The notes beneath the pieces are model-generated. The model saw only the letters and a program-made list of their open reading frames with translations, had not been told where the DNA came from and did not search any database. Made by a program: the position numbers and the translations under genes. From contig CAWBOK010000003.1 of NCBI GenBank assembly GCA_963790415.1, positions 404,409 through 468,408 of the forward strand: a stretch of DNA of 64,000 nucleotides. Reading direction: 5' to 3'. This DNA comes from an uncultured Actinomycetota bacterium (lineage in GTDB: Bacteria > Actinomycetota > Thermoleophilia > RBG-16-64-13). This document shows, piece after piece, positions 1-64,000 of the stretch. How positions within the stretch are numbered: position 1 is the first letter of the stretch; every line of letters begins with the position of its first letter.

Positions 1-325
1 GGCGGCCATGGGCGGCCGCTTCGCCAAGGTGGAGATGGGGCCGGTTATCGTGCTCTTCGACGCCACCCGGCCGGACGAGCTACTCGACATGGAGCTGATG
101 GGCCGTCTGGTGACCAGCCAACTGGCGGACGCCGACGTCGTGGCGGTCTCAAAGATCGACGCGGTCTCCCCCGCCGAGCGAGACCGGGCGATGGCCGCCG
201 CGAGAGAAGTGATCCCGGGAGCGGAATTCATCGGAGTGTCGTCGGTCACGGGCGAAGGGATCGACGCCCTCTTGGCCTACATCGTCGGCGGCCTTCAGCC
301 GGCTGGCTTAGAGGTGGAGGCTTGA
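1..325 (+). CDS. G3E-family P-loop GTPase (HypB/UreG/CobW/MeaB-like), C-terminal part; 5' end lies outside the window
   Basis: ORF 8..325 translation ends ...ADADVVAVSKIDAVSPAERDRAMAAAREVIPGAEFIGVSSVTGEGIDALLAYI, typical of the C-terminal half of G3E GTPases. Frame is open to the window edge. Confidence 0.55.
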   Translation, partial: AAMGGRFAKVEMGPVIVLFDATRPDELLDMELMGRLVTSQLADADVVAVSKIDAVSPAERDRAMAAAREVIPGAEFIGVSSVTGEGIDALLAYIVGGLQPAGLEVEA

Positions 326-813
326 GCGCCGACGACGCCTGCTATACCGATCATGGTGTCAGCGGGTATGGGGTGGCCATCAAGTTCCATCAGGATACCG
401 CCGTGGCTCCAGCGGAGGTGGGCGACTTTCTGCGGGAGATGATGGACGACATCGCTCAGGATTGCGTGCGACGCGGAGCCCGTTTCATCGGGCACATCAA
501 GTCGCACCTGGTGTGCGCTCAGGGTAGTCTCAAAGCCGACACTATCGGCATCAACCATCCGGCGGCGCTGCACGGTGAACTCTCGGGGCCCGCCAACGAC
601 CTGTACGTGGCCATCAACTCCATAGTGCAGGGCATCCCTGAGGACCAGGTGATGGAGGCGACCCTGGGTGCTGCCCACCGACTGGCGGAACGACATGGGT
701 TCCGCGTGGTCAAAGAGAAGGAGCACTTGTACTTCGACAAGTACGACTTTGCCAACGAAGAGGAGTATCTTGAGCAGCTCCGTCTGCAGTTCGAGGCGGA
801 GCCGGAACCGTAA
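322..813 (+). CDS. hypothetical protein between two G3E GTPase genes (possible chaperone partner or CobW C-domain-like)
   Basis: 163-aa ORF with ordinary non-Arg-rich composition, start overlapping the upstream stop by 4 nt. No family recognised. Confidence 0.4.
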   Translation: MSADDACYTDHGVSGYGVAIKFHQDTAVAPAEVGDFLREMMDDIAQDCVRRGARFIGHIKSHLVCAQGSLKADTIGINHPAALHGELSGPANDLYVAINSIVQGIPEDQVMEATLGAAHRLAERHGFRVVKEKEHLYFDKYDFANEEEYLEQLRLQFEAEPEP

Positions 814-833
814 ACGCAGGGGGGGCCCGGCGG

Positions 834-1439
834 ATGGTGCGCGTGATATCGATCATCGGGCTGGTGGATTCGGGCAAGAGCAGCCTTATCCGGGTGCTCC
901 TCGACGCGGTGCGCTCCCGGGGTGAGTGCGGCGGCGTGGTGATCAACGACGCGGGGGCCGTGTCCCTGGACGTGCCTGAGATCACCGACCGGCACCCCGT
1001 GCGCACCATCGGAGGCGGTTGAATAGGGTGCAACGAAGCCGGGAGCTTCCAGACCGCGATCAAGTCGATGGCTCGAGACGACGGGGTGAGCGTGTTGTTC
1101 GCCGAACCGTCGGGTATCGTTATACCGTTCGAAATGCGCAACGCCATCAGCGCGGCGGGGCGTGACATACCCGTGACCGTGGGTCCGGTGGTGCTCCTGC
1201 TGAACGCCTCCGAGTCGGAGATGCTGTTCGGGGACGGGCTGGGCCATATCACCGCCCAGCAGATCGCACAGGCGGATATGGTGGCCATCACGAAGGCCGA
1301 TTCCGCTCGGGGTACGGAGATCCTCCGATTGGAGGAAGAGGTGGCGCGGCTGGCTCCCCAGACCCATCTGCACCACGTGAACATGCAGTCGGGCGAGGGT
1401 GTCGCCGCCCTCGCAGAAGCTATACTGGGTCCCCTGTAA
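834..1439 (+). CDS. CobW/COG0523-like G3E GTPase with in-frame UGA (candidate selenocysteine) in the CxCC metal-binding motif
   Basis: ORFs 834..1022 and 1068..1439 are in the same frame, separated only by TGA at 1020-1022 with no other stop. Walker A is IGLVDSGKSS. The CobW-like ENEFGE segment reads VVINDAGAV. The usual GCICC motif reads GGG-U-IGC. Downstream LFAEPSGIVIPFE and ITKAD motifs follow. A hairpin GAAGC-CGGGA-GCTTC lies at 1035-1049. Confidence 0.6.
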
Positions 1440-1549
1440 CGAAGGAGGTACCACTGAGGCGACGCTGTCACGGTTTGGCATGGTCGCGACCCGTGGGCGG
1501 AGCGCGAACGAACGTAGAGTTGGGTCAACATAAGGACAAAGGGGTGGAC

Positions 1550-2621
1550 ATGGCTTTGAAGACAGGTGAGATGACGGGCCTCGAGCGCATCGTCTCCGCA
1601 CTGCAACACAAGGAAGGCGACCGCGTGCCGGCGGGCCCGCTGGTGTGCGGGGCGGCTCGGCGGGTGCTGGGCGTCAACTTATCGGGACTGGGCACAGGAC
1701 TCCGACGTGACGATCGAGAGCATGGTCCAGGCGCAGAAGCTCATCAGGCCGGACGGGGTACTGTTGCTGGTGGATCTCTCCGTGGAGGGGGCCGACTTCG
1801 GCGGACCGATGGTCTTCCCCATCGAGGACACTCCGCATCCGGTGTACAAGGACAACCTGATCAAGACTCTCGACGACTACCACAAGGTCGAGCGGATCGA
1901 CCCGCGCAAGGCCAAGCGCATGAGCCATATGGTGCGCTACACCGACGGCGTCATGAAGGCCATGGGCAGCGAGACCGCTGTCATGACCTTCTGCTATGGC
2001 CCGCTGGGCATCCTCTCCATGCTGCGGGGCGCCGAGAAGCTGTTCCTCGACTGCATGAAGAACCCTGAGGTCGTTCACGAGGCCTCCGAGATCATCACCG
2101 ACGTGCTGCTCGAGCAGATCGACGCGCTATGCGAGACCGGCGTGCACGCCGTCGTGCTCGACACGCTGTTCGCGTCCGGTTCGATCATGAGCAAGGACCT
2201 GTGGATGAAGATGGAGGGGCCGTACGCCCGGCGCCTGGCCGAGCGCGTGCATAGCCACGGCAGGGCCGTGATCGTGCACAACTGCGGCAACAACGTGTAC
2301 TTCGACGTCCAGATCGAGACCATGGCGCCGGAGGCGATCAGCTTCGCCTACCTGCCCGACGACTGCAAGACGTCGCAAGAACTCAAAGACAAGTGGGGCG
2401 ACAAGACGTGCCTCATCGGATATGTGCCGCCGAGCCCGGACATGATGCTGCACACTCCCGAGCAGATCAAGGAGACGTGCAAGGAGCAGATCAAGGTGTT
2501 GGCCCCGGGCGGTGGGTTCATCCTCTCCACCGGGTGCGAGTTCCCGCCGAACGGTTCACTGCTCAGCGCCATAGCGATGATGGAAGCGGCCGACGAGTAC
2601 GGCTGGTATCCGATCGCATAG
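1550..2621 (+). CDS. MtaA/MtbA/CmuA-like methylcobamide:acceptor methyltransferase (uroporphyrinogen decarboxylase fold); reading frame changes near 1690
   Basis: N-terminus MALKTGEMTGLERIVSALQHKEGDRVPAGPLVCGAARRVLGVNLS (frame of ORF 1475) matches MtaA N-termini. The rest (ORF 1707..2621, a different frame) matches the UroD/MtaA family through the C-terminus. RBS aaagggg lies before ATG 1550. A single extra base around aacttatcgg restores VNYRDWAQDSDV. Confidence 0.7.
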
Positions 2622-2638
2622 TCGGGCTGCGTGTTTCT

Positions 2639-2669
2639 GGGGGGGCTTCGCCTCGGCGAAGCCCCCCAT
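2639..2669 (+). terminator. perfect GC-rich hairpin (GGGGGGCTTCGCC-tcg-GCGAAGCCCCCC) after the mtaA-like gene; no U-tract
   Basis: Inverted repeat read directly from the sequence, 18 nt downstream of the stop at 2621 and ahead of the corrinoid protein gene. Confidence 0.45.
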
Positions 2670-2706
2670 GCTACGAGGGTCAGTAGATAGTCACTAGGAG
2701 GGATCC

Positions 2707-3372
2707 ATGGGCACAGACGAACGATTCCAGGAACTGCTCGCCGAGATGAAAGACGGCGTCATCGAGTACGACGAGGACCGGGTGATCGCAGCCGCGCAGG
2801 CCGTCGTCGACGAGGGCTTCGACGCCTATGACGGCATCATGAACGGCCTGGCCGCCGGTATGGAAGTGGTGGGAGAGCTCTTCGACTCCCAGGAGTACTT
2901 CGTGCCCGAAGTCCTCATGTGCGCCGACGCCCTCTACGCCGGTCTCGACATCCTGCGTCCCAAGGTGGACATGGCGGGTCGCGAGACCATCAAGGGTGAA
3001 GTGGTCATCGGTGTGGTGGAAGGCGACGTGCACGACATCGGCAAGAACCTGGTCAAGATGATGTTCGAAGTGGCCGGCTTCACCGTCCACGACCTGGGCG
3101 CCGATGTGCCCATCGACGACTTCGTCGAGGCGCAGATCTCCACCAATTCCGACATCGTGTGCCTCTCCGCCATGATGACCACCACCATGATGGGCATGAA
3201 GAAGGCCATCGTGAAGCTGAAAGAGAAGAACCCCAACGTCATGATCATGCTCGGTGGCGCCCCCGTCACCGGCGAGATCGCCGACATGTTCGGCGCCGAC
3301 GGCTACTCCGAGAACGCCTCCAACGCCGTGTCGGAAGCCATCAAGATGGTGGCGGCGCTGCGGAAGATGTAG
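2707..3372 (+). CDS. corrinoid (cobalamin-binding) protein of methyltransferase systems (MtaC/MtbC/MttC-like)
   Basis: B12-binding DxHxxG motif (GDVHDIGKN), followed by a Rossmann-like C-domain (LSAMMTTTM...MLGGAP). RBS GGAGGG lies 5 nt before the ATG. Confidence 0.85.
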   Translation: MGTDERFQELLAEMKDGVIEYDEDRVIAAAQAVVDEGFDAYDGIMNGLAAGMEVVGELFDSQEYFVPEVLMCADALYAGLDILRPKVDMAGRETIKGEVVIGVVEGDVHDIGKNLVKMMFEVAGFTVHDLGADVPIDDFVEAQISTNSDIVCLSAMMTTTMMGMKKAIVKLKEKNPNVMIMLGGAPVTGEIADMFGADGYSENASNAVSEAIKMVAALRKM

Positions 3373-3427
3373 TACGGTTGTATCCGGAGGAGGGCGACAC
3401 GTCGCCCTCTTTTCCAGCTGTGCAGTG

Positions 3428-4282
3428 ATGGTGAGGTCGAGTGAGATGGTCGGCCGCGTGAGCAAGAAGAGACGAGTCAAGGCCCACGTGGGCCCGGTGG
3501 CGCGCCGCGCTCTGACCGCCGCGATGGAAGACATCGCGCGGGCCGCCGGCGCGGACGTCATCGGGTTCGGCGACGTCAGCGCGGCGCTGCCGGCCGATTT
3601 CCATCACCTGCCGGTGGGAGTATCGCTCGGCGTGGTGCATCCGGCCGTCCGATCGCTCCATCTACTGCCGGGAGGATCGCCTGCCGTCGAACTCGAGCGG
3701 GCCTTGGGCGATCATCGCGACAGGCATGCGCAGGTGTTGCTCGAGACGACCCTGAGCCGGCTGGCCGAATACCTGCAGACCCAGGGGTTTCGCTACTTCT
3801 GTTGTCCACCTGAGGTGGACCCTATGGACGCACCCTTCACTGCACTCCTTGTGCGTCGCTTCTCCCACAAAGCGGCCGCAACGTGTGCTGGGCTTGGTTG
3901 GGTGGGTAGGCACGGATTGCTGAACCACCCGGAGTATGGGCCGCATGTGACTTGGGCGACACTGGTGACCAACGCGCCTCTCGACGTCGGTGCTCCCATC
4001 GTCGAGAGCGCATGTGGGGACTGTAGCCTCTGCGTGTCCGCCTGTCCCGCCGGAGCGATATCCGGCCGGCCGTGGCGGCGCGATGATGGCATGGTGAGTC
4101 TGGTCGACGCCGAGAAGTGTCGCCAGATGTTGGTGGACAACGAGCGCGCCACAGGCCGCCGTTTCTGCGGGCGGTGCGTCGTTGTCTGCGCGGAGGCACG
4201 CATGGCCGCGCGTGGCGGCGTCTCCGCACGTTCGGACGAGAGAGGAGGTGGTGCGCGGCTGGACATGGAGAGCGCTCTATAG
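3428..4282 (+). CDS. QueG/RdhA-like iron-sulfur protein (epoxyqueuosine-reductase/reductive-dehalogenase superfamily) with two 4Fe-4S motifs
   Basis: CGDCSLCVSACPAG and CGRCVVVCAE cluster motifs. The N-terminal domain resembles QueG. The part of ORF 3254..4282 overlapping the corrinoid gene is treated as spurious, so the start is placed at the first ATG after 3372. Confidence 0.55.
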   Translation: MVRSSEMVGRVSKKRRVKAHVGPVARRALTAAMEDIARAAGADVIGFGDVSAALPADFHHLPVGVSLGVVHPAVRSLHLLPGGSPAVELERALGDHRDRHAQVLLETTLSRLAEYLQTQGFRYFCCPPEVDPMDAPFTALLVRRFSHKAAATCAGLGWVGRHGLLNHPEYGPHVTWATLVTNAPLDVGAPIVESACGDCSLCVSACPAGAISGRPWRRDDGMVSLVDAEKCRQMLVDNERATGRRFCGRCVVVCAEARMAARGGVSARSDERGGGARLDMESAL

Positions 4283-4302
4283 TCCCTCTACAACGAAGGA
4301 GG

Positions 4303-5238
4303 ATGATGGGTAAGCAGGCAGTCATAGATGCCTATGAAGGGCGCTATACCCCGGTCGTGCCGTGGGTGCCCTACGTGGGCGTCCACGGAGCATATCTGAT
4401 CGGGGAGACGGCCACGAAGGTGCTGCAGGATTCCGATCTACTGGCGAAGGCGGTGGTCAACGCCGCCGAACGCTACAAGGCCGACGGCATCCCGTTGATC
4501 TTCGATCTGGCCGTCGAGGCCATGTCGATGGGAATCACGGCCAAGTGGTTCGACGATAACCCACCTACGGTGATCGAGCATCCGCTGGCAGACAAGACCC
4601 TGGCGGAAGCGGGCCTGAAGATCCCCGGTCCCACCGACGGTCGTTTTCCGACGGTCATCGCGGCGGGCAAGAAGGCCAAAGCGCAGTTGGGCGACGTGGC
4701 CCTCATCGGCCTCGTGTGCGGCCCGCTCACCTTGGCCTCGCACATGCGCGGCGCCAAGATGTTCACCGACATGGTGAAGAAGCCCGAGCTCGCCATGGAG
4801 ATCATGGAGTTCGCGGGCAAGGTGTGCGCGGAGTCGGCGCGCATCTATGCCGAAGAGATCGGCTGCGACATCGTCGCACTGGTGGAGCCCGTTGGCAGCC
4901 AGGTGCGCCCGGACACCTACGACAAGTTCGTGATCCCGGCGTGCCAGGAAGCCTTGGACAACATCCACAAGGCCGGCAAGACCAGCGCTCTCTACATCTG
5001 CGGCGACGCCACCAAGATCGTCGAGAACATGATGTACACCGGCGCCAGCTGCGTGTGCGTCGACGAGCAGTTGAACATGAACTACGTGCGCGACTGCGCC
5101 CTCAAGTATGGTCGCGGCTTCGGCGGCAACCTGAAGCTGACCCTGGCCCTCTCCCTCGGGATCATCGATCCGCGGGAAGACGCCATCGTCAGCCTGGCGG
5201 CCGGCGGCAAGATCGGCTACACCTTCTCCCCTGGCTGA
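4303..5238 (+). CDS. second MtaA/UroD-family methylcobamide methyltransferase
   Basis: MMGKQAVIDAYEGRYTPVVPWVPYVG... shows UroD-family similarity along its full length. RBS GAAGGAGG sits immediately upstream. Intact 311 aa. Confidence 0.8.
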   Translation: MMGKQAVIDAYEGRYTPVVPWVPYVGVHGAYLIGETATKVLQDSDLLAKAVVNAAERYKADGIPLIFDLAVEAMSMGITAKWFDDNPPTVIEHPLADKTLAEAGLKIPGPTDGRFPTVIAAGKKAKAQLGDVALIGLVCGPLTLASHMRGAKMFTDMVKKPELAMEIMEFAGKVCAESARIYAEEIGCDIVALVEPVGSQVRPDTYDKFVIPACQEALDNIHKAGKTSALYICGDATKIVENMMYTGASCVCVDEQLNMNYVRDCALKYGRGFGGNLKLTLALSLGIIDPREDAIVSLAAGGKIGYTFSPG

Positions 5239-5240
5239 GA

Positions 5241-5375
5241 CATGCCCTATGACGTTCCGGTTGAGAACGTGGATAAGGTCATCGAAGTCAAGACCTGGTA
5301 CGAGACGTACTACGCGCACTATCCGAATGTCGACTACCCGTCGATCCTACCCAAACGCAGCCCAGTCAAGGCTTA
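5241..5375 (+). CDS. small ORF (44 aa, MPYDVPVENVDKVIEVKTWYETYYAHYPNVDYPSILPKRSPVKA)
   Basis: Fills the 150-nt gap between mtaA-2 and the thioredoxin-like gene with ordinary composition. Below the ORF-track length cut-off. Confidence 0.2.
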
Positions 5376-5391
5376 GAGGGAGGTGACCCAC

Positions 5392-5733
5392 GTGGCTGAC
5401 GACAAGATCCTTGTCGAGGTGCTCACGCTCGACTCCCTTCAGTGACCGGCCTGCGGGTACATGGTCGATGTACTCAATACGCTGCCGCCGCAAGTGAAGG
5501 AATTCATCGAGTACAAGGAGTGGTCCATCAAGAACCCTGAGGGCATCCAGATGTTCATGGCCCGCAAGGGGAAGGTGCTGCCCACCTTGTGCATCAATGA
5601 AGCGTGCGTCTACGAGAGCATCATCCCGACTCTGGACGAACTCTACGAGACGCTGATCGCCGCTGCAAAGAGCGACTCTCAGAGGGAGACCCTCCGCGCG
5701 GCCTTCGACAAGGCCATGGAGGAGTACAACTAG
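5392..5733 (+). CDS. small thioredoxin-fold protein (Thioredoxin_3-like) with UxxC active site; candidate selenoprotein
   Basis: RBS AGGGAGG lies 9 nt before GTG 5392. In-frame translation is MADDKILVEVLTLDSLQ-U(TGA 5443-5445)-PACGYMVDVLNTL...LPTLCINEACVYESIIPTLDELYE. The beta1/CxxC/alpha1 layout and the C-terminal cis-Pro region are those of the fold. An 8-bp hairpin GGGTACAT-GGTCG-ATGTACTC lies at 5455-5475, 9 nt after the UGA. Confidence 0.6.
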
Positions 5734-5884
5734 ATCGAGACCGGATTCCCTCCGGTGGATGCTGGGGCGGCGGCCGCGAATGCGGCCGCCGCCCCGCCTC
5801 ACTCTCGGCTCTAGTAGGCTGTCGAAGATGATCGAGGACGGTGTATCGCGCCACCCAGCGCTGTACACGCAAGGAGTCGACTCC

Positions 5885-6444
5885 ATGGCGGTGAGACGCA
5901 TCTGCATGCACGCCTGTGGGGGCATCACCCGCGTAGGAGCGACCGTCGGCCCGACTGGCCACGTACATGGTGGCCGAGGAACTGCTCCCCGAGAAGACGC
6001 TCATCTCGTGTGCTCCGGCGTTTCTGCGCGGCGTCGAGGAGGACGTGCTCATGGTGCTGAAGAGCCCTTCCTTCGCCCTCGACGGCTGCGAGTGGAGCTG
6101 CGGCACCAACCTGCTCTATCTGGCCGGCATCACGCCTGCGGTGCGCTTCCTGCTGCCCGAGTACGCGGAGGCGCAGGGCTTCGATCTCTCGGGAGGCAGC
6201 CGCCGCTTTCCGTCGGGGGTGACGCAGGAGTTCGCCCGAGTCGTCGCCGAGCGGGTGGCCGGCATCGCCGAAGGCATGATGGCTCGAGGCGGCGCGTACC
6301 AGTTCCAGCCGGCCCGAACTCAAGATGCAGCCGGACAAGTGGTTCCGCACGGCGCCGAACATGGAGGGCATCATGGAGTTCGTCCGTATCGAACCGGGCG
6401 TGTATCGGCCCGTGACTATGCCGCTTCTGCCCGAAGAGGCCTGA
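5885..6444 (+). pseudogene. DGC-domain protein paralog 1, interrupted by at least two +1 frame changes
   Basis: N-terminus MAVRRICMHACGGITRVGA is in one frame, ARLATYMVAEELLPEKTLISCAPAFLRGVEEDVLMVLKSPSFALDGCEWSCGTN in a second, and RPELKMQPDKWFRTAPNMEGIMEFVRIEPG in a third. Each segment aligns with the downstream intact paralog. RBS AAGGAG lies before ATG 5885. Confidence 0.5.
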
Positions 6445-6445
6445 C

Positions 6446-7069
6446 ATGGCGGTGGAGAAGGTGACCATCTTCCCTTGTGGGGGGATCGGCGACCCGGTGT
6501 CGTCGGTGACCCGGCTGGCCGGCTACGTTCTGGCGGAGGATCTTCTGCCCGGACCGAGTGGAGCTGGTCGAGTATCCCCCCGATCATCACCGGCGTGCCG
6601 GAGGAACTGGAGGCCGGTGCAGGCCTATCCGGTGATCGTCCTCGACGGCTGCGGCCACCGCTGTGGCTCCAATGCGCTGAATCTGGTGGGCATCAAGCCG
6701 GCGGCCCGCCTCTTCACGCCCCGGGTGCGTTCGGACACCAAGCACGCCATCGGGAAGCGGCGACCGTTCCCGGAGGTGTCGGGTCAGAAGCTGGCAAAGG
6801 ACCTGGCTGAGAGGGCCGCCGCCATCGCCCGCCACATGCTCGAAGACCCGGCGTACGTCTTCGCACGACAGACGGTCAGGCCCAACCCCGAGGGACTCCA
6901 CGACGAGTCCTTGGATATCGAGTCCGCCATGGGGTATGAGGAGATAGAGACGGGCTGCTTCCAATGCGCCGGAATGTGCGCGTTCAAGATGCGGGACGAT
7001 CCCGAGGTGCGCCGCATGCTCGAAGAGGACGTCGAGGAGATCGAGGATGTGGAGGACCTGAGGCCGTGA
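6446..7069 (+). CDS. DGC-domain protein paralog 2 (CGGI...DGC...CGSN motifs, acidic C-terminal tail)
   Basis: Continuous 207-aa ORF: IFPCGGIGDPVSSVTRLAGYVLAEDLLP...VIVLDGCGHRCGSNALNLVGIKPA...ETGCFQCAGMCAF. The middle segment PSGAGRVSPRSSPACRRNW has odd composition, and an alternative frame reads IITGVPEEL. Confidence 0.55.
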   Translation: MAVEKVTIFPCGGIGDPVSSVTRLAGYVLAEDLLPGPSGAGRVSPRSSPACRRNWRPVQAYPVIVLDGCGHRCGSNALNLVGIKPAARLFTPRVRSDTKHAIGKRRPFPEVSGQKLAKDLAERAAAIARHMLEDPAYVFARQTVRPNPEGLHDESLDIESAMGYEEIETGCFQCAGMCAFKMRDDPEVRRMLEEDVEEIEDVEDLRP

Positions 7070-7281
7070 TCGTTCGCCTGCTGCTGCGTGGCTGAGTGAC
7101 CTGCGGTCCGGCGGTGCGTCGGGCTCTGGAATCCACGCCCGAGGTGGAGCTCGTGGCCATGGATTGGGACGAGCACTGGGCAGACGTGCGCTTCCTCGAC
7201 CCCACATACGGGTACCGTCAGTTGCAGACCCGCCTGATGCTCGCGGGCGCTTGGTGCGACGTGTGGCCGAAGGAGGTGTGA
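7066..7281 (+). CDS. mini thioredoxin-fold protein with UxxC motif; candidate selenoprotein
   Basis: GTG 7066 overlaps the DGC-2 stop, with GGAGGA 9 nt upstream. Translation is MIVRLLLRG-U(TGA 7093-7095)-VTCGPAVRRALESTPEVELVAMDW... A hairpin CCGGCG-GUG-CGUCGG lies at 7108-7122, extendable to 9 bp with wobble pairs. Confidence 0.5.
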
Positions 7282-7682
7282 TGATGACCCGATCTCTGCA
7301 GGGTTTGCCCGCGCTGAACATACAGGTGGTCTCCGAAGGCGGGCACTGCGTTCCCTGACTGATCGCGATAGACGCCACCCGGGAGGTGGCGGCGGAGTTC
7401 GCTGAGGGCGAGGTGGCCGTCGAGGTGGTCACGCTGAAGGAACCTGCCGGCGCGGAACGGTACCGCGAGTTGCGGCGTTCGGCGGGGCAGCACCTTCCTG
7501 TTCCGTGCGTACTTCTGGAAGGGCGTCTGGTCTCCCCGGGAATCCCGGAACCGGACGGGCTTCGCGAGGTCATCCGAGAGGCGCTGCTCCACGGTCCGCC
7601 AGAGTTCGGCGACGCGACTCCCAGCGACGAGGCTCCCGGTGACGCCAGGACGGTCGACGAGAGGGTGGGCACGGCGGAGTGA
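7281..7682 (+). CDS. thioredoxin-fold protein (Thioredoxin_3-like) with CxxU motif; candidate selenoprotein
   Basis: ATG 7281 with AGGAGG 5 nt upstream. Translation is MMTRSLQGLPALNIQVVSEGGHCVP-U(TGA 7356-7358)-LIAIDATREVAAEFAEGEVAVEVVTL...LPVPCVLLEGRLVSPGIPEPDGLREVI. The cis-Pro/GR region of the thioredoxin fold is present. A hairpin CGCCACC-CGGGA-GGTGGCG lies at 7373-7391. Confidence 0.6.
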
Positions 7683-8275
7683 TCCTGCTGCGGGGGTTCT
7701 ACGGACAGACCGTCGAGATCGAAGAGGACCGTCTCTACGACGGCGCCGAGGAGCTGTGGGTGCGGGACATGGGCGACCGCGTGCGCGTCGGCGTTACGAA
7801 GGTCGGCGTGCTCCTGATGGGCGGCATCGAGTCCACGGAGTTCTTCGTGGAGCCCGGCGACCACATCGAGAAGGACGGCGACCTGGTCTTCTTCGAGACC
7901 TTCAAGGCGGTCCGCTACGTGCTCGCTCCGCTGACCGGGGAGGTGATCGTGGTCAACGACAAGGTGGTCGACGACCCGGAGTTGTTCGACGACGATCCCT
8001 ACGGCGAGGCCTGGTTGGTCGAGGTTCGCCCGGCTTCCCCGGGCTGGGCGGATTCGTCGCTGAACTCGCCGCAGGACTATGCCTCGGCGCTTGAGCGCTC
8101 GGAGCATTGCGCCGAGGGATCGGAGGTCTTGCTCGAGGTCAAGAAAGGCTCCCCCACGTGCCGTTCGCTCTACGGCGGCATCCGTGGGAACGAGCCCGGC
8201 GAGGGGAGTCTCAGCTGGAGAGACCCCGCCGCCGGCGGTGCGCGACCTCCAGAGGAGGAAGGCACCGCCGACTGA
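7679..8275 (+). CDS. glycine-cleavage H-protein-like (lipoyl-domain fold) protein with extended C-terminus
   Basis: LWVRDMGDRVRVGVTKVGVLLMGGIESTEFFVEPGDHIEKDGDLVFFETFKAVRYVLAPLTGEVIVVNDKVVDDPELFDDDPYGEAWLVEV matches the GcvH family, including the ETFKA lysine position. Start overlaps the upstream stop. Confidence 0.65.
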   Translation: MILLRGFYGQTVEIEEDRLYDGAEELWVRDMGDRVRVGVTKVGVLLMGGIESTEFFVEPGDHIEKDGDLVFFETFKAVRYVLAPLTGEVIVVNDKVVDDPELFDDDPYGEAWLVEVRPASPGWADSSLNSPQDYASALERSEHCAEGSEVLLEVKKGSPTCRSLYGGIRGNEPGEGSLSWRDPAAGGARPPEEEGTAD

Positions 8276-8312
8276 ACTCACCGGCCCGGCGTGGGGCGGT
8301 CGCGTCCCAGCT

Positions 8313-9053
8313 CTACCTGTGCGCCTGATCCGCCTCGAACCAACGCCACATCATGGCACTCGCCTCGGCGTGGTTGGTCATGTCGCCGGGGCGGAACATC
8401 CCGAAGCCATCGCTGTTGATGACGCCCATCTGCATCATCCAGGCTATGTGGTCGGCGGCCCAGCTACCTTCCGCGCCCGCAAGGCGTCCCATCCTGGTGG
8501 CCATAGCTGCCGTCATGTCCGCCGAAGTGGCGATGCCGTGCTTCGCCTGCCAGGCGCGGTCCATTATGGCCGCCATCTGCTCGCGGGTGATGGTGTCGTA
8601 GGGCCCAAAGGTGCCGTCGGCGTGCCCGGTCAGGATGCCCATCTCGGTCATGGTCTCGATCATGCCCGCTCCCCAGAAGCCTTCCGTGTCGGAGAAGCTG
8701 GTCCCCGCCGTCGGCTGGAGGTTCATCATGCGGGCCATGATGCCCGCGAACTGGCCGCGTGTGAGGGGTTGGTCGGGACCGAAGGTGCCGTCACTGAATC
8801 CACCCATGAATCCGCGCCCGGCCATGTTCTCCGCCATCGGGGCGAACCAGTCGCCAGAGGTGACGTCGACGAACATATGCCCTTGGCCAGGGCCGCCGGG
8901 GACGGTCCCGGGCTGCATCATGGTGGGGCTGCCCGGGCTGCCGCCCATTCCGCCGCCCATCGGGCTTGCGCCGGCCACTCCCGCGAGCAGCAACGCAACC
9001 GTTCCCGTCACGGCGAGTAGGGTGACTCCTGTGCGTCGTACGTTCATTCCCAC
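8313..9053 (-). CDS. secreted S-layer-homology (SLH) domain protein
   Basis: Signal peptide followed by three SLH repeats (FSDGTFGPDQPLTRGQFAGIM, HADGTFGPYDTITREQMAAIM, ...). Confidence 0.75.
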   Translation of the reverse strand: MGMNVRRTGVTLLAVTGTVALLLAGVAGASPMGGGMGGSPGSPTMMQPGTVPGGPGQGHMFVDVTSGDWFAPMAENMAGRGFMGGFSDGTFGPDQPLTRGQFAGIMARMMNLQPTAGTSFSDTEGFWGAGMIETMTEMGILTGHADGTFGPYDTITREQMAAIMDRAWQAKHGIATSADMTAAMATRMGRLAGAEGSWAADHIAWMMQMGVINSDGFGMFRPGDMTNHAEASAMMWRWFEADQAHR

Positions 9054-9227
9054 ATCCTTGTTCTGGTTTCCGCGTCTAGTCGTTTCCGCGGCCGATCCGC
9101 TACGCGTAGGCGTCGGACCCTGGGCTAGAAGTCTAGCGGGGAGTCGTAAAGGCCTTGTGGCGCGGGTGTAAGGCCGGAGTAAATGGTGGGGTGGCTGAAT
9201 TCCGGGGAAGCGTGCATCGTGCGCTTC

Positions 9228-10319
9228 CTAGACCGAAGGACGCGCGAGCGGCAGCGTGAACATCATGGTCGTGCCTTCGCCTACCACGCTCTCAACGTGT
9301 ATCGAGCCCCCCGACTGCTCGACGACGCCCTTGGCCACGGCCAAGCCGATGCCCGCTCCGCCACCGGCGCTCGAGCGCGACTTGTCCACCCGGTAGAACC
9401 GCTCGAAGATGTGGGGCAGGTCGTCCGGTGGGATCCCGATGCCGGTGTCACGCACCGAGAAGAGGACCTCATCCGCCCCTCTCGACGCCGTCACCGTCAC
9501 CATACCGCCGGGGGGCGTATACCGGCAGGCGTTCGTGAGTAGGTTGACCAAGACCTGCTGGAGCTTGTCGGGGTCGACCCACACCGCAGGCAGGTTTTCG
9601 GTCGTCTCCTGGCCCAGCATCACACCCTTCTCCTCGAACTGTGGCCTGAGGCTCATTTCGGCGGTCTGGATGGCGGCGGATGGGTCGACAGGCTGAGGAT
9701 CGAAGCGTTCGGCGCCTGCCTCCAACCGGGAGAGTCTCTGGATGTCGCCCACGAGGCGCGATAGCCTTCCCGCCTCCTGGCGGACCATGTCGTAGGTCGC
9801 GGGCTCCTCGGCGACGACACCGTCCAGAAGTCCTTCCATGTAGCCCTGTATGTTGGTCAGGGGAGTACGCAGTTCGTGCGCGATCGTGGCCAGGAGTTCG
9901 GCCCTCAGCTTCTCGGTGGCCTCGAGTGTGGCGGCCATCTGGTTGAACGCCTCGCTGAACTCCCCGATCTCGTCGTGGGCCCGATAGGCGACGCGCTGCC
10001 CGTAACGTCCATCGGCGATGCGGCGGGCAACCTCCGCCATGTGGGCCAAGGGCCGCGTGATCCACACCGCGACTATGAGGCTCGCGAGGACGGCCACCAG
10101 CCCTGCCACCACCAAGGCGACGAGGACGGCCTGCTCCACTCCGCCCGTGATGGCTTCCTGCAGGTCGCTTGTGGCTCCCGGCATCATGGACGTCATCATG
10201 CTGCCCATATGATCGCGCACGGCACCAATAGCGACGCCCCTGAAGGCGACCGAGGCCGCGGCGATGATCACAGCACACGCGACGAGGTAGGAGAGGAAGA
10301 GCTTCCAGCGCAGTTGCAC
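9228..10319 (-). CDS. two-component sensor histidine kinase (HAMP-HisKA-HATPase)
   Basis: HELRTPLT H-box, N/G1/G2 boxes (LLTNACRYT, DTGIGIP, GGAGIGLAV), two transmembrane segments. Confidence 0.85.
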   Translation of the reverse strand: MQLRWKLFLSYLVACAVIIAAASVAFRGVAIGAVRDHMGSMMTSMMPGATSDLQEAITGGVEQAVLVALVVAGLVAVLASLIVAVWITRPLAHMAEVARRIADGRYGQRVAYRAHDEIGEFSEAFNQMAATLEATEKLRAELLATIAHELRTPLTNIQGYMEGLLDGVVAEEPATYDMVRQEAGRLSRLVGDIQRLSRLEAGAERFDPQPVDPSAAIQTAEMSLRPQFEEKGVMLGQETTENLPAVWVDPDKLQQVLVNLLTNACRYTPPGGMVTVTASRGADEVLFSVRDTGIGIPPDDLPHIFERFYRVDKSRSSAGGGAGIGLAVAKGVVEQSGGSIHVESVVGEGTTMMFTLPLARPSV

Positions 10320-10322
10320 TAT

Positions 10323-11039
10323 CTACTCTTGAAACTTGTAGCCGACGCCCCGCACCGTTCGGATGCGTTTGGGGTCCGCGGGATCCTCTTCGACTTTCTT
10401 GCGCAGATTGGCTACGTGCACGTCTATGGTCCGCGAATCCCCGATGAACGAATACCCCGTGACTCCTTCGAGGAGTTGTTCGCGGGTGAAGACCCAACCG
10501 GGGTGCTCCATGAGGACTTTGAGGAGATCGAATTCCGTTGACGTGAGCTCTACATCGCGTTCTGCGACGGTCACCTGCCTGGTTCTGACATCCAGGGCGA
10601 GGTCGCCGCGCGTGAAACGATCGTCGGCCGCACTGGGTGCCAGCCCGGCCCGGTGGAGGATGGCCCGCACGCGGGCTACGAGCACCTTCGGGCTGAACGG
10701 CTTGGTGAGGTAGTCGTCCACGCCGGCCTCGAATCCGGCGAGCACGTCCTCCTCTTCGCCTCTGGAGGTGAGGATGAGGATGGGAGCGTCTCGCTTCGCC
10801 TTGACCTTCTGTGCGATCTCGAGCCCGGAGAGTCCCGGCAGCATGATGTCGAGGATGAGCAGATCGGGCAGTTGCCGCTCCGCTTCCACCAGACCGCTCC
10901 TGCCGTCGGCCGCTTGTATGACCTCGTAGCCTTCGCGCTCGAGGTACGCGGCAACCAGTCTGCGCACGTTGTCGTCGTCTTCGACCACCAGGATCCGCGA
11001 AGGGCGAGTACCCCGTTCTATGCCTGGGTCAGATTGCAT
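10323..11039 (-). CDS. OmpR-family response regulator
   Basis: Receiver domain (ILVVEDD...LILDIMLPGLSGLE...LTSRG) plus winged-helix (TRGDLALDVRTRQV...LTSTEFDLL...RTVRGVGYKF). Start taken at MQSDPGIERG; the upstream part of the ORF is Arg-rich. Confidence 0.85.
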   Translation of the reverse strand: MQSDPGIERGTRPSRILVVEDDDNVRRLVAAYLEREGYEVIQAADGRSGLVEAERQLPDLLILDIMLPGLSGLEIAQKVKAKRDAPILILTSRGEEEDVLAGFEAGVDDYLTKPFSPKVLVARVRAILHRAGLAPSAADDRFTRGDLALDVRTRQVTVAERDVELTSTEFDLLKVLMEHPGWVFTREQLLEGVTGYSFIGDSRTIDVHVANLRKKVEEDPADPKRIRTVRGVGYKFQE

Positions 11040-11071
11040 CTCTACAGTATAGGGCGACAGGCGAGCGTCTC

Positions 11072-12574
11072 CTAGGCTCGATGCGACATGGGCAGGGTGA
11101 ACATGTATGCGTTGACAGCGATCAGCAGCCAGATGAGGAATAAGTGCGGCACCAACGCGCGCACGGTCCGTGTCTGGCCCCCGCGCCGGGCGATGCGATA
11201 GGCCGCGTACACGGTCGCGACGGCCCCCGCGCCCAGCATGAGGTACTGGAGCACCTGGATCGTGGGGGTGTTCAGCAACTCGTCGCCGACCCGGGTCCAC
11301 GAGAGCCCGAATACCACGGCCAGCGTTCGGGGGACCGCGAACCCTTCGCCCAAGAGGTGGAACAGGTTGTGCGCCATGTGGGCCGCCAGGTCGAGGGGGA
11401 TGATGGCATAGCCGAAGCGGGCGAAGTTCTGCAGGGTGGTCTCATCGTGTCCGCGGCTGAATCGGCTCGCCAGCGCCAGGGCGGCCAACGGCAGGACCAT
11501 GGCGATCGTGAAGATGATCGTGAAGTTGAGCGTGAAGTTGGTCGATCCGGTCAGTCCCGCGACCCGATCCAAGAGCGGCTGCCACACGCTCAGCATGGTC
11601 AGGTTCTGGATGATCACGACGCCGACCAGGATCATCGCGAGAAAGGCCACCTCGATGCGTGCCGTGTTGATATGCCAGAACTCGCTGGTGGGCTTGCGTA
11701 TCTCCAACCGCAGCGAGCCGTGCGGGCATGACTTGATGCAGTTGCCGCACAGGTTGCACTCCCGGTTGGTCTGCATGGTGCGTGGCGTCTCGAACATGGG
11801 GCAGGCCGCCGCGCGCTCGGAGCCTTTGGCGCACCACAGGTCGCGGCATTTGTCCTTGCAGTTGGCCTGATTCGCGCGCAGAGCGAGGGGTGAGGCCATC
11901 GAGTAGTTGCCCGAGAGACCGCCCAGGAAGCAGACGCTTCGGCAGAAGGTGCGGCGCTCGAACACCAGGCTCATGGTAAGGACGCCGGCCAGGATCATGA
12001 GCAGAAGATAGCCGGTGCCACGCGGTGACTCCACGATGCCGAAGACGTGATCGGCCCAGGTGATGCCGATGAACCAGGCGTCGATGATCCAGAGGCCGTA
12101 CTTCTTGAGAAAGGCCGGCATTGGGAGCCGCATGCCGGCAAAACGCTGGAGCAGATCGCCGACGACCGGGAACGGGCACACCGTGCACCAGAACCGGGCG
12201 AGCATGAAGTAGCTTAGGGGGAGCAGCGGCCACCACAGGATCCATACGATCGCCGAGCCGGCGTTGTCGTGCACGGTGGTGGGGCCGAAGAGGGTCTCGA
12301 TCATGATGAACGCGAAGACCAGGACGCCGGCGATCTGGAAGACTCCTGGGTACCACCGGCTACGGAGGAACGCGTTCAACGGCCGCAGGTGCAGCAGGTT
12401 AGGCCGCTCTCCGGAAGGGGGCAGGGGGATCACCTCGGCCAGGCGTAGGTCCTCCACCGGGCGCAGATCGGGCAGTGGCTCCGGCTCGACCAGGGGCTCG
12501 GCCGTCGCGGAGCGGCTGGGCGGTACCGAATTCACAGGTTTGGGCCGATTGTGGTTGCGTTTGCCGTTACTCAC
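11072..12574 (-). CDS. membrane polyferredoxin (NapH/MauN/NosR-like 4Fe-4S-binding integral membrane protein)
   Basis: Several transmembrane segments plus CxxCxxCxxxCP-type clusters (CTVCPFP; CNLCGNCIKSCP; FCRSVCFLG). Confidence 0.7.
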   Translation of the reverse strand: MSNGKRNHNRPKPVNSVPPSRSATAEPLVEPEPLPDLRPVEDLRLAEVIPLPPSGERPNLLHLRPLNAFLRSRWYPGVFQIAGVLVFAFIMIETLFGPTTVHDNAGSAIVWILWWPLLPLSYFMLARFWCTVCPFPVVGDLLQRFAGMRLPMPAFLKKYGLWIIDAWFIGITWADHVFGIVESPRGTGYLLLMILAGVLTMSLVFERRTFCRSVCFLGGLSGNYSMASPLALRANQANCKDKCRDLWCAKGSERAAACPMFETPRTMQTNRECNLCGNCIKSCPHGSLRLEIRKPTSEFWHINTARIEVAFLAMILVGVVIIQNLTMLSVWQPLLDRVAGLTGSTNFTLNFTIIFTIAMVLPLAALALASRFSRGHDETTLQNFARFGYAIIPLDLAAHMAHNLFHLLGEGFAVPRTLAVVFGLSWTRVGDELLNTPTIQVLQYLMLGAGAVATVYAAYRIARRGGQTRTVRALVPHLFLIWLLIAVNAYMFTLPMSHRA

Positions 12575-13040
12575 TGCAGACCCCTTCTGTGACGAGCGTA
12601 CCCGTGGCGATGCGGTGCTCCAGATGTTCGTTCAGACCGGCGGCCAGCGCAATGCCTGCGGCGATCAAGGCGAGGATGACCTCCGATCACGTACCAGTTG
12701 ATCGCGCCGCCCATGGCCATCTCGTGGTGGCCCTCGACGGGTGTGGATGCGGCGGGGTCGACGCCGGTCGCGGCCGCGGGAGGGCTCTCGGCCGGATGTT
12801 CGCCCATGTCCATGGTGCTCCCGTCGGGCATGACCATCTGGCCGCCCATGGAAGAAGCCGCGGGGTCGACGGCCGCCCCGCCCTGCGGGAGGGCGGCGTC
12901 GGACATCGTCATGCCGCCCATGCCCCCGGCGCTCATCGAGAACGCGTACGCGAAGAGCAGGGCCAACAGAATCGCCGCCGCTACGCCCCCGGCCACTCTG
13001 GACACTCGTGGCTTCCGCCGCGTCTGAGGCGCCGCGCAGC
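12571..13040 (-). CDS. Met/Gly/His-rich membrane-anchored protein, possibly metal (Cu)-binding
   Basis: N-terminal hydrophobic anchor, then repeated MxxM/MGG/HH motifs (MSAGGMGGMTMSD, SSMGGQMVMPDGSTMDMGEHP, HHEMAMGG). Start and C-terminal end uncertain. Confidence 0.4.
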
Positions 13041-13316
13041 TCACCTGTGCCGGGCTTCCGCCCTCTGTTCTCGATCCTCCGCCTGCTGCTTCCACTAAGC
13101 CCCCCGCTCGGTCCGTATCCCACCGGTCTCGACACACGGGCGGCATACTACTAGGGTCAGTAGTACAGGGTAAGTAGGGCGGGGAGTCGATTTACGTGAA
13201 ACTTAAACAGGCGGCGACCGCGGTAGCCGCAATGCGGCGGCATCCGCTGGAGGGCGCGCCAATGCGCCCGGCATGCGTGCGACATCGCCGGCGGACGGGC
13301 GGCGCAGGCAGCCCGC

Positions 13317-14582
13317 CTAGCGGCCGTCCCGGGTGGGCCGTCGCCGAAGGTCGGGCCCGGGTGCGCGTTTCCGGCCCGACGAAGTCTTCGTCGCGGATCC
13401 GGTCGTCGTCGACGGATCCGACCCGCGGGTGGCCTTGTTCTCGGACTTCGCGCCAGGGTACTCAGGGGCGTCGCGAACGGTTCGGCGTCGGGAACCGCCC
13501 GCCACGAGCTGACCGCATGCCGCGGCGATGGACCGCCCGCGGCTCTCCCTCGTGCTGACCTCGACCCCGCGGGTCTTGAGCGCGTTCATGAAGGCGACCA
13601 TGACCTCGGGAGGCGACGGGCTGAAGTCGCCGCATGCGGGGTTCCAAGGGATGAGATTCACCGTGACCACACGCCCGCGCAGAAGATCGGCCAGGACGTT
13701 GGCCTGCCGGGGAGAGTCGTTCACTTCGGCGAGCAGCAGGTACTCGACGAAGAGTTTGCGTCGGGTCAATGCAAAATGATCGTCGCAGGCGCTCAGCACG
13801 TCCCGCAGGGGGAAGCGGCGGTTCGCCGGTATCAATCGGGTGCGGAGCTCGTCGTCGGCGGCATGGAGGGAGAGCGCCAGATTGACCTGTGGTTCTTCCC
13901 GCGCAAGGCGCCGGATACCCGCGGGGACCCCGATGGTCGAGACCGCGAGGGAGCGGGCCGAGTGCCCCATGCCGCTGGGATCGTGCAGGAGCTTCAGGGA
14001 GAGCAGGACCGCGTCGAGGTTCAGCAGTGGTTCTCCCATACCCATGTAGACGACGTTGGTGACGCGCCGCCCCTCTTCCGCAAGCAGCGCGCGGGCCTCG
14101 CGCACCTGGTCCACGATCTCGGCTGCGCTCAGGTTCCGGGTGAAGCCGAGGGAGCCGGTGGCGCAGAACGCGCACCCCAGGGCACAGCCCACTTGGGTCG
14201 ACACGCACACGGTGCTCCGCTTGGCACTGCGCATGATGACCGCTTCAAGGGCGACGTCATCGTCGACGGCCTTCAGAAGGAGCTTCGTGGTGCCGTCGGG
14301 ATCGTCGAACCGCGCCGCGACGGCGAGCGTGGAATGGCCCGCCTCGTCGAGGGCCACCCGCAGCGGGCCGGGCAGATTCGTAGCCTCGGTGAACGAGAGG
14401 CCGGGATGTTGGGTGAGATGTTCGTAGACCTGCTTGTAGCGGTAGGCGGGCGCAGCCTGTTCGCTCAGGATGGCGGCCAGATCGGGACGATAGCTGCCGA
14501 TGTCGGCCCTGGCGGGCGGCGACGTCGACGGCGGCGGCGACCGGTCGGCGGTCGAGCCACGGGAGGGGCGACGCGCGCTCAT
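13317..14582 (-). CDS. rlmN: radical-SAM 23S rRNA/tRNA adenine-C2 methyltransferase RlmN
   Basis: YRYKQVYEHL N-terminal motif, CxxxCxxC radical-SAM cluster (VGCALGCAFCATG), GMGEPLLN, and conserved C-terminal region. Confidence 0.85.
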   Translation of the reverse strand: MSARRPSRGSTADRSPPPSTSPPARADIGSYRPDLAAILSEQAAPAYRYKQVYEHLTQHPGLSFTEATNLPGPLRVALDEAGHSTLAVAARFDDPDGTTKLLLKAVDDDVALEAVIMRSAKRSTVCVSTQVGCALGCAFCATGSLGFTRNLSAAEIVDQVREARALLAEEGRRVTNVVYMGMGEPLLNLDAVLLSLKLLHDPSGMGHSARSLAVSTIGVPAGIRRLAREEPQVNLALSLHAADDELRTRLIPANRRFPLRDVLSACDDHFALTRRKLFVEYLLLAEVNDSPRQANVLADLLRGRVVTVNLIPWNPACGDFSPSPPEVMVAFMNALKTRGVEVSTRESRGRSIAAACGQLVAGGSRRRTVRDAPEYPGAKSENKATRGSDPSTTTGSATKTSSGRKRAPGPDLRRRPTRDGR

Positions 14583-15415
14583 GTCGCGGCGCTGAGCACG
14601 AGGCGGATCACGCTGCCGCGCTGGGCTCCGAGCAGTTCCGCGGCACTGGCCTCGTTGAGAGTCAGTCCGGCGTGGCCCCACGAATCCCGCAGCAGGCCGA
14701 GTTCGCCGGGCTTGAGATCGGCGAAGGTACGGACCACGCGCGCGGTCCAGGTGGGGTCCGGTTCTCCTTCTACCATCACGCCGACCGCGTCGGCGATCAG
14801 ACGCACGCTGTCGAGGTCCAGGCTGAGGGCGACGTTGCCGAAGCGATCGACTTCCACCACTTCGGTGCGTACCGCGTCAGGCAGTCGCTCGAGCAGCGCG
14901 GGCGCGAGGGTGGCCAGACTCTCCGCCGGTATTGGTTCGGCCAGCACGGCCAGGGGTGTACCGCAGGCGAGAAGTGCCGCGGCCGGGGCGAAGAGGTCTC
15001 GCCCATGAAAAGTGGATGAGAGCCCATTGACGGGAAGAGCAGCGGTCAGGCGTACCCGTTCGGGAATCAGACGCCACGCCGAGAGTATGCCCCCCAGGGC
15101 TGCCGCCGCCGGCCCGAGCAGGCCGTTATCCGGCCCCACCAGGAGATCACTGCGGTTCGTCTGGAGCACGATGGGCCTCCGTTCGGTGCCCACGCTAGGG
15201 TCCACCACGGCCAGATGGACGGCGGGCGGGGCCAACGGCGCCACGCGGGCGAGCGTCGTGGCGCCGTCGCGCACGTCGCCCAGGGCCACTCCGTGAGAGA
15301 CATGAAGCACGCGAGCGTGGGGGCAGACCGCCGCGAGTATGGCCTCACACGCGGCCACATAGCCACCTTGCCAACCGAAGTCACTGAGAAAAGTGATGAG
15401 TTCGTACCGCTCCAC
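14579..15415 (-). CDS. SAM hydroxide adenosyltransferase / fluorinase-chlorinase family (DUF62) protein
   Basis: ELITFLSDFGWQGGYVAACEAIL N-terminus and the C-terminal beta-barrel region of the family. Confidence 0.7.
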   Translation of the reverse strand: MERYELITFLSDFGWQGGYVAACEAILAAVCPHARVLHVSHGVALGDVRDGATTLARVAPLAPPAVHLAVVDPSVGTERRPIVLQTNRSDLLVGPDNGLLGPAAAALGGILSAWRLIPERVRLTAALPVNGLSSTFHGRDLFAPAAALLACGTPLAVLAEPIPAESLATLAPALLERLPDAVRTEVVEVDRFGNVALSLDLDSVRLIADAVGVMVEGEPDPTWTARVVRTFADLKPGELGLLRDSWGHAGLTLNEASAAELLGAQRGSVIRLVLSAAT

Positions 15416-15439
15416 CAGCCGATTCTAGCATCACGGCCG

Positions 15440-17809
15440 GAGTTGCGGCGCGGCGGCGAAGGCGGCAGTGCCTTCGGTCGCGCCCCGCCCGCAGGCTCTG
15501 TCACGCCAAGATCGAGTTCGATGGATCCTTGCGCGGGCAGCAGTTCCATGAGTGTGTCTTCACGGAGCGTGGCTATCGAGAATGAGAGTCGCGTCGCCCG
15601 GCGTCCGGATGGGTCGCCTTCCGGAAGCGCCCTCAGGAGCGCGAGAGGGCAGGGCCACTTCGATGACGTGTCGAAGGCTGCGTGGGGCTCCGGCGAAGGC
15701 GAGTCCCGCAGCCGCCTCGAGGCTCGAGAGGGTCGAGATCTTCGCGCTGACGTGGGCGGGACCGTCCACCACCAACGCCAGTTCGTGTGACGGTTCATAC
15801 GCGCACACCGGCTCGGCGGGCCCATCGACGCAGGAGAGCAGCGCGATGGACACCTTCATCGTGTGTTCCCACGGGGAATCCGCCCCGACCGGGGATCAGC
15901 AGTAGATAGAAGTACTCCTGGTCGCAGCCGAACTGGACCTCCTCCAGGATCCGGGCCTCGGACGTCTGCATGGTGCCGGCCGGCGGCGCCCGGCGGAAGC
16001 CCGCGTGGGCCCACTCGTCGGGTGACGAAGTCCGACCGTCGATGACGGGCGTGAAGCGGTCCTTCGGCGGAGCGCCTTCTCGTGAGCGGAGTCGCGCGGC
16101 AGAAGGAGGGCGAAGAGATCGTTCGGCGGGACTCTCCCCCAGGCACCGATACGCTTCCTGCAGATGCCCGCGGAACGCGAGATCCCACAGGTAGTCGACC
16201 CCGCTCTCCTGGTGTGTGCTGAACCACCAGAACCAGTCGCTGCCTTCGGCGATCAGGATGTGACGCCACGCCTCCTCCACGTCGGCGACAGTTGGGTCCG
16301 AGTGCGGGCGACGGTGGGCGCTCCATCGCCGCGGGCCACGGCCCGTCGAGCGTCGCCGGCGAGCCGTCGGTCGCGTCGCGGCGCGCGGCGACACGATCCC
16401 GCGCCCGATGGAGAAGATCCCAGGCGGGGCCGTGGGCGGGATCGCCGATCCAGGTGGAGAAGTCTCCGAAGACCCAGGAGCCCGTGTGCAGCCAGGGAAG
16501 CTCGCGCTGAGGTGGGTTCTCGGCGAGGAACTCGCCCACGGTCACACACCGGAAGCCGGGGTCGCGCGGCCAGGGTCTCGTACAGCCGGCTGAGGAACTC
16601 GTGGCCGTCGTCCGGGTAGTACTCCCAGGCGTTCTCCCCGTCGAGGGCGATGGTGACCAGCCGGGGTTCTTCGCCTTCCGCCGTGCTCTCCCGGATCTCG
16701 CGCAGGCGCTCGACCAGATTGGCGGCCGCGTCCCTGGGGCCCACGAGCGATAGGTGAAGCCGATAAGGTCCGACAGCACGCGGTCGCGAAACACGATGTC
16801 GAGGCTACCGTCCCTCGCGCTCGAGCCGGTAGGGGTGATAGAGCCGGTCCGGGTCCTGCACCCGCCCGCCGTCGGTGCGGACGATGTCCTGTCCGAGCGA
16901 GCGGCCGAGGATGCCTTCGTCGGCGATGGTCCAGACCAGGCCGGCTTCGGTCAGCATGGGCACGACGTCCTCCCCCACGCCGAGCTCGGAGCACCACATT
17001 CCCCGTGGACGTCGGCCGAACGTCGCCGCGTGATGTTCCATGGCGAGTCGGATCTGTTCGCGCGCGTCTTCGGGGTGCGCGAACCGTCGCGGGGGTAGCG
17101 GCGCGTCCGACCGCGATATCCGCGAGATGTCGGTGTTGATCAACAGCGGCAGGATGGGGTGGAAGTAGGGTGAGGTGGTGAGTTCCACGCGGCCTTCCGC
17201 CTCGGCCTGACGGTACGCCGGGAGGACGCGGGCCAGGATGTCGGCCTGCGCCGCGGCGAGCACCTGCTTATCGGCCTCGGTGAAGTCCCGGCCTCGAGAA
17301 ACGAGGTCGGCGAGGGGTCCGTCGCGCAGGTGGACCGGGTCGAACCAGGCCAACGTGAACCATATCTGTAGGTCGCGCAGCTCGTCCACGTCGAAGGCGG
17401 CGGCGCAGACGTCGATGCCCTGGCCGAGGTACGCCTCCCTCTTGCGACTGAGTTCGAGGTAGCGGGGATAGCGCTGGGCACGCGGGTGCGCCGAACGCTC
17501 GCACATGAGGTCCACGACGAACCCCCGCTCGCCGACGTCGAGATCGGCGGCGGGTTTCATGGTGAGATTCCAATAGGGATCAACGAAGTCGCCGCGGGCG
17601 TAGTCGTCGATCTGCTCCACCAGAGACGGCACCAGGTTGAATGTCTGGTGCAGGGACGGATAGGAGGATGTGATCTCCACCATGTCGAGGTAGTCCTTCA
17701 ACGCGTGCAGTCGCACCCAGGGCATGTCGAACGAGCCATATCGAGACCGTTTGTAGTACGGCTGGTGCATGTGCCACACGAAGGCGACAGAGAGTGGCGG
17801 GGCGCTCAT
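15440..17809 (-). pseudogene. GH57-family alpha-glucan hydrolase (amylopullulanase/alpha-amylase-like) with at least five frame changes after an intact ~335-aa N-terminal domain
   Basis: Frame 1: MSAPPLSVAFVWHMHQPYYK...HPYRLEREGR. GH57 segments FRDRVLSDLIGFTYRSW, AANLVERLREIRESTAEGEEPRLVTIALDGENAWEYYPDDG, VTVGEFLAENPPQRELPWLHTGSW and ILIAEGSDWFWWFSTHQESG follow in four different frames across 16800-15450. Confidence 0.5.
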
Positions 17810-18114
17810 GCCGTCTGGACCTCCAGGCTGAGCCTGATCCGCAGGATGGCGCCTTCCTGCAGGGGGATGGTCCAGGCGGGCAGCAGGGCGGTGCCCTGGT
17901 AGATGCGCTCGAAGCCGTCGTCGCTCTGCGACACGGTGACGATGCCGTAGCGGTGCAGGCAGACCGGTCCGGCGTCGCTCCCGGCGTGGTCGTCCCCGGC
18001 CCCGGCGTCGGCTTCCCAGCCAAGCCGGACGGCTGAGGTCGCGCGTCTGGTCTACCAGCTCCACCGACCGAGCTCCCGGGTGGGAGGCGATGCCGGCGAG
18101 ATGGGGGTGCTCGA

Positions 18115-20152
18115 CTACGGCTCCGTCGACCATGACGTACCGCTCGGTCGACCAGCCCGCCAGCAAGGTGAGGTCCACCTCGGGCGCGAAGAGGATCTCC
18201 CCGCGCCGGCAGCGCCGGCGGGAGTGGCGGCCGTCGCGGCGCAGGCGCCCCCGATCTCCACGCGGTACGTGACGGCGAGCGAGGGTTCGCCGGCAGCACC
18301 GAGCCGGTATGTCTTCTCGATGCGTACCTCGTGGCCGGCCGCCGTGCCGGTTCGGGAGAGCTGGACGCGGGAAGGACGATCCGCACCGTCTTGGCGGGTG
18401 TCGGCAGGAAACGCAGGCGCGTACGGGACGTCGAGGAAGTCGCCGAGTTCGTCCGCGCGTCCCTCGTGGATCGCCGCGGTGGTCGTACTCACAGGGAAGA
18501 AGTGATCGAGGAACGCGCCTCGGGCGTGTGTGTCTACGAACAACAGGTGCTCGAGCCCCGGCTCTTTCATGCGGACGCCCTCGTGGATGTTCTGGGGGGC
18601 GTCCTCGCCGTCGGGTGCTTCGGCGCCGGCGCCCGCCTGCGGCGGGCCGGCGTCGCCTGCGGAGGTCGTCGAGAGTGTCGCCGACGCGGGCGTCCGCGCC
18701 GCGAGGCTCCTCGAGGACACCATGCTCCGGCTCGCGGCGGCGGCGGAGCACGTCGAGCAGAGCGGAGGCCGTCGGCAGGTGGTCGAAGGCCGCGAGGGCG
18801 CCGCCGCGGGCCGGCCGGATGACGGCCACCAGGTCGCTCGAGCGCAGGATGACCTCTTCGGCCGCGTCTAGATCGAGATCGAGGACCTCGAGCGCCGGGC
18901 CCGCGGCCGGTCCCAGCAAACGCTCCGCGGCGAGCAGGTCGGCGTATGCGGCTTGGCGTAGGTGTGGCAGATAGAGGCCGCCGAAGACCCCGTGCCAATA
19001 GGGGTCGTTGCATTGCGCGCGCAGCACGTGGTCCCAGGCGAGCAGGGCGTCGGGCAGCGCTTCGGCGCCGCGGCCCGCGTGGGGCCGGTTCGTGTCGCGA
19101 AAGGTATCGGCGCCGTGACGGGGCGCCACGCCCAGCTTGTCGAGCCGTCGCCGCACCCGGCCGCTCGTGTAGAGCATCCGCTTGTGCAGCAGGTTCGCCT
19201 CGTCGTAGCGCACCAGGAAGTTGCGGAAGAATCCCCCCGACCACTCCAGCATCTCGGCGTATGAGCATGTTGGTACGTAGATGCGACCGAGGGGTGGGAA
19301 GGCGCGGCGGTAGTCGCTCAGTGTGGTCAGGCGCAGTCCGCCGCCGTCGACGGCCTCTTCGAGGGAGCAGAGGAATCGCTCCAGCCAGCCGTTCTCGTAG
19401 ACGTGCCGATTGGTGCCCGCCCAGCCGCCGAACTTCTCGCCGTCGTCGTCATAGACGGCCAATGGTGGGGGTGCGGTGGGCGGCAGCGATCCATCCGCCA
19501 GCCGCGCGAGCCACGTCTCGCGCAGGTCGGCCAGGTGAGCGATGGTCTCTTCCGGCTCGTGGAACGGTATGAGGTAGCGCAATTCTTTGCTGATGGGGAA
19601 CAGGTCGAACCGCCATCCCTGCTCCTCGGTGACGTAGTAGCCGGCGGTGTCGGCGGGATCGACCCCGGCGGCCAGGAAGTGGGAGTCGTCGAGCACGGCG
19701 TACTCCAGCCCGGCCTCGGCCAGCACGCGGGCGAGTTGCGGCTCCCAGACGCGTTCCGCTATCCAGGCGCCGGTCGGCGTGAAGCCGAACTGTTCCACCA
19801 GGTAGCCGGTCATGCGGCGCAGCTGTTCCCGCTTGTCGTCGTCGGGGATCAGCGCCAGGATCGGTTCGTAGAAGCCCCCGCCCTTGAGGTCGAGACGTCC
19901 GGCGGCCACGAGAGAACGCAGGCGGGCGAGGTACTCGGGCTTCTCCTTGGCGAGCCACAGCAAGAGAGGTCCCGTGAGATGCAGAGAGAACGGCACGCGG
20001 GGGTGCCGTTCCATGACGTCGAGGAAGGGTAGGTAGGCTTGTTCATAGTGCTCCGCATAGACCCAGGAGAAGTTGCCTGTAGGCTGGTGGTCGTGGAAGC
20101 CCAGCGAGAGGTAGACGGCCTCCGTATCAGTCGGTGCCTGTCGTCTCTCCAT
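18115..20152 (-). CDS. GH57-family glycoside hydrolase (branching-enzyme-like) with one frame change near 18700
   Basis: The N-terminal 480 aa sit in the frame of ORF 16805..20185 (YLSLGFHDHQP..., second domain to DLVAVIRPARGGALAAFDHLP). The C-terminal domain EHLLFVDTHARGAFLDHFFPVS...YRVEIGG sits in the frame of ORF 18115..18723. The 1126-aa ORF read through to 16805 is an artefact, since its middle 250 aa are Arg-rich wrong-frame sequence. Confidence 0.55.
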
Positions 20153-20456
20153 GCGGCTCCCTGTCGCGCGAAAGTTGGAACTCATACTGTCGGCCCACGA
20201 CCATGCCCCAGAGAAGTGCTCCGGTCAAGATGTCCTTCAGTCCGATCACCGTAGCTACCACGATAACGACCGGAAGGAGCAGGATCGGATCCCTGCCTCC
20301 CGCCCGCTTCTCCACGTCCGCAGGATCCATCCCAAAGGCTATCGCCGCGACGAGAGAGAAGACCACGGCTGCGGCGATGTGCCACCACGATGCCCCATTC
20401 TCCCACGGGAGGACGCTCTCCAGCGCGGTCAGGCCGACGGCGGCGACATACAGCAC
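20127..20456 (-). CDS. small membrane protein
   Basis: Three predicted transmembrane helices in 109 aa, ordinary composition. Confidence 0.35.
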   Translation of the reverse strand: MLYVAAVGLTALESVLPWENGASWWHIAAAVVFSLVAAIAFGMDPADVEKRAGGRDPILLLPVVIVVATVIGLKDILTGALLWGMVVGRQYEFQLSRDREPHGETTGTD

Positions 20457-20521
20457 CCATCTTTCCCGCCTGCTTATGGCGTCATCGCGCTGGGCTCGGC
20501 GTCACGGCGCTGGGCTCGGTG

Positions 20522-21733
20522 TCACGCATACTCGTCCATGGCGTGCAGGAAGTTCTTGTAGACGTTCTGCTGCTCGGTCAGTATGCGGTCGGGGCCCAGC
20601 TCCCACCATTCATCGGGGGTGAAGTAGGCGGAGACCTCGGCTTCTGAACCGCTCCGGCCGGCCCATTGGATGAGATGCAGGTTGTCCGACTGGAGCAACC
20701 ACAGCGCAGTGTCGAGCAGCGTGGCGTTGCCGGTGAGTTTGGCCTTGTTCAGCACCGAATGCATCAGGCGGTAGATCGCCTGCTGGGCGTCGTTCCCCAG
20801 GAAGAACTCCATGCCGTCCGGATCCGGCCCAGGTGGTTCCGAAGGGTGGCAGTGGCAGGTCGGGGCGATGTTCTCCGAACCGGTCGAGGGCCTCGCTGGG
20901 CAGTAGGCACTCGATGTTCTGCGCTGCGTAGTTCTGTCGGCAGGTGGCTCATGAACGAGAAGATGCCGGTGTCGACATTGTGGTGTTCGCCGAAGGTCTC
21001 GTAGTCCCAGCCGATGAAGACCAGGTCGCCCTCGGCGCGCTCCCAGCATGCCGGCGTAGGTGTCGGCCTTCAGCGGGAAGCCCGACCAGGTGCGGTTACT
21101 GAAGCGATAGCCCACGTCGTCGGAGAGCTCGTGGTGGCGGCACAAGAGCCCAAGGTCGCGACCGTCGTAGTCGTAGATGTAGGTGGGTTCCCGCCACTCC
21201 ATGACCCAGGGGCGGCCGTCCAGGACGGCACCCCGGTACCCTGCCTTCAGCAGGGCGAAGTAGATCTCGTTGTTCATGCACATCTCGGTGGTATCGGTGA
21301 CGCGGATCTCCTTCTGGAAGTAGTCTTCCGCGTAGGTCTTGCCCCGGAGCATCTCGCTCTGGAACAGGCCGATGTCCAGGCCGAAGCTGAAGCTGTGGTA
21401 CGGCTCGACTCCCACCAGTTCGCACGACGGATGAGCCACCAGGCGGCGGAACTTGTTGGCGAGGCGGCGGTCCCAGCGGCGCAGCTGGTGCAGGAAACTC
21501 ACCGAGAAGCCCAGGCCCAGCTTGTAGCCGTCATCGAGCATGCTTTGGAACATGTCCGTGGCCGGGTGGTAGCACCAGCGCGCCACCTTTTCGAAGTAGT
21601 GCCGGTTCATGGCCTCGTCGAACAGGTAGGGGGCCATGTCTTTGGGCGCGGTGCCCCGGGGGATCACCTGAGCCGGCAGGAGGAGTCTTCGGGGCTGGTG
21701 CACGACGCAGTAGGTGACGAGGTTGCGGGCCAT
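20522..21733 (-). CDS. GH57-like glycoside hydrolase with compensating frame changes in 20850-21050
   Basis: N-terminal 230 aa (YCVVHQPRRL...FSNRTWSGFPLKADTYAGM) and C-terminal 95 aa (MEFFLGNDAQQAIYRLM...) are in the ORF frame. The middle of the ORF reads Arg-rich sequence, while GWDYETFGEHHNVDTGIFSFMSHL and RQNYAAQNIECLLPSEALDR are found in the other two frames. Confidence 0.5.
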   Translation of the reverse strand: MARNLVTYCVVHQPRRLLLPAQVIPRGTAPKDMAPYLFDEAMNRHYFEKVARWCYHPATDMFQSMLDDGYKLGLGFSVSFLHQLRRWDRRLANKFRRLVAHPSCELVGVEPYHSFSFGLDIGLFQSEMLRGKTYAEDYFQKEIRVTDTTEMCMNNEIYFALLKAGYRGAVLDGRPWVMEWREPTYIYDYDGRDLGLLCRHHELSDDVGYRFSNRTWSGFPLKADTYAGMLGARRGRPGLHRLGLRDLRRTPQCRHRHLLVHEPPADRTTQRRTSSAYCPARPSTGSENIAPTCHCHPSEPPGPDPDGMEFFLGNDAQQAIYRLMHSVLNKAKLTGNATLLDTALWLLQSDNLHLIQWAGRSGSEAEVSAYFTPDEWWELGPDRILTEQQNVYKNFLHAMDEYA

Positions 21734-21748
21734 GGAGCCTCCGGCGGG

Positions 21749-23219
21749 CTAGGTTTCGCGATGCTCTGACGGCGCGGCAGTCGGCTTCTTGTTCGGCGCC
21801 GCGGCGGGGGACGTCGGGTCCACAGGGAGTCGACCGACCGCGCGCCCGCCGTACGCGGCGGCGGCCTGGCCGGGCAGCGACGGACCGCCGGGTGACGTCT
21901 GTGCCGCTGTCCTTTCGTCGACGGCCTCTCCATGGACGTCCTGCCGCACGGCCACGTACTGCAGTTTGCCGAGAAGCGTGTCTTCGATGATGGTGGCCCA
22001 CGAGAAGCTGGTGGCTGTGGCGGTGGCCTCGCGGCGCATGCGCTCGGCCACGTCGGGGTGGTCGCGCAGATACTGCAGGGCGATGCAGATCTCGGTGGGG
22101 TCGTCGGAGTCGAGCACCACCGCGTTAAGGTACGGCACGGCGTAGTCTTCGCCCGTGGAACCCACGAAGGCGAGGCCGCCCGCGGCCATCACTTCCAGAC
22201 CCACGAGGCCGAAGGGTTCGTGGCCCGAGTTCGCCAGCACCGCGTCGGACGAGCCGTAGAGCAGGGCGACCAGTTCGTCCGACATGAAGGTCTGCACGTT
22301 GTAGATGTCCGCCGCGGGCGCTTCGGCGAAGGCCGCGAGGGCCCCGTCGAGGTCGCGGGGCAGACGAAGGTCGACGATGGAAAGTCCGCGTGCGTGCGCG
22401 TTGTGCAGCACCTCGAGCGCATGTGGTTCGACACCGCCCCGTATCACCAGTGTGATGTCGCGCCCTAACTGACGCTCCATGGCCAGGGCGTCTACGGCCA
22501 TGTTCCAGCGCTTGTCAGGGCTCCAGCGTCCGATCTTGAACAGTAGTTCCTTCCTGCCGACAGCCCCTCGCAGCCGCAGTATCGCTTCATCCGACGGACG
22601 CACGACCCGCTCGAGAGGGATGCCGTTGGGTATCACGAGAGGGTTGATCCCCCTACCCCACATGACGTGCTTCATATATCGGGAGACCGTGGTGATCTGG
22701 CTGCAGTAGCCGAGCCGAGCCCAGTCGATGCGGTCGAAGCCCATGACGTTGTTGGCGTTCCACAGGATCACCGCGCGATCCCGGAGACCCGCCGACCAGA
22801 GCCGGTCGGAGAGCAAGGCAGGTAGAGTACGCGGTGTGCCACTCCTCTGCGAGCACGGCGGTGAGCACGCCCTTCTCCGCCGCGGGCCGCACGAGTTCGT
22901 CGACCACGAAGCCCGGCAGGGTGGCGTTCCACTCGGCCAGTTTGGACTCCTCGGCTTCGTAGACACCGCCCCGATGGTAGGCGGAGAGCCACTGGCACCA
23001 GCGGTAGAGGGTGAGGTTCTCCCGCGGATCTTCCCGGCCGGGGAGATCAGGATCGCCCACGAAAAGTAGGTGCGTGCGAAAACCCTGCCGCGCGAGTTCC
23101 AGAGCGAGTTCTTTCATGCGTACGCCCAGACCGCCTGCCATCGCGTACTCGTCGGGGCCTTCGAACGACAGGAGCACGAACTGCAGCGTCTCCGGCGTGA
23201 GCCGTGGTAGTGAGAGCAC
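21749..23219 (-). CDS. GT4-family glycosyltransferase (glycogen/alpha-glucan synthase-like) with one frame change near 22730
   Basis: N-terminal half from ORF 22653..23219 (VLLSFEGPDEYAMAGGLGVRMKELA...EEWHTAYSTC). C-terminal half from ORF 21749..22966 (LSDRLWSAGLRDRAVILWNANN...EPFGLVGLEVMAAG...). Confidence 0.65.
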
Positions 23220-23376
23220 GGAGCCTCCTCCAGCCGTTTCCTCTACGAATCCTCTCTGCGAACGGCACTAGGATACCCCAGCGTGTGAGCTACTAACCCG
23301 TGCCCGTCCCCGGGTTTCGCTTCGACGCTAATGCGGAATGTAACTAAGAGACGTAGACGCGGGGGAAGGAGAGGCG

Positions 23377-23580
23377 ATGTCCGCTAATCGACATGACGTG
23401 GGAACGGTTCCGTCGGGGCTCTTGCAGGAGTATCCACACTTCCAGGCCCATATGGACGAGGTCGGAGATGAGCTTGGCCGGATCGTCCGGTGGGGGTATC
23501 TCGCGTGGGTGGCGTTCTGGGTGGTCGCATTGTCGGTGCTTGCGTTCGCGACTGTGGTCCAGGGCCCAGTAGGCTTCTGA
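23377..23580 (+). CDS. small membrane protein (67 aa)
   Basis: RBS GGAAGGAG upstream, hydrophobic C-terminal helix, lies in a lower-GC intergenic island. Confidence 0.3.
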   Translation: MSANRHDVGTVPSGLLQEYPHFQAHMDEVGDELGRIVRWGYLAWVAFWVVALSVLAFATVVQGPVGF

Positions 23581-23604
23581 AGGTGACAGAGATGTACAGG
23601 AAGG

Positions 23605-23648
23605 TGTAGCTGTACAACGTACAGGTAAGTGTAGCTGTACAACGTACA
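23605..23648 (+). promoter_or_regulatory. two tandem copies of a 21-nt element, GTGTAGCTGTACAACGTACAG, each containing the perfect palindrome CTGTAC-aac-GTACAG; putative operator
   Basis: Direct repeat and dyad read from the sequence, lying upstream of the -35 element of a promoter-like sequence for trpB2. Confidence 0.45.
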
Positions 23649-23659
23649 GTTGTTCTCTA

Positions 23660-23700
23660 TGTCCACTATGCCTTGACGGGCTGCTGTGCCTGGGATATTT
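23660..23700 (+). promoter_or_regulatory. sigma-70-like promoter (TTGACG - 17 nt - TATTTT) upstream of trpB2
   Basis: Sequence ttgacgggctgctgtgcctgggatatttt in an AT-richer stretch about 45 nt before ATG 23743. Confidence 0.4.
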
Positions 23701-23742
23701 TGTATGCTCCGATTACCGGTGTCGCGTACAAGGGGGATCAGA

Positions 23743-25107
23743 ATGGCGACGAAGTATCTGCTCAGCGAAGACCGCATGCCCACGTCCTGGACCAACCTGA
23801 TCGCGGACATCGTGGGTGCCGGACTCCCCGGCCCGCCACCACCGCTCCACCCGGGAACGCACGAGCCTCTCCAAGGGCCCGATCTCGCTCCGCTCTTCCC
23901 GATGGCTCTGATCATGCAGGAAGTCAGCGCCGAGGCTTCGATAGAGATCCCGGAGGAAGTGCAGGAGATCTACAAGCTGTGGCGTCCGACGCCCCTTATC
24001 CGTGCCCATCGTTGGGAAAAGGCGCTTGGCACTCCGGCGAAGATCTACTTCAAGTACGAAGGTGTGAGTCCGGCAGGCTCGCACAAGCCCAACACCTCGG
24101 TGCCGCAGGCGTACTACAACAAGCAGGAAGGCATCAAGCGTCTGAGCACCGAGACCGGCGCCGGCCAGTGGGGCTCGTCGCTCGCCTTGGCTACCTCCAT
24201 GTTCGGCCTTGAGTGCTTGGTCTACATGGTCAAGGTCTCGTACTACCAGAAGCCGTACCGGCGCAGCATGATGGGCGTGTGGGGCGCGACCTGCATCCCC
24301 AGTCCGTCGGATACCACCGACGCCGGCCGGGCGATGCTCGAGAAAGACCCCGATTCCACCGGTAGCCTGGGCATGGCTATCAGTGAAGCCGTCGAAGTGG
24401 CGGCCAAAGACGACAACACGCACTACGCCTTGGGTAGTGTGCTGAACCACGTCATGCTGCACCAGTCGGTCATCGGGCAGGAAGCCCTGATGCAGATGGA
24501 AGATGCGGGAGACTATCCCGACATCGTCATCGGGTGCGCGGGCGGCGGCTCGAACTTCGCGGGCCTGGCCTTCCCCTTCATCGGCCAGAACCTGAAGAAG
24601 GGCAAGAAGACCCGCATCATCGCCGTGGAACCGGCGGCCTGCCCGACGCTCACCAAGGGTGTGTACGCCTACGACTTCGGCGACGTGGCCGGCATGACGC
24701 CACTGCTGAAGATGCACACGCTGGGTCATGACTTCATGCCGGCCGGCATCCATGCCGGCGGTCTGCGCTATCACGGCATGGGCCCGTTGGTGTCGCATGC
24801 CTACGAGCTCGGACTGCTCGAAGCCCAGTCGTTCCCGCAGAATCCCTGCTTCTCCGCGGCTCTGAGCTTCACCCGCAGTGAAGGCATCATCCCGGCGCCT
24901 GAGAGCTCACATGCTCTCGCGTCCGTCGTGGCCGAAGCGGAAGCCTGCACGCAGTCCGGCGACGCGAAGACCATCATCTTCAACCTGAGCGGCCATGGGC
25001 ATTTCGACATGGCGTCGTACGACAACTACATGGCCGGCAACCTCGAGGATTACGCGTATCCGGAAGAGAAGATCAGGGAGTCGATGGCGCACCTGCCCAA
25101 GATGTAG
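23743..25107 (+). CDS. trpB: tryptophan synthase beta chain, TrpB2-type (PLP-dependent)
   Basis: TrpB2 N-terminal signature ([15 protein letters not shown]...[16 protein letters not shown]), PLP lysine region (GSHKPNT), intact 454 aa. Confidence 0.85.
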
Positions 25108-25141
25108 GTCGTCACGCCTGCAGCGGCGGGAAGGCTACGGA

Positions 25142-25166
25142 TATGAGAACGCGAGGGGCCCCGTCG
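25142..25166. terminator. bidirectional GC hairpin GAGGGGCCCC-gtcg-GGGGCCCCTC between the convergent trpB2 and vapC genes
   Basis: Perfect 10-bp inverted repeat read from the sequence. Confidence 0.45.
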
Positions 25167-25247
25167 GGGCCCCTCGTTGCATGTGGCGACCGGGGTGCCT
25201 CGCTCCCCGCCCGGTCCGCGCTGCGGTCTCCCGCGCACGTCCTAGCC

Positions 25248-25664
25248 CTACAGTTCGTACGGCACGAAGACGAACGCATGGCGTTTTGGAGAGAAGTCGC
25301 GGGTGTTTCGAGTCGCCAATCGGAGTCCGTGGGTCATCGCGAGAGCGGCTTGAATCGCGTCCGGCATCTTCCACCGCCACGTACGGCGGAGTCGGCCTGC
25401 CACGTCGGCGGCCTCGCGGTCGAAGGAGAGGGTTGGGAACAGATCGAGGAAGCCCAGGCCCAGCTCTTCCTGATCCTCGGTGAAGCCGCAAAGCACTTCG
25501 GCGCGGGTGATCACCGACACGGCGCTGCGCGATCTCACCGAGCGCAGGAACTCCGTGGCCTGCGGTATTCCGTTCAGATGGTCGATCAAGATGACCGAAT
25601 CGAGAAGGAAATTCCACGACGGCGCGCCGGCTTCCGTGGCAGCGGTTCCTTCCGAGACTACCAT
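25248..25664 (-). CDS. vapC: PIN-domain toxin VapC
   Basis: PIN-fold acidic residues (LLDSVILID...ITRAEV...DAIQAA). Overlaps the upstream antitoxin gene by 7 nt. Confidence 0.7.
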   Translation of the reverse strand: MVVSEGTAATEAGAPSWNFLLDSVILIDHLNGIPQATEFLRSVRSRSAVSVITRAEVLCGFTEDQEELGLGFLDLFPTLSFDREAADVAGRLRRTWRWKMPDAIQAALAMTHGLRLATRNTRDFSPKRHAFVFVPYEL

Positions 25665-25888
25665 TCGGCCCGGATCTTCCGCTGGTACTCCAACCCCTCG
25701 TCCTGGTGCCAGATCCCGCTGGTCCTTGCCAGAAGGTCATCGCCTGGACCTGCGGCCTGCTCCGATTCCTGCCGCTGCCTATCGATCAGGTTGCGGATGA
25801 GCGCCGCGGCAGACACATTGTCGAGGCGGGCCCGTTGCTCCAACCACTGTTTTTCGTCCGGCGTCAGGCTTATGATCGTGCGGATCAT
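25658..25888 (-). CDS. vapB: VapB-type antitoxin (ribbon-helix-helix)
   Basis: 76 aa, MIRTIISLTPDEKQWLEQRARLDNVSAAALIRNLI RHH motif, immediately upstream of vapC. Confidence 0.65.
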   Translation of the reverse strand: MIRTIISLTPDEKQWLEQRARLDNVSAAALIRNLIDRQRQESEQAAGPGDDLLARTSGIWHQDEGLEYQRKIRAEW

Positions 25889-25977
25889 CGGTATCCCTGC
25901 TGGCTAGATATCACTGAGCAAACGAATGATATCACCAAAGTCTGGTGTTCGCCCGCCGGCGGGATTCCGGGCGCGGA

Positions 25978-26925
25978 TCACTCCGTGGTGTCCAGCAGAC
26001 TCATCAACTGACGGGCGTTGCGGGGCGCGTAGTCGCCGTAGCAGTTGTTGAACATGGCGTACGTCACCGTCGTCTCGTTCGCCAGTTGCAGCAGCGGCGG
26101 AACCCACTCCGCCAACTCACGTTCCGCGTAGTCGTACTTGAACCGTTCCGCGGCCGAACTCACCCGAGCGTGCCAGGTGGTGGCGTTGCGTCCGTGGAAG
26201 CGCACATAGCCGATGTCGCTGGTCGCGGCGGTCAGCGGGGGCAGTACACCGGTCGAGTCCAGCCGGGGTTCGTCCACGCCGACGTAGGTGAGGCCGAGGC
26301 TTTCGAGGAGGTCCAACGTGTGCTCGAGTTCCTCCGGACCGACCCACGAGGCGTGTCGGAACTCCACCGCCACTCTGTCTGGCGACAGCAGGGACGCGGC
26401 GTGGGCTATGTAGGCGCGGTTGGCGGCGTTGGCGACAAAGTAGGGCGGGAACTGCATCAGGATGACTCCGAGCTTCCCGGCCTCGCGCAGCGGGCCGAGG
26501 GCCGAACTGAACCAGGCGAACACATCCTCGCGCAGGCCGGCGGGCGGATGGATGACGCGGCCGTATCGGTCGAGTTCCAGGTCGTGGATGGTGCGCAGGC
26601 CGACAGGGAGCTGCTCCGGCTTGACCCCGTGCCGGGTCAGCATGGCGAACGCTTTGATGTGGAACGTGAACCCGGGGGGCGTGCGTTCGGCCCACAGGGC
26701 GGAGTTCCGCTCCGAGGGGAGCCCGTAGAAGCTGGAGTCGACCTCCACAGTGTCGTATCGTTCCGCGTAGTAGCGCAGGCGGTCGGTGGCACTCTTCGCC
26801 GCCGGGGGGTACCACGCCGCGACCATGGTGCGGTCGGTCCAGGAACAGGTGCCTACACGGATCACGCCTCGCCCAGCGGGCGCGCGGGCGGGGTCGGCGT
26901 CGCCGCCGCTGAACGGCCCGCTCAT
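25978..26925 (-). CDS. DUF72 (UPF0759) family protein
   Basis: GTCSWTD...FYGLP...FHIKA...GVILMQFPP signature. The Arg-rich 5' extension of ORF 25978..28044 is rejected. Confidence 0.7.
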   Translation of the reverse strand: MSGPFSGGDADPARAPAGRGVIRVGTCSWTDRTMVAAWYPPAAKSATDRLRYYAERYDTVEVDSSFYGLPSERNSALWAERTPPGFTFHIKAFAMLTRHGVKPEQLPVGLRTIHDLELDRYGRVIHPPAGLREDVFAWFSSALGPLREAGKLGVILMQFPPYFVANAANRAYIAHAASLLSPDRVAVEFRHASWVGPEELEHTLDLLESLGLTYVGVDEPRLDSTGVLPPLTAATSDIGYVRFHGRNATTWHARVSSAAERFKYDYAERELAEWVPPLLQLANETTVTYAMFNNCYGDYAPRNARQLMSLLDTTE

Positions 26926-28235
26926 GCCGCTCTGGGGGTGGGCGCTTGTACGCCTTGGAGCACCACGAGACCGGCAGCCACCAGCACGACAAGGGAGGCG
27001 AGCGCAGGTCGCTGGTTCCCCGACAACGACGACACCGTTCCGAAGAGCAGCGGGCCGAAGATCGCCGACACGCGGCCCACAAGAGCGTAGAAGCCGAAGA
27101 ACTCCGCCTCCCGGTCGCGGGGAGAGAGTTGGGCCATGAAACTGCGGCTGACCGATTGCAGCGCGCCCGTCCCCACCCCCGCGAGCAGCGCGATCAGGAC
27201 AAACGTGCTGTAGCCCCGGGCGACGGCGCCCAGGACCATGATCACCAGCCAGACGCACAACGATACGCTTATGGTCGGTTTCGCCCCCACTCTGTCGGCC
27301 AGTCGGCCTACGATAAAGGATCCGGGTATGGCCGTGAACTGAGAGATCACGTACAGGCTGACGATCTGAGGCAGGCTGAGGCCGATGGTGTCGCGGGCGT
27401 AGATGGCGGTGAAGGCGGTGAGGGTGGTGATGGCGTCCATGTAGAGCAGGTAGGCGACCAGGTAGCGGAACAGAGGGCGATGCCCGCGCCGGAGTTGAGA
27501 GATGTCCTCGCGCAGGCGGGCCAGGCTGCCGGTTCGTCGCGCAGTGACCGGCGCTTCCGCTGTGAACGCGCCGCGCGCCGGTCCGCCGCGGTCGCGCACG
27601 TACACGAAGGTCGGTATGCAGAACACGGCCCAGAACACCGCCACGAACACGAAGAGGGCCTGGACGTTCCCCAGGTTGGCCGTATCGAAGCCGTTCCAGA
27701 AGAAGGGCAGCGCTCCGAGCAGGGAGAGCAGGGCCCCGACATAGCCCGCCGCAAAACCCAGGCCCGACACGGCGCCGAGGGTGCGCTCGCCGGTCACCTC
27801 GGGCAGGAAGGCGTTGTAGAAGACCTGCCCTCCCTGGAAGCCCACGTTGGCCACGATGAAGAGCAGCATGCCCCACACCACCATGCCTTCCTTGACAGTG
27901 GCGAGGAGGGCGGTGCACACGACGGCCACCGCTGTGTAGGCGATAAGAAGGCGGCGCTTGGCACCGGCTGCGTCGGCATAGGCACCGGTGGCGGGGGCGG
28001 TGAGTGCGACCAGGATCATGGAGATAGACCCTGCGAGTCCCCACAAGAAGTCGCCCGAGCGGGCGCCGGCGGCCACGACGTCCTTGAAGTAGGTCGCGTA
28101 GCCGACTGTGGCCACCAGGACTACGAAGGGAGTGTTGGCAAAATCGAAGGCCGCCCAGGCCAGGACCCTGCGATCGCGGAACGGCGACCGGCTTGGCGAT
28201 CCGATGAGTGGTTCGGCGGACATGATGATCGTCAT
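26922..28235 (-). CDS. MFS transporter
   Basis: 12 predicted transmembrane helices, MFS loop motifs, ATGA start-stop overlap with the DUF72 gene. Confidence 0.75.
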   Translation of the reverse strand: MTIIMSAEPLIGSPSRSPFRDRRVLAWAAFDFANTPFVVLVATVGYATYFKDVVAAGARSGDFLWGLAGSISMILVALTAPATGAYADAAGAKRRLLIAYTAVAVVCTALLATVKEGMVVWGMLLFIVANVGFQGGQVFYNAFLPEVTGERTLGAVSGLGFAAGYVGALLSLLGALPFFWNGFDTANLGNVQALFVFVAVFWAVFCIPTFVYVRDRGGPARGAFTAEAPVTARRTGSLARLREDISQLRRGHRPLFRYLVAYLLYMDAITTLTAFTAIYARDTIGLSLPQIVSLYVISQFTAIPGSFIVGRLADRVGAKPTISVSLCVWLVIMVLGAVARGYSTFVLIALLAGVGTGALQSVSRSFMAQLSPRDREAEFFGFYALVGRVSAIFGPLLFGTVSSLSGNQRPALASLVVLVAAGLVVLQGVQAPTPRAA

Positions 28236-28266
28236 TCTACGGTACACTTCAAGGCAGGATGTGCGG

Positions 28267-29034
28267 ATGGTCGTGAAACGCGCCGCGATTTTCGTCGTGC
28301 TCGTCGCGATAGGCGTCGTGCTGGTCGGCTGTGGTGGCAGCGCCTCCACTACCGATTCAGCGGCCGGGGGCGTGGGGACTTCTGTCGGCCAACCGGTCTC
28401 GGCCGGGACGGTGGTCACCTTCGTCACCGACGACGGGGTGACCCTGTCGGGGCGGCTGTTCGGCGGGCGGAATAGCGATGGCGCCGGCGTGGTGTTGGCG
28501 CATATGTACCCGGCCGACCAGACCAGCTGGTATGACTATGCCCGGAAGTTGGCGGACGACGGCTATATGGCCCTCACGTTCGATTTCCGCGGATACGGGG
28601 AGTCGGGCGGCAGCAGGCAGATCGACCGGATCGATCGAGACGTGGCGGCCGCCCTGGACGAGCTGCGGGCGCAGGGCGTGGCGCGCGTGGTTCTGGTGGG
28701 TGCGTCGATGGGAGGAACCGCGGCGTTGATGGTGGCGGCTCGGCAACCGGTCGAGGGAGTGATCGCTCTCTCTGCTCCGGTGGAATTCAGAGGCCTCTCG
28801 GCCAAGGATGCGGTGACACAGGTGATGGCTCCGAAGTTGTTCGTAGGGGCTGAGGACGATGCGGGCGGCCCGGCCGCCCGCGAACTGGGCGCTATGGCCT
28901 CGGAGCCGAAGGAAGTGGCGGTGTTCCCGGGCAGCGACCACGGCACCGACCTGCTCCAGGGAGATCAAGGAGTCGCCGTTCTGGCGCGCATGAAGGAGTT
29001 CCTGGCCCGCAACGTCGCGGGGAGCACGCCCTGA
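28267..29034 (+). CDS. alpha/beta-hydrolase lipoprotein (dienelactone-hydrolase-like)
   Basis: Lipobox LVGCGG, nucleophile elbow GASMGG, catalytic His near the C-terminus (GSDHG). Confidence 0.65.
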   Translation: MVVKRAAIFVVLVAIGVVLVGCGGSASTTDSAAGGVGTSVGQPVSAGTVVTFVTDDGVTLSGRLFGGRNSDGAGVVLAHMYPADQTSWYDYARKLADDGYMALTFDFRGYGESGGSRQIDRIDRDVAAALDELRAQGVARVVLVGASMGGTAALMVAARQPVEGVIALSAPVEFRGLSAKDAVTQVMAPKLFVGAEDDAGGPAARELGAMASEPKEVAVFPGSDHGTDLLQGDQGVAVLARMKEFLARNVAGSTP

Positions 29035-30038
29035 TCGCCTGCCCACGACTCTTCCTCACCCGCTTCGTTCCCGACCCGGGCCTGCCGCTGTTGCGCGAAG
29101 TCTTCGAACTGCTCGGTAATGTCGAGGATAGGGCGCTTTCGCGGGAGGAGCTTCTGGCCGGGATCCCGGGCGTGGAGGTGCTGCTCTGCACTCCCGCCGA
29201 CCGTGTCGACGCCGAACTGATGGACGCCGCGGGACCGAGTCTGCGGGTGATCTCCAACTACGCGGTCGGCTACGACAACGTCGACATCCCGGCCGCCACA
29301 GCGCGCGGTATCCTGGTCGCGAACACGCCGGGCGTGCTCACCGAGACCACGGCCGACCTGGCCTGGGCCCTCATCTTGGGAGCGTCACGTCGCGTGGCCG
29401 AAGGCGACGCTCTCGTGCGGCGCGGAGACTTCCGCGGCATCTTCCCCACGTTCATGCTGGGGCGCGATGTCAACGGCAAGACCCTCGGCATCGTGGGCAT
29501 GGGTCGCATCGGAATGGCGGTCGCCCGCCGGGCGTTCGGGTTCGGTATGCCCGTTCTGTACGCGCGTCGCTCGGGGCCGGTGGCGCCGGAACTCGTGCCG
29601 ACCGGAGCGTCGTGGCAGCATTGCGAGTCCCTCGACATGCTCCTTGTAGCCGCGGATATCGTCAGCGTGCACGTGCCGCTCTCGCCGGTCACGCGGCATC
29701 TGATCGGAGCTTCAGAGTTGGCGCTCATGCGGCCGGGGTCGGTGCTGGTGAACACGTCCCGCGGCGCGGTCCTGGACGAGGTCGCGCTGGTGGATGCGCT
29801 CCGTACGGGGCCTCTCGGGGCCGCCGGGCTCGACGTGTACGAAGACGAACCTCGGCTCTCTCCCGGTCTGGCCGATCTGCCCAACACCGTCCTGCTGCCG
29901 CACGTGGGAAGCGCTACCGTCGAGACCCGAGGCCGGATGGCGGAACTCGCCGCTCGGAACGCCATCGCCGCCGTGCGGGGCGAATCGGTGCCGCACCCGG
30001 TCAACCCCGACGTGCTCGCGCGGCAGCACCACCGCTGA
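29031..30038 (+). CDS. D-isomer-specific 2-hydroxyacid dehydrogenase (glyoxylate/hydroxypyruvate reductase-like); start codon uncertain
   Basis: GxGxxG (GIVGMGRIG), catalytic R/E/H region, SNYAVGYDNVD. Homology extends upstream of the first ATG/GTG/TTG to about LIACPRLFLTRFVPDPG, where there is no canonical start. Confidence 0.7.
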   Translation: MIACPRLFLTRFVPDPGLPLLREVFELLGNVEDRALSREELLAGIPGVEVLLCTPADRVDAELMDAAGPSLRVISNYAVGYDNVDIPAATARGILVANTPGVLTETTADLAWALILGASRRVAEGDALVRRGDFRGIFPTFMLGRDVNGKTLGIVGMGRIGMAVARRAFGFGMPVLYARRSGPVAPELVPTGASWQHCESLDMLLVAADIVSVHVPLSPVTRHLIGASELALMRPGSVLVNTSRGAVLDEVALVDALRTGPLGAAGLDVYEDEPRLSPGLADLPNTVLLPHVGSATVETRGRMAELAARNAIAAVRGESVPHPVNPDVLARQHHR

Positions 30039-30051
30039 GGAGCCCGCGCCG

Positions 30052-30705
30052 ATGATCGACAAGAAGACGCAGGGCCGACGTCGGCTTGGCTTGTTGGCTG
30101 CGGTCATCCTGCTGGTTCTCGTAGTCGCCCTGGTGGTGCGTGGAGGATGTGGGGACGGCGGTATAGCCGGATTGGGATCCGGCGGCATCGGCGGCACAAA
30201 GACCACCGCCGTGAAGGCCAAAGTGGGAGAGACCGTGAAGGTGGAGGGTGCGGAAGCCGTGGTCACCGCATTTTCCTCAACTGACCATCCTGCGCGACCC
30301 GTACAGCCACTGCGCGCGGGCGTCGCTGTGCCCGCGCGCGCGGGCGAGACCTTCTACCAGGCCTACGTGTGGATCAAGAACGACGGCACCTCGGTGGTCA
30401 GAGTCGATCCGCGCGACTTCGACCTCGTGGTGGGTGATGGATACGTGTCCGTCGACCCCTCTAGGACCGGCCCACCCGCCCGCTCGCTCTTGCCCGGCGC
30501 GTCGCTGGATCTCATCGTGACGTTCCGCGCACCGGCGGGAAAGGACGCCGATCTCCGCTGGCGGCCTGCCGGCAGCGGCATGGCGATAACGTTCACCGGC
30601 GAGCGGAAGCCCGCGGGAATGACCGGTCTTCTCGGTGGCAGTACCGCGGTGAGCGGCGCGGCCGCGATCGACCGCTGGGGCGTCGTCATGAGGGGGCTTT
30701 CGTGA
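30052..30705 (+). CDS. DUF4352-like secreted/membrane-anchored protein
   Basis: N-terminal transmembrane anchor, Gly-rich linker, then VKVEGAEAVVTAF...YVWIKNDGTSVVRVDPRDFDLVVGDG beta-sandwich motif. Confidence 0.5.
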   Translation: MIDKKTQGRRRLGLLAAVILLVLVVALVVRGGCGDGGIAGLGSGGIGGTKTTAVKAKVGETVKVEGAEAVVTAFSSTDHPARPVQPLRAGVAVPARAGETFYQAYVWIKNDGTSVVRVDPRDFDLVVGDGYVSVDPSRTGPPARSLLPGASLDLIVTFRAPAGKDADLRWRPAGSGMAITFTGERKPAGMTGLLGGSTAVSGAAAIDRWGVVMRGLS

Positions 30706-30715
30706 AGGAGTCTTC

Positions 30716-31150
30716 GTGAGACGAGTCTGGGTGTTGTTGGTGGTGGCGGCTGTCGTGTCCGGCGTGGCGGCGTACCTCTACTACTTCGCCTGGCCGGAGT
30801 CTCTGCTCGACACCACGCGCATCGCGTCGTACTCGTACGGAGCACAGGGAGTGAATCCTCTCGAATACACGAAGGTCACCCGGGCCGACGATCCCGCCAC
30901 GTTCGACAGACTGATGGCACTCGTGCGCGACGCGCCGGTGGCCCGCCCGCAGGTGACTCGTGCTCCGGGGCGACTCATGCTCATCCTGCACCGAGACGAC
31001 GGCCTGCAATACCGCCTCTTCCTCGACGGACCCCGGGGCGACGGCACCTGGCAGGTGGGCGTCTCCGAGGGCGACGAGAGTTACCTGGGGACTCTCGACC
31101 AGCCTCAGCTTGTCGAGTTGCTGCGGGGGTTCGAGGCCAAGCTGCCCTGA
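30716..31150 (+). CDS. hypothetical membrane-anchored protein
   Basis: GTG start, single N-terminal transmembrane helix, ordinary composition. Confidence 0.35.
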   Translation: MRRVWVLLVVAAVVSGVAAYLYYFAWPESLLDTTRIASYSYGAQGVNPLEYTKVTRADDPATFDRLMALVRDAPVARPQVTRAPGRLMLILHRDDGLQYRLFLDGPRGDGTWQVGVSEGDESYLGTLDQPQLVELLRGFEAKLP

Positions 31151-31456
31151 CCGTCGCTTCGTGGCAGCCTCTGCATCTCACCAGCGGCCTGCTTGAAATC
31201 GGCATCGATCCGATGGGCTGTAGGTCGGCGAAGACGCGGTAGCGGTCGTACTCCCGTTCCGCCTTGGCCATGTCGGCGAAGGTCGTTGCACGACGGCACC
31301 ATGGAAGTGCGTGCAGCGTATCTCTGCGCTGGAAACAGACTGCTGGGTTCGCCTGCCGCGCAGCTACACCGCTGCCTGCGTGGGTCGGTTCACACCCGCT
31401 CTGCTCGCGGAATCCGGGGAGCGACGAGCCGCTCGGCACGGCTACGACGCTCCAGG

Positions 31457-31840
31457 TCACTTCGCGGGCACCAACTCCACGGCGTAGCCGTCGGGGTCCT
31501 CGACGAAGGCGATCACCGTTGTGCCAGCGTTCATGGCTTTGGGCTCGCGCCGGATCGTGCCGCCGCGCGCGCGGACTTCCTCCACCGTGGCCCTCACGTC
31601 GTCGACCTCGAGGGCCAGATGGCCGAAGCCCGTGCCGAGTTCGTACTCGTGGGTGTCCCAGTTGTGGGTGAGTTCGAGGAGAGCGGCCTCGGGCTCGTCG
31701 CCGAACCCGACGAAGGCCAGCGTGAACCGGCCCTCGGGGAAGTCCAGTCGGCGGTGCAGCTTCATGCCGAGAATCCGCGTGTAGAAGTTGAGGGAACGCT
31801 CGAGGTCGGTGACGCGGATCATGGTGTGTGCGATGCGCAT
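31457..31840 (-). CDS. gloA: glyoxalase I / VOC-family lactoylglutathione lyase
   Basis: MRIAHTMIRVTDLERSLNFYTRILGMKL...GFGHLALEVDDV...GYAVELV. Confidence 0.8.
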   Translation of the reverse strand: MRIAHTMIRVTDLERSLNFYTRILGMKLHRRLDFPEGRFTLAFVGFGDEPEAALLELTHNWDTHEYELGTGFGHLALEVDDVRATVEEVRARGGTIRREPKAMNAGTTVIAFVEDPDGYAVELVPAK

Positions 31841-32033
31841 CGAGTGGTACCTCCGGCGGGCGTTATCGGTTTCTCGTCTGAGAACCTACCCTGCTTCCGC
31901 CGGTCCCACTCTGGGGACCTAGGAACAGCTGTGCCCTGGCACCTCACCCCGCCGCCGTCTATCATGGTGTCTCCGCGCGGCGCCACAGCATCACGCGGTC
32001 TACACGTCGCAGTCGCGGTCGAGAGGACGGCAC

Positions 32034-32451
32034 ATGCTCACCCGCATCGATCATCTCGGCATCGCCGTCACCGACCTGGACGAGGCCCTCGCACTCTACG
32101 GCGGAGCCTTCGCCCTCGTGACGCACCACCGGGAGATCCTCGAGGACCAGGGGGTGGAGGCCGTCGCCCTGCAGGTGGGCGAGAGCACCATCGAGCTGCT
32201 CCGCCCCATCCGCGACGATTCCCCGGTCGCCCGCTTTCTGGCTGAACGCGGGCCCGGGCATCCACCACGTGGCCTACCGGGTCGACGACATCGAGGCCGC
32301 GCTGTCCGCGTTGCAGGAGGCCGGCGTGCGATTGATCGACCAGACTCCGCGGACAGGCCTGGCGGGAACGAGGATCGCGTTCGTGCATCCGAAAAGCACG
32401 TTCGGAGTGCTGTCGGAGCTGGTGCAGCGCGCAGGGGTCGTTCCAGAATGA
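32034..32451 (+). CDS. mce: methylmalonyl-CoA epimerase (VOC family) with a +1 frame change near 32240
   Basis: N-terminal 75 aa in ORF 32034 (MLTRIDHLGIAVTDLDEA...FLAERGPG). The remainder HHVAYRVDDIEAALSALQEAGVRLID...FVHPKSTFGVLSELV is in ORF 32269..32451. Junction lies in a gggcccggg run. Confidence 0.7.
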
Positions 32452-34110
32452 CGCTTCGGCCTCGGGGCGGTGAGGAAGCGGAGGGAGGCTGCGTGGCACG
32501 AGGGTCTGGCGAGAGCACCGACGACCGGAGGGTCACCGATTCCGGCATCGAGGTCCGGCCCGTCTACGGATGGGACGATCTGGACGGCAAAGACTGGCCG
32601 GGCGACGTCGGCGCTCCCGGGGAGTTCCCCTTCACCCGCGGAGTCTACCCCGACATGTATCGCAGTGCGGCCCTGGACCATGCGCCAGTATGCCGGTTTT
32701 GCCTCGGCCGAGGAGTCCAACCGGCGCTATCACTACCTGCTCGAGCACGGCCAGACAGGTCTCTCGGTGGCCTTCGACCTGCCCACGCAGATGGGCTACG
32801 ACTCCGACCATCCCCTGGCCGAGGGGGAGGTGGGGAAAGTCGGCGTGGCCATCGACTCGCTGCGCGATATGGAGACGCTGTTCGCCGGCATCCCGCTGGA
32901 CAAAGTCTCGACCTCCATGACCATCAACGCACCGGCCGCCATCCTGTTGCTCATGTACGAGCTGGTGGCCGAGCAGCAGGGTGCCGACACGCGGGAGCTG
33001 CGGGGCACCATCCAGAACGACGTGCTCAAGGAATACGTGGCCCGGGGCACCTTCATCTTCCCTCCGGCGCCATCGATGCGTCTGATCACCGACATCTTCA
33101 AGTACTGCCAGGCGGAACTGCCGCGCTGGAACACCATCTCCATCTCCGGCTACCACATCCGGGAGGCCGGCTCGACGGCGGCGCAGGAACTGGCTTTCAC
33201 GCTGGCGAACGGCATCGCCTACGTGCAGGCCGCCGTTGACGCGGGCTTGGCGGTGGACGCCTTCGCCGGACAACTCTCCTTCTTCTTCAACGCCCACAAC
33301 CACTTCCTGGAGGAGGTGGCCAAGTATCGGGCGGCCCGGCGCATGTGGGCCCGGATCATGCGGAACCGCTTCGGAGCGGTCGACCCCAAGAGCCAGATGC
33401 TGCGCTTCCACACCCAGACGGCCGGCTGCACGCTCACCGCTCAGCAGCCCCACAACAACATCGTCCGCGTGGCGCTGCAGGCACTGGCGGCGGTGATGGG
33501 GGGCACGCAGTCGCTGCACACCAACTCCTTCGACGAAGCGCTGGCCCTTCCGTCGGACGAATCGGTCACGGTCGCGCTGCGCACGCAGCAGATCATCGCC
33601 TGCGAGACGGGTTTGGTCGACACGGTCGACCCCTTCGCAGGCTCGTTCGCGGTGGAACGGCTCACCGACGAGTTGGAGGAGAAGGCCCTGGAGTTGATGA
33701 GTCACGTGGAGCAGCTGGGCGGCTCGGTGCGGGCGATCGAGCAGGGCTACATGCAGCGGGAGATCGAGGATGCCGCCTACGCCTATCAGATGGCGGTGGA
33801 GCGCGACGAGAAGGTAATCGTGGGGGTCAACCGCTTCACAACCGGCGAGAAGGTCAAGATGAATCTGCTGCGCGTCGACCCAAAGGTGCAACAGCAGCAG
33901 GAAGAACGGCTGGCGGCGCTGCGGGCGGAGAGAGACCCCATCGCTGTGGAGCGGGCCCTGGCCGCCCTCCGCGCCGCCGCCCGCACATCCGACAACCTGC
34001 TCTACCCCATGAAGCACGCTTTGCGCGCCTACGCCACCCTGGGCGAGGTCATCGGGGTACTGCGTCAAGAGATGGGCGAGTTCAAAGCCCGGGAGGCCAT
34101 GCATTTCTAA
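32448..34110 (+). CDS. methylmalonyl-CoA mutase, catalytic (N-terminal/large) domain protein, with a +1 frame change near 32690
   Basis: [13 protein letters not shown]...[11 protein letters not shown] is in the frame of ORF 32034. [25 protein letters not shown]...[10 protein letters not shown]...HTNSFDEAL is in ORF 32470..34110. ATGA overlap with the mce stop. Confidence 0.8.
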
Positions 34111-35264
34111 TGGATCTATACGAGTACCAGGGAAAAGAGCTCTTGCGGAGCGTGGGGATCGAGACTCCCGAGGGACGGGTGGCGACGTCCCCGGCGCGGG
34201 CGGCCGCCGCGGCTGCCGACCTGGGTGGCGGTGTGGTGGTGAAAGCCCAGGTGCTCGTGGGAGGCCGCGGCAAGGCCGGCGGCATCGTGCGGGCCGAGGA
34301 ACCCGAGGACGCCCGCGAGGCGGCCCGGCATATCCTCGGCATGACCATCGGCGGTCTCGGCGTGCACCGTGTGCTGGTGGAGAAGGCGGCCCGCATGGAG
34401 CGCGAGCTCTATGCCGCGGTCGTCTTCGATCGCGGAGCAAAGAAAGCGCTGGCCATGCTGTCCGGCATGGGCGGCATGGACGTGGAGGACCTGGCGCGCG
34501 AGCACCCGCATGCCATCGCCCGTGTGTATGTGGACCCGCTCGCCGGGTGGAGCACCTACCACGGGTGCAGGCTGCTGTTTGAGGCCGGTCTCGAGGTCGA
34601 GCTGCTGCGGCCCGTATGCGACCTGTTCGCCCGCCTGTTTGAAGCGTTCACCCGCTACGAGGCCCTATTGGTGGAAGTGAACCCGCTGGCGGTGGTCGCC
34701 GGTCGTCTGGTAGCGCTCGACTGCAAGCTCACCGTGGACAACAACGCCTTGTTCCGCCATCGGCACGTCGCCCACATGATGGATATCCACCTGGCTGATC
34801 CCCAAGAGGTCATGGCCCGCGAGCGTGGGGTCACCTATGTGAAGATCGGTGGCGACGTGGGCATCCTCGGGAACGGCGCGGGACTGGTCATGAGCACGCT
34901 CGATGTGGTCGCCGAGGCGGGCGGAGCTCCGGCCAACTTCCTGGATGTGGGCGGTGGCGCCAAGGAAGAGGAGATCGTCACGGCGCTCGAGGTGCTCACG
35001 TCGGATTCCGAGGTGCGGACGATCCTGTTCAACATCTTCGGCGGCATCACTCGCTGCGACGAGGTGGCCCGGGGCATCCTCACGGCCATCAGCCGGATGG
35101 GTATCACGATGCCCATAGTGGTGCGCCTGGAGGGCACGAACGAGGTCGAAGGCAGGGTCATCATCGCCGACGCCATTGCCGGCGGGGCGACGAATCTGTT
35201 CGTGGAGGAGACCATGCGGGGTGCGGCCACCCGCGCAGTCGCACTGGCGCGGGGGGTGGTGTGA
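34110..35264 (+). CDS. sucC: succinyl-CoA synthetase beta subunit
   Basis: [13 protein letters not shown]-terminus, ATP-grasp motifs, intact 384 aa, start overlaps the mutase stop. Confidence 0.9.
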   Translation: MDLYEYQGKELLRSVGIETPEGRVATSPARAAAAAADLGGGVVVKAQVLVGGRGKAGGIVRAEEPEDAREAARHILGMTIGGLGVHRVLVEKAARMERELYAAVVFDRGAKKALAMLSGMGGMDVEDLAREHPHAIARVYVDPLAGWSTYHGCRLLFEAGLEVELLRPVCDLFARLFEAFTRYEALLVEVNPLAVVAGRLVALDCKLTVDNNALFRHRHVAHMMDIHLADPQEVMARERGVTYVKIGGDVGILGNGAGLVMSTLDVVAEAGGAPANFLDVGGGAKEEEIVTALEVLTSDSEVRTILFNIFGGITRCDEVARGILTAISRMGITMPIVVRLEGTNEVEGRVIIADAIAGGATNLFVEETMRGAATRAVALARGVV

Positions 35265-36154
35265 TGGCTATCGTCATCGACGAGAAGAGCAGGATCGTCG
35301 TGCAGGGCCTCACCGGGAGGGAAGGTTCGTTCCACGCCCAGCGCAACCGAACGTACGGCACGAACGTGGTAGCCGGAGTCACTCCCGGCAAGGGTGGGCA
35401 ACAGGTGGAGGGCATCCCGGTGTTCGACACGGTGCGGTCGGCTGTGGACGCCACCGCCGCCGACGTCTCCCTGGTCTTCGTCCCCCCCCGCGCGGCCACC
35501 GACGCCATCTACGAGGCGGTCGACGCGGGCATCGGCACGGTCGTGGTGATCACCGAAGGTATCCCCGCGCACGACATGCTGCGGGTTTACAACTATCTGC
35601 AGTGTCGTGCGGTCACGCTGATCGGACCCAACTGCCCGGGCGTCATCTCGCCGGGCAAGGCGAACGTGGGCATCATGCCGTTCCAGATCTTCATGCCCGG
35701 GCCGGTGGGCATCGTCAGCCGCTCGGGCACCCTCACCTATCAGATCGCCAATGAACTCACCCATCGAGGCATCGGCCAGTCCAGCGCGGTCGGCATCGGC
35801 GGGGACCCCATCGTGGGGTCCACCTACGTCGACATCCTTGCCCTCTACGAGGCCGACCCGGAAACGCGGTTGATCGTCATGGTAGGGGAGATCGGCGGCG
35901 ACGAGGAAGAGACGGCGGCGCGCTACATCGCCGAGCACATGACCAAGCCGGTGGTGGGCTACGTCGCCGGTTTCACCGCTCCTCCGGGCAAGCAGATGGG
36001 CCACGCCGGAGCCATCATCTCAGGTTCGTCGGGAACCGCGCGCGCCAAGCAGATGGCGATGGAGGCGGCAGGCATGCGGGTGGGCTCCGACCCTACCGAC
36101 GTCGCGGAACTGGTGGCGGAGGTGCTGGCTACATCGACTCCATGTTCCAGATGA
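35261..36154 (+). CDS. sucD: succinyl-CoA synthetase alpha subunit
   Basis: CoA-binding GxTGxxG (QGLTGREG), active-site His region (SRSGTLTYQ...GHAGAII). Confidence 0.9.
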   Translation: MMAIVIDEKSRIVVQGLTGREGSFHAQRNRTYGTNVVAGVTPGKGGQQVEGIPVFDTVRSAVDATAADVSLVFVPPRAATDAIYEAVDAGIGTVVVITEGIPAHDMLRVYNYLQCRAVTLIGPNCPGVISPGKANVGIMPFQIFMPGPVGIVSRSGTLTYQIANELTHRGIGQSSAVGIGGDPIVGSTYVDILALYEADPETRLIVMVGEIGGDEEETAARYIAEHMTKPVVGYVAGFTAPPGKQMGHAGAIISGSSGTARAKQMAMEAAGMRVGSDPTDVAELVAEVLATSTPCSR

Positions 36155-37172
36155 CCTGGGCGCACTCGCCTCGGGTGGCCGCGCCGAACCAGTCGTAGGG
36201 CGTCGCGATACCGTCGAGGAGGCCGTAGTACGCCGCGACCCGTGCCCAGGGGTAGTGCGTGGCGTCGAAGCTGCCGAACGGCGGCACGTACGTATCGGGG
36301 ACCGGCGGGAGGTATCCCGCCGCGAACCGCGTGACCATGGTGACGACCTGGGCAAACTTGATCGGTGCATCCGGATCGAAGGTATTGGGTGTGAGGCCGG
36401 TCGTGATGCCGGCGACGGCCGCTGCGGCGATGTACTCGTTGGGGTAGAGATCGTCGGGGTCGTCGGCCGGCAGGTCCGTGAACGGAGAGGTCAGCGCTTC
36501 GGTCACGGCGAGGTGCCCGGCAAGCGCGATCATCTTCGCGAACTGTTGCCGTTTGACGAGATCATCGGGACCGAATCTTCCATCGGCATAGCCGTTCACG
36601 TAGGCTGCGCGTGCCATGCCCATGATGGCGTCATGATGGCGATGGTCTGTCGGCACGTCGGGGAATTCGGATACGGTATTGGTCCAGTACACCCGCAACT
36701 TGTAGGCGTCGGCGCTCGAGAAGTCACCGTCGTCTTCGCCTTTGACCATCACGTAGAGTCTGGCTGGTCCTGTCACGTCGCCTTCGAGCTGCAGTCTACC
36801 TGCCCACGGCCGGCTCTGGGTCCACTGCGGCCAGACGAGGCCTGACGGCACACCGGGCAAGGATAGGGCGACGGCTGCAGTGTAGTCGCGCCCCTGAGGC
36901 ACATCCAGGGCGACGGTGACCTGGTGAGGGGAGCCTACAGCCGGCACGGGGATGTCGAAGAAGTCGATATCGCCGGCGTGCCCGATCAAGCTCTGCGCCT
37001 GGATCCACCACCCCAAGTGAGTCGCAGATACCACGTCGTCGTCTGCGGGTTCGTCGGGATCTGTGGCCGCGAGGGCCGGGTCAGCGGGGAGGAGCAGAAG
37101 AAGAAGCGTAGCAATCAGGAGGAGCAGCGCAAGGAGCAACAGGTTGTGGCTGTGCCGGCGGACGGCGACCAT
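36129..37172 (-). CDS. secreted SLH-domain protein
   Basis: Leu-rich signal peptide (LLLLALLLLIATLLLLLL) and three C-terminal SLH repeats. Confidence 0.7.
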   Translation of the reverse strand: MVAVRRHSHNLLLLALLLLIATLLLLLLPADPALAATDPDEPADDDVVSATHLGWWIQAQSLIGHAGDIDFFDIPVPAVGSPHQVTVALDVPQGRDYTAAVALSLPGVPSGLVWPQWTQSRPWAGRLQLEGDVTGPARLYVMVKGEDDGDFSSADAYKLRVYWTNTVSEFPDVPTDHRHHDAIMGMARAAYVNGYADGRFGPDDLVKRQQFAKMIALAGHLAVTEALTSPFTDLPADDPDDLYPNEYIAAAAVAGITTGLTPNTFDPDAPIKFAQVVTMVTRFAAGYLPPVPDTYVPPFGSFDATHYPWARVAAYYGLLDGIATPYDWFGAATRGECAQVIWNMESM

Positions 37173-37251
37173 CGTAGCCCCCTTCCTATAATGATGCTGC
37201 TTCCACTCTACGGCAGGAGAGCCTGTCTTCGCAAGGGGTCCGAGGTGCTTC

Positions 37252-38454
37252 CTACGACAGCCCCTTCTCGTCGAGGATACGCCTGTGGAGGGTGACGAAA
37301 TCCAGCGCCAGGTGCGGCGACACGTCCGCTCGGGCACGCAGCCCGGCCGCCCCGGTGGGGCAACGCGGCACGCAGACTCCGCAGCCGATGCACCAGTCGA
37401 GGTCGACCACCGCGATCGTGTCGCCCAGACGCTCCGCGGCCTGGCCGCTTCCGCTTCGTGGCTCCAGACTCAGCGCCGCCACCGGGCACACTTCCGCGCA
37501 GCGTCCGCATCCGGTGCACTTGTCGCCGACGGTGGTGCGCAGGAAGTAGGTGGCCATCAGCACGTCGCGGGGGATCTTGCGCCGCCGGATACTGCCCACG
37601 TTCCAGCAGGCGCACCCGCAGCAGTTGCAGTTGTGCTTGACGTTGCCTTCGGCGTTGTCGACGAAGTGAACCAGCCCAGCTTCTTCGCTCCGGCGGATGA
37701 CATCGAACGCTCCGGCGCGATCGATCTCTCGGCCCAGACCCCGTTCAATCAGGTACTCGGCCAAGTCGTCGAACTTCATGCAGACGTCCTCGGGATGGTC
37801 GCACGCTCGGCCCCGCAGCCGAAGCGTCACCCGGCAGGGGCAATGCGCGAGGGCGAAGGTCTGCGCCTGCTCGAGGATAGGCGTCATCGCGTGGGCGGGC
37901 AGCACGGCCTGCAGTCCCTCGTCGAGAGAAACATCCACCGGCACGTACCGGTAGGGTTTTGTGGTCGTCCCCCCGTATGCCTCCCGGGTGACTTCTCGGT
38001 TGAAGTACTTGATGACTAGATCGGCCATGGCGGCCGACTCAGGCTTGCGTCCGCCGTCCCAGAGCAGGGTCTGGGGGAACCCGAAGCCCACCTGCAGGAG
38101 GCCGTAGCCCCGCTCGCCTTCGAGTGTCGTTCCCGCGAAGAGCAGGCCCCGCGTGGCGAGGTCTTCAAGCGTCCGAGCTATCTCGGCGGCGTCGAGAGGT
38201 GGGTTCACGGGACGGTCGCCCGCGCCGGCCCGCCCGACGGCCTGGGCCGCCGATATGACTTCCAGTGGCGTCACGGCTGTAGGAAGTAGGAGGGCGACTT
38301 CCGCTTCGGCGGAAGTCAGCAACGTGCGCAGGAATTCCAGGAGTTCCGGTCGGGGCGGATAGCCCATTCCCAAGGCAGAGAGGTGTTTCGCCAAGCGCTC
38401 GTGGGCGTCAGGGCCGGCCGGCTCCTCGCCCAGAGAATCGGCTCGGTCGGTCAC
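37252..38454 (-). CDS. 4Fe-4S ferredoxin-domain protein with CNCCGCAC motif and two CxxCxxCxxxCP clusters
   Basis: HNCNCCGCACWN, CTGCGRCAEVCP and CIGCGVCVPRCP motifs. Start uncertain; a GTG at 38454 would overlap the cyclase stop. Confidence 0.55.
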   Translation of the reverse strand: MTDRADSLGEEPAGPDAHERLAKHLSALGMGYPPRPELLEFLRTLLTSAEAEVALLLPTAVTPLEVISAAQAVGRAGAGDRPVNPPLDAAEIARTLEDLATRGLLFAGTTLEGERGYGLLQVGFGFPQTLLWDGGRKPESAAMADLVIKYFNREVTREAYGGTTTKPYRYVPVDVSLDEGLQAVLPAHAMTPILEQAQTFALAHCPCRVTLRLRGRACDHPEDVCMKFDDLAEYLIERGLGREIDRAGAFDVIRRSEEAGLVHFVDNAEGNVKHNCNCCGCACWNVGSIRRRKIPRDVLMATYFLRTTVGDKCTGCGRCAEVCPVAALSLEPRSGSGQAAERLGDTIAVVDLDWCIGCGVCVPRCPTGAAGLRARADVSPHLALDFVTLHRRILDEKGLS

Positions 38455-39143
38455 CGGACCCGCCCCTCCATCGCGGCGCTTTCGGCTCTCAGCCACGCGA
38501 TCGCCCGGACAGGCGCTCCGTCGCAGGCGGCGAGAGGGAGGGGTAGGAATGCGCAATCGACGCGTCCCGCGCCCAGACGGTCGAGGGCCCGCAGATTCTC
38601 CACAATCAGTAGACCGCTCCGCAGCAACGCCACATGCGCAGGGAAGGCTGTGAGGTCGGTCGAGCTATCGACGTTGGCAGTATCGGTGCCCACCAGCGTG
38701 ACGCCCGCGTCGACGAGCAACCGCGCGGCATCCTGCGACAGGTAAGGGTTCCTCCACATGAGGTCGCCGCCATAGTGAGCGTCCCAACCGTGCCAGAGCA
38801 GGGCGAAGTCGCCGGCTTGGATTCCCCCGGCCGACGCGATGGCGGTGCGAAGAGTGTCCGGGGTCACCGGGGTATCCGCCGGCTGGGAGCGCAGATCGAG
38901 TACTATCCCGCTGCCGACGAACCGCTCTACCGAGTATTGATCGATGGTCGGCATCTCCGCGAAGAAGTGGTAGCCGGCGTCCATGTGAGTGCCGTCGTGA
39001 GTGCCCATGCGTATCTCGGTGACGGCGTGCCCATGCTCGGCGTGCGTGAGGCGGGGGATGATCTCCACGGGCGGATCTCCCGGGTAGACGGGCTGCCCGG
39101 TGCGCAGAGCTTGGCTCAGGTCGATGATGGTTGACGCGAACAC
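38451..39143 (-). CDS. cyclase-family protein (kynurenine formamidase-like metal hydrolase)
   Basis: HxGTHxDxxxH motif (MGTHDGTHMDAGYHF), full length of the cyclase family. Confidence 0.7.
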   Translation of the reverse strand: MFASTIIDLSQALRTGQPVYPGDPPVEIIPRLTHAEHGHAVTEIRMGTHDGTHMDAGYHFFAEMPTIDQYSVERFVGSGIVLDLRSQPADTPVTPDTLRTAIASAGGIQAGDFALLWHGWDAHYGGDLMWRNPYLSQDAARLLVDAGVTLVGTDTANVDSSTDLTAFPAHVALLRSGLLIVENLRALDRLGAGRVDCAFLPLPLAACDGAPVRAIAWLRAESAAMEGRVR

Positions 39144-39296
39144 GTGTCTGTCCTTTCGATGAACCTACGCCGCGGATGCCGACCGATGCTATCAGCATAG
39201 CGTCTTGCGCCTACACCGGGAACCCCGACGGCTCAGCTCCATCTGGCGACGGCCATCTGCTACCATGACTCCCATCCACACGTAAAGGAGGCCTCC

Positions 39297-39584
39297 ATGG
39301 GCGGCGTCTACGGCACTCCCGACATCCGCATCACTGTCACCGAGGTCCAAGGCTCCGGGAAGGCACCCTGCGGGTACCAGCCCGGCGACTCGTGGCTGGT
39401 CACCGATCTGTGTGCACCCGAAGGGCTCTGCACGTGGGCGATCGCTTCCATCGCCCCGTATCTTGCCACCCTTCGCTTTGGAGGCAGCGTGCCGTGGGAG
39501 GATGACAAGGATAGGGTCGTGGCGTGCTGTTCAGACGCCGCGAACCCCGTGGCGTTCGAACTGCGCAGACTTCCGGCTTCCTAG
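39297..39584 (+). CDS. TIGR04076-family small Cys-rich protein
   Basis: CTWAIASIAPYLATLRFGG...ACCSDAANPVAFEL signature, RBS AAAGGAGG upstream. Confidence 0.55.
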   Translation: MGGVYGTPDIRITVTEVQGSGKAPCGYQPGDSWLVTDLCAPEGLCTWAIASIAPYLATLRFGGSVPWEDDKDRVVACCSDAANPVAFELRRLPAS

Positions 39585-39588
39585 TCCG

Positions 39589-40200
39589 ATGACGTACCAC
39601 GGCGCCGCACAAGAGTTGCAGTTCCTCGTTGAGAGGGCAAAGGATTTCGGGGCAACGCACGCCGCGCTGATGCCCGCCGAGCGGGTAGTGGTGGATGAGC
39701 GCGTGCGGTTGAAGTGCGCCGTACCGGTGTGCCAGGGCTACGGGAACTACCTGCACTGCCCGCCCAACACCATGTCGGTGGCCGAGTTCCGCGTTGTGCT
39801 CGAGCGGTTCTCCGTGGCGCTGCTGGTGCAGGTCGAGTCCGAGCGGAACTCCGCCGATCTGGACGCGCAGGGGCTGGCGGGGAAGAACGCGGCCGAACTC
39901 GAGGCCCTGCTCCATGGCGAACCGAACCTACTGCTCGGCCGCGTCATCACCCAGATGGAGGCCGAGGCGTTCAAGGCCGGTTACTACTACGCCGCCGGCT
40001 TCAGCGGGGGCATCTGTCTGCTATGCCCGGAGTGCGTCGGCGTGGGTAGCGGCAAACCCTGTCGCCGACCGTACGAGGCCCGTCCGTCGATGGAGGCCGT
40101 GGGCATCGACGTGTTCAAGACCGCGGCCAACGCGGGTCTGGCCATCTCGTTGTCGTCGGATCAACCTGTGAGGTGGACCGGATTGGTCCTGGTGGACTAG
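39589..40200 (+). CDS. DUF2284 predicted metal-binding protein
   Basis: KCAVPVCQGYGNYLHCPP...ICLLCPECVG motifs. Start MTYHGAAQEL lies 4 nt after the upstream stop. Confidence 0.55.
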   Translation: MTYHGAAQELQFLVERAKDFGATHAALMPAERVVVDERVRLKCAVPVCQGYGNYLHCPPNTMSVAEFRVVLERFSVALLVQVESERNSADLDAQGLAGKNAAELEALLHGEPNLLLGRVITQMEAEAFKAGYYYAAGFSGGICLLCPECVGVGSGKPCRRPYEARPSMEAVGIDVFKTAANAGLAISLSSDQPVRWTGLVLVD

Positions 40201-40285
40201 AAGACGCCCTCGAGGCGGACGACGCATCGTGCCGCCCAGTGCGCCCCCCCCGGCGGCCAAGGCTTCGTTTCGCAACGCGCTCCTA

Positions 40286-40648
40286 CTAGAGCTTGGTCAT
40301 CTTGATGGTGACGTCCTTCGGCAGCGCGAGCCCCGCTGAGGCCTCGGCAGCCTTCAGGATGCCCGATCCCACCGGGCAGGTGACGTGGCGCACGCACCCG
40401 GAGAGCACGCCGTACACGTGACCGTGACCCAGTCCGGCCTTCAGCTCCTCCAACATGTCCATCTCGGTGAGTTCCTCCACGGCCTTGGTGACCATGTCGC
40501 ACTCGGTCTCTATGGTCAGTTTGACCTTCCGCATGGACTCGGCTTCAGCGATCACGCTGGTGTGGAAGCCGCAGATACCCGCGTCTATGTCCGCTCTAAC
40601 GGCCGATTTGGCTGTGCCGGTGGTGCGAGGTATGTTGTTCTCGGTCAT
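40286..40648 (-). CDS. hypothetical Cys/His-containing small protein
   Basis: 120 aa, ordinary composition (ICGFHTSVIAE...GCVRHVTCPVGSG). No family assigned. Confidence 0.35.
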   Translation of the reverse strand: MTENNIPRTTGTAKSAVRADIDAGICGFHTSVIAEAESMRKVKLTIETECDMVTKAVEELTEMDMLEELKAGLGHGHVYGVLSGCVRHVTCPVGSGILKAAEASAGLALPKDVTIKMTKL

Positions 40649-40654
40649 TGCGCG

Positions 40655-40984
40655 TCACCCCTTGTGCAGGTGGAGTAGGAATACCATGTCGTCTATGGCG
40701 TCTACGGCGTGTTTGAGGCCGGCCGGCATGAAGATGTACGTGCCGGCAGGTGCGTCGTGGCGTTCGTCGCCCAGGAGCACCGAAGCGTGCCCTTTGAGGA
40801 TGTGGATGGACGCCGGCACGCCGGCCGTGTGCTCGGATAGCGATTGGCCGGGGGCGAACGCCATGATCAGAGCCTTGACGGCGGACTCGTCCACTATGGT
40901 CTTGCTCACGATGCCGTCTTTCGCGAACTCGATGATATCGGACAGGTTGCCCACCCACGGAGTGGTAAGCGGCGCGTCGGCCAT
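40655..40984 (-). CDS. cupin-domain protein
   Basis: 109-aa C-terminal part of ORF 40655..41641 (HTAGVPASIHILKGHASVLLGDERHDAPAGTYIFMPAGLKHAV). Upstream part of the ORF is rejected. Confidence 0.55.
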   Translation of the reverse strand: MADAPLTTPWVGNLSDIIEFAKDGIVSKTIVDESAVKALIMAFAPGQSLSEHTAGVPASIHILKGHASVLLGDERHDAPAGTYIFMPAGLKHAVDAIDDMVFLLHLHKG

Positions 40985-41001
40985 GGTGTGTCTCTCCTTC
41001 G

Positions 41002-41592
41002 TTAGAGTGACGGGCGGAAGCAGACGCCCAAGAGCAAGGTGGCGACGTCCCTGCCGGGATTCCCCATGAGCGAGCGGATATACTCGTCGCCGGGAGTGGA
41101 CGGGGATCCCACGCCGCACACCGTGAAGGGTGAGTCTTCGCCTTCCAATGGCAAACAGACGAACGGCATCACAAAACGGCTCTTCCCGCGCGGGCGAGGC
41201 TCCTTGTACATGACGAAGTCGTCGGAGATGAAGATGCAGCGCTTGCTCTCCCGAGCCTCGGCGATGCGGCTCTGAGGCAGCCACTCCCCGATCATCCTGT
41301 CGTCCTCGTCGACCATGATGGTCCAGGGAGCAGGGGGCTCGTTGGTCATGGGCCCTGTGGTCACCGCGAAGACGACGTCGGAGGCCAGGGCCGCGTGGAT
41401 CCCTTCGTTCACGAACGGCATGATTCCCCCCGCGGCGCCGGACTCCTCCGCCAAGTCCTCCAGCCGCTGTGCCTCGCTCCGCTCCTCGGCCGTGAGTAGC
41501 CGCATATCGACCACGTCGGCTACGCTGCGCATCAACACCCGCAGTTGCGGCACAAGTTCGGCCGGATCGGGATGTCGGCGCGTCGCGTCCAT
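41002..41592 (-). CDS. hypothetical protein
   Basis: 196 aa with ordinary composition, no family recognised. Confidence 0.35.
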   Translation of the reverse strand: MDATRRHPDPAELVPQLRVLMRSVADVVDMRLLTAEERSEAQRLEDLAEESGAAGGIMPFVNEGIHAALASDVVFAVTTGPMTNEPPAPWTIMVDEDDRMIGEWLPQSRIAEARESKRCIFISDDFVMYKEPRPRGKSRFVMPFVCLPLEGEDSPFTVCGVGSPSTPGDEYIRSLMGNPGRDVATLLLGVCFRPSL

Positions 41593-41701
41593 GACGTGGA
41601 TTGTACCGCAATGAGAGAGACCCGGGTGGTGGGGGGTCCACCCGGGTCAGAATGGGCGAGATGCGGCCGGCCGGCCGCGGGCGGCCGGCGGCGCCAGGAG
41701 A

Positions 41702-43048
41702 CTATCCGGTCACGGCTGCGTCGGTGATGTCCAGGCCCGCGTCGAAGATCTCGAATGCGGCCCGCAGTTCCTCCTCGGTGACGCACAGCGGGGGGTTGGT
41801 GAAAAAGTTGTTCCAGTTCACGAAGACGTACAGGCCGTTCTCCTTGAAGAAGGCGCCCAGCTCCTGCATCTCGGGGCTGGTGCCGTTGAATGGGGCCATC
41901 GGCTCCTTCGTCTGGCGGTTCCGCACCAACTCGACGAGGCCGAAGAGCCCGATCGAGCGGACGTCGCCCACCGAGGGGTGCTTCGCCTTGAGATCGGCTA
42001 TCAGGCCGGCCATGACGACGCCCATGCGCCGAGAGTTGCCCACCAGGTCGTCCTCGTGCAGTACCTTGAGCGTGGCCACCGCCGCCGCCAGGCACATGGG
42101 GTGGGCGCTGTACGTCAGTCCGCCGAAGTACATGCGGTCCTGGTAGAAGTCCGCGATCTTCTTGCTGATGGCCACCGCGCCCAGCGGTAGATAGGCCGAC
42201 GTGAGGCCTTTGGCCATGGTGATGATGTCGGGCTCCACCTTCCAGTGGTCCACCGCGAACCAGGCGCCGGTACGGCCCAGGCCGGCCATGACTTCGTCGC
42301 AGATCAGCAGGATGCCGTATCTGTCGCAGAGCGCGCGCAGTCCCTGCATGTAGCCGTCGGGCGGCACGATCAGGCCGTTGGTGCCGGTGACGGGTTCCAC
42401 GAAGATGGCAGCCACGGTCTGGGGCCCCTCATACATGAGGGTCTCTTCGAGCTGATCGAGGCACTTCTGCGAGAACACGGCGTCGCTGTCACCCTCCACG
42501 TAGAGGTGGCTGCGGTACTTGTAGGGGTCGAACACCCGGATGATCCCGGGGTAACCGGGCTCGTTCGCCCAGCGACGCGGATCGCCGGTGAGGGCGATGG
42601 CCCCCGCGGTGGCTCCGTGATACGACCGGTAGCGGGTGACGATCTTGTGGCGGCCGGTGAACGCTTTGGCCATGCGGATAGCGTTCTCGTTCGCCTCGGC
42701 GCCGCCCAGTGTGTAGAAGAACGTGTCGAGGTCGCCCGGCGTGACTTCAGCCAGCTTCTCCCCCAGCTCCGCGCGCACCCGCGTGGCCATGCCCGGCCCG
42801 GCGTAGACCAACTCGTCGGCCTGAGCCTTGATGGCGTCGATGACGCGCTGGTCGCCGTGGCCGATGTTGACGCACATAAGCTGGGAGTTCATGTCCGTGT
42901 AGCGTTTGCCGTCGGCATCCCAGAAGTAGACGCCCTTGGCCCGCGTCATCGCGATCGGGTTGACGGTTCCCTGCACCGACCAGGAGAAGAAGGAGTGTTT
43001 CTTGCTTTGCTCTACGATCTCGGCGCCGGACATCAGTTCAGTCGCCAT
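41702..43048 (-). CDS. class-III (omega) aminotransferase, beta-alanine/taurine:pyruvate type
   Basis: PLP lysine region (DIITMAKGLTS), full-length similarity to AT-III family, intact 448 aa. Confidence 0.85.
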   Translation of the reverse strand: MATELMSGAEIVEQSKKHSFFSWSVQGTVNPIAMTRAKGVYFWDADGKRYTDMNSQLMCVNIGHGDQRVIDAIKAQADELVYAGPGMATRVRAELGEKLAEVTPGDLDTFFYTLGGAEANENAIRMAKAFTGRHKIVTRYRSYHGATAGAIALTGDPRRWANEPGYPGIIRVFDPYKYRSHLYVEGDSDAVFSQKCLDQLEETLMYEGPQTVAAIFVEPVTGTNGLIVPPDGYMQGLRALCDRYGILLICDEVMAGLGRTGAWFAVDHWKVEPDIITMAKGLTSAYLPLGAVAISKKIADFYQDRMYFGGLTYSAHPMCLAAAVATLKVLHEDDLVGNSRRMGVVMAGLIADLKAKHPSVGDVRSIGLFGLVELVRNRQTKEPMAPFNGTSPEMQELGAFFKENGLYVFVNWNNFFTNPPLCVTEEELRAAFEIFDAGLDITDAAVTG

Positions 43049-43051
43049 ATC

Positions 43052-44593
43052 TCAGCTCCAGGTGCCCATGGTCTTGGGATCCCAGATCCAGCGGTTCACG
43101 ACCACCTTCTTGTCGGTGAAGAAGTCGATCGCGTCCCGGCCTTGGCCGTGCAGGTCGCCGAAGAACGAGTCTTTGCGTCCCGCGAAGGGGAAGTAGGCCA
43201 TCGCGGCCGGCACGCCGATGTTGATGCCGATGTTGCCGGCGTTCGCCTCGTACTTGAACTTGCGGGCGGTGAAGCCGTCCTGGGTGTAGATGGAGGCGGC
43301 GTTGCCGTAGGGGCTCTCGTCGATGATCTTGAGCGCCTCGTCGAGGGTGTCGACCTTCATGATGCAGGCCACGGGCCCGAAGATCTCCTCCTGCGCGATG
43401 GTCATCTCGGGCGTCACGTTGTCGAAGATGGTCGGGCCGACGAAGTAGCCGTCTTCACAGCCCGGAGTGACCACGTCGGGGTCGCGCCCGTCGAGCAGTA
43501 GGGTGGCGCCCTCCGCGATGCCCGTCTCGATCAGGCTGAGGATGCGTTCTTTGGCCGACTTCGAGATGACCGGGCCCACGGCCACGCGCTCGTCGAGGCC
43601 ATATCCCACGGATACCTTCTCTGCTTGGGCTTTGAAGGCGGCGGCCGCCGCCATGTGGGTCTCTTCTCCCACGCACACCAGCACCGAGCCTGCCAGGCAG
43701 CGCTCGCCCGCACAGCCGAAGAAGGAGTTGATCCAGTTCTGAGACGCCTTATCGAGCACGGCGTCGGGCATGACCACCAGGTGGTTCTTCGCGCCCGCTT
43801 GAGCCTGCACGCGCTTCTTGAACTTGGCGCCCTCGTGGTAGACGTAATGCCCCACGCGGGTGGAACCCACGAACGAGATGCCTCGGATCAGCGGGTGGTG
43901 CAGCATCGCGTCGACGACTTCCTTGTCGCCGTTCACCATGTTCATCACGCCTGCCGGCAGGCCGACTTCCTGCAGGAGCTCGAAGATCAGCATCTGGCTG
44001 ATGGGGTCCTGCTCCGACGGCTTCACGATGAAGGTGTTGCCCGCGGCGATCGCGTACGGCCAGAACCAGAACGGCACCATCATGGGGAAGTTGAAGGGGG
44101 CGATGCATGAGAACACGCCCATCGGCTGGCGGATCATCTCTTCGTCGATGCCGGGGGCGGCGCCGTCCTCCAGGTTGTAGCCCATCATCAGCGACGGCAT
44201 GCCGCAGGCCACCTCGAGGTGTTCGATGCCGCGGGCCACGGACCCGCGGGCTTCCTCCAGGCTCTTGCCGTGTTCCTGCGTGACCACGCGGGCCAGATCC
44301 TCGAGATGCTCCTCCATCGCCTGCTTCATCTTGTAGAGGTACTGCACCCGCACCTGCGGCGGCACCCGACGCCACTCCTGGTAGGCGGCGTGAGCGGCCT
44401 GTGCGGCGGCGTCGACCTCAGCGGCCGTGGACATGGCCACCGTGGCTATCTCCTTGCCGGTTGCTGGGTTGTCGATCGAGAGGATGCGGCTACTCTCCGA
44501 CGGCGCGAAGCATCCGTCTATGTAGTTGGGCACGAGTCCGTAGTGGGCCCTGTACTCAGGGATGAGCACAACGGGGTTCTCGGTTACCGACAT
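43052..44593 (-). CDS. mmsA: CoA-acylating methylmalonate/malonate-semialdehyde dehydrogenase
   Basis: Aldehyde-dehydrogenase catalytic Cys (FFGCAGERCLAGS) and Glu regions. N-terminal IPEYRAHYGLVPNYIDG is typical of MmsA. Confidence 0.85.
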   Translation of the reverse strand: MSVTENPVVLIPEYRAHYGLVPNYIDGCFAPSESSRILSIDNPATGKEIATVAMSTAAEVDAAAQAAHAAYQEWRRVPPQVRVQYLYKMKQAMEEHLEDLARVVTQEHGKSLEEARGSVARGIEHLEVACGMPSLMMGYNLEDGAAPGIDEEMIRQPMGVFSCIAPFNFPMMVPFWFWPYAIAAGNTFIVKPSEQDPISQMLIFELLQEVGLPAGVMNMVNGDKEVVDAMLHHPLIRGISFVGSTRVGHYVYHEGAKFKKRVQAQAGAKNHLVVMPDAVLDKASQNWINSFFGCAGERCLAGSVLVCVGEETHMAAAAAFKAQAEKVSVGYGLDERVAVGPVISKSAKERILSLIETGIAEGATLLLDGRDPDVVTPGCEDGYFVGPTIFDNVTPEMTIAQEEIFGPVACIMKVDTLDEALKIIDESPYGNAASIYTQDGFTARKFKYEANAGNIGINIGVPAAMAYFPFAGRKDSFFGDLHGQGRDAIDFFTDKKVVVNRWIWDPKTMGTWS

Positions 44594-44718
44594 GGGCGCG
44601 GTCCTCCTGTGGGCTATTCCGGGCTCGCGAGAGCGCACGGGAACGGTTGCTGGTCTGCACCATCAGGCTACCGTCGCGACCTGACCCTGTCCAGTGGTAG
44701 TATGCACTGCCATGAGAT

Positions 44719-46510
44719 GTGAAGGCAGCATACTGCACACTTGCGATGGGTCCGACTAGCCGTTCTGGCCAAGATTCGTCGGGGCCGGCCCTGACCATCC
44801 GCGACCTTCTCGCGGAGGCCGAGTTCGGGTTGGTGACGCTCGCCGGCGAGCGCGGCGGCGAACGAGGCGGTCGAGGGCATCCACCTCTCGGAGCTGGAGG
44901 ACCCGACCCCGTGGATGGCGCCCCGCAGCCTTCTTCTGTCGACCGGGCTGAACCTGGTCTCCGATCCCTCATTCGGAGCGAGACTGGTGGACGCGATGGT
45001 GCGGGCCGGCATGGCCGGCATCGGCATCTCCCTGGGTCACTACGTGGACGCGTTGCCGGACGTGATGGTGCGCCGCGCCCAAGAGCTGTCGCTGCCCCTG
45101 TTCACCGTGCCCATGAGCGTGCCGTTCCGCCGCATCACCTCGTACGTGTACCTGGCTCTCAGCTCTCAGGACACCTACCGGCTGCGGCGCACACTGTCGC
45201 TACAAAGCCACCTGCTGGAACTCCTGCTCGAAGAGCGGGGGCCGGCCGACCTCGTGGGCCAACTGGCCGAGTTGCTGGAGACCACCGTCTTCCTGTTCGA
45301 CGGCCGGGGCGAACTCGTGGCCGAAGCCCAGACCCAGGCCCGGTTCAGCGTCCGTGGTCGGAAGGCGCTATGGGGCGGCTACCGCGAGCACCGCGAGCGG
45401 CGTGAGCCGTTGCACTCGTTCCAGTTGTCCGGCTATCGCGTCTCGTATCGGGAGGCCTCGCTCTACGGCCGGGTGGACCGCGTGTTGGTCGCCGCGTACG
45501 CGAACCGGCCCATCCCGGAACTGGCCGAGACCACGCTGTCGTTCGCCCAAAAGCTCATCACGCTCGACCGTCTGCGCGAGCGCGATGTCGCCGCCCTGGA
45601 GCGGCGCATGCGCGTGGGCCTGCTCGACGATCTGGTTTCGGGCATCGGCAGCGAACGCGACCTTCGCGAGCGTATGACCTACCACGGTCTCGACGTTTCC
45701 GCGTGGTGGCGCGTGGCGGTGCTGGATATAGAGGACGTCACCGGCCGTCACTCCCAGGGCAGCGACCGCAGTGAGGAGCAGATCCAGGAGATAAAGACGG
45801 CCCTTCTCGAGAGTGCGGAGCGGTTCCTCGGCGACCACGGGCTGCCGTATCTGACGGTGCCGAAGAGCGACACGGTGGTGGTGTTGATACAGTTCGGCGA
45901 CATCGACCGAGCGGCGGCCGAGCGGACCCTCACCTCGCTCTGGCGCGCGACCGAGCAGGAGGTGGGCGCCATCACCGTGAGCATCGGGGTCTCGGCGCCG
46001 GGACGTGGGCCTGCGGCCGCTCAGGGCGCGTTCCGCCAGGCGCTGGAGGCGGCGGATCTGGCCAAGCGTCGCGGCGGACAGCGCATCAGGTTCTTCGACC
46101 AGCTCCATCCCGAGGAGCGGCTGTTGGAGACGCAGAGCGCGGAAGCGCTGACGGCCATCTACGAGGACACCGTCGCACCCTTGGTGGAGCACGACCGGCG
46201 GCGGAACGGTCATCTGGTCGACACGTTGAAGGCATACCTGGGCGCCGATAGGTCGGTAGGGGCAGCCGCCGCGAGCCTCAACCTGCACCGCAACACGCTT
46301 ACCAAGCGGCTCGAGCGCATCGAGGCGCTCCTGGGGTTGAGTCTGACCGCCAACGACGACCTGGTCTCGCTCACCTTGGGGTTGCGGGCCTGGGAGTTGC
46401 TCGCGGGGAGTACTGAGCGCGCAACTGGCGTCGTCGCGGGAGGGCTTGCTGCGCGGGAAGCGGGTTCTGCGCCTCCGATTGGGCGCGCAGGGTCGTCAAC
46501 CACTCGTTGA
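44719..46510 (+). CDS. PucR/CdaR-family transcriptional regulator with a +1 frame change near 44860
   Basis: N-terminal 50 aa in ORF 44719 (LTIRDLLAEAEFGLVTLAGE). The rest EAVEGIHLSELEDPTPWM... through the C-terminal HTH (LNLHRNTLTKRLERIEALLG) is in ORF 44915..46510. Confidence 0.7.
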
Positions 46511-46600
46511 TGTGGGCCTGAGCTACCCGCTCGCTCGACCCCAACCAAAGTCCGATTCCTGTGTGGCCTCCAAGCGTGGCAGAATCGCGTCGCAATCATC

Positions 46601-46990
46601 GTGGACGCGAGGTTTCGGGCGATGGTAGAGTTTCTGCCTCAAGTCGAGCCGCATGAGCGTGAGTGTCACGTTCGTGCGCCGAAGCTGCTGGATCAGCTTC
46701 GGGAGGCCTTGCGGTCTCGTCATTACAGCACGGGTACGGAGTTGGCCTACTGTGGGTGGGTCGAACGCTTCGTCTACTTCCACCGTGTACGCCACCCGGC
46801 AGATATGAGTGAGCCCGAGATCAACGCGTTCCTGACGCACCTTGCCGTGCGGGAGAAGGTCGGCGCGTCGACGCAGAACCAGGCACTATCCGTGCTGCCA
46901 CGGGTCGGGGTGGTGGGAAGACAGCTTTCGGATCGCCTGGGGGGTGCTGGGAATCACCCGCTCGTCGCACTCCGCAGCACCGGGGCGTAG
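46601..46990 (+). pseudogene. 5' fragment (~95 aa) of an integron-integrase-like tyrosine recombinase (IntI/XerD N-terminal SAM-like domain); catalytic domain absent
   Basis: LLDQLREALRSRHYSTGTELAYCGWVERFVYFHRVRHPADMSEPEINAFLTHLAVREKVGASTQNQALSVL closely matches IntI N-termini. Homology stops at about 46885, where the antisense IS110-like fragment begins. Confidence 0.55.
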
Positions 46991-47046
46991 CACAGCCACG
47001 GCGATCGTCTCCTTGTGGACATCCAGTCCAATGTGAGTAAGCTTGT
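46885..47046 (-). mobile_element. 5' fragment of an IS110-family transposase gene (MDKLTHIGLDVHKETIAVAVL...)
   Basis: Reverse complement of 47046-46885 reads ATG GAC AAG CTT ACT CAC ATT GGA CTG GAT GTC CAC AAG GAG ACG ATC GCC GTG GCT GTG, the diagnostic IS110 N-terminus. The frame ends after about 54 aa. Confidence 0.5.
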
Positions 47047-47170
47047 CCATGGTCGGTCCCTCCGTGTGTTGCTCTCTCGGCGGACCACCTCCGCCGACAA
47101 TCCACGTTATACGCGGACTGGGCCGGCCATCTCATAGTGACTAGGCCCACGAACCGCTTGCTCACCCGAT

Positions 47171-47353
47171 GTGGCCCCAAGGGAGCGCTATGTGCACTCG
47201 AGCTGTGTACCTTGGACCCGACCAGACGGTTATCACGGCCCCCCACGTTCCCTCACCTGGACGTCGCGCTACGGCAGCGTGGTTGCCACCGGATACGATG
47301 CCGGCACTGCCGACGGGATGAGCGAGGCGGGGCTCGTCGTCAGCATGCTCTAG
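47171..47353 (+). pseudogene. fragment of a choloylglycine-hydrolase/linear-amide C-N hydrolase (Ntn) gene
   Basis: SLTWTSRYGSVVATGYDAGTADGMSEAGLVVSML matches the conserved N-terminal core (WTSkYGSV...GmNEkGL). Surrounded by non-coding-looking sequence. Confidence 0.35.
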
Positions 47354-47493
47354 CCACAAGCCCGAACACGTTCTGGGTGCCGCTGGGTGATCTGGCGCTG
47401 GGCGAGGGGGCTGGGGTCCAGAAGCTCGGGCTCGCTTGACGAGCACGGCACCTTAGGGAGAAGAACCCGTGGCCCGGCTACGATGGGGATGAC

Positions 47494-47668
47494 GTGACCA
47501 AGCCTCGGTACTGTCTGACAGGTAGGATCAAAACGTGCGGTGAGATCGCGGGCGGTGCCGCCACGTCTTGTCTCGACTGCGCTGGCTTCCCTTGCACCCG
47601 ACTGCGCCGGCTCGACAAGCGGCATCGCACCAAATACGGCATGAGTCGGGAGGAAACGTGCAGATGAA
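47494..47668 (+). pseudogene. C-terminal fragment of a DUF3795-like Cys-rich zinc-binding protein
   Basis: YCLTGRIKTCGEIAGGAATSCLDCAGFPCTRLRRLDKRHRTKYG matches the C-terminal half of DUF3795. No N-terminal half upstream. Confidence 0.3.
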
Positions 47669-47686
47669 GGACGCTCGGCGGGCTCT

Positions 47687-48043
47687 GTGATGGACGTCCT
47701 GTTCCATGTCGCGTCGGCCTTGACCGGCCTTTGGGGGGTCGCTCACCTCGTCGCCACACGCGGCGTGGTGGCGGGTTTCGGCGAACTCACGGCGGACAAC
47801 CGCCGAATCATCACCATGGAGTGGATCGTCGAGGGCGTAGCGCTCATCTCGACGGCCGCCTTCGTCGCCGCTGCGACGGCGATCGACTCACAGACCGCGG
47901 TCTCGAGTGCGGTCTATGCCGTGGCGATGACGACGCTGCTCGCACTTGCACTTGTATCCCTGTTCACCGGGTTCAGGGTCGCGTTTTGCCCGATCATCTT
48001 CACGCTCTCTGCCGTCCTGATCGCCCTAGGCGCTTGGCTGTGA
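47687..48043 (+). CDS. small integral membrane protein (4 TM)
   Basis: 118 aa, four hydrophobic helices. Confidence 0.45.
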   Translation: MMDVLFHVASALTGLWGVAHLVATRGVVAGFGELTADNRRIITMEWIVEGVALISTAAFVAAATAIDSQTAVSSAVYAVAMTTLLALALVSLFTGFRVAFCPIIFTLSAVLIALGAWL

Positions 48044-48410
48044 CAGTGCGCTTGGTCGGCGGCGTCAGACGGCGGAGACAATCCGTCTCCAGGTTGTTGG
48101 GATCCAATCCCCAGCGGCTATTCTTCTGGCATGAAGCCGACGACTTCGAGGTTCGCAACCTGCGGGCGACATTCGCGTCAGAGACGTCAGCGACTGCCAG
48201 CCAGCCTCAGCTCTCGCAGGAGGTATCATGACCGAGGAGACCGTCGCCGAGAAGGCGCGCATCAAGGCGGGGACCACGATCGCGGTCCTGAACCGGGTTC
48301 CCGGCACGATGAACATGCGGCCGCTGGGTCTCGTGGGCATCGATGACACCTGGTCGGCGTTCCGGCTGCGACCAGGGCAGTAGCTGTCGCGCGAACCGAT
48401 CGACACGGGA

Positions 48411-48746
48411 GTGACTATGCAGATCTCGGGCATTCCATTCGGCACTACAGATTGGTCCAAGATCGAACGCACTGAACACAAGGGCACGACCGGGATGGCC
48501 TACTGGCGCACGCAACACTTCGGCGGGATCAGGGTGCGGATGGTCGAGTACACGCCCGGCTACCTCGCCGATCATTGGTGTGCGAAGGGACACATACTGC
48601 TGTGCATGGAAGGCGAACTCGACACTGAGTTGGAAGACGGCCGCCGGTTCACGTTGACACCAGGCACGAGCTACCAGGTCGCGGACGATGCGGAACCGCA
48701 CCGTTCGTCCACCGCGGGTGGTGCCACCCTCTTCATCGTCGACTGA
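48411..48746 (+). CDS. DHCW-motif cupin-fold protein
   Basis: GYLADHWCAKGHILLCMEGEL motif. Confidence 0.6.
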   Translation: MTMQISGIPFGTTDWSKIERTEHKGTTGMAYWRTQHFGGIRVRMVEYTPGYLADHWCAKGHILLCMEGELDTELEDGRRFTLTPGTSYQVADDAEPHRSSTAGGATLFIVD

Positions 48747-48822
48747 AGTCGGCATCGCACGAAGGTGTTCGCCGGGGTGCCGGCGGCCGTTGGCCGCCGG
48801 CACCCGTCAACCTATGCCGATA

Positions 48823-50310
<1,488 letters not shown>

Positions 50311-50486
50311 TGTCTGCCCCCGGGATCAGAGAGATTGTCGGTCCTCTATGTACACGCGGGCGTGGCCCGTCCGGCCATGCCCGCGGTTGCAGGGGGAAGA
50401 GGGGTGCCTGCCGACGCCGCGCCCGGCCGTCCGCGACTTCGGCGCGGCCGCTGCGATCGGCGGCTGGTCGGCGGCCGTTGCCCACC

Positions 50487-51668
50487 TCAGGCCCTCACCA
50501 TGGCGATGGCGCCGTAGTCGCAGACCGCCTGACAGAGCCCGCAGCCGTCGCACGCGACCGCGTCCACATGGGCGGCGGCCGCGTTCATGGAGATCGCCTG
50601 GAAGCCGCCGTCGGTGCAGGCGGCCTCGCAACTCCCGCAGGAGACGCATGCATCGGCGTCGACCTCCGCTCGCGCGGGCGCCCCCGAATCGAGTTCGCCG
50701 AAGTCGCCGATGAACGGCAGGGCTTTGCCCTGGGCGGCGTCGACGCTCTCGAAACCCATGCGCTCCAGATAGGCTGCGAGCCCGTCGACAAGATCGTCGA
50801 TGATCGTGATGCCTCGGGTCATCACTTCGGTGCAGACCTGGAAGGTCGTCGCACCGGCCAAGAGGAACTCGGCGGCGTCGTGCCAGGTGGCTATGCCGCC
50901 CGATGCGCTGACAGGAAGTCCGGTAGCGATGGCCGATGCCGAGACGGCCCGCAGGGCTATCGGCTTGATGCCGCGTCCAGAGTAGCCACCGTAGGCTCCC
51001 CTGTTCGCCACCGCAGGGAGGGGCTGGAAGGTGTCTATGTCGATGCCCATCAAGCCGGCGACGGTATTGATGGCGGCCAGCGCGTGGGCGCCGGCCTGCT
51101 GAGCCGCCAGGGCCATCTGAGCGATATCGGTCACGTTGGGGGTGAGTTTCACCCACACCGGCAGGCTGGTTCCCGCCACGGCCGCCTCCACGGCTCCTCG
51201 TATCAATCCCGGATCCTGGCCCATGAACGCCCCCATGTGCTGCTCGGGCATGCCGTGGGGGCAGGAGACGTTCAATTCCACGGCGTCGGCACCGGCCGCT
51301 TCGACGGCTCCGGCCAAGATCTGCCATTCGCCGAAATCGGTGGAACCCATGATGCTGGCGACCACGCGGCCATTAGGGAAAGCCGCCTTGACGTCCGCGA
51401 TCTCGTCGACCCAGTGGTCCAGATCTTTGTCGGAGATCAACTCGAAGTTGGTCATGCCCATGACGCGGTCGTCGTCTTTCCAGAATGCGAATCGGGGGCG
51501 CACGTTGGTGGCGCCCCGCAGGCCGATGGTCTTGGTGACGACCCCGCCCCAGCCCGCCTCCAGTGCCCGTTTCATCATGTCGGCGGTGCGGGTGGGAGGG
51601 GCGGAAGCAAGCAGAAACGGGTTGGGGAACCCGACCCCAGTGAATGTGGTGCGAAGCCTCTCGGCCAT
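50487..51668 (-). CDS. preA: dihydropyrimidine/dihydroorotate-dehydrogenase-like flavoenzyme with C-terminal 2x[4Fe-4S] domain (PreA/PydA-type)
   Basis: DHOD/DPD TIM-barrel motifs (GFPNPFLLASAP...NVSCPH...) and C-terminal CVSCGSCEAAC / CDGCGLCQAVC. Confidence 0.75.
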   Translation of the reverse strand: MAERLRTTFTGVGFPNPFLLASAPPTRTADMMKRALEAGWGGVVTKTIGLRGATNVRPRFAFWKDDDRVMGMTNFELISDKDLDHWVDEIADVKAAFPNGRVVASIMGSTDFGEWQILAGAVEAAGADAVELNVSCPHGMPEQHMGAFMGQDPGLIRGAVEAAVAGTSLPVWVKLTPNVTDIAQMALAAQQAGAHALAAINTVAGLMGIDIDTFQPLPAVANRGAYGGYSGRGIKPIALRAVSASAIATGLPVSASGGIATWHDAAEFLLAGATTFQVCTEVMTRGITIIDDLVDGLAAYLERMGFESVDAAQGKALPFIGDFGELDSGAPARAEVDADACVSCGSCEAACTDGGFQAISMNAAAAHVDAVACDGCGLCQAVCDYGAIAMVRA

Positions 51669-51853
51669 GTGCCCCCCTGCTTGTCCTTGCCCCCCGTCGC
51701 GGGATGAACATACTGTATACAGTGGACCGTCCGTATCGCAAGTCCTTTCTCGATGGTGCATCCGAACGCGTCCCGAAATATCTTGCGTTGTCACCGTGGA
51801 TATGATGAAATTGTGAGGACGTCAGGTATCGCCGAAGGAAGGAGGACGGTTCA

Positions 51854-52552
51854 TTGGCCAATCGCAACGCATTCTTCATCTTCCTAGCCGGCACCCTTAT
51901 CTCCCTCGCCATCTTTCTCGGTCTCACGTGGGACACCCACCGGCAGGTGGACGCTCTCACTCACGCAGAGAAGTTGAGCGACCAAGTGGTGGCCGGCAAA
52001 CACGTGTGGGCAGGCAAGAACTGCAACATATGCCACACGATCCTGGGATTCGGGGTCTACTATGCCCCCGATCTCACCAAGGTCTACAAGCGCATCGGGG
52101 CCGCTGGGATCAAGGCCGCCGTGCAGCAGCCGGAGGTGGTTTTCGCCAAGTCCATCCGACACATGCCGAATCTCAAGGTCACCGATCAGCAGACGTCCGA
52201 CTTGGTGGCGTTCTTGGAGTGGGTCGGCAACATCGACAACAATGACTGGCCCCCCCAGGACAAAGAAGCCGGCTTGTCGGCCGCTCAGCGTCGTCTCACC
52301 GGTGGCGCGGGCCTGACTCGAGGAGCCGCCGCGTTTAAGGAGAGCTGCATAGGGTGCCACTCCATCGGCGGAGTGGGGGGCAGCATCGGCCCCGCTCTGG
52401 ATACGGTGGGCACCAAGTACGACGCGGCCACCATCGCGAAGCTCATCGCCGATCCCAAATCGGTGAACCCCGCTTCCAGGATGCCGGCGCAAGACAGCGT
52501 CAGTCAAGACGACCGCAACGCTCTGGGCGAGTTCCTCGCCAAGCAGCAGTAG
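51854..52552 (+). CDS. norC: nitric-oxide reductase subunit C-like membrane cytochrome c with an extra C-terminal c-type heme domain
   Basis: N-terminal TM anchor, NorC-like VWAGKNCNICHTILGFGVYYAPDL (CxxCH), then second CIGCHS heme motif. Confidence 0.7.
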   Translation: MANRNAFFIFLAGTLISLAIFLGLTWDTHRQVDALTHAEKLSDQVVAGKHVWAGKNCNICHTILGFGVYYAPDLTKVYKRIGAAGIKAAVQQPEVVFAKSIRHMPNLKVTDQQTSDLVAFLEWVGNIDNNDWPPQDKEAGLSAAQRRLTGGAGLTRGAAAFKESCIGCHSIGGVGGSIGPALDTVGTKYDAATIAKLIADPKSVNPASRMPAQDSVSQDDRNALGEFLAKQQ

Positions 52553-52556
52553 GGGG

Positions 52557-53975
52557 GTGAGGGACATGGCAGATACAGCGACCATCGATACTTCCGCGGC
52601 ATCCGGCGGCGAGGCAAAGGCTACGAGCGGGACCAGATTGTATCCCTACGCCTCCCAGCGGGTGGCCTACTGGTACTTCGTCATCGCACTGGCCCTCTTC
52701 GCACTGCAGCTCGTCGTAGGGCTCTGGCTGGCGATCAGCTATTCCTTCACGATCCCGCAAAGCATCGTGGACGCGTTGCCCTTCGGCATGACGCGGGCTA
52801 TGCACACCAATCTCCTGGTTCTCTGGTTGCTACTCGGCTTCATGGGGGGCACGTATTACCTGGTGCCCGAGGAAGCCGAGCGGGAGATATTCAGCGTCAA
52901 ACTGGCCTACCTGCAGTTGGTGGCCTTGGTTGTTACCGGGGTCGTCGCACTGGTGGGCTTCGCGTTCGGATGGACGCAAGGCAAGCCCATCTTGGAGATC
53001 CCCCTCCCGCTGGACTTCGTCGTCGTGGTGGGCGCGCTGATCTTCCTGTTCAACGTCGGGATGACGGTGCTGAGAGGCAAGAAGACCGCGGTCCTCGGCA
53101 TGTTGCTGGGCGGTCTGGTCTTCCTTGCGCTGCTCTACATCTTCGGGATGCCCTTCTACCGCAATCTGACGCTCGACTGGTTCTACTGGTGGTGGGTGGT
53201 GCACCTGTGGGTGGAAGGAGCCTGGGAGTTGGTGACGGCTTCCATCCTCGCCTTCATCCTGATCAAGATCACCGGGGTCGACCGGAAGGTCGTCGAGAAG
53301 TACCTCTATCTGGAGACGGCTCTGTTCCTCTTCACGGGTCTCGCGGGCACCGGTCACCATTACTACTGGATCGGCGCCCCGAAGGCCTGGCTCTGGATCG
53401 GCGGGATCTTCAGCGCGATGGAAGTGTTGCCCATCATCGCCATGGTGATCGATACGTTCCTCACCCAGCGGCGGCAGGGTCGGGTCATCAAGGACAAGGT
53501 CGTGTGGACGTTCTGCATGGGCACCGCGATCGGCCACCTGGTGGGCGCGGGCATCTGGGGTTTCGCCCACACGCTTCCCCAGATAAACTACTACACCCAC
53601 GGCAGCCAGATCACCGCCAGTCACGGTCACTTGGCGTTCTTCGGCGCCTATGCCTTGCTCAACTTCGCGATGTTCTGGTACGCCCTGCCCAAGCTGCGCG
53701 GCGTCTCGCGCTTCAAGCCCGCGTTGGCTATCGCCGGCTTCTGGATCATGAGTCTCGCCGTGCTCGGCCTCGGTGTGGCCATGGGTATCGCCGGCATCCT
53801 GCAGGTGTACATCGAGCGGGTCATGGGCCAGGGCTTCATGAGCGCCCAGCTGCAGATGCAGTTCTGGTTCAAGATCGTGCTCTTCTTCGGCGTAGTGCTG
53901 TTGGCTGGACTAGCGATCACTATCTGGACCATCTTGACCGGCAAGCAACTTCCGCCCGAGGCCGCCGAGGCTTGA
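52557..53975 (+). CDS. norB: nitric-oxide reductase large subunit NorB (heme-copper oxidase superfamily)
   Basis: 12 TM, His ligands including TGHHYYW and HGHLAFFGAY, intact 472 aa immediately after norC. Confidence 0.85.
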   Translation: MRDMADTATIDTSAASGGEAKATSGTRLYPYASQRVAYWYFVIALALFALQLVVGLWLAISYSFTIPQSIVDALPFGMTRAMHTNLLVLWLLLGFMGGTYYLVPEEAEREIFSVKLAYLQLVALVVTGVVALVGFAFGWTQGKPILEIPLPLDFVVVVGALIFLFNVGMTVLRGKKTAVLGMLLGGLVFLALLYIFGMPFYRNLTLDWFYWWWVVHLWVEGAWELVTASILAFILIKITGVDRKVVEKYLYLETALFLFTGLAGTGHHYYWIGAPKAWLWIGGIFSAMEVLPIIAMVIDTFLTQRRQGRVIKDKVVWTFCMGTAIGHLVGAGIWGFAHTLPQINYYTHGSQITASHGHLAFFGAYALLNFAMFWYALPKLRGVSRFKPALAIAGFWIMSLAVLGLGVAMGIAGILQVYIERVMGQGFMSAQLQMQFWFKIVLFFGVVLLAGLAITIWTILTGKQLPPEAAEA

Positions 53976-54064
53976 TGACGGCGCCCTGCTAGATCATACC
54001 CAGACGGCCGGACCGGGGCGGGAGCATCGCTCCGGAGCCGGCCGGCAGGGCGATACGTTGACGT

Positions 54065-54093
54065 CAGGCGAGGGGGCCCATCGGGCCCCCTCG
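54065..54093. terminator. bidirectional GC hairpin GGCGAGGGGGCCC-atc-GGGCCCCCTCGCC between convergent norB and trpS
   Basis: Perfect 13-bp inverted repeat read from the sequence. Confidence 0.45.
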
Positions 54094-54174
54094 CCACATC
54101 TTCGAGGACGCCGCCTTGGGTGTTGCGGCCGTTGCGGCCCGACGATCTTAGCGCTGCGGGCGGGTCCCCCGGTC

Positions 54175-55158
54175 TTACGGCGCCGGCGTGTAGCTGATGG
54201 GTAGCCCCACCGCCTCGCGTACGCGCTCCATGGTCTTGTGCGCGACGGCCCGCGCCCGCAGGCCGCCGTCGCGGAGCACGTCTTGCACGTAGCCGGGATC
54301 GGCCTCCAGGGCTTTGCGCCGGTCGCGGAAGGGGGCGAAGGTCTCGTCGAGTAGCTCGTACAGGCGCTGCTTGATCTCGCCGTAGCCCATGCCGCCGCCG
54401 CGGTAGCGTTCCTCCCACTGGGCGATCTCGTCGGGGGAGGCCATGAGCTTCAGCAGCAGCAACGGCGTGGAGGTCTCCGGGTCCTTGGGCTCATCCACCG
54501 GGGTGGAGTCGGTGACGATGCTCATCACCTTCTTCCGGAGCGCCTTCCCCTCTTCGAACATGCCGATGTCGTTGCCGTAGCTCTTCGACATCTTCTTGCC
54601 GTCGAGGCCCGGCACCACGGCGGTGGATTCGAGGATGTAGGCGTCGGGGATCTTGAAGATCTCGCCGAACTGGTTGTTGAACTTGGCGGCGATGTCGCGG
54701 GTGATCTCGATGTGCTGCTTCTGGTCCTGCCCCACCGGCACAAGGTCAGGCAGGTAGATGAGGATGTCGGCCGCCTGCAGCACGGGGTAGGCGAAGAGGC
54801 CGTGGTTGGCCATGAGACCCTGGGCCACCTTGTCCTTGTAGCTCGTGGCGCGCTCCAGGAACCCCATGGGGGTGACACACGAGAACATCCAGGTGAGCTC
54901 GGTCACCTCGGGTACGTCCTGCTGGGTGAAGAGCACGGTCTTTGTGGGGTCGAGGCCCAAGGCCAGGTAGTCGGCGGCCACACCCAGGGTCAGCGCGCGC
55001 AACTCCTTGGGATCCTGTACCGTGGTGAGGGCATGGTAGCTCGCCATGAAGTAGAACGCCTCGTTCTCGGCCTGCAACGCCAGGTGCTGACGCATGGCTC
55101 CGAAGTAGTTGCCGATGTGGAGACGGCCTGAGGGCTGGATGCCCGAGAGAATGCGCAT
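54175..55158 (-). CDS. trpS: tryptophanyl-tRNA synthetase
   Basis: HIGH-type motif (GRLHIGNY) and KMSKS present, intact 327 aa. Confidence 0.9.
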   Translation of the reverse strand: MRILSGIQPSGRLHIGNYFGAMRQHLALQAENEAFYFMASYHALTTVQDPKELRALTLGVAADYLALGLDPTKTVLFTQQDVPEVTELTWMFSCVTPMGFLERATSYKDKVAQGLMANHGLFAYPVLQAADILIYLPDLVPVGQDQKQHIEITRDIAAKFNNQFGEIFKIPDAYILESTAVVPGLDGKKMSKSYGNDIGMFEEGKALRKKVMSIVTDSTPVDEPKDPETSTPLLLLKLMASPDEIAQWEERYRGGGMGYGEIKQRLYELLDETFAPFRDRRKALEADPGYVQDVLRDGGLRARAVAHKTMERVREAVGLPISYTPAP

Positions 55159-55743
55159 GGAGCCTTCCCTGTACGTTGTACGGTTTCGCTCTTCAGCAGC
55201 CTCTTAGTCTAGCGGAGGGGCGGGGTCGTGGGTAGGGGGGCCGGAGCGACCCTGGCTTCCACACGAATGCAGGCCACATCCCTTGTGTCTCCGGTCAGGT
55301 AGCGGACATCGAAGTCCATGGAGTCTCGGCGAGCGCCATCGCGGGCTTGTACGCGAGGATGTGCGGCGTGTCCATTGAAACGTCGCGCTTCGCCTCGGGT
55401 CGCGGACCACGCCGCAGCAGTGGCCATCCCGCCCACCAGGCCGCCCATTTCCGCCCCCAGGCCGCGGTTTCCGCCCGCTCCCCAGTCGGACTGGCGCCAT
55501 CCGGCCGCGTATGATACCAATAGTACAAGCGCACCCGTGCGCGACATAGCTGCCGCTACTGCGACCGTAGTCGGCTCGAGATAGTGTCGTCTCGGGGGGC
55601 CGGCCTGGTAGGAGCTTTAGTGATCCAGCGTCGATTCCTCGCCAGGCATAGGGGTGTCGGCCGCTGGGTCTTTCGCTTCTTTGGCGAATCGGGCGGGACG
55701 TGAACGGGCACGGACGTCCGCAAGAAAGGGTGGCCACGTGGCT

Positions 55744-57024
55744 ATGGACATTCAGCAGGAAGCCCTCAAACTCCACGAGCAGTGGCGTGGCAAGATCGAG
55801 GTAACCAGCCGGGTGGGCGTGGACTGCAAGCACGATCTCTCCACTGCGTATACCCCCGGTGTGGCCGAGCCCTGCCGCGAAATCCACAAGGACCCCGAGT
55901 TGGTCGATCTCTACACGCGCCGCTGGAATCTGGTGGCGGTGGTCTCAGACGGTACGGCCGTACTCGGCCTGGGTGATATCGGTCCGCGGGCAGCGATGCC
56001 GGTCATGGAAGGCAAGGCGGTGTTGTTCAAAGCCTTCGGGGGGGTCGACGCCTTCCCCATCTGCTTGAACACAAAGGACATCGACAAGATCGTCGAGACC
56101 GTCTCCCTGCTCGAGCCGACCTTCGGGGGCGTCAACCTGGAGGATATCTCAGCGCCTCACTGCTTCGAGATCGAGCGGCGGCTCAAGGAGTGCATGGACA
56201 TCCCTATCTTCCACGACGACCAGCATGGCACGGCCGTGGTGGTGATGAGTGGCATCATCAACGCCTGCCGGCTGACCGGTCGAGGACTAGGCGATCTGCA
56301 CGTGGTGGTGAACGGGGCCGGATCGGCGGGCATCGCGTGCGCGAAGCTCCTATTGGATGTGGGCGTGAGAGACCTGCTGCTGGTGGACTCCAAGGGCATC
56401 GTCTGCTCGGGCCGCGAGGACCTCAACTCCTTCAAGCGCGACATGCTTAGTAGCACCAACAAGCGCGACCTGTGCGGCAGTCTCGCCGACGCCATGAAGG
56501 GGGCGAACTGCTTCATCGGCGTGTCGGCCCCGAACGTCCTCACGGGAGAGATGGTGCGCTCGATGGAAGAGGGCGCCATCATCTTCGCCATGGCCAACCC
56601 AGACCCCGAGATCCTTCCCGACCTGGCCAGGGCGGCGGGCGCCGCCGTGGTGGGGACCGGCCGGAGCGACTACGCCAACCAGGTGAACAACGTGCTCGGG
56701 TTCCCGGGCATCTTCCGAGGGGCCCTGGACGTGCGCGCCCGGGATATCAACGAGCAGATGAAGATCGCCGCAGCCCACGCCCTCGCCGACCTCGTCGGCG
56801 ACGACCTGTCCACGGAGCATGTCATGCCCGAAGCCTTCGACCTGCGTATCGCCCCCGCAGTAGCGGCCGCTGTGGCCGGCGCCGCCATAGAAAGCGGCGT
56901 GGCCCGGGATCCGAAGGACCCCGAGTGGGTCAGACTACACACCATGGAGCTGCTCGGCCTGGCGCCGGTCGGTTCCGCCGGTCCCGGGGCGCCCGTCGGC
57001 GCCATGGGTTGCGATCTGGACTAA
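55744..57024 (+). CDS. maeB: NAD(P)-dependent malic enzyme
   Basis: Malic-enzyme N-terminal and NAD-binding domains (LSTAYTPGVAEPC...GAGSAGIACAKLL). Confidence 0.85.
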   Translation: MDIQQEALKLHEQWRGKIEVTSRVGVDCKHDLSTAYTPGVAEPCREIHKDPELVDLYTRRWNLVAVVSDGTAVLGLGDIGPRAAMPVMEGKAVLFKAFGGVDAFPICLNTKDIDKIVETVSLLEPTFGGVNLEDISAPHCFEIERRLKECMDIPIFHDDQHGTAVVVMSGIINACRLTGRGLGDLHVVVNGAGSAGIACAKLLLDVGVRDLLLVDSKGIVCSGREDLNSFKRDMLSSTNKRDLCGSLADAMKGANCFIGVSAPNVLTGEMVRSMEEGAIIFAMANPDPEILPDLARAAGAAVVGTGRSDYANQVNNVLGFPGIFRGALDVRARDINEQMKIAAAHALADLVGDDLSTEHVMPEAFDLRIAPAVAAAVAGAAIESGVARDPKDPEWVRLHTMELLGLAPVGSAGPGAPVGAMGCDLD

Positions 57025-57040
57025 AGAGGAGGCGGTTGCG

Positions 57041-57886
57041 ATGAGAGATATCGACGTAGCGGAGGTCACGCGGGCGGTGGCCGATCTATCGATGGACGCC
57101 TGCTACAACTTAGGCGACGACGTGCTGGCGTTCTTCCGGGCGGCCGTGGAACGCGAGGAGTCCGAGGCGGGGCGCGACGTCTTCCGGCAGCTCCTGCAGA
57201 ACGCCGATATCGCCCGCGCCGAAGCTATGCCCCTGTGTCAAGACACCGGTCTCACCGTGGTCTTCTTGGAAGTGGGGCAAGACGTGCACTTCACGGGAGG
57301 CAGTCTCGAGGACGCGGTGGACGAAGGCGTGCGCCGCGGCTATACGGACGGTTACCTGCGCAAGTCGGCCGTCGTGGCGCCCTTCGCCGAACGCAAGAAC
57401 ACCGGCGACAACACGCCGGCCGTCCTGCACACGCGCATCGTGCCGGGTGACCGGGTGAAGCTGACCGTGGTGCCCAAGGGCGGCGGCGCCGAGAACATGA
57501 GCGCCCTGGCGATGCTGAAGCCGGCCCAGGGGCGGCCGGCGATAGTGGACTTCGTGGTCGAGACGGTAAGCAAGGCCGGACCGAACGCCTGCCCGCCCAT
57601 GGTGGTGGGCGTAGGGGTGGGCGGCACCTTCGAGCGGGTGGCCTACTTGGCCAAGAAGGCGCTGTTGCGACCGATCGGGTCGGCAAACCCGGTGCCGCGC
57701 CTGGCAGAGCTCGAGGACGAACTCGAGTCGCGCTGCAACGACCTGGGGATCGGGCCGCAGGGGCTCGGCGGGCGCATCTCGGTCATGGACGTCTTCGTGG
57801 AGGAGGCCCCCTCCCACCTCGCTTCCATGCCGACCGCGGTGAACATCCAATGTCACTCCGCCCGCCACAAAGAGGTGGTGCTCTGA
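57041..57886 (+). CDS. fumA: Fe-S hydro-lyase (class-I fumarate hydratase / tartrate dehydratase) alpha subunit
   Basis: MPLCQDTGLTVVFLEVGQDVHF and later Cys ligands, intact 281 aa. Confidence 0.8.
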   Translation: MRDIDVAEVTRAVADLSMDACYNLGDDVLAFFRAAVEREESEAGRDVFRQLLQNADIARAEAMPLCQDTGLTVVFLEVGQDVHFTGGSLEDAVDEGVRRGYTDGYLRKSAVVAPFAERKNTGDNTPAVLHTRIVPGDRVKLTVVPKGGGAENMSALAMLKPAQGRPAIVDFVVETVSKAGPNACPPMVVGVGVGGTFERVAYLAKKALLRPIGSANPVPRLAELEDELESRCNDLGIGPQGLGGRISVMDVFVEEAPSHLASMPTAVNIQCHSARHKEVVL

Positions 57887-58446
57887 TGGAGAAGACCCTC
57901 TCCACTCCGTTGACCGACGAGGCCGCGGCCGGGCTGCGGTCGGGCGACCGGGTGCTGCTCACCGGCACCATCCTCACCGCCCGGGACGCCGCGCACAAGC
58001 GCATGATCGAGCTGCTCGACGCGGGCCAGGCGCTGCCCATCGAGCTGGACAGCCAGATCATCTACTACGCCGGTCCGTCGCCGGCCAAGCCGGGGAAGCC
58101 CATAGGCTCCATCGGACCGACCACTTCCGGGCGCATGGACGCGTACACCCCCCGCCTTCTCGACCTGGGTCTCAAGGGCATGATAGGCAAGGGCTATCGC
58201 AGCCCGGCGGTGAAAGAAGCCATCCTGCGCAACCGCGCGGTGTACTTCGCTGTGGTGGGTGGAGCCGCCGCTCTGGGTGCGCAGCGGGTCACGGCGGCCC
58301 GCGTGGTGGCGTGGGACGACTTGGGCCCGGAGGCTATCCGGGAACTCGACGTGGTGGACTTTCCGGTCATCGTGGTGAACGATATCTACGGCGGCGACCT
58401 CTACGAGGAGGGGCGGCGACAGTTCGAGCGGAAGGGGGCGGAGTGA
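57886..58446 (+). CDS. fumB: Fe-S hydro-lyase (class-I fumarase) beta subunit
   Basis: ATGA overlap with the alpha subunit; LLTGTILTARDAAHKRM...GPTTSGRMD...MIGKGYR signature. Confidence 0.8.
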   Translation: MEKTLSTPLTDEAAAGLRSGDRVLLTGTILTARDAAHKRMIELLDAGQALPIELDSQIIYYAGPSPAKPGKPIGSIGPTTSGRMDAYTPRLLDLGLKGMIGKGYRSPAVKEAILRNRAVYFAVVGGAAALGAQRVTAARVVAWDDLGPEAIRELDVVDFPVIVVNDIYGGDLYEEGRRQFERKGAE

Positions 58447-58829
58447 GCGGTAAGAACCGCGAAACGGCCAATGTAGGGGCCGGGCTGTGGAAGGGCACCG
58501 GTATGTGGGCCTGGCTGCTTCACCGCATCAGCGGGCTCGTGCTGGTCGTCTACCTACTGGCCCACATCGGCGTGATATCCCAAGGCCGCGTGCAGGGGCA
58601 GCAGGGCTTCGACAATCTCTTCAAGACGCTGGAGAGCCCGCTCTTCATCCTGCTCGACGTGGCGCTGGTGGCGGCCGTGATCTACCACGGTTTCAACGGG
58701 ATTCGGATCGTGCTGATGGATATTGGGGTCGGTATCCGCAGTCACAAGAGCGTCTACTACGCTGTGATGGGCGCCGCGATCGTGGCGCTCGGCATGTTCG
58801 CCATCACTGCGATCTCGTTCATCCTGTAA
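58443..58829 (+). CDS. sdhC: succinate dehydrogenase cytochrome b subunit
   Basis: WAWLLHRISGLVLVVYLLAHI heme-ligand region and three TM helices. GTG start overlaps the fumB stop. Confidence 0.75.
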   Translation: MSGKNRETANVGAGLWKGTGMWAWLLHRISGLVLVVYLLAHIGVISQGRVQGQQGFDNLFKTLESPLFILLDVALVAAVIYHGFNGIRIVLMDIGVGIRSHKSVYYAVMGAAIVALGMFAITAISFIL

Positions 58830-58844
58830 GGCGGGAGAGGCATC

Positions 58845-59208
58845 ATGAGACAAGAGACTATCAGCGAACGCGCGGGCGGCATGTGGCCGTGGCTGCTTCC
58901 AGCGCATCACCGCGGTCATCTTGATCGTCGGCCTTTCCGTGCACCTGTTCGCGCTGCATATCGTCAACCTGGGGTCGTTGAGCTACGACAACGTGGCCGC
59001 GCGACTCGCGTCCGGGTTCTTCGTCGTCGTCGACTTCGCATTGCTCGGAGCCGGCCTCTTCCACGCCCTCAACGGCCTGCGGATGGTGCTGCTGGACTAC
59101 GGCTTTACCGGTGGCCGGGGGGTGGCCCTGTCCGTGGTGCTGTGGGTGGTCGGCCTCGGTGCCTTCGTCTATGGCACCTGGGCGCTCTGGCCATGGCTGA
59201 CTGCGTAA
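58845..59208 (+). CDS. sdhD: succinate dehydrogenase membrane anchor subunit SdhD with a +1 frame change near 58895
   Basis: MRQETISERAGGMWPWLL (ORF 58845 frame) continues as QRITAVILIVGLSVHLFALHIV... in ORF 58921 frame. One extra C in cttCcag explains the shift. Confidence 0.65.
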
Positions 59209-59224
59209 TGGAGGGGTTGCCGGC

Positions 59225-60931
59225 ATGATCCAATGCGAGTTGATCGTCGTCGGGGGTGGCCTGGCAGGGCTGCGCGCGGCGGTGGAGGCCAAAGCCGAGG
59301 GCATCGACGTGGCGGTTCTGTCGCAGGTGTGGCCGGGACGTAGCCACTCGGGCGCGGCGCAAGGCGGGGTGAACGCCGCCCTGGCGAACCACCCGGAGTC
59401 GGCCGACGACACGTGGGAGAAGCACGCCTTCGACACCGTCAAGGGCTCCGACTACCTGGCCGACCAGGATGCCGTGGCCCAGATGACCAAGGACGCCATC
59501 CCGGTCATCTACGACCTGGACCACTGGGGCTGCCCGTTCAGCCGTTTCGACAACGGCACTATCGCCCAGCGGCCCTTCGGGGGAGCGGGCTACCCGCGCA
59601 CCTGCTATGGGGCCGACAAGACCGGTCACTACATGCTGCACACCATGGTCGAGCAGGCCGTCCAGGCCGGTGTCCCCATGTACGTGGAGTGGTTCGTCAG
59701 CCGCCTGATCGTCGACGACGGCGTGTGCCGCGGTGTGGTGGCCTACGACATGACCAAAGGCGGGTTCCACGCCTTCGCGGCCGACGCCGTCATCATGGCC
59801 ACCGGCGGCGCCGGGCGCACGTACGGCAACTCCACCAACGCGATCATCTCGACGGGGTACGGCATGGCCATGGCCTACCACGCCGGAGTGCCACTCAAGG
59901 ACATGGAGTTCGTCCAGTTCCACCCGACCGGTCTGCTGACCACCAACATCCTGATGACCGAGGGGGCGCGAGGCGAGGGCGGCTATCTCATCAACGATCT
60001 GGGCGAGCGCTTCATGGCAACCTACGCGCCCAAGGCCATGGAACTGGCTCCGCGGGACATCACCTCTCGGTCGATCCAGACCGAGATCAACGAGGGCCGA
60101 GGCATCGGTGGCAAGGATTACGTGTATCTCGATCTGCGTCATTTGGGCGCCGAGAAGATCAAAGACAAGCTGCCCGGCATCCGCGATCTGGCCATCCACT
60201 TCGAAGGAGTGGACCCTGTGGAAGAACCCGTCCCCATTCTTCCGAGCCAACACTACTCCATGGGCGGCATCGATACCGACATGGACGGACAGACCAACCT
60301 TCCCGGCTTCTACGCCGCCGGCGAGTGCGCCTGCGTCTCGGTGCACGGCGGCAACCGCCTTGGCGGTAACTCCCTGCTGGAGACCGTGGTGTTCGGGCGG
60401 CGGGCGGGAGTCGCGGCCTCGCGGTACATCCGGTCCGCCAAGACACGTAGGGACGTCACGCCGGCGGCCGAGCGGGCCGTGGCCGGCATGGAGGCCCGGG
60501 TAGGCGAGCTGGCGGCCCGGGGTGCGGGAGGCGAAGACCCCTACGCCATCCGGGCCGGGATGACCGCTACCATGAAGGACCACTTCGGGGTGTTCCGCGA
60601 GGCCCCCACCATGCAGGCGGGCTTGGATGCGATGCGTCGCTTGAAGGAGCGGGTCGGCACGGTCGGCCTGCGCTACAACGGAGCCGTGCTCAACCTGGAC
60701 ATGATCCGTACGGTCGAACTCGAGGGCATGGTCGACGTGGCCCTCGCCATCGCGGCCGGCGCTCTAGCCCGGACGGAATCCCGGGGTTCGCACTCGCGCA
60801 CGGACTATCCCGACCGCAACGATGCTGATTGGCTGAAACACACGCTCGCCTACTACCAACCGGAGGGCCCGCGCTTGGCCTCCAAACCGGTGACCCTTGG
60901 GATGTTCGAGCCACAGGAGCGGAAATACTGA
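59225..60931 (+). CDS. sdhA: succinate dehydrogenase flavoprotein subunit
   Basis: FAD GxGxxG (VVGGGLAGLRAA), His-FAD site (RSHSGAAQGG), intact 568 aa. Confidence 0.9.
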   Translation: MIQCELIVVGGGLAGLRAAVEAKAEGIDVAVLSQVWPGRSHSGAAQGGVNAALANHPESADDTWEKHAFDTVKGSDYLADQDAVAQMTKDAIPVIYDLDHWGCPFSRFDNGTIAQRPFGGAGYPRTCYGADKTGHYMLHTMVEQAVQAGVPMYVEWFVSRLIVDDGVCRGVVAYDMTKGGFHAFAADAVIMATGGAGRTYGNSTNAIISTGYGMAMAYHAGVPLKDMEFVQFHPTGLLTTNILMTEGARGEGGYLINDLGERFMATYAPKAMELAPRDITSRSIQTEINEGRGIGGKDYVYLDLRHLGAEKIKDKLPGIRDLAIHFEGVDPVEEPVPILPSQHYSMGGIDTDMDGQTNLPGFYAAGECACVSVHGGNRLGGNSLLETVVFGRRAGVAASRYIRSAKTRRDVTPAAERAVAGMEARVGELAARGAGGEDPYAIRAGMTATMKDHFGVFREAPTMQAGLDAMRRLKERVGTVGLRYNGAVLNLDMIRTVELEGMVDVALAIAAGALARTESRGSHSRTDYPDRNDADWLKHTLAYYQPEGPRLASKPVTLGMFEPQERKY

Positions 60932-61656
60932 TGCCTGACGCACAGTTTCGTATCGCACGGTGGGACCCGGAGCACGACGCACCGGGGGCGGTCCGCTACG
61001 ACGAGTTCACGGTACCCTACGAGTCCAGTCTGACGGTGCTCGAGGGATTGTTCTACATCCAGGAGAAGCTTGACGGCTCCCTGGCGTTCCGCTACTGCTG
61101 CCGGGCGGCGGTGTGCGGCTCGTGCGCCATGTACATCGATGGGAGATACCGGCTCGCCTGTCAGACGAACGTTCGACATCTCACCGGTTCGGCGATCACG
61201 GTGGAACCGATGCCCCACATGCCGGTGGTGAAAGACCTGGTCTGCGACATGACCGACTTCTTCGCCAAGTACGAGTACGTGCAGCCGCATCTGATACGGA
61301 ACTCGGCCGATCCGGAGAAGGAGATCCCCCAGTCCCCCAAAGACAGGCACAAGCTCGACATGCCCATCGACTGCATCCTCTGTGGGAGTTGCTACAGCTC
61401 CTGCCCCTCGGTGTGGGGGGAGGAGAACTACGTGGGCCCGGCCGCGCTCTTGAAGGCGTACCGGTTCGAGGTGGACTCCCGCGACGAGGCCCGCCGCGAG
61501 CGGCTACCCCGCTTCGCCAACGAGCGCGCCGTCTACCGCTGCCATACCATCACCAACTGCGTGGAGGCCTGTCCGAAGGAACTCAACCCCACGGAGGCCA
61601 TCCAGTGGCTCAAGGGGGCGGCGGTCAGGCGAAAGTTGCTGGGCAGATTCAAATAG
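60931..61656 (+). CDS. sdhB: succinate dehydrogenase iron-sulfur subunit
   Basis: 2Fe-2S (CRAAVCGSCAM), 4Fe-4S (CILCGSCYSSCP) and 3Fe-4S (CHTITNCVEACP) motifs. Start overlaps the sdhA stop. Confidence 0.85.
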   Translation: MPDAQFRIARWDPEHDAPGAVRYDEFTVPYESSLTVLEGLFYIQEKLDGSLAFRYCCRAAVCGSCAMYIDGRYRLACQTNVRHLTGSAITVEPMPHMPVVKDLVCDMTDFFAKYEYVQPHLIRNSADPEKEIPQSPKDRHKLDMPIDCILCGSCYSSCPSVWGEENYVGPAALLKAYRFEVDSRDEARRERLPRFANERAVYRCHTITNCVEACPKELNPTEAIQWLKGAAVRRKLLGRFK

Positions 61657-61692
61657 CGCGACCCGCGCGAGGCGGCCCCGCGCGCAGTCCGG

Positions 61693-63399
61693 TCAGTACA
61701 CGCGTTCCTGCGGCTGGAACTGGTCGACCACCACGGGCTTGTAGTCCAATCTCGGGCCGTCATCGGTGCGGTAGGCGAGCGTGTGTCGCAGCCATTGGTC
61801 GTCGTCGCGGGCGGGGAAGTCGAGCCGGGAGTGTGCTCCACGCGACTCTTCTCGAGCGAGGGCGGCTTCGGCGGTGGCCAGCGCCAGGTCGATCATGGTG
61901 TCGAGTTCGAGCACACGTAGCATGTCGAGGTTGAAGATCGTTCCGCCGGACCGCACGGCCACCCCGTCGTACCTCTGCCGCAGGTCGCGCAGCTCTCCCA
62001 CGGCTCGGGCCAGCCCGTCACCGGTGCGGAACACCTGCACGTCGCTGTCCATGACGTCGGTCACCTGCGTCCTCATCGCGTAGGCATCCTCGGTCGCCTC
62101 GCGCGACAGCAGCCGGCCGAGCTTGGCCGTGAACGTCTCGAGCGCGGCAGAAACGGCCGGGGCGTGCCGCGCCGGGTTGCTTGGGCGCCGCTGCAGGAAG
62201 GCCGCCGCCGTCTCCCCGGTCAGGGCGCCGAAGACGATGGTCTCGAGCAGCGAGTTGCCGCCCAGCCGGTTGGCTCCGTGCACCGACAGGCAGGCCGCCT
62301 CTCCGGCGGCGAAGAAGCCTTCCACGCAGGTGCTGCCGTCGGTGTTAACGTCGATGCCACCCATGGAGTAGTGCTGACCGGGTTGGATGGGGATGGGCTC
62401 CTCCACCGGGTCCATCCCGGCAAAATGGATGCAGAGGTCGCGGACGCCGGGGAGCCGGTCGTCGATCACCGCCGCCCCCAGGTGGCGCAGGTCGAGGAAG
62501 ACGTAGGGCCTGCCCGCGATCCCTCGCCCCTCGTTGATCTCGATCTGGATCGAGCGGGCCACCAGGTCCCGCGGGGCCAGTTCCATGAAGCTGGGCGCGT
62601 ACCGTTCCATGAAGCGCTCGTTCTCTGAGTTCAGCAGGTAGCCCCCTTCGCCTCGGCACCCCTCGGACATCAGGATGTTCGTGCCGTAGAGGGTCGTGGG
62701 GTGGAATTGCACGAACTCGGGGTCTTTGACTGGGATGCCGGCCCGGTAGGCCATGGCCATGCCGGTACCGGTGTTGATGAGTGCGCTCGTGGAGCGGCCG
62801 AAGATGCGGCCCGATCCACCGGTGGCGAAGAGCACGGCGTCGGCCGAGAGGCCTTCGATTGTGCCGGCGCGGAGGTTGTAGGTCACCAGCCCGTGGCACA
62901 CGCCCTCGTCCACGACCAACTCCTGCACCGAGTACTCGTCGTACACCTTCAGGCCGCGGGCGACGGCCTGCTCGTAGCAGGTGTGCAGCAGATAGTGGCC
63001 GGTCTTGTCGGCGGCGTAGCACGCCCGGGGGAAGCGGGTGCCGCCGAGCGGGCGTTGGGCGACGGTGCCATCGTCGAAACGACTGAAGGGCGTGCCCCAG
63101 TGCTCCATCTCGTAGATGCAGACGGGGGCCTCGTCGCACAGGATGCGGATGGCGTCCTGGTCTCCCAGGTAGTCCGAGCCTTTGACGGTGTCGAAGGCGT
63201 GATACTCGGGAGTGTCCTCGCGGGATTCCGGGTGGTTCCCCAGACTGGCGTTGATGCCTCCTTGGGCCGCGCCGGAATGGGAGCGCACGGGGTGCACCAT
63301 CGAGACCACCGCGCAATCGACTCCGGCGCTCGTGGCCTTGATGGCCGCCCGCAGGCCTGCCAATCCCCCGCCCACGATCAGCAACTGATGATGGTTCAT
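61693..63399 (-). CDS. second succinate-dehydrogenase/fumarate-reductase-type flavoprotein (SdhA/FrdA paralog)
   Basis: Full-length 568-aa paralog (LIVGGGLAGLRAA...RSHSGAAQGG...), convergent with sdhCDAB. Confidence 0.8.
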   Translation of the reverse strand: MNHHQLLIVGGGLAGLRAAIKATSAGVDCAVVSMVHPVRSHSGAAQGGINASLGNHPESREDTPEYHAFDTVKGSDYLGDQDAIRILCDEAPVCIYEMEHWGTPFSRFDDGTVAQRPLGGTRFPRACYAADKTGHYLLHTCYEQAVARGLKVYDEYSVQELVVDEGVCHGLVTYNLRAGTIEGLSADAVLFATGGSGRIFGRSTSALINTGTGMAMAYRAGIPVKDPEFVQFHPTTLYGTNILMSEGCRGEGGYLLNSENERFMERYAPSFMELAPRDLVARSIQIEINEGRGIAGRPYVFLDLRHLGAAVIDDRLPGVRDLCIHFAGMDPVEEPIPIQPGQHYSMGGIDVNTDGSTCVEGFFAAGEAACLSVHGANRLGGNSLLETIVFGALTGETAAAFLQRRPSNPARHAPAVSAALETFTAKLGRLLSREATEDAYAMRTQVTDVMDSDVQVFRTGDGLARAVGELRDLRQRYDGVAVRSGGTIFNLDMLRVLELDTMIDLALATAEAALAREESRGAHSRLDFPARDDDQWLRHTLAYRTDDGPRLDYKPVVVDQFQPQERVY

Positions 63400-63403
63400 G
63401 CGG

Positions 63404-64000
63404 CTAGCTCCTGCGGCTTGCGCCGTCGCCGATGCCGGCGAACAGCTGGGTCATGTCGGCGAGCGAGTCGAGTTTCCGCAGCCTGCTCAGCAGACGATCG
63501 GGATCGTCGCCGGCGAGGGTTCCGGAGGCAAGCAACAGGAACTTCGCGTCGAGCTCGGTGTCGGTGACCGGGTTCTCGGGGTCGCCTTTGGGGGTGTCGA
63601 CGCGGCACGTATACACCTGCCCGGAGGTGGTCTCCACCCGCACCCGAGCCGGCCAGAAACGCGGATAGACCGCATCCAGGCTCGGGTCGACGCGGAGGCT
63701 CACCCGCTCCATGATCTGAGTCACCCGCGGGTCGACGAGAGCCTCCTCGGTGAAGGCATCCAAGGACAGACGGCCCAACAACGCAGCCTGCGCCAGGCAG
63801 AAGGGTACGTTGAACTTGGCCGCCCATGGAGTGGAAGGAACGACGTCCTTGAGCAACTCGTAGGCCCCGGTGTAGACGTAGGCCTGGATGTCCTGGAGGT
63901 CGTCGGCTGCCAGTGCGTGTTCGCGCATCAGTCCCAGCACCGCGTCCACCGACGAGTGCGTGTGCCTGCACGACGCGTGGTACTTGATGGACACCCCCGG
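63404..64000 (-). CDS. MmgE/PrpD-family (2-methylcitrate dehydratase-like) protein, C-terminal part; 5' end outside the window
   Basis: C-terminal domain similarity (KYHASCRHTHSSVDAVL...). ORF is open to the window edge. Confidence 0.6.
   Translation of the reverse strand, partial: PGVSIKYHASCRHTHSSVDAVLGLMREHALAADDLQDIQAYVYTGAYELLKDVVPSTPWAAKFNVPFCLAQAALLGRLSLDAFTEEALVDPRVTQIMERVSLRVDPSLDAVYPRFWPARVRVETTSGQVYTCRVDTPKGDPENPVTDTELDAKFLLLASGTLAGDDPDRLLSRLRKLDSLADMTQLFAGIGDGASRRS

What the first reader, a model, noticed from the sequence alone, without database searches (positions are those of the whole stretch)
834..8275. Corrinoid methyltransferase-type operon encoding four candidate selenoproteins (four in-frame UGA, each with a downstream hairpin)
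Four genes in a single 8-kb plus-strand operon each contain exactly one in-frame TGA: 1020-1022, 5443-5445, 7093-7095 and 7356-7358. In every case the TGA falls on the position of a conserved metal- or redox-active Cys (CobW CxCC; thioredoxin CxxC as UxxC, UxxC and CxxU). Each TGA is followed 9-15 nt downstream by a GC-rich stem-loop with a G-rich apical loop (CGGGA, GGUCG, GUG, CGGGA), the layout of bacterial SECIS elements. The surrounding genes form a corrinoid methyl-transfer module: two MtaA/UroD-like methyltransferases, a corrinoid protein, a QueG-like Fe-S protein, CobW-like GTPases, two DGC-domain proteins and a GcvH-like protein. I know of no described methyltransferase system combining these with Sec-thioredoxin-fold proteins. 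The substrate-specific MtxB/MttB-type methyltransferase is absent, so the substrate and the final acceptor are open. One speculation is that a protein dithiol/selenol-thiol relay is coupled to methyl transfer.
Basis: partly seen in the sequence, partly recalled or inferred. Interest (0 to 1): 0.9.

Follow-up and report, generated by a model that had tools for sequence, protein, structure and literature searches.

The report
Five-selenoprotein corrinoid methyltransferase gene cluster
This stretch of an uncultured actinobacterial (Thermoleophilia-type) genome carries a vitamin-B12-type methyl-transfer operon in which five, not four, genes use the stop codon UGA to insert selenocysteine, one of them a methyltransferase type not listed as a selenoprotein in a 2026 review, and the gene set suggests methyl transfer on arsenic- or selenium-like compounds.

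Summary
All four in-frame TGAs sit at the stated coordinates. Each is conserved in 8-21 independent related assemblies and is followed by a conserved hairpin with suppressed synonymous variation. Three of them align with Cys in homologues; for the fourth (7093) the only Cys support is a weak alignment to MerP.

It joins the second MtaA/URO-D gene to the '44-aa ORF' and replaces the C-terminal zinc-ligand Cys. This Sec/Cys family spans Actinomycetota, Clostridiales and Desulfomonilaceae, including cultured Desulfomonile tiedjei, and has no NCBIfam model.

The protein at 7093 is HMA/MerP-like, not thioredoxin-like.

The operon is cut by the window edge. Syntenic contigs show RACo, MtrH, a third MtaA-like gene, a second corrinoid gene, CbbQ/VWA and a Cys-type CobW upstream, so tetrahydrofolate is the likely methyl partner.

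In other phyla the same core sits next to thioredoxin reductase or to lipoyl synthase, lipoate ligase and lipoamide dehydrogenase. In one subclade the GcvH-like protein is fused to an ArsM-like domain.

My best reading is Sec-assisted corrinoid methyl transfer on a soft metalloid or chalcogen, coupled to a dithiol/selenol relay. The closest precedent is the SdmABC / type-1 mlp clusters. Sec machinery could not be checked, and six single-base frameshifts in the window look like assembly errors.

The parts
2..325 (+). 3' part of a CobW/G3E GTPase gene, the Cys-type paralogue with GGGCICCE in full-length orthologues. It is cut by the window edge.
   Evidence: Pfam cobW, weak hit. It is 94% identical to L001:6982-7620, and the full-length orthologue scores 122 bits against NF041053.
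322..813 (+). Conserved 163-aa protein of unknown family. It always lies between the two CobW paralogues.
   Evidence: No Pfam or NCBIfam hit. It is syntenic in L001, L005, L007, L010, L011, L016 and L020.
834..1439 (+). Gene A: CobW-related GTPase selenoprotein with motif GGG-U-IGC. The Sec codon is at 1020-1022 and the SECIS-like hairpin at 1035-1049 (GAAGC/CGGGA/GCUUC).
   Evidence: NF041053 at 121.9 bits, below the cutoff of 180. TGA in 8/8 loci. All 27 database homologues are post-TGA fragments. U aligns with the first Cys of CxCC in the paralogue.
1550..2621 (+). Gene B: MtaA/URO-D methyltransferase with canonical His-x-Cys...Cys motifs (VHNCG, STGC). It is interrupted in the window by a 1-base insertion at 1679.
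   Evidence: After repair, Pfam URO-D covers 4-346/346 of the profile. The insertion is absent from L001.
2707..3372 (+). Gene C: methyltransferase-cognate corrinoid protein.
   Evidence: TIGR02370 at 202 bits, plus B12-binding and B12-binding_2. An identical protein is encoded twice in L001/L002.
3446..4282 (+). Gene D: QueG/reductive-dehalogenase-like protein with two [4Fe-4S] motifs.
   Evidence: TIGR00276 and TIGR02486, partial matches. It aligns to PDB 5D08 QueG residues 165-275 and to PceA.
4306..5376 (+). Gene E+F: one MtaA/URO-D-family ORF with a fifth Sec codon at 5236-5238 (FSPG-U-DMPYDVPVENV). The hairpin is at 5252-5270 (ACGUUC/CGGUUGA/GAACGU). The His ligand is replaced (LYICGD).
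   Evidence: TGA in 21 loci and Cys in 3. Full-length Cys homologues read APGCDMPYDVP. In the alignment to MtaA 4AY7, U matches the Cys of PGC and HiCG becomes YICG. The TIGR01463 match extends to profile positions 37-335/340 once the two ORFs are fused. Synonymous-site suppression p = 0.007.
5392..5733 (+). Gene G: thioredoxin-like selenoprotein with motif Q-U-PAC. The Sec codon is at 5443-5445 and the hairpin at 5455-5475 (GGGUACAU/GGUCG/AUGUACUC).
   Evidence: NF047660, weak hit at 26 bits. TGA in 21 loci, and CAAC (Cys) in D. tiedjei, Desulfomonilaceae and Clostridiales homologues. It lies directly downstream of E in all three phyla.
5885..6444 (+). Gene H: DGC-domain protein 1. It is broken in the window by 1-base insertions at 5946 and 6308.
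   Evidence: Pfam DGC after repair. Indels relative to L001.
6446..7069 (+). Gene I: DGC-domain protein 2. It carries three 1-base insertions at 6553, 6569 and 6616, which together restore the frame.
   Evidence: Pfam DGC after repair. Indels relative to L001.
7066..7281 (+). Gene J: small HMA/MerP-like selenoprotein (RG-U-VTC plus an invariant C-terminal Cys). The Sec codon is at 7093-7095 and the hairpin at 7105-7125.
   Evidence: The profile matches MerP 1AFI at E = 0.01, with U on the first Cys of MTCxxC. Pfam HMA is a weak hit in 5/13 orthologues. TGA in 18/18 loci. The gene is lost or degraded in six loci. Only fragments were found among 1.84 billion representatives.
7281..7682 (+). Gene K: thioredoxin-like selenoprotein with motif H-C-V-P-U. 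The Sec codon is at 7356-7358 and the hairpin at 7374-7390 (GCCACC/CGGGA/GGUGGC).
   Evidence: NF047660 at 76 bits, below the cutoff of 105. There are Sec and Cys (CVPC) forms among close relatives. One compensatory change occurs in L015. The orthologue in L034 lies next to a TrxR-like gene.
7679..8275 (+). Gene L: GcvH-related protein with the lipoyl-lysine motif conserved (ETFK76A).
   Evidence: NF045810 at 110 bits, below the cutoff of 150. The alignment to GcvH 1ONL and 1DXM puts ESVK over ETFK. It is fused to an ArsM-like domain in L037/L038.

Best explanation
The five in-frame UGAs are selenocysteine codons read through local SECIS hairpins.

The genes are the 3' two-thirds of a conserved cluster found in Thermoleophilia-type genomes. 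The cluster encodes three things.

1. A corrinoid methyl-transfer pathway. RACo activase, MtrH-type methyl-corrinoid:tetrahydrofolate methyltransferase and one His-Cys-Cys MtaA-type methyltransferase lie upstream of the window. Inside the window are a second His-Cys-Cys MtaA-type enzyme (B) and the corrinoid protein (C).

2. A metal-delivery set. CbbQ/VWA is upstream. The two CobW-type GTPases and the 163-aa partner are in the window, and one GTPase has Sec in its metal-binding motif.

3. A Cys/Sec relay. Its centre is an unusual MtaA-family enzyme (E) whose zinc triad His-Cys-Cys has become Tyr-Cys-Sec. Its invariable neighbour is the thioredoxin-like protein G. The relay also includes thioredoxin-like K, MerP-like J, two Cys-rich DGC proteins and a lipoyl-type GcvH.

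Inferred mechanism. A methyl group moves between tetrahydrofolate and a soft heteroatom substrate by way of Co(I)/CH3-Co(III). The substrate or product is held on Cys/Sec ligands of E and the small carriers. Each turnover, or the substrate itself, needs two-electron reduction. That reduction would be delivered as NAD(P)H to TrxR or Lpd, then to K or lipoyl-GcvH, then to G, then to E.

The leading specific substrate candidate is arsenic or a similar metalloid. Methylated selenium or sulfur species are the next candidates.

Shown: the Sec-codon signatures, the domain identities, the synteny and the Sec/Cys pairs.
Inferred: the direction of methyl flow, the order of the relay and the substrate.
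For: Sec decoding:
- The TGAs are conserved across 8-21 assemblies.
- Cys replaces U in homologues of A's paralogue, E, G and K.
- The hairpins are conserved with suppressed synonymous change, against a hairpin background of 10.8%.
- Where K has reverted to Cys (L027), the hairpin has decayed.
- D. tiedjei, which carries the E-type TGA, has other selenoproteins (bioRxiv 10.1101/2022.07.06.499078).

Pathway:
- Pfam and NCBIfam domain assignments.
- Upstream RACo, MtrH, MtaA-like and corrinoid genes in L001/L002, L033 and L037.

Relay:
- E and G are adjacent in three phyla.
- In Desulfomonilaceae a K-like protein lies next to a TrxR-like protein (307 bits).
- In Clostridiales the cluster includes two DGC genes, GcvH, LipA, LplA and an Lpd-like gene.
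- The lipoyl-Lys is conserved in L.

E active site:
- In the alignment to MtaA 4AY7, His becomes Tyr and the Cys ligand becomes Sec.

Metalloid lead:
- The GcvH-like protein is fused to an ArsM-like domain: NF008823 at 169 bits, with PDB ArsM 5EVJ and 4FR0 as the best structural-sequence matches.
- That domain keeps the Cys equivalents of the ArsM GCGNP and SNC motifs, but its DLGxGxG motif has degenerated.
- J is MerP-like with three Cys/Sec ligands.

Precedent:
- SdmABC and the type-1 mlp clusters are multi-MtaA-plus-corrinoid systems for methyl-selenide or methyl-sulfur compounds (PMC10418091, PMC11097638).
Against: - No selA, selB, selD or tRNA-Sec is present in the 64-kb window or in any fetched locus.
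- Covariation support for the hairpins is one event each at the J and K sites and is not significant by shuffling. Folding z-scores are not significant.
- None of the five proteins reaches the curated cutoff of an NCBIfam selenoprotein family.
- I recognised no arsenic-resistance genes next to the clusters from the called-gene Pfam listings and ORF layout. No dedicated ars search was run.
- The ArsM-like fusion was found in L037 and L038. L013 is the same contig as L037, and in L014 and L025 the fusion is only suspected from a truncated GcvH match. The domain may not bind SAM.
- No TrxR or Lpd gene is in the Thermoleophilia operon itself.
- Three genes of the window copy carry frameshifts.
- No expression or biochemical data exist.
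Confidence: 0.6

Rival explanations
1. The cluster is a methyl-selenide or methyl-sulfur salvage system of the SdmABC / type-1 mlp kind. MtaA-like enzymes demethylate dimethylselenide, methaneselenol, dimethyl diselenide or their sulfur analogues onto the corrinoid protein. The Trx/GcvH relay reduces Se-Se or S-S bonds. The Sec/Cys carriers pass selenide on to selenophosphate synthesis.
For: The cluster has several His-Cys-Cys MtaA-like genes, a corrinoid protein and a RACE/RACo activase, as described for the mlp clusters. ClMlp2 shows selenide-dependent demethylation of methylcobalamin, and 87% of species with an mlp cluster have Sec machinery (PMC10418091). The sdm-like operon is induced by selenium starvation, and dimethyl diselenide, which would need reduction, is used as a selenium source (PMC11097638). 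An operon with five Sec codons also implies a heavy selenium economy.
Against: Type-1 mlp clusters characteristically lack an H4folate methyltransferase, whereas MtrH is present here. E lacks the His-Cys-Cys triad said to be near-invariant in Mlps. The ArsM-like fusion and the MerP-like J point to metalloids or metals. Orthology to Mlp1, Mlp2 or Mlp3 was not tested.
Confidence: 0.25
2. The cluster is an ordinary C1 (O- or N-demethylase-type) corrinoid pathway feeding tetrahydrofolate. The Sec/Cys proteins, the DGC proteins and GcvH serve only to protect or repair oxidised zinc-thiolate or corrinoid sites, or to insert metal. They do not handle the substrate.
For: The set MtrH + MtaA-like + corrinoid + RACo is the standard bacterial demethylase layout (PMC10418091, introduction and results). 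The CobW, CbbQ and VWA genes look like maturation factors. In L005 the CobW module is followed by the CbiMNQO cobalt transporter and lacks the Trx/DGC/GcvH genes.
Against: E and G are adjacent across three phyla, even where no corrinoid gene is nearby (D. tiedjei). The Sec sits in E's substrate- or metal-binding position. Dedicated TrxR or Lpd/LipA/LplA genes are recruited to the cluster in other phyla.
Confidence: 0.1
3. The TGAs are real stops or errors. On this reading the operon is decaying, or the assembly is faulty, and the 'selenoproteins' are truncated pseudogenes. Alternatively UGA is read as another amino acid.
For: The window copy has six single-base frameshifts in B, H and I. No Sec machinery is seen.
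Against: The same five TGAs recur in up to 21 independent assemblies from different samples and phyla. The reading frame, the downstream protein sequence and the downstream hairpins are all conserved. The frameshifts are private to the window, and L001 has different frameshifts of its own. TGA terminates genes H, I, J, K and L in the same operon at ends consistent with homologues. The aligned residue in homologues is Cys, with one Trp (TGG) and one Ser variant at the E site.
Confidence: 0.03

Closest known systems
Type-1 mlp gene clusters (Kountz & Balskus 2023, PMC10418091) and SdmABC of Methanococcus (Niess & Klein 2004; PMC11097638)
   Same: They have several MtaA-like URO-D-superfamily methyltransferases plus a corrinoid protein and a RACE/RACo activase, with no MtxB/MttB-type enzyme. 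They have been proposed, and partly shown, to act on methyl-selenium or methyl-sulfur compounds, and they are associated with Sec-using organisms.
   Different: Here an MtrH-type H4folate methyltransferase is present. One MtaA-like enzyme has Tyr-Cys-Sec instead of His-Cys-Cys. Five genes are themselves selenoproteins. Trx-like, HMA-like, DGC, GcvH-like, QueG-like, CobW and CbbQ/VWA genes are added. The host is Actinomycetota. Orthology to Mlp1-3 was not tested.
MtaA, methylcobalamin:coenzyme M methyltransferase (PDB 4AY7)
   Same: E aligns over residues 42-329 (E = 1.6e-17) and shares the same barrel family. The Cys of HxC is conserved, and the C-terminal PGC Cys is the position of Sec.
   Different: The His ligand is replaced by Tyr (Phe in other phyla) and the Cys ligand by Sec. 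E always has a thioredoxin-like partner, which implies redox cycling that is not known for MtaA.
CobW-related selenoprotein NF041053 (first reported from the Olavius delta-1 symbiont; table in PMC13188914)
   Same: It is a short G3E GTPase with a UxxC motif at the CxCC metal site. A scores 121.9 bits over the whole profile.
   Different: The score is below the curated cutoff of 180. The Cys-type paralogue scores equally well. Here the Sec and Cys paralogues are paired around a 163-aa partner, next to CbbQ/VWA.
[quoted passage not shown]
   Same: K (76 bits) and G (26 bits) match this thioredoxin-like family across the whole profile. The L034 orthologue scores 86 bits and lies next to a TrxR-like gene.
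   Different: In K the Sec is at the fourth position (H-C-V-P-U), not the first (H-U-I-P-C). Both proteins are below the cutoff of 105. The source paper could not be read, so its described neighbourhood is unknown to me.
MerP/CopZ HMA domain and the UxxU metal-binding selenoprotein NF041115
   Same: The J profile aligns its U-x-x-C motif with the MTCxxC metal site of MerP. There are weak hits to NF041115 and Pfam HMA.
   Different: All matches are weak (E around 0.01). J has UxxC plus a third invariant Cys, no signal peptide was evident, and it is restricted to this lineage.
ArsM/AS3MT arsenite methyltransferase with thioredoxin as reductant; also arsenite methyltransferase selenoproteins (PMC13188914 table)
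   Same: Soft-ligand (Cys/Sec) binding sites are combined with a dithiol reductant. An ArsM-like domain is physically fused to the cluster's GcvH-like protein in L037/L038.
   Different: The methyl carrier here is a corrinoid protein linked to MtrH, not SAM. The fused domain has a degenerate SAM motif. I recognised no ars genes nearby.
Glycine/betaine reductase (GrdA CxxU, GrdB UxxC, thioredoxin system); comparison from my own knowledge and PMC6778437
   Same: Small CxxU and UxxC selenoproteins are re-reduced by a thioredoxin-type system during the handling of methylated or alkylated substrates.
   Different: There is no sequence relationship to the Grd proteins, and that system has no corrinoid component.

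Membership tests
Bacterial selenoprotein gene (Sec-UGA) | An in-frame UGA is conserved in orthologues, with coding sequence conserved on both sides. | tested here: met
   TGA counts are 8/8 (A), 21 of 24 (E), 21 of 24 (G), 18/18 (J) and 21 of 30 (K). Flanking peptides are conserved.
Bacterial selenoprotein gene (Sec-UGA) | Homologues carry Cys at the aligned position. | tested here: met
   K has CVPC forms. E has APGC forms. G has QCAAC in L030, L031 and L034. A aligns with GGGCICC in its paralogue. For J the only support is the remote MerP alignment, and no Cys form was found.
Bacterial selenoprotein gene (Sec-UGA) | A SECIS-like hairpin lies immediately downstream, with the apical loop about 16-37 nt from the UGA and G in the loop. 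| tested here: met
   Loops start 17-21 nt after the UGA at all five sites. Synonymous variation is suppressed. Covariation is weak. No dedicated bSECIS predictor was available.
Bacterial selenoprotein gene (Sec-UGA) | selA, selB, selC and selD are present in the same genome. | not testable with these tools
   None is present in the 64-kb window or in the fetched loci. The rest of the source genome could not be reached.
MtaA/CmuA methyltransferase family (TIGR01463; URO-D superfamily) | Full-length URO-D barrel homology. | tested here: met
   For B, Pfam URO-D covers 4-346/346. For E+F, TIGR01463 covers 37-335/340 at 120 bits and PDB 4AY7 matches at E = 1.6e-17. Both are below the curated cutoff of 235.
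MtaA/CmuA methyltransferase family (TIGR01463; URO-D superfamily) | A His-x-Cys...Cys zinc triad, the S/Se-methyltransferase type. | tested here: not met
   In E the triad is Tyr-Ile-Cys...Sec. The triad is met in B (VHNCG...STGC) and in the upstream MtaA-like protein (YHICG...PGC).
Type-1 mlp gene cluster | [quoted passage not shown] | tested here: met
   The window together with the syntenic upstream region of L001/L002, L033 and L037 meets this.
Type-1 mlp gene cluster | The Mlps belong to the Mlp2 and Mlp3 clades, and the H4folate methyltransferase is typically absent. | tested here: inconclusive
   Clade membership was not tested because no reference sequences were held. MtrH is present here, which departs from the description in PMC10418091.
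CobW-related selenoprotein NF041053 | A score at or above the curated cutoff (180 bits), with UxxC at the CxCC site. | tested here: not met
   The score is 121.9 bits. The motif G-U-I-G-C is present. A is a relative, not a curated member.
HUIPC thioredoxin-like selenoprotein NF047660 | A score at or above 105 bits and the H-U-I-P-C motif. | tested here: not met
   K scores 76.3 bits with H-C-V-P-U. G scores 26 bits with Q-U-P-A-C.
HMA (heavy-metal-associated) domain | A profile match with the CxxC motif in the loop between the first strand and first helix. | tested here: inconclusive
   Pfam HMA gives E = 0.037, below the cutoff. The PDB MerP match is E = 0.01 with the motif aligned.
Glycine-cleavage H protein (lipoyl carrier) | The GCV_H fold with the lipoyl-lysine in an E-S/T-x-K-A motif. 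| tested here: met
   Pfam GCV_H scores 75 bits. K76 aligns with the ESVK lysine of 1ONL and 1DXM. NF045810 scores 110 bits, below the cutoff of 150. Lipoylation itself was not tested.

The most novel reading that the evidence does not exclude
The cluster is a SAM-independent pathway that depends on a corrinoid and on selenocysteine, and that methylates or demethylates arsenic (or Sb/Se/Te) under anoxic conditions. As(III) or a methyl-arsenical would be held on the Cys/Cys/Sec site of the MtaA-like enzyme E and on the MerP-like, Trx-like, DGC and lipoyl carriers. The methyl group would be exchanged with tetrahydrofolate through the corrinoid protein and MtrH. The As(V)/As(III) step would be driven by the Trx/lipoyl relay. 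If true, this would supply the unidentified enzymes behind two old observations, both recalled from my own knowledge: corrinoid-dependent arsenic methylation in anaerobe extracts, and anaerobic demethylation of methylarsenicals in soils.
Probability: 0.22. Interest if true: 0.92.

Novelty: new variant of a known kind. Interest (0 to 1): 0.78.

Why it matters
1. It would add a selenoprotein family: an MtaA/URO-D methyltransferase with Sec at the zinc-ligand Cys. This family is absent from the 2026 selenoproteome review and from NCBIfam. It is systematically annotated as a truncated 310-aa protein in three phyla, including the cultured, fully sequenced Desulfomonile tiedjei, so it can be tested directly.

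2. With five Sec codons in about 6.5 kb, this is among the densest selenoprotein operons known, and it lies in Actinomycetota, a phylum not mentioned in that review.

3. It links corrinoid methyl transfer physically to a thioredoxin/lipoyl dithiol relay. That link is not part of any characterised corrinoid methyltransferase system. It gives a concrete candidate for anaerobic metalloid (arsenic or selenium) methyl cycling.

4. On the practical side, gene callers split all five genes, so metagenome annotations of these clusters are wrong.

Tried and rejected
- Rfam gathering scan of the window: no hit.
- ARAGORN on the window and 13 loci: no tRNA-Sec.
- Pfam scan of 30 further window ORFs: no selA, selB or selD.
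- Whole-segment MFE z-scores for the four hairpins: not significant in this 65% GC sequence.
- Covariation counts on the J and K hairpins: one compensatory pair each, not significant by shuffling. I relied instead on synonymous-site suppression.
- Exact look-ups to recover the source contig beyond the window: failed.
I judged the other structure jobs uninformative and did not run them.
- The mec dichloromethane cassette was considered and rejected. It has no DGC, GcvH or Trx components and a different gene set.
- Literature search for the DGC domain returned only diguanylate-cyclase papers.
- Haft & Tolstoy 2025 (mSystems 10:e0141724), the probable source of NF047660 and possibly of NF045810, is not held. 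I cannot exclude that it describes part of this neighbourhood.
- The radical-SAM gene conserved downstream turned out to be RlmN, a housekeeping gene.
- I recognised no ars genes in the called-gene listings and ORF layout of the flanks I examined. No dedicated search for them was run.

Full report
**1. The observation**

The plus strand from the window start to 8275 is one gene array. Its genes are:

| Gene | Coordinates | Identity |
|---|---|---|
| (unnamed) | 2-325 | truncated CobW-type gene |
| (unnamed) | 322-813 | 163-aa ORF |
| A | 834-1439 | CobW-like |
| B | 1550-2621 | URO-D/MtaA |
| C | 2707-3372 | corrinoid protein |
| D | 3446-4282 | QueG/RdhA-like Fe-S protein |
| E | 4306-5238 | URO-D/MtaA |
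| F | 5242-5376 | 44 codons |
| G | 5392-5733 | thioredoxin-like |
| H | 5885-6444 | DGC domain |
| I | 6446-7069 | DGC domain |
| J | 7066-7281 | HMA/MerP-like |
| K | 7281-7682 | thioredoxin-like |
| L | 7679-8275 | GcvH-like |

Pfam and NCBIfam confirm the domain calls.

**2. Is it more than chance?**

An exact-protein look-up and two collection scans brought in related loci, and look-ups of homologues found by protein search added more. About 30 loci are informative, out of 38 fetched. They come from Actinomycetota/Thermoleophilia/Gaiellales MAGs and metagenomes, and later from Clostridiales and Desulfomonilaceae.

Codon state at each site:
- Site 1020: TGA in 8/8 loci.
- Site 5443: TGA in 21 loci, Cys in 3.
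- Site 7093: TGA in 18/18 loci.
- Site 7356: TGA in 21 loci, Cys in 9 by tblastn. Among direct orthologues the split is 20 versus 4.

The sequence just downstream of each TGA is nearly invariant. Against L001, which is 91-95% identical overall, there are 0-1 changes in about 45 nt after each TGA. Codon entropy at positions with conserved amino acids is lower in the 12 codons after the UGA than elsewhere in the gene: p = 0.004 (A), 0.003 (G), 0.004 (J), 0.07 (K) and 0.007 (E).

The hairpins have apical loops that start 17-21 nt after the UGA. The stem/loop/stem sequences are:
- A: GAAGC/CGGGA/GCUUC
- G: GGGUACAU/GGUCG/AUGUACUC
- J: CCGGC/(G)GUG(C)/GUCGG
- K: GCCACC/CGGGA/GGUGGC

A hairpin meeting the same criterion follows 10.8% of 11,303 in-frame codons.

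Base-pair variation is sparse. There are G-U wobbles and one compensatory change at each of two sites: K in L015 (GCUACC/GGUAGC) and J in L010 (UCGGC/GCCGA). Shuffle controls are not significant, and MFE z-scores are not significant either.

Where K has become Cys (L027), the hairpin has drifted. TGA is also a normal stop for H, I, J, K and L, so a genome-wide reassignment of UGA is excluded.

**3. Cys alignment**

- A: the upstream paralogue reads GGGCICCE where A reads GGG-U-IGCN. All 27 database homologues of A are fragments that start after the TGA.
- K: close relatives include full-length CVPC forms and TGA forms.
- G: the D. tiedjei, Desulfomonilaceae and Clostridiales homologues read Q-C-AAC.
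- J: no Cys form was found, and only fragments turned up in 1.84 billion representatives. The J profile aligns with MerP at E = 0.01, with U on the first Cys of MTCxxC, and Pfam HMA is a weak hit. J is therefore HMA/MerP-like, not thioredoxin-like. It has been lost or degraded in six loci.

**4. A fifth Sec codon**

The 'stop' of E (5236-5238, TGA) is in frame with F. Read through, the sequence is ...GYTFSPG-U-DMPYDVPVENV...

- The TGA is present in 21 loci.
- The stem ACGUUC/GAACGU follows it, and D. tiedjei has a hairpin in a shifted register.
- Fusing E and F extends the MtaA/CmuA match to the end of the profile.
- A family search gave 946 hits in two length classes: about 310 aa ending in ...PG, and about 345 aa reading APGCDMPYDVP.
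- Against the solved MtaA structure 4AY7, U aligns with the Cys of PGC, and HiCG becomes YICG.

E therefore has Tyr-Cys-Sec where MtaA-type enzymes have His-Cys-Cys. No specific NCBIfam model exists for this family. The 2026 review lists no URO-D or MtaA selenoprotein.

**5. Wider anatomy**

The window cuts the operon. In L001/L002 (91-95% identical to the window), and in the compact versions L033 and L037, the genes upstream are:
- CobA and a GntR regulator;
- (Fer2-)RACo;
- MtrH;
- a His-Cys-Cys MtaA-like gene;
- a corrinoid gene that encodes a protein identical to C;
- CbbQ-type AAA and VWA genes;
- the Cys-type CobW.

The block D-E/F-G-H-I-(J)-K-L is syntenic in all actinobacterial loci. 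The CobW module also occurs alone, next to CbiMNQO.

Context in other phyla:
- Clostridiales (L031): corrinoid-RACo-MtrH-MtaA-DGC-DGC-GcvH-(UTPC Trx-like)-E(Sec)-G(Cys)-LipA-LplA-Lpd-like-MFS-GcvH-MIP.
- Desulfomonilaceae (L034): E(Sec)-G-MtrH-MtaA-corrinoid-K-like-TrxR-like-RACo.
- D. tiedjei (L030): E(Sec)-G.

The lipoyl-lysine of L is conserved. In L037 and L038 the GcvH-like protein is fused to an ArsM-like domain that keeps two arsenic-binding Cys positions but has a degenerate SAM motif.

**6. Mechanism**

Shown:
- Sec-codon signatures at five sites.
- A complete corrinoid methyl-transfer set linked to tetrahydrofolate.
- A Cys/Sec enzyme-partner pair (E-G) that is conserved across phyla and repeatedly joined to NAD(P)H-disulfide reductase systems.

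Inferred:
- The methyl group moves between tetrahydrofolate and a soft heteroatom held on Cys/Sec.
- A two-electron dithiol/selenol relay serves E.
- The CobW and CbbQ/VWA genes load metal.

Substrate:
- Arsenic or a similar metalloid is the leading candidate, on the ArsM-like fusion, the MerP-like J, the three soft ligands and the lipoyl dithiol.
- Methyl-selenium or methyl-sulfur is the main rival, on the precedent of SdmABC and the type-1 mlp clusters (PMC10418091, PMC11097638).

**7. Comparison and novelty**

Relatives of three of the small selenoproteins are already curated (NF041053, NF047660, NF041115; PMC13188914), but none of the five proteins here reaches a curated cutoff. The cluster works like an mlp/Sdm system, with three differences: MtrH is present, E has an altered triad, and there is a Sec/dithiol relay. 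I rate it a new variant of a known kind that contains an apparently undescribed selenoprotein family.

**8. Caveats**

- Sec machinery could not be examined.
- The window has six private 1-base insertions. L001 has different frameshifts, in MtrH and apparently in VWA, SLH and the response regulator (split gene calls). These are therefore most likely long-read assembly errors.
- One key paper could not be read.

Noticed in passing
window 5236-5238 (with ORFs 4306-5238 and 5242-5376): A fifth in-frame TGA joins the second URO-D/MtaA gene to the '44-aa ORF'. U replaces the C-terminal zinc-ligand Cys (PGC). The family has Sec and Cys forms in three phyla, including Desulfomonile tiedjei.
   Followed up: yes
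window 1679, 5946, 6308, 6553, 6569, 6616: Six single-base insertions relative to L001 break genes B, H and I (I carries three that together restore the frame). Five of the six fall within 700 bases of the two DGC genes. L001 has its own, different frameshifts, so assembly error is likely, but strain-specific decay of the DGC genes is not excluded.
   Followed up: partly
window 1 (5' edge); L001 1-7300, L002 3400-14600: The operon runs off the window. Upstream in the syntenic contig are CobA, GntR, Fer2, RACo, MtrH, an MtaA-like gene, a corrinoid gene, CbbQ-AAA, VWA and the Cys-type CobW.
   Followed up: yes
L001 2638-3303 and 10001-10666: Two corrinoid genes in one cluster encode the identical 221-aa protein. 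The window copy is 98% identical in DNA to the upstream L001 copy over 680 bases. This suggests recent duplication or gene conversion of an MtaA-plus-corrinoid module.
   Followed up: no
L037 13347-14564 (also L038 4750-5967): The GcvH-related protein is fused to an ArsM-like methyltransferase domain (NF008823 at 169 bits). The Cys residues of the GCG and NC motifs are kept, but the SAM glycine loop has degenerated (DLGGRVWED).
   Followed up: partly
L001 11580-11743 (between genes D and E): A 164-base insertion absent from the window, with terminal inverted repeats (GGCTGTTGAAA...TTTCAACAGCC). It looks like a miniature transposable element.
   Followed up: no
window 2640-2669, 3391-3414, 5764-5795: Strong GC-rich hairpins sit in the intergenic gaps after genes B, C and G. 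The one after G has a perfect 14-bp stem. None has a full T tract, so they may be partial terminators or mRNA-processing or stability elements within the operon.
   Followed up: no
L007 7864, L008 1198, L019 1354, L027 4144; L008 and L019 upstream of K: K has switched from Sec to Cys (TGT/TGC) in several close lineages. In L008 and L019 the neighbouring J gene has lost its N-terminal U-x-x-C part, and in L012, L021 and L026 J is absent (L028 keeps a remnant).
   Followed up: partly
protein P0208 (E-family homologue): One E-family member has Trp (SPGWDMPYDVP) at the Sec/Cys position, one base away from TGA. P0193 has Ser there.
   Followed up: no
window 39201-40200: A small Cys-rich ORF is followed by a DUF2284 'predicted metal-binding' protein (131 bits). 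The review lists DUF2284 as a fusion partner of arsenite methyltransferase selenoproteins. It lies 31 kb from the operon, and no link was shown.
   Followed up: no
L031 9678: The Clostridiales cluster has an extra thioredoxin-like gene upstream of E with its own in-frame TGA (FVQ-U-TPC), while its G orthologue downstream of E is the Cys form.
   Followed up: partly
window 13317-15415 (minus strand) and L033, L037, L011, L014, L025: RlmN and a SAM hydroxide adenosyltransferase (DUF62) gene follow the cluster in several of the actinobacterial loci with enough downstream sequence (Pfam-called in the window, L033, L037/L038; inferred from ORF sizes in L011, L014, L025). The cluster therefore sits in a stable chromosomal position. 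In the window an SLH protein, a two-component system and a 500-aa Fe-S membrane protein are inserted in between.
   Followed up: partly

What the first reader, a model, noticed from the sequence alone, without database searches (positions are those of the whole stretch)
834..1439. CobW/COG0523-like metallochaperone GTPase with UGA replacing the first Cys of the GCxCC metal-binding motif
ORFs 834..1022 and 1068..1439 are one gene in one frame, split only by TGA 1020-1022. Walker A (GLVDSGKSS), the NEFGE-equivalent (VINDAG) and the downstream switch and ITKAD motifs are those of COG0523. The canonical GCICC reads GGG-U-IGC. A Sec in a G3E metallochaperone metal site would strongly alter metal affinity and selectivity. 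Tandem G3E GTPases next to a corrinoid protein suggest cobalt/corrinoid handling. The hairpin GAAGC-CGGGA-GCTTC at 1035-1049 is short, with a possible 3-bp lower stem GGU/ACC.
Basis: partly seen in the sequence, partly recalled or inferred. Interest (0 to 1): 0.8.

Follow-up and report, generated by a model that had tools for sequence, protein, structure and literature searches.

The report
Selenocysteine CobW-like GTPase gene, known family
The two short ORFs are one gene for a small metal-chaperone-type GTPase that carries selenocysteine in its metal-binding motif; this selenoprotein family has been known since 2007, and this copy is a divergent actinobacterial member that annotation pipelines split in two.

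Summary
Window 834..1439 (+) is one reading frame with a single in-frame TGA at 1020-1022. The same TGA sits at the same column in 19 distinct relatives at 49-95% identity, always in the motif IGGG-U-IGC-x-EAGSF. Twelve nucleotides downstream lies the hairpin GAAGC-CGGGA-GCUUC (1035-1049). Its codons GCC-GGG-AGC are the only 3 of 49 conserved, four-fold-or-more degenerate codon columns with no synonymous variation, so the RNA itself is under selection, as expected for a SECIS element. The Sec aligns with the first Cys of the YjiA/CobW GCICC motif. The second Cys is Gly and the third is kept.

This is a known kind: the "CobW-related selenoprotein" (NCBIfam NF041053, UxxC; Zhang & Gladyshev 2007). 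The window copy scores 121.9 bits against a cutoff of 180. It belongs to an actinobacterial (Thermoleophilia/Gaiellales-like) sister clade of the deltaproteobacterial family.

It always sits in a module CbbQ-AAA+ / VWA / G3E-1 (CICC) / 163-aa protein / G3E-2 (Sec), inside corrinoid methyltransferase clusters and sometimes next to CbiMNQO. Two further conserved UGA genes lie 6 kb downstream. The role as a Co or Zn chaperone is inferred, not shown. Sec-insertion genes could not be checked.

The parts
2..325 (+). C-terminal part of G3E-1, the Cys paralogue; the gene is cut by the window edge. Full-length relatives are 203-211 aa and carry the canonical GGGCICCE motif.
   Evidence: Pfam cobW and NF041053 weak hits. 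Full-length orthologues in L001, L019, L020 and L021 carry CICC.
322..813 (+). 163-aa 'mid' protein, always found between G3E-1 and G3E-2. It has no Pfam family and a ferredoxin-like alpha/beta fold, with invariant Cys7, His62, His119 and His135.
834..1439 (+). G3E-2: the complete selenoprotein gene, 201 codons plus stop, Sec at residue 63.
858..881 (+). Walker A / P-loop GLVDSGKS.
1020..1022 (+). In-frame UGA read as selenocysteine. It lies in the motif GGG-U-IGC, at the position of the first Cys of CxCC.
   Evidence: Conserved as TGA in 19 of 19 distinct relatives. Aligned to the YjiA GCICC motif.
1035..1049 (+). SECIS-like hairpin: 5-bp stem GAAGC/GCUUC with loop CGGGA. The stem starts 12 nt after the UGA and the loop starts 17 nt after it.
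   Evidence: Invariant in all relatives. Only one G-U variant is seen, at a single stem pair. Codons +6, +7 and +8 are the only 3 of 49 conserved degenerate columns that use a single codon. The same CGGGA loop follows the UGA of the neighbouring Trx-like gene.
1098..1115 (+). Walker B-like FAEPSG.
1287..1301 (+). ITKAD, the guanine-specificity motif (NKxD equivalent).
1550..2621 (+). URO-D/MtaA-type methyltransferase gene, the conserved downstream neighbour. In this window it is broken by one extra T at about 1679.
2707..3372 (+). Corrinoid (B12-binding) protein gene.
   Evidence: Orthologues are annotated PF02607 + PF02310. 92% identity by tblastn.

Best explanation
Window 834..1439 is one gene for a roughly 200-residue G3E-family GTPase (CobW/HypB/UreG fold, no CobW_C domain). 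Codon 63 is a UGA decoded as selenocysteine. Decoding is probably directed by the small hairpin GAAGC-CGGGA-GCUUC that begins 12 nt downstream. The Sec replaces the first Cys of the CxCC metal-binding motif, giving U-I-G-C. The gene is the actinobacterial counterpart of the known CobW-related selenoprotein (NF041053, UxxC). It is always the last gene of a five-gene module: CbbQ/NorQ-type AAA+, VWA protein, G3E-1 with a normal CICC motif, a 163-aa ferredoxin-fold protein, then G3E-2(Sec). This module is embedded in corrinoid-dependent methyltransferase clusters. Inferred mechanism: G3E-1 and G3E-2 bind a metal ion through their Cys and Sec/Cys motifs, possibly as a heterodimer. The metal is most likely Co(II), with Zn(II) as the alternative. 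The metal would be handed over on GTP hydrolysis while the AAA+/VWA pair remodels the recipient, which would be the URO-D-type methyltransferase or the corrinoid protein. What is shown: one frame, a conserved UGA, RNA-level constraint on the hairpin, the motif alignment, the synteny. What is inferred: actual Se insertion, the metal identity, the heterodimer, the client. The confidence of 0.8 applies to the identity claim (a genuine Sec-encoding CobW-related G3E gene); the specific metal-delivery mechanism on its own would rate about 0.5.
For: There is one frame with a single TGA. All 27 database homologues are C-terminal fragments, meaning the gene was split at this point everywhere. TGA is at the same column in 19 distinct sequences at 49-95% protein identity, with IGGG-U-IGC-x-EAGSF invariant. 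The codons after the TGA change only synonymously (ATA/ATC, GGG/GGC, TGC/TGT), so that stretch is translated. L024 lacks the Met that gene callers used as a restart. GCC-GGG-AGC in the hairpin are the only 3 of 49 conserved degenerate codon columns with a single codon. Sec aligns with Cys1 of the YjiA GCICC motif. NF041053 is the best NCBIfam hit, covering profile positions 2-194 of 195. A genuine NF041053 fragment starts at profile position 64, right after the Sec. Deltaproteobacterial loci show the same G3E-1 / mid / G3E-2(U-x-G-C) arrangement. G2 from Actinomycetota and G2 from Deltaproteobacteria are monophyletic in 197 of 200 NJ bootstraps with the motif columns masked. The module is conserved in every locus with enough flank. 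CbiMNQO is adjacent in L001 and L021. Two more conserved in-frame UGA genes lie in the same cluster, one with the same CGGGA loop. TGA is the normal stop codon of neighbouring genes. The family is listed as a UxxC selenoprotein in PMC9312934 and PMC13188914.
Against: No selA, selB, selD or tRNA-Sec was found in the 64-kb window or in any fetched locus, and the rest of the genome could not be searched. The hairpin is only 5 bp and is invariant, so there is no covariation. The proposed lower stem is not supported. No Rfam SECIS family matched. The NF041053 score of 121.9 is below the 180 cutoff and no higher than the Cys paralogue G3E-1 scores (116-119 bits). Pairwise identity to deltaproteobacterial G2 (30-33%) equals that to G3E-1 (32%), so orthology rests on the motif, the synteny and an NJ tree that could suffer long-branch attraction. 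There is no direct evidence for metal binding, for which metal, or for GTPase activity.
Confidence: 0.8

Rival explanations
1. The gene is a pseudogene, or the TGA is an assembly or sequencing error that created a premature stop.
For: The window does contain probable assembly errors. One is an extra T at about 1679 that frameshifts the neighbouring URO-D gene. There are also dozens of 1-nt indels relative to the 95%-identical locus L023.
Against: The TGA is a substitution-type feature. It is present at the same column in 19 distinct sequences from independent Illumina and long-read assemblies. Purifying selection acts on both sides of it. The observed errors are indels, not substitutions.
Confidence: 0.02
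2. The gene is genuinely split. UGA is a real stop, and a 62-aa P-loop peptide and a 123-aa C-terminal peptide are made separately and assemble.
For: An ATG at 1068 is present in 17 of 17 sequences in the first comparison set (column +16). Gene callers everywhere predict the C-terminal fragment.
Against: The 45 nt between the TGA and that ATG encode invariant residues (I, G, C, E, A, G, S, F, A, K) in frame, with synonymous-only changes at IGC. The Met is replaced by Leu in L024. The stretch that would go untranslated contains the conserved third Cys of the metal motif. No spacing or ribosome-binding signal was examined that would support reinitiation.
Confidence: 0.04
3. The UGA is read through as a standard amino acid (Trp, Cys or Gly), either by near-cognate suppression or by a reassigned code, and not as Sec.
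For: Sec machinery was not found in the sequence available.
Against: TGA terminates neighbouring genes such as 8..325, 4117..5238 and 6446..7069, so the code is not reassigned. The position is Cys in paralogues, which is the classical Sec/Cys pattern. A constrained hairpin lies at SECIS distance. The related family is curated as a selenoprotein. Two more UGA-at-Cys-motif genes with hairpins are nearby.
Confidence: 0.04
4. The gene is as described, but Sec is not a ligand for a free metal ion. Instead the U-x-x-C pair would be a redox-active selenylsulfide, or the selenolate would ligate the cobalt of a corrinoid during cofactor loading or repair. The latter would resemble the G-protein chaperone MeaB and the thiolato-cobalamin intermediates of CblC/CblD.
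For: Most bacterial selenoproteins with UxxC or CxxU motifs are redox proteins (PMC13188914). The middle Cys of CxCC has been lost, leaving a CxxC-like spacing. The cluster contains corrinoid proteins, a RACo activase, a Trx-like selenoprotein and a GcvH-like protein. The statements about MeaB and CblC/CblD come from my own background knowledge and were not checked here.
Against: The G3E fold and its CxCC site are known metal-ion sites (Haas et al. 2009, PMC2770081). A paralogue with an intact CICC motif, a NorQD-like metal-insertion pair and a CbiMNQO cobalt importer are all adjacent, which points to metal-ion handling.
Confidence: 0.2

Closest known systems
CobW-related selenoprotein, NCBIfam NF041053 ('Cobalamin synthesis protein CobW-like', UxxC; first reported from the Olavius algarvensis delta-1 symbiont, Zhang & Gladyshev 2007, as tabulated in PMC9312934 and PMC13188914)
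   Same: Both are short G3E GTPases of about 195-200 aa. Sec is at the first Cys of CxCC, Gly at the second and Cys at the third (U-x-G-C). Both occupy the same gene position after G3E-1 and the 163-170-aa protein, and have the same neighbours: URO-D, CbbQ, VWA and CbiM/Q/O.
   Different: Identity is only 30-33%, and the HMM score of 121.9 is below the 180 cutoff. The flanking motif differs: IGGG-U-IGC[NST]EAGSF versus LRGG-U-[AL]GCSLASS. The SECIS differs: a 5-bp hairpin 12 nt downstream versus a long stem that starts at the UGA. The host phylum is Actinomycetota rather than Thermodesulfobacteriota.
COG0523 metallochaperone GTPases (CobW, YjiA, YeiR, ZigA, Nha3)
   Same: They share the G3E GTPase domain, with Walker A, the NEFGE-like, Walker B-like and TKxD motifs in the same order. 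The metal motif is at the same position. Haas et al. describe a subfamily that co-localises with corrinoid methyltransferases (PMC2770081).
   Different: The window protein has no CobW_C C-terminal domain and no His-rich linker. CxCC is reduced to UxGC. E-values to the CobW, ZigA and YjiA models are only 1e-7 to 1e-4.
HypB / UreG (nickel-inserting G3E GTPases)
   Same: They have a similar size, a single G3E domain and a Cys-containing metal motif in the same loop. They work with accessory proteins to load a metal into a client enzyme.
   Different: They use different motifs (CH in HypB, CPH in UreG). The window protein has only weak C-terminal similarity to hypB (E = 0.0017). No hydrogenase or urease genes are nearby.
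NorQ/NorD, CbbQ/CbbO, CobS/CobT (MoxR AAA+ with a VWA partner); this comparison concerns the neighbouring genes
   Same: An adjacent AAA_5+CbbQ_C protein of about 277 aa and a VWA protein of about 760-910 aa accompany G3E-2 in every locus with enough flank. NorQD is a documented metal-insertion machine (PMC9976466, PMC13036017).
   Different: No NOR, Rubisco or CobN client is present. The clients here would be methyltransferase or corrinoid proteins. Nothing about this module was found in the searched literature.

Membership tests
Bacterial selenoprotein gene | In-frame UGA conserved among orthologues, with coding conservation on both sides | tested here: met
   TGA is at the same column in 19 distinct sequences, and only synonymous changes flank it.
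Bacterial selenoprotein gene | SECIS stem-loop shortly downstream of the UGA, with a G-containing apical loop about 16-37 nt after the UGA | tested here: met
   The hairpin is at 1035-1049, and its loop CGGGA starts 17 nt after the UGA. It is under RNA-level constraint: 3 of 49 conserved degenerate columns use a single codon, and all three lie in the hairpin. There is no covariation and no Rfam hit. The distance rule comes from my own knowledge of the bSECIS model.
Bacterial selenoprotein gene | Cys in place of Sec in homologues | tested here: met
   Cys is at this position in YjiA and in the paralogue G3E-1. However, no Cys-containing orthologue of the G2 clade was found among 1.84 billion representatives.
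Bacterial selenoprotein gene | Sec machinery (selA, selB, selC, selD) in the same genome | not testable with these tools
   None was found in the window or the loci. Indirect support comes from two more conserved UGA genes with hairpins in the cluster.
Bacterial selenoprotein gene | Selenium demonstrated in the protein | not testable with these tools
   This needs 75Se labelling or mass spectrometry.
NF041053 CobW-related selenoprotein (equivalog) | HMM score at or above the curated cutoff of 180 bits | tested here: not met
   The score is 121.9 bits over the full length. The Cys paralogue G3E-1 scores 116-119 bits.
NF041053 CobW-related selenoprotein (equivalog) | Sec at the family's Sec column, with the U-x-x-C motif | tested here: met
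   The NF041053 fragment P0042 begins at profile position 64, immediately after its UGA. Window Sec63 maps to the same place. The motif is U-I-G-C here and U-[AL]-G-C in the family.
NF041053 CobW-related selenoprotein (equivalog) | Same genomic role (synteny) and common ancestry | tested here: met
   The G3E-1 / mid / G3E-2 order and the URO-D, CbbQ and VWA neighbours occur in both phyla. NJ bootstrap support is 197/200 with the motif columns masked, with a long-branch caveat.
COG0523 (CobW/YjiA/ZigA) | G3E GTPase domain with Walker A, Walker B and NKxD-type motifs | tested here: met
   PF02492 at 3.9e-19. The motifs align with YjiA.
COG0523 (CobW/YjiA/ZigA) | Intact CxCC motif | tested here: not met
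   The motif is U-I-G-C: the first position is Sec, the second Cys is replaced by Gly, and the third Cys is kept.
COG0523 (CobW/YjiA/ZigA) | C-terminal CobW_C domain | tested here: not met
   The protein ends at residue 201 and has no PF07683 hit. The separate 163-aa neighbour is related to the C-terminal domain of a fused G3E, but it is not detectably CobW_C.

The most novel reading that the evidence does not exclude
The conserved module CbbQ-AAA+ / VWA / G3E-1(CICC) / 163-aa ferredoxin-fold protein / G3E-2(UxGC) may be an undescribed maturation machine for corrinoid-dependent methyltransferase systems. In this reading a Cys/Sec heterodimeric G3E pair delivers cobalt to the client, or loads or ejects a corrinoid through a Se-Co bond, while a NorQD-like remodeller opens the client. 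Sec would be obligatory, because no Cys orthologue of G3E-2 exists.
Probability: 0.25. Interest if true: 0.7.

Novelty: new member of a known kind. Interest (0 to 1): 0.38.

Why it matters
It corrects the annotation of a gene that is systematically called as two fragments or as 'hypothetical protein' in Thermoleophilia/Gaiellales-type Actinomycetota. It extends a little-studied selenoprotein family to a second phylum.

It also adds three pieces of context:
- A very small, well-defined SECIS (5-bp stem, CGGGA loop), whose loop is shared with a neighbouring selenoprotein gene.
- A strictly conserved five-gene context with a Cys paralogue and a NorQD-like pair.
- An apparent absence of Cys orthologues.

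Together these make the question "what does selenium do in a G3E metal site?" experimentally approachable. The existence of Sec in a CobW-like protein is not itself new.

Tried and rejected
- Rfam at gathering thresholds found no SECIS or other RNA family in the window.
- Covariation tests on the hairpin and on a 3-bp lower extension were negative. The core is invariant and the extension pairs in only some sequences.
That search found no Cys orthologue of G2.
- ARAGORN found no tRNA-Sec in the window or in 14 loci. Pfam scans of 30 further window proteins found no sel genes.
- Zhang & Gladyshev 2007 (PMC1976440) does not mention CobW in its held main text, so the attribution rests on the two review tables.
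- Literature searches for the CobW + MoxR/VWA + corrinoid module, and for selenocysteine in Thermoleophilia, returned nothing relevant.
- The pseudogene, split-gene and code-reassignment readings were considered and rejected, as set out under the rival explanations.
- Raw pairwise identity does not separate G2 (Deltaproteobacteria) from G1 as the closer relative. Orthology was therefore argued from the motif, the synteny and a bootstrapped NJ tree.

Full report
**Observation.**
Translating 834..1439 in one frame gives 201 codons interrupted only by TGA at 1020-1022, then a TAA stop. The sequence around the stop reads TIGGG-*-IGCNEAGSF. The hairpin GAAGC-CGGGA-GCTTC occupies 1035-1049.

**Family.**
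- With the stop replaced by Cys, Pfam finds PF02492 (CobW/HypB/UreG nucleotide-binding domain) at 3.9e-19 over residues 4-177.
- The best NCBIfam hit is NF041053, "CobW-related selenoprotein", matched over profile positions 2-194 of 195 at 121.9 bits. This is below the curated cutoff of 180.
- The only solved relative by sequence is E. coli YjiA (1NIJ, E = 1.3e-5). The alignment puts Walker A, the NEFGE-like segment, the Walker B-like segment and TKxD in register. It places the UGA codon on the first Cys of GCICC, Gly65 on the second Cys and Cys66 on the third.
- The protein ends after the GTPase domain and has no CobW_C domain.

**Is the UGA real and conserved?**
- A search of 5.8 billion proteins returned 27 homologues at 48-93% identity. 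Every one is only the C-terminal 115-133 residues, so gene callers split the gene at this point everywhere.
- I fetched DNA for these and further relatives from GTDB genomes, JGI metagenomes, ENA and Logan assemblies. Reading upstream in frame, all of them have TGA at the same column inside an invariant IGGG-U-IGC-x-EAGSF.
- That makes 19 distinct sequences, with nucleotide identity to the window of 59-95% among the 17 put in the codon alignment. The named records are MAGs of Gaiellales, Thermoleophilia and unclassified Actinomycetota.
- The codons just after the TGA vary only synonymously (ATA/ATC, GGG/GGC, TGC/TGT), so that stretch is translated.
- The Met that gene callers use to restart is Leu in L024.
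- TGA is the ordinary stop codon of neighbouring genes, so the genetic code is not reassigned.
- A pseudogene, an assembly error and a genuinely split gene are therefore all very unlikely.

**SECIS.**
- The hairpin starts 12 nt after the UGA and its CGGGA loop starts 17 nt after it.
- In a codon alignment of 17 distinct sequences there are 49 columns where an amino acid that is at least four-fold degenerate is conserved. Exactly three of these use a single codon in all sequences: +6 GCC, +7 GGG and +8 AGC. All three lie in the hairpin. By contrast, the three Gly codons just before the UGA use all four codons. This is direct evidence for selection on the RNA.
- The five stem pairs are invariant apart from A-U to G-U at one pair, so there is no covariation. 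A three-pair lower extension pairs in only some sequences and does not beat the shuffled or slid controls.
- Rfam has no match.

**Relationship to the known selenoprotein.**
- Two reviews list a [quoted passage not shown] (COG0523, NF041053, motif UxxC). Both attribute it to Zhang & Gladyshev 2007 on the Olavius symbiont (PMC9312934, PMC13188914).
- An exhaustive HMM search with the C-terminal profile found only 18 representatives below 1e-10 among 1.84 billion. Some are fragments that begin MGCSLA or VGCSLA, that is, right after a UGA. One of them scores 197.9 bits on NF041053 starting at profile position 64.
- Through the 163-aa neighbour I reached two further loci. L021 is from a MAG annotated as Deltaproteobacteria; L022's source organism is not given, and I group it with L021 because its G3E-2 carries the same LRGG-U-xGCSLASS motif. 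In both, the third gene of the same triad reads LRGG-U-[AL]GCSLASS. So U-x-G-C and the gene position are shared.
- Raw identity between the window protein and these G3E-2 proteins is only 30-33%, no higher than to the Cys paralogue. The paralogue also scores about 116-119 bits on NF041053.
- A neighbour-joining tree with the four motif columns masked recovers the G2 sequences of both groups as one clade in 197 of 200 bootstraps. Long-branch attraction cannot be excluded.
- I therefore file the gene as a new, divergent member (sister clade) of a known kind. It is not a member of the NF041053 equivalog as currently defined.
- No Cys-containing orthologue of the G2 clade appeared. The full-length hits are all G3E-1-type proteins with CICC.

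**Context.**
- In every locus with enough flank the order is: CbbQ/NorQ-type AAA+ (about 277 aa), VWA protein (about 870-910 aa), G3E-1 (203-211 aa, GGGCICCE), a 163-170-aa protein, then G3E-2(Sec).
- The module sits among URO-D/MtaA-type methyltransferases and B12-binding corrinoid proteins. In the window's 95%-identical relative L023 it also sits among a RACo activase and an MtrH-type methyltransferase.
- CbiMNQO cobalt-transporter genes are adjacent in L001 and, in fused form, in L021.
- Haas et al. 2009 had already noted a COG0523 subfamily that co-localises with corrinoid methyltransferases (PMC2770081).
- NorQD is an established metal-insertion AAA+/VWA pair (PMC9976466, PMC13036017).
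- I found no paper describing this particular module.

**Mechanism.**
Shown:
- a translated single frame;
- a conserved UGA at a metal-ligand Cys position;
- an RNA element under constraint at SECIS distance;
- intact GTPase motifs;
- strict synteny with a Cys paralogue and a metal-insertion-type AAA+/VWA pair.

Inferred:
- Sec63 and Cys66 form part of a GTP-controlled metal site, possibly completed across a G3E-1/G3E-2 heterodimer.
- This site supplies a metal to the methyltransferase/corrinoid system. CbiMNQO adjacency favours cobalt.
- The URO-D proteins carry the H-x-C...C pattern (read from the sequence: VHNCG and STGCE). I recall this as the zinc site of MtaA-type enzymes, which keeps zinc as the alternative.
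- A redox role, or a role as ligand to corrinoid cobalt, cannot be excluded for the selenolate.

**Support for Sec decoding in this lineage.**
No sel genes or tRNA-Sec were found in the sequence I could reach. However, the same cluster holds two more conserved in-frame TGA codons at Cys-motif positions.
- An HMA-like ORF (7066..7281, LRG-U-VTCG) has its TGA at 7093-7095.
- A thioredoxin-like ORF (7284..7682, GGHCVP-U-L) has its TGA at 7356-7358.
- Both are conserved in four to six relatives.
- The thioredoxin-like ORF matches NF047660, a "HUIPC motif thioredoxin-like (seleno)protein", at 76 bits against a cutoff of 105.
- It is followed by the hairpin GCCACC-CGGGA-GGUGGC, which has the same loop as the G3E-2 hairpin.

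**Verdict.**
The added value is:
- the extension to a second phylum;
- the minimal SECIS;
- the apparent obligate use of Sec;
- the conserved, undescribed accessory module.

Interest is moderate (0.38). Novelty: new member of a known kind.

Noticed in passing
window 7066..7281 (+), TGA at 7093-7095: A small HMA-like ORF has an in-frame TGA in the motif LRG-U-VTCG (UxxC). The TGA is conserved at the same position in L003, L007, L008, L009, L013 and L023. A G-rich hairpin follows it. The ORF gives only weak hits to NF041115 (UxxU metal-binding (seleno)protein, 16.8 bits) and Pfam HMA (E = 0.037). It is a candidate second selenoprotein in the cluster.
   Followed up: partly
window 7284..7682 (+), TGA at 7356-7358; hairpin 7374-7390: A thioredoxin-like ORF has an in-frame TGA in GGHCVP-U-L (CxxU), conserved in L007, L008, L009 and L023. 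It matches NF047660 'HUIPC motif thioredoxin-like (seleno)protein' at 76.3 bits (cutoff 105), but Sec is at the second position of the pair rather than the first. The downstream hairpin GCCACC-CGGGA-GGUGGC has the same loop as the G3E-2 hairpin.
   Followed up: partly
window about 1679, in the URO-D gene 1550..2621: An extra T (CAACTTATCGG here, CAACTATCGG in the 95%-identical L023) frameshifts the MtaA/URO-D-type methyltransferase, which is intact at 356 aa in L003 and L023. There are about 40 further 1-2-nt indels between the window and L023, many of them in coding regions at 5800-7800 (DGC genes). This suggests long-read assembly errors in one or both records.
   Followed up: yes
window 322..813 (+): This is a highly conserved 163-aa protein family with 454 homologues in Actinomycetota and Desulfobacterota and no Pfam or NCBIfam model. 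It has a ferredoxin-like fold and invariant Cys7, His62, His119 and His135. It always lies between the two G3E genes. It is related to the C-terminal domain of fused 340-360-aa G3E proteins.
   Followed up: partly
L023 599..670 (+), upstream of the cluster in the window's close relative: There is a cobalamin riboswitch aptamer match (RF00174) at 31.6 bits against a gathering score of 31.5, covering a partial model span of 49-166. It lies about 850 nt upstream of the RACo gene that heads the methyltransferase cluster. The equivalent region is outside the window.
   Followed up: no
window 3437..8275 (+) and the same order in L007, L008, L009, L013, L023: A conserved downstream gene string runs: 4Fe-4S protein (281 aa), URO-D, a 90-aa protein with no family, two DGC-domain proteins, the HMA-like (UGA) ORF, the Trx-like (UGA) ORF, and a GcvH-related protein (NF045810, 110 bits against a cutoff of 150). 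Its function is unknown.
   Followed up: partly
window 39412..40200 (+): A DUF2284 (predicted metal-binding) protein. Its domain also matches the DUF2284 parts of two NCBIfam selenoprotein models, MbdU and ArsM/DUF2284. A DUF2284 gene ends the deltaproteobacterial version of the module in L021.
   Followed up: no

What the first reader, a model, noticed from the sequence alone, without database searches (positions are those of the whole stretch)
1550..5238. Methyltransferase core lacks a substrate-specific MtxB/MttB component; two MtaA-like enzymes plus a QueG-like Fe-S protein
Known corrinoid systems pair one MtaA-type (MT2) enzyme with a substrate-specific MT1 (MtaB, MttB, MtgB, OdmB and so on) and an activase (RamA or RACE). 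Here both methyltransferases are UroD/MtaA-fold. The only Fe-S protein is QueG/RdhA-like, and QueG itself is a cobamide enzyme. So either one MtaA-like enzyme plays the MT1 role for a thiol-type substrate, or the QueG-like protein is a novel reductive activator. DGC proteins are not known components of such systems.
Basis: inference. Interest (0 to 1): 0.65.

Follow-up and report, generated by a model that had tools for sequence, protein, structure and literature searches.

The report
Selenocysteine MtaA-like enzyme in corrinoid methyltransferase locus
The interval is the far end of a larger vitamin-B12-type methyl-transfer gene cluster whose "missing" parts lie just upstream of the window in relatives, and one of its two MtaA-like genes is an apparently undescribed selenocysteine-containing enzyme that public annotations cut short at the UGA codon.

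Summary
The domain calls are correct: two URO-D/MtaA-fold proteins, a corrinoid protein, a QueG/RdhA-like Fe-S protein, two DGC proteins. The puzzle mostly comes from where the window starts. In three contigs with the same gene order (93-95% nucleotide identity), a RACo/AcsV-type activator, an MtrH/MtgA-type methyltransferase, a third and more MtaA-like URO-D enzyme, and a second copy of the corrinoid protein lie 3-10 kb upstream of window position 1.

URO-D-fold enzymes acting as MT1 are already well known (OdmB, MtvB, MtoB, CmuA, CdmB, MtsA).

Each is followed by a hairpin.

- The second gene therefore runs to 5376, not 5238.
- Across 80 species, 74 of 84 homologous sites carry TGA and 9 carry Cys.
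- The Sec sits at the C-terminal zinc-ligand cysteine of MtaA, and the histidine ligand is lost.
- The gene is almost always followed by a CxxC/UxxC thioredoxin-like gene.

I found no record of this selenoprotein family. The first MtaA-like gene carries a +1 frameshift at 1679. The substrate is unknown.

The parts
2..325 (+). 3' part of a CobW-family GTPase gene (cobW1). The window starts inside it.
   Evidence: Its translation continues the 212-aa cobW gene of L001/L002. The best NCBIfam match of the full-length L002 orthologue is the CobW-related selenoprotein model (122 bits).
322..813 (+). 163-aa conserved protein with no family match (p163). It sits between two cobW genes wherever it occurs.
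   Evidence: No Pfam or NCBIfam hit. The order cobW-p163-cobW(Sec) is conserved in Actinomycetota and Desulfobacterota loci.
834..1439 (+). CobW-related GTPase selenoprotein. In-frame TGA at 1020-1022 (GGG-U-IGC, a UxxC motif). Hairpin at 1035-1049.
   Evidence: Translation. Pfam cobW. Best NCBIfam match is NF041053, CobW-related selenoprotein, at 121.9 bits, below the cut-off of 180. TGA is conserved in L009-L013 and L089. Hairpin GAAGC-CGGGA-GCUUC.
1550..2621 (+). MT-A: a URO-D-fold methyltransferase-like gene with His-x-Cys...Cys (HNCG, STGC). It is interrupted by a +1 insertion at 1679.
   Evidence: An intact 356-aa orthologue is 99% identical (P0209). In Desulfobacterota its orthologues sit in cobW-p167-cobW(Sec)-MT-A-MoxR-VWA-DUF2284 modules.
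2707..3372 (+). Corrinoid protein of the MtbC/MtgC/MtaC type, with the DxHxxG motif.
   Evidence: Pfam B12-binding_2 plus B12-binding. TIGR02370 scores 202 bits against a cut-off of 215. The identical protein is encoded twice on ENA contig_66579.
3446..4282 (+). Small (about 278 aa) Fe-S protein with a QueG/RdhA core and eight invariant Cys (two 4Fe-4S motifs). The start codon is uncertain (3428, 3446 or 3449).
4303..5376 (+). MT-B: an MtaA-fold selenoprotein. Sec codon TGA at 5236-5238 (FSPG-U-DMPYDVP). True stop is TAG at 5374-5376.
5252..5270 (+). SECIS-like hairpin ACGUUC-CGGUUGA-GAACGU, starting 13 nt after the MT-B UGA.
   Evidence: Sec-type homologues have a stem of 6.6 bp on average at this place; Cys/Ser-type homologues have 4.6 bp.
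5392..5733 (+). Thioredoxin-like partner of MT-B. Sec codon TGA at 5443-5445 (Q-U-PAC, a UxxC motif). Hairpin at 5455-5475 with a GGUCG loop.
   Evidence: Orthologues outside Actinomycetota read CAAC at the same site. The gene follows MT-B in 71 of 80 loci.
5886..6464 (+). DGC-domain protein 1, with frameshifts near 5946 and 6308 relative to relatives.
6446..7069 (+). DGC-domain protein 2.
   Evidence: Three single-base insertions (6553, 6569, 6616) relative to L001.
7679..8275 (+). GcvH-related (lipoyl-carrier-like) protein.
   Evidence: Pfam GCV_H. NF045810, GcvH-related protein, scores 110 bits against a cut-off of 150. The DGC-DGC-GcvH triad recurs in 15-20 of 80 loci.

Best explanation
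The interval is the distal part of a roughly 20-kb corrinoid-dependent methyl-transfer locus of an anaerobic, Thermoleophilia-like actinobacterium.

The core chain is shown in syntenic relatives and inferred for this genome:
- a RACo/AcsV-type ATP-dependent reductive activator keeps the corrinoid protein in the Co(I) state;
- a URO-D-fold enzyme moves a methyl group between a small methylated substrate and the corrinoid protein;
- an MtrH/MtgA-family enzyme moves it between the methyl-corrinoid and a pterin, most likely tetrahydrofolate.

Inside the interval:
- MT-A (His-x-Cys...Cys), with its own copy of the corrinoid protein, is an extra methyltransferase module. It travels with two CobW metallochaperone GTPases, one of them a selenoprotein.
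- MT-B is a selenoprotein with the MtaA fold. The C-terminal zinc-ligand cysteine is selenocysteine and the histidine ligand is replaced by Tyr or Phe.
- MT-B is translated through UGA 5236 with the help of a downstream hairpin. It works together with the CxxC/UxxC thioredoxin-like protein encoded next to it.

Inferred mechanism: MT-B acts on a soft heteroatom (S, Se or a metalloid) of a methyl donor or acceptor. Its Cys/Sec pair cycles through a selenenylsulfide. That bond is reduced by the thioredoxin-like partner, which is fed by a TrxR-like enzyme or by the lipoyl-GcvH/dihydrolipoyl dehydrogenase proteins found in the same neighbourhoods.

The QueG/RdhA-like Fe-S protein is a lineage-restricted accessory redox protein, possibly cobamide-binding. 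It is coupled to MT-B and is not the system's activator.
For: Architecture:
- L001/L002 and L089 are 93-95% identical to the window and show this order: Fer2-RACo, MtrH, URO-D (342 aa), CP, MoxR, VWA, cobW, p163, cobW(Sec), MT-A, CP, Fer4, MT-B, Trx, DGC.
- The MtrH-like protein passes the NF002142 cut-off (292 against 287) and also resembles MtgA.
- The upstream URO-D nearly reaches the MtaA/CmuA cut-offs (226.5 against 235.4).
- The RACo protein matches AcsV at E 3e-128.
- Among 80 species with MT-B homologues, within 10 kb: corrinoid protein 60, RACo 55, cobW 53, MtaA-like URO-D 46, MtrH 43.

Selenocysteine:
- 74 TGA, 9 TGY and 1 TCG at the MT-B site, with a conserved peptide after it.
- Full-length homologues read APGCDMPYDVP at that position.
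- The site aligns with the second Zn-ligand Cys of M. mazei MtaA (4AY7), while the His of HxC aligns with Phe/Tyr.
- The AF2 model of a Cys-form homologue has pLDDT 93.7, with the post-Cys segment forming a confident terminal helix. It fits 4AY7 at TM 0.86 and rmsd 2.3 A.
- Hairpins follow all three TGAs.
- TGA is an ordinary stop for 14 of 34 window genes.
- Differences in the Trx N-terminus before its TGA are all at third codon positions.

Redox partner proteins:
- The Trx-like gene follows MT-B in 71 of 80 loci. It reads CAAC outside Actinomycetota and UPAC within.
- Recurrent neighbours are HUIPC-like Trx (33 loci), DUF2284 (30), TrxR-like (26) and MTH895/ArsE Trx-like (21).
- LipA, LplA, dihydrolipoyl dehydrogenase and GcvH lie next to MT-B in L087.
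Against: - The upstream genes are not in this window. Their presence in this genome is inferred from synteny.
- No substrate, metal content or activity is known for MT-A or MT-B.
- The redox-cycle idea rests only on gene neighbourhood and on the residue pattern.
- MT-A orthologues in Desulfobacterota lack a corrinoid protein within 10 kb, so MT-A may not be a corrinoid methyltransferase at all.
- No Sec-decoding genes or tRNA-Sec are in the window.
- The contig carries single-base indels, so its sequence quality is imperfect.
Confidence: 0.6

Rival explanations
1. This is a self-contained system of two MtaA-like enzymes and one corrinoid protein, in which the QueG-like Fe-S protein is a new kind of reductive activator replacing RamA/RACE.
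For: - The Fe-S protein has the QueG/RdhA core fold with two 4Fe-4S motifs.
- It lies between the corrinoid protein and MT-B, 20 nt upstream of MT-B.
- The same Fer4_16/URO-D pairing occurs in Ca. Contubernalis.
Against: - A canonical RACo activator is encoded in the same locus in every close relative and near MT-B in 55 of 80 species.
- The Fe-S protein occurs in only 11 of 80 loci.
- Most MT-B/CP/MtrH cassettes work without it.
Confidence: 0.07
2. This is an O-demethylase-type system for methoxylated aromatic compounds. MT-A and/or MT-B would be the ether-cleaving MT1, as in Odm/Vdm/Mtv/Mto.
For: - The architecture of URO-D MT1, corrinoid protein, pterin-type MT2 and RACE-type activator is that of bacterial and archaeal O-demethylases.
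- From my own knowledge: carriers such as Desulfomonile tiedjei and Desulfofundulus species are known O-demethylators.
- Loss of the His ligand in MT-B recalls the zinc-free O-demethylases and CdmB.
Against: - Among solved structures MT-B is closest to MtaA (30% identity, TM 0.86), followed only by true UROD. No O-demethylase MT1 structure appeared among the hits.
- Kountz and Balskus report that Cys ligands are replaced by carboxylates or lost in O-methyltransferases, and that His-Cys-Cys marks S/Se enzymes. MT-A and the upstream URO-D keep His-Cys-Cys, and MT-B keeps Cys plus Sec.
- A dedicated thiol/selenol redox relay has no role in ether cleavage.
Confidence: 0.13
3. MT-A, the CobW GTPases, MoxR/VWA, DUF2284 and the QueG/RdhA/CblC-like Fe-S protein form a cofactor maturation or trafficking set (corrinoid processing or loading, or metal insertion). 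They would not be catalytic methyltransferases of a catabolic pathway.
For: - From my own knowledge: CobW is a Co/Zn metallochaperone family.
- The MoxR AAA+ protein gives a weak CobS hit. With the VWA protein it resembles the CobS/CobT pair.
- CobO adenosyltransferase is nearby in 24 loci.
- CbiMQO transporter genes adjoin the MT-A module in L091.
- The Fe-S protein model also matches MMACHC, a B12-processing enzyme.
- MT-A modules in Desulfobacterota lack a corrinoid protein.
Against: - MT-A keeps the full His-x-Cys...Cys catalytic signature of thiol methyltransferases.
- In this lineage MT-A is followed by its own corrinoid protein copy.
- MT-A is under strong purifying selection: 99% protein identity against about 95% DNA identity.
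Confidence: 0.15
4. The in-frame TGAs are real stops, sequencing errors or pseudogene lesions, and the downstream frames are not translated.
For: - The contig has single-base indels in MT-A and DGC1.
- Public annotations call a 310-aa protein plus a separate 44-46-aa ORF.
Against: - TGA occurs at the same codon in 74 of 84 sites from 80 species of four phyla (Actinomycetota, Bacillota, Thermodesulfobacteriota, one Spirochaetia MAG), and Cys occurs at 9 others.
- The downstream peptide is conserved and forms the last helix of the barrel.
- A conserved hairpin follows the codon.
- The two other TGAs lie at CxxC-type cysteines, and one of those families is already a curated selenoprotein.
Confidence: 0.02

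Closest known systems
Methylcobamide:CoM methyltransferase MtaA (M. mazei, PDB 4AY7) and its relatives MtbA and MtsA
   Same: MT-B family model: the same URO-D TIM-barrel over its whole length (TM 0.86, rmsd 2.3 A, 30% identity). The first Zn-ligand Cys and the PGC position align. MT-A (no model made; Pfam URO-D only): keeps His-x-Cys...Cys by sequence.
   Different: - MT-B has Phe/Tyr in place of the His ligand and Sec in place of the second Cys.
- Both proteins score far below the family cut-offs.
- The hosts are bacteria, with an MtrH-type pterin methyltransferase in the locus, so coenzyme M is an unlikely partner.
- A Trx-like partner is unknown for MtaA.
Type 1 mlp gene clusters (Kountz and Balskus, PMC10418091) and the sdm genes of Methanococcus voltae
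   Same: - Several MtaA-like proteins, a corrinoid protein and a RACE activator in anaerobes.
- A strong link with selenium use.
- A proposed role in methyl-sulfur or methyl-selenium metabolism.
   Different: - Those clusters lack an H4folate-type methyltransferase, and their Mlps are almost invariably His-Cys-Cys.
- Here an MtrH-family gene is part of the locus and MT-B lacks the His.
- That paper reports no Sec-containing Mlp.
URO-D-superfamily MT1 systems with a pterin-type MT2: O-demethylases (OdmB, VdmB, MtvB, MtoB), chloromethane Cdm/Cmu, dichloromethane mec cassette
   Same: - MT1 of the UroD fold, a corrinoid protein, an MT2 that binds a pterin and a RACo-type activator.
- The mec cassette also carries three UroD-fold proteins and an MtrH.
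   Different: - Those systems have no selenocysteine.
- They have no Trx-like, TrxR, GcvH or DGC partners.
- Their ligand patterns differ.
- No close sequence relation was detected.
Epoxyqueuosine reductase QueG and reductive dehalogenases RdhA
   Same: The Fe-S protein shares the nitroreductase-like cobamide-binding core and the two 4Fe-4S motifs.
   Different: - It is 278 aa and lacks QueG's C-terminal tRNA-binding domain.
- QueG scores 58.5 against a cut-off of 200, and RdhA scores 52.5 against 160.
- The QueG catalytic-loop Asp aligns with a non-conserved Leu.
- It is equally distant from both families.
[quoted passage not shown]
   Same: - The GTPase at 834-1439 has the UxxC motif and gives its best match to NF041053.
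- The Trx-like protein gives a weak match to NF047660.
   Different: - Both score below the curated cut-offs.
- The MT-B partner is a separate family (LTLDSxQ-C/U-xAC-GYM) from the HCIPC-type protein that also occurs in these neighbourhoods.
SAM-dependent arsenite methyltransferase ArsM (an analogy in mechanism only)
   Same: - From my own knowledge: methyl transfer to a soft metalloid held by cysteines is coupled to formation of a disulfide, which thioredoxin then reduces.
- Sec-containing ArsM and ArsM/DUF2284 fusions exist.
- DUF2284, ArsE-type Trx and MIP channels recur near MT-B.
   Different: - The fold and the methyl donor differ (a corrinoid protein instead of SAM).
- No ars genes were seen in the neighbourhoods.
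- The comparison is purely inferential.

Membership tests
MtaA/CmuA family methyltransferase (TIGR01463 / NF004889) | Whole-protein score at or above the curated cut-off (235.4 / 244 bits) | tested here: not met
   MT-A scores 92 / 107 bits and MT-B scores 120 / 117 bits. The upstream URO-D of L089 scores 226.5 / 239.9, just below the cut-offs.
MtaA/CmuA family methyltransferase (TIGR01463 / NF004889) | URO-D TIM-barrel fold | tested here: met
   Pfam PF01208 over the full length of both proteins. The MT-B family model fits 4AY7 at TM 0.86.
MtaA/CmuA family methyltransferase (TIGR01463 / NF004889) | His-x-Cys ... Cys zinc site | tested here: not met
   MT-B reads Y-I-C ... PG-U (F-I-C in most homologues); the His is absent and the second Cys is Sec. 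MT-A does have H-N-C ... T-G-C, read directly from its sequence.
MtaA/CmuA family methyltransferase (TIGR01463 / NF004889) | Methyl transfer from a methyl-corrinoid protein to coenzyme M or another thiol | not testable with these tools
   Needs an enzyme assay.
Bacterial selenoprotein | In-frame TGA aligned with Cys in homologues (a Sec/Cys pair) | tested here: met
   MT-B: 74 TGA, 9 Cys and 1 Ser. Trx-like: TGA in Actinomycetota and TGY elsewhere. CobW: TGA conserved at a UxxC motif.
Bacterial selenoprotein | Coding conservation continues past the TGA | tested here: met
   The DMPYDVPVE(N/H)... peptide is conserved across phyla. It forms a confident terminal helix in the model. Codon-position bias of differences.
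Bacterial selenoprotein | SECIS-like hairpin shortly downstream of the UGA, with G/U in the apical loop | tested here: met
   Hairpins start 12-13 nt after each UGA, with loops CGGGA, CGGUUGA and GGUCG. Stems are longer in Sec-type than in Cys-type homologues (6.6 against 4.6 bp). The whole-region fold z-score is not significant.
Bacterial selenoprotein | The genome encodes selA, selB, selC and selD | not testable with these tools
   No tRNA in the window and no sel gene among the 30 larger ORFs scanned. The rest of the genome is unavailable.
tRNA epoxyqueuosine reductase QueG (TIGR00276) | Score at or above 200 bits, with the N-terminal DUF1730 (PF08331) domain and the C-terminal HEAT-like domain | tested here: not met
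   It scores 58.5 bits, covering residues 146-260 only. Pfam gives ferredoxin-type 4Fe-4S domains only (Fer4_16 best). Genuine QueG proteins with PF08331 appear only at E of 1e-9 or worse. The protein is 278 aa.
tRNA epoxyqueuosine reductase QueG (TIGR00276) | Cobamide-binding core fold with two 4Fe-4S clusters | tested here: inconclusive
   Eight invariant Cys. Foldseek gives QueG/RdhA/MMACHC as top hits, but TM is only 0.50-0.55 and rmsd 6-7 A. Cobamide binding itself was not tested.
Reductive dehalogenase RdhA (TIGR02486) | Score at or above 160 bits | tested here: not met
   52.5 bits. The profile does align over nearly its whole length to the PceA-type chain 8q4h, at 78 bits.
Methyltransferase cognate corrinoid protein (TIGR02370) | B12-binding_2 cap plus a Rossmann B12-binding domain with DxHxxG | tested here: met
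   Both Pfam domains are present. GDVHDIG is in the sequence. The TIGR02370 score is 202.4, slightly below the cut-off of 215.3.
Type 1 mlp gene cluster (Kountz and Balskus) | Two or more MtaA-like proteins, a corrinoid protein and a RACE activator, without an H4folate methyltransferase, and with Mlps that are His-Cys-Cys | tested here: not met
   An MtrH-family gene is part of the locus in relatives. MT-B lacks the His. Orthology to Mlp1-3 was not tested.
CobW-related selenoprotein (NF041053) | A short CobW-type GTPase with UxxC, scoring at or above 180 bits | tested here: inconclusive
   The UxxC motif is present and this is the best-matching family, but the score is 121.9 bits.

The most novel reading that the evidence does not exclude
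MT-B is a cobamide-dependent methyltransferase or demethylase for a metalloid or chalcogen: arsenic, selenium, antimony or tellurium species, or a methyl-sulfur compound that needs prior reduction. The substrate atom would occupy the former zinc site, held by Cys plus Sec. Each turnover would leave a selenenylsulfide, which is reduced by the dedicated thioredoxin-like protein. That protein would in turn be fed by a TrxR-like enzyme or by lipoyl-GcvH with dihydrolipoyl dehydrogenase. This would be an anaerobic, corrinoid-based counterpart of ArsM. It would supply the missing genes for cobalamin-dependent metalloid methylation or demethylation in anoxic soils and sediments. The minimal QueG/RdhA-like protein could be a second, cobamide-bearing redox partner.
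Probability: 0.2. Interest if true: 0.9.

Novelty: new variant of a known kind. Interest (0 to 1): 0.68.

Why it matters
Corrinoid methyltransferase systems with UroD-fold MT1 enzymes are known. I found no description of a selenocysteine-containing member. It is absent from the 2026 review table of prokaryotic selenoproteins, from two recent selenoprotein database or method papers, and from NCBIfam release 20.

The family is widespread. It occurs in 80 species of Actinomycetota, Bacillota and Desulfobacterota, including cultured Desulfomonile, Desulfofundulus and Desulfatitalea. It is predominantly the Sec form.

It is systematically mis-annotated. RefSeq WP_041286252.1 is a 310-aa stump, and GenBank splits the gene into a 310-aa protein and a 46-aa "hypothetical protein".

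A Sec at a former zinc-ligand position, a lost His and an obligate thioredoxin-like partner together point to chemistry not yet described for the MtaA fold. Cultured carriers and Cys-form paralogues exist, so the function can be tested directly.

Tried and rejected
- Genetic-code reassignment of TGA. Rejected: TGA ends 14 of 34 window genes.
- Genuine QueG or RdhA identity for the Fe-S protein. Rejected on scores, length and domain content.
- An MttB/MtaB-type MT1 elsewhere in the window. None among the 30 larger ORFs scanned.
- Relation to the dichloromethane mec cassette or the Cdm chloromethane system. The resemblance is architectural only.
- Rfam scan of the window and two related loci. 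No riboswitch or other family reached the gathering threshold.
- Whole-region RNA fold of 5230-5300. Not more stable than shuffles (z -0.27). Only the local hairpin is conserved.
- Structure prediction of the window's own MT-B with Sec replaced by Cys.
- Reading Haft and Tolstoy 2025 (mSystems), which defines the HUIPC Trx-like selenoprotein and may discuss this neighbourhood. The paper is not held.
- Testing orthology of MT-A, MT-B and the upstream URO-D to Mlp1-3, SdmB/C, MtsA, OdmB or MtoB.
- Searching for sel genes or tRNA-Sec. None in the window.

Full report
**What is in the interval.** The window is about 65% G+C. Gene calls were made from stop-to-stop frames with third-position G+C bias. 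On the + strand the cluster reads:
- the 3' end of a cobW GTPase gene (2-325);
- a 163-aa protein with no family match (322-813);
- a second cobW GTPase (834-1439);
- a URO-D protein, here called MT-A (1550-2621);
- a corrinoid protein (2707-3372);
- a Fer4_16 Fe-S protein (about 3446-4282);
- a second URO-D protein, MT-B (from 4303);
- a small thioredoxin-like ORF (5392-5733);
- two DGC proteins (5886-6464 and 6446-7069);
- a GcvH-like protein (7679-8275).

Among the 30 larger ORFs of the window that were scanned there is no MttB- or MtaB-type gene.

**Two corrections to the coordinates.** First, MT-A is not a single open frame. An extra T at 1679 shifts the frame between ...RRVLGVN and YRDWAQDSD.... 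Related assemblies encode an intact 356-aa protein that is 99% identical to the repaired translation, although the DNA is only about 95% identical. The gene has therefore been under purifying selection until very recently. The shift is either an assembly error or a strain-specific lesion. Similar single-base insertions affect the DGC genes.

Second, MT-B does not stop at 5238. TGA 5236-5238 is in frame and the frame runs on to TAG 5374-5376.

**Three selenocysteine codons.** In-frame TGAs occur at three places:
- 1020-1022 in the CobW GTPase (GGG-U-IGC);
- 5236-5238 in MT-B (FSPG-U-DMPYDVP);
- 5443-5445 in the thioredoxin-like ORF (LQ-U-PAC).

These are shown.

For MT-B, the protein search returned two length classes. 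One has 309-311 aa and ends exactly at the TGA. The other has 343-357 aa and carries Cys in that column.

A scan of one genome per species returned 80 loci from Actinomycetota, Bacillota, Thermodesulfobacteriota and a spirochaete. At the homologous codon there are 74 TGA, 9 TGY (Cys) and 1 TCG (Ser). The following peptide, DMPYDVPVE(N/H)..., is conserved in all of them.

An AlphaFold model of a Cys-form homologue (pLDDT 93.7) places the post-Cys segment as the confident last helix of the barrel.

A hairpin starts 13 nt after the UGA. In this lineage it is ACGUUC-CGGUUGA-GAACGU; in Desulfobacterota it is AUGUUCC-GGU-GGAACAU. Its stem averages 6.6 bp in Sec-type genes and 4.6 bp in Cys/Ser-type genes.

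The other two TGAs are also followed by hairpins, with G-rich or GGUCG loops.

TGA is an ordinary stop for 14 of 34 window genes, so this is site-specific recoding and not a changed genetic code.

The CobW case matches a curated selenoprotein family, NF041053 with a UxxC motif. The thioredoxin-like protein reads CAAC in other phyla and UPAC only in Actinomycetota. The differences in its short N-terminal part before the TGA are all at third codon positions.

**What MT-B is.** A profile of the family matches M. mazei MtaA (4AY7) at E 1e-31. The His of MtaA's H-I-C motif aligns with Phe/Tyr. The Cys of that motif is kept. The Sec/Cys column aligns with the PGC cysteine, which is the second thiolate zinc ligand of MtaA by my own knowledge of that structure.

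The model fits 4AY7 at TM 0.86 and rmsd 2.3 A over its whole length, ahead of true uroporphyrinogen decarboxylases.

MT-A, MT-B and the upstream URO-D share only 21-27% identity with one another. MT-A and MT-B are far below the MtaA/CmuA cut-offs.

**What lies upstream of the window.** The window's corrinoid protein is encoded exactly, and twice, on an ENA contig (L001/L002) that is about 95% identical to the window. A second assembly (L089, 854 kb) is about 94.7% identical.

Both show the same order: Fer2-RACo, MtrH-like, URO-D (342 aa; HICG...PGC), corrinoid protein, MoxR/CbbQ AAA+, a protein of about 540 aa, VWA, cobW, p163, cobW (split at the TGA), MT-A, corrinoid protein, Fer4, MT-B (split at the TGA), Trx-like, DGC.

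The individual scores are as follows:
- the MtrH-like protein passes the MtrH-family cut-off (292 against 287) and resembles MtgA;
- the upstream URO-D nearly reaches the MtaA/CmuA cut-offs;
- the RACo protein is AcsV-like.

So the activator and an H4folate-type methyltransferase are encoded 3-10 kb before window position 1. It is met in spirit, although the gene concerned is not an MttB.

**Conserved neighbourhood.** Within 10 kb of MT-B in the 80 species loci I counted:

| Neighbour | Loci (of 80) |
|---|---|
| Thioredoxin-like partner, immediately downstream | 71 |
| Corrinoid protein | 60 |
| RACo | 55 |
| cobW | 53 |
| MtaA-like URO-D | 46 |
| MtrH | 43 |
| CobO | 24 |
| GcvH | 20 |
| DGC | 15-16 |
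| QueG-like Fe-S protein | 11 |
| MT-A | 3 |

De novo clustering of all neighbouring ORFs added further recurrent families:
- an HUIPC-like thioredoxin (33 loci);
- a Cys-rich 123-aa protein (31);
- DUF2284, a domain also found fused to ArsM in selenoproteins (30);
- a thioredoxin-reductase-like flavoprotein (26);
- an MTH895/ArsE thioredoxin-like protein (21);
- a 4-Cys TSCPD protein (15);
- a MIP channel (10).

In one Clostridiales MAG, MT-B and its partner are followed by lipoyl synthase, lipoate ligase, dihydrolipoyl dehydrogenase and a second GcvH.

MT-A has its own conserved module in Desulfobacterota: cobW, p167, cobW(Sec), MT-A, MoxR, VWA, DUF2284. It lies next to CbiMQO or a MIP channel, and there is no corrinoid protein within 10 kb.

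**The QueG-like protein.** It belongs to a small family of 220-280-aa proteins (88 hits). Genuine QueG proteins with PF08331 appear only at the weak end of the list.
- It has eight invariant Cys.
- Its AlphaFold model (pLDDT 87) matches QueG, then RdhA, then MMACHC over its whole length, at TM about 0.5.
- A family profile scores QueG and a PceA-type RdhA equally (79 and 78 bits).
- The position of QueG's catalytic-loop Asp aligns with a non-conserved Leu.

It is therefore a minimal member of the QueG/RdhA superfamily and not an epoxyqueuosine reductase. Whether it binds a cobamide is open. It lies directly upstream of MT-B only in Actinomycetota, and upstream of a Cys-type MT-B paralogue in Ca. 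Contubernalis.

**Mechanism.**

*Shown here:*
- the fold and family of each part;
- the Sec/Cys pairs;
- the synteny with an activator, an MT2, an MtaA-like enzyme and a corrinoid protein;
- the near-obligate pairing of MT-B with its thioredoxin-like partner.

*Inferred:*
- methyl groups pass between a small methylated compound and a pterin by way of the corrinoid protein;
- URO-D-fold enzymes act on the substrate side, and the MtrH-like enzyme on the pterin side;
- MT-B's Cys/Sec pair at the former zinc site is redox-active and is recycled by the thioredoxin-like protein.

Kountz and Balskus argue that His-Cys-Cys sites mark S- or Se-methyltransferases, whereas O-demethylases lose the Cys ligands. 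That favours a soft-heteroatom substrate here.

The enrichment of metal(loid)-associated proteins (DUF2284, ArsE-type Trx, MIP, CobW) suggests a metalloid substrate but does not prove one. No canonical ars or sel genes were seen in the neighbourhoods.

**Comparison with what is known.**
- UroD-fold MT1 enzymes are established: OdmB, VdmB, MtvB, MtoB, CdmB, CmuA and MecE/C, and MtsA by my own knowledge.
- Clusters with several MtaA-like proteins are also known. The type 1 mlp clusters are linked to selenium use. The mec cassette has three UroD-fold proteins and an MtrH.

What appears new is a selenocysteine-containing member of the MtaA fold together with its redox partners.
- The 2026 review table of prokaryotic selenoproteins lists the CobW-related and HUIPC families but no URO-D, PF01208 or MtaA entry.
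- BSepDB, deep-Sep (main text and supplements) and the 2022 Haft preprint do not mention one.
- NCBIfam has no model for it.
- RefSeq and GenBank truncate the protein.

One caveat applies. Haft and Tolstoy 2025 could not be read.

**Verdict.**
- The real interest is the Sec-containing MtaA-like enzyme and the conserved thiol/selenol set of genes around a complete corrinoid methyl-transfer cassette.

Noticed in passing
window 1679, 5946, 6308, 6553/6569/6616: Isolated single-base insertions relative to two contigs that are about 95% identical. They break MT-A and DGC1 and locally shift DGC2. The related contigs have their own frameshifts (mtrH in L002, the Fer4 gene in L089). This pattern suggests indel-prone, probably long-read, assemblies rather than real pseudogenes.
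   Followed up: partly
L001 2638-3303 and 10001-10666 (window 2707-3372): The corrinoid protein gene is present twice in relatives and encodes exactly the same 221-aa protein in both copies. The window's copy is 98% identical in DNA to the upstream copy, while the surrounding DNA is about 95% identical. This suggests gene conversion or very strong constraint.
   Followed up: partly
L002 10833-14348; L088 2471-5625; L090 11463-14764; L091 11589-14694: A MoxR/CbbQ AAA+ ATPase and a large VWA-like protein accompany the cobW genes and MT-A across phyla. The pair resembles CobS/CobT-type chelatase or chaperone pairs. The 540-aa protein between them has no family match.
   Followed up: partly
L006 (Ca. 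Contubernalis alkaliaceticus CP054699.1:1143562-1164614): One genome carries both a Sec-type MT-B (310 + 45 aa) with its Trx partner and a Cys-type paralogue preceded by a Fer4_16 protein. Nearby are DGC-DGC-GcvH, a radical-SAM protein, a dihydrolipoyl-dehydrogenase-like flavoprotein, a second GcvH, DUF6951 and a MIP channel.
   Followed up: partly
window 9228-11300 (- strand): A HAMP/HisKA/HATPase sensor kinase and a response regulator lie just downstream of the cluster and are conserved in L001 and L089. They may be its regulators.
   Followed up: no
window 11072-12574 and 13317-14876 (- strand): A 500-aa Fer4_5 protein and a 518-aa radical-SAM protein are also syntenic with L001 and L089. 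Their function is unknown.
   Followed up: no
window 8313-9053 and 36129-37469 (- strand): SLH-domain (S-layer homology) proteins, which are unusual for Actinomycetota and a hint about the cell envelope of this lineage.
   Followed up: no
window 16805-23113 (- strand): A 1138-aa GH57 alpha-amylase/4-alpha-glucanotransferase-like protein is followed by a second GH57 protein and a group-1 glycosyltransferase. This is a glucan metabolism block unrelated to the finding.
   Followed up: no
window 32452-34110: A methylmalonyl-CoA mutase large subunit, another B12-dependent enzyme in the window. L087 also has an MCM gene next to its methyltransferase cassette.
   Followed up: no
window 834-5733: All three selenoprotein genes in the cluster end in TAA or TAG and not TGA, although TGA is the stop for 14 of 34 genes in the window.
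   Followed up: partly
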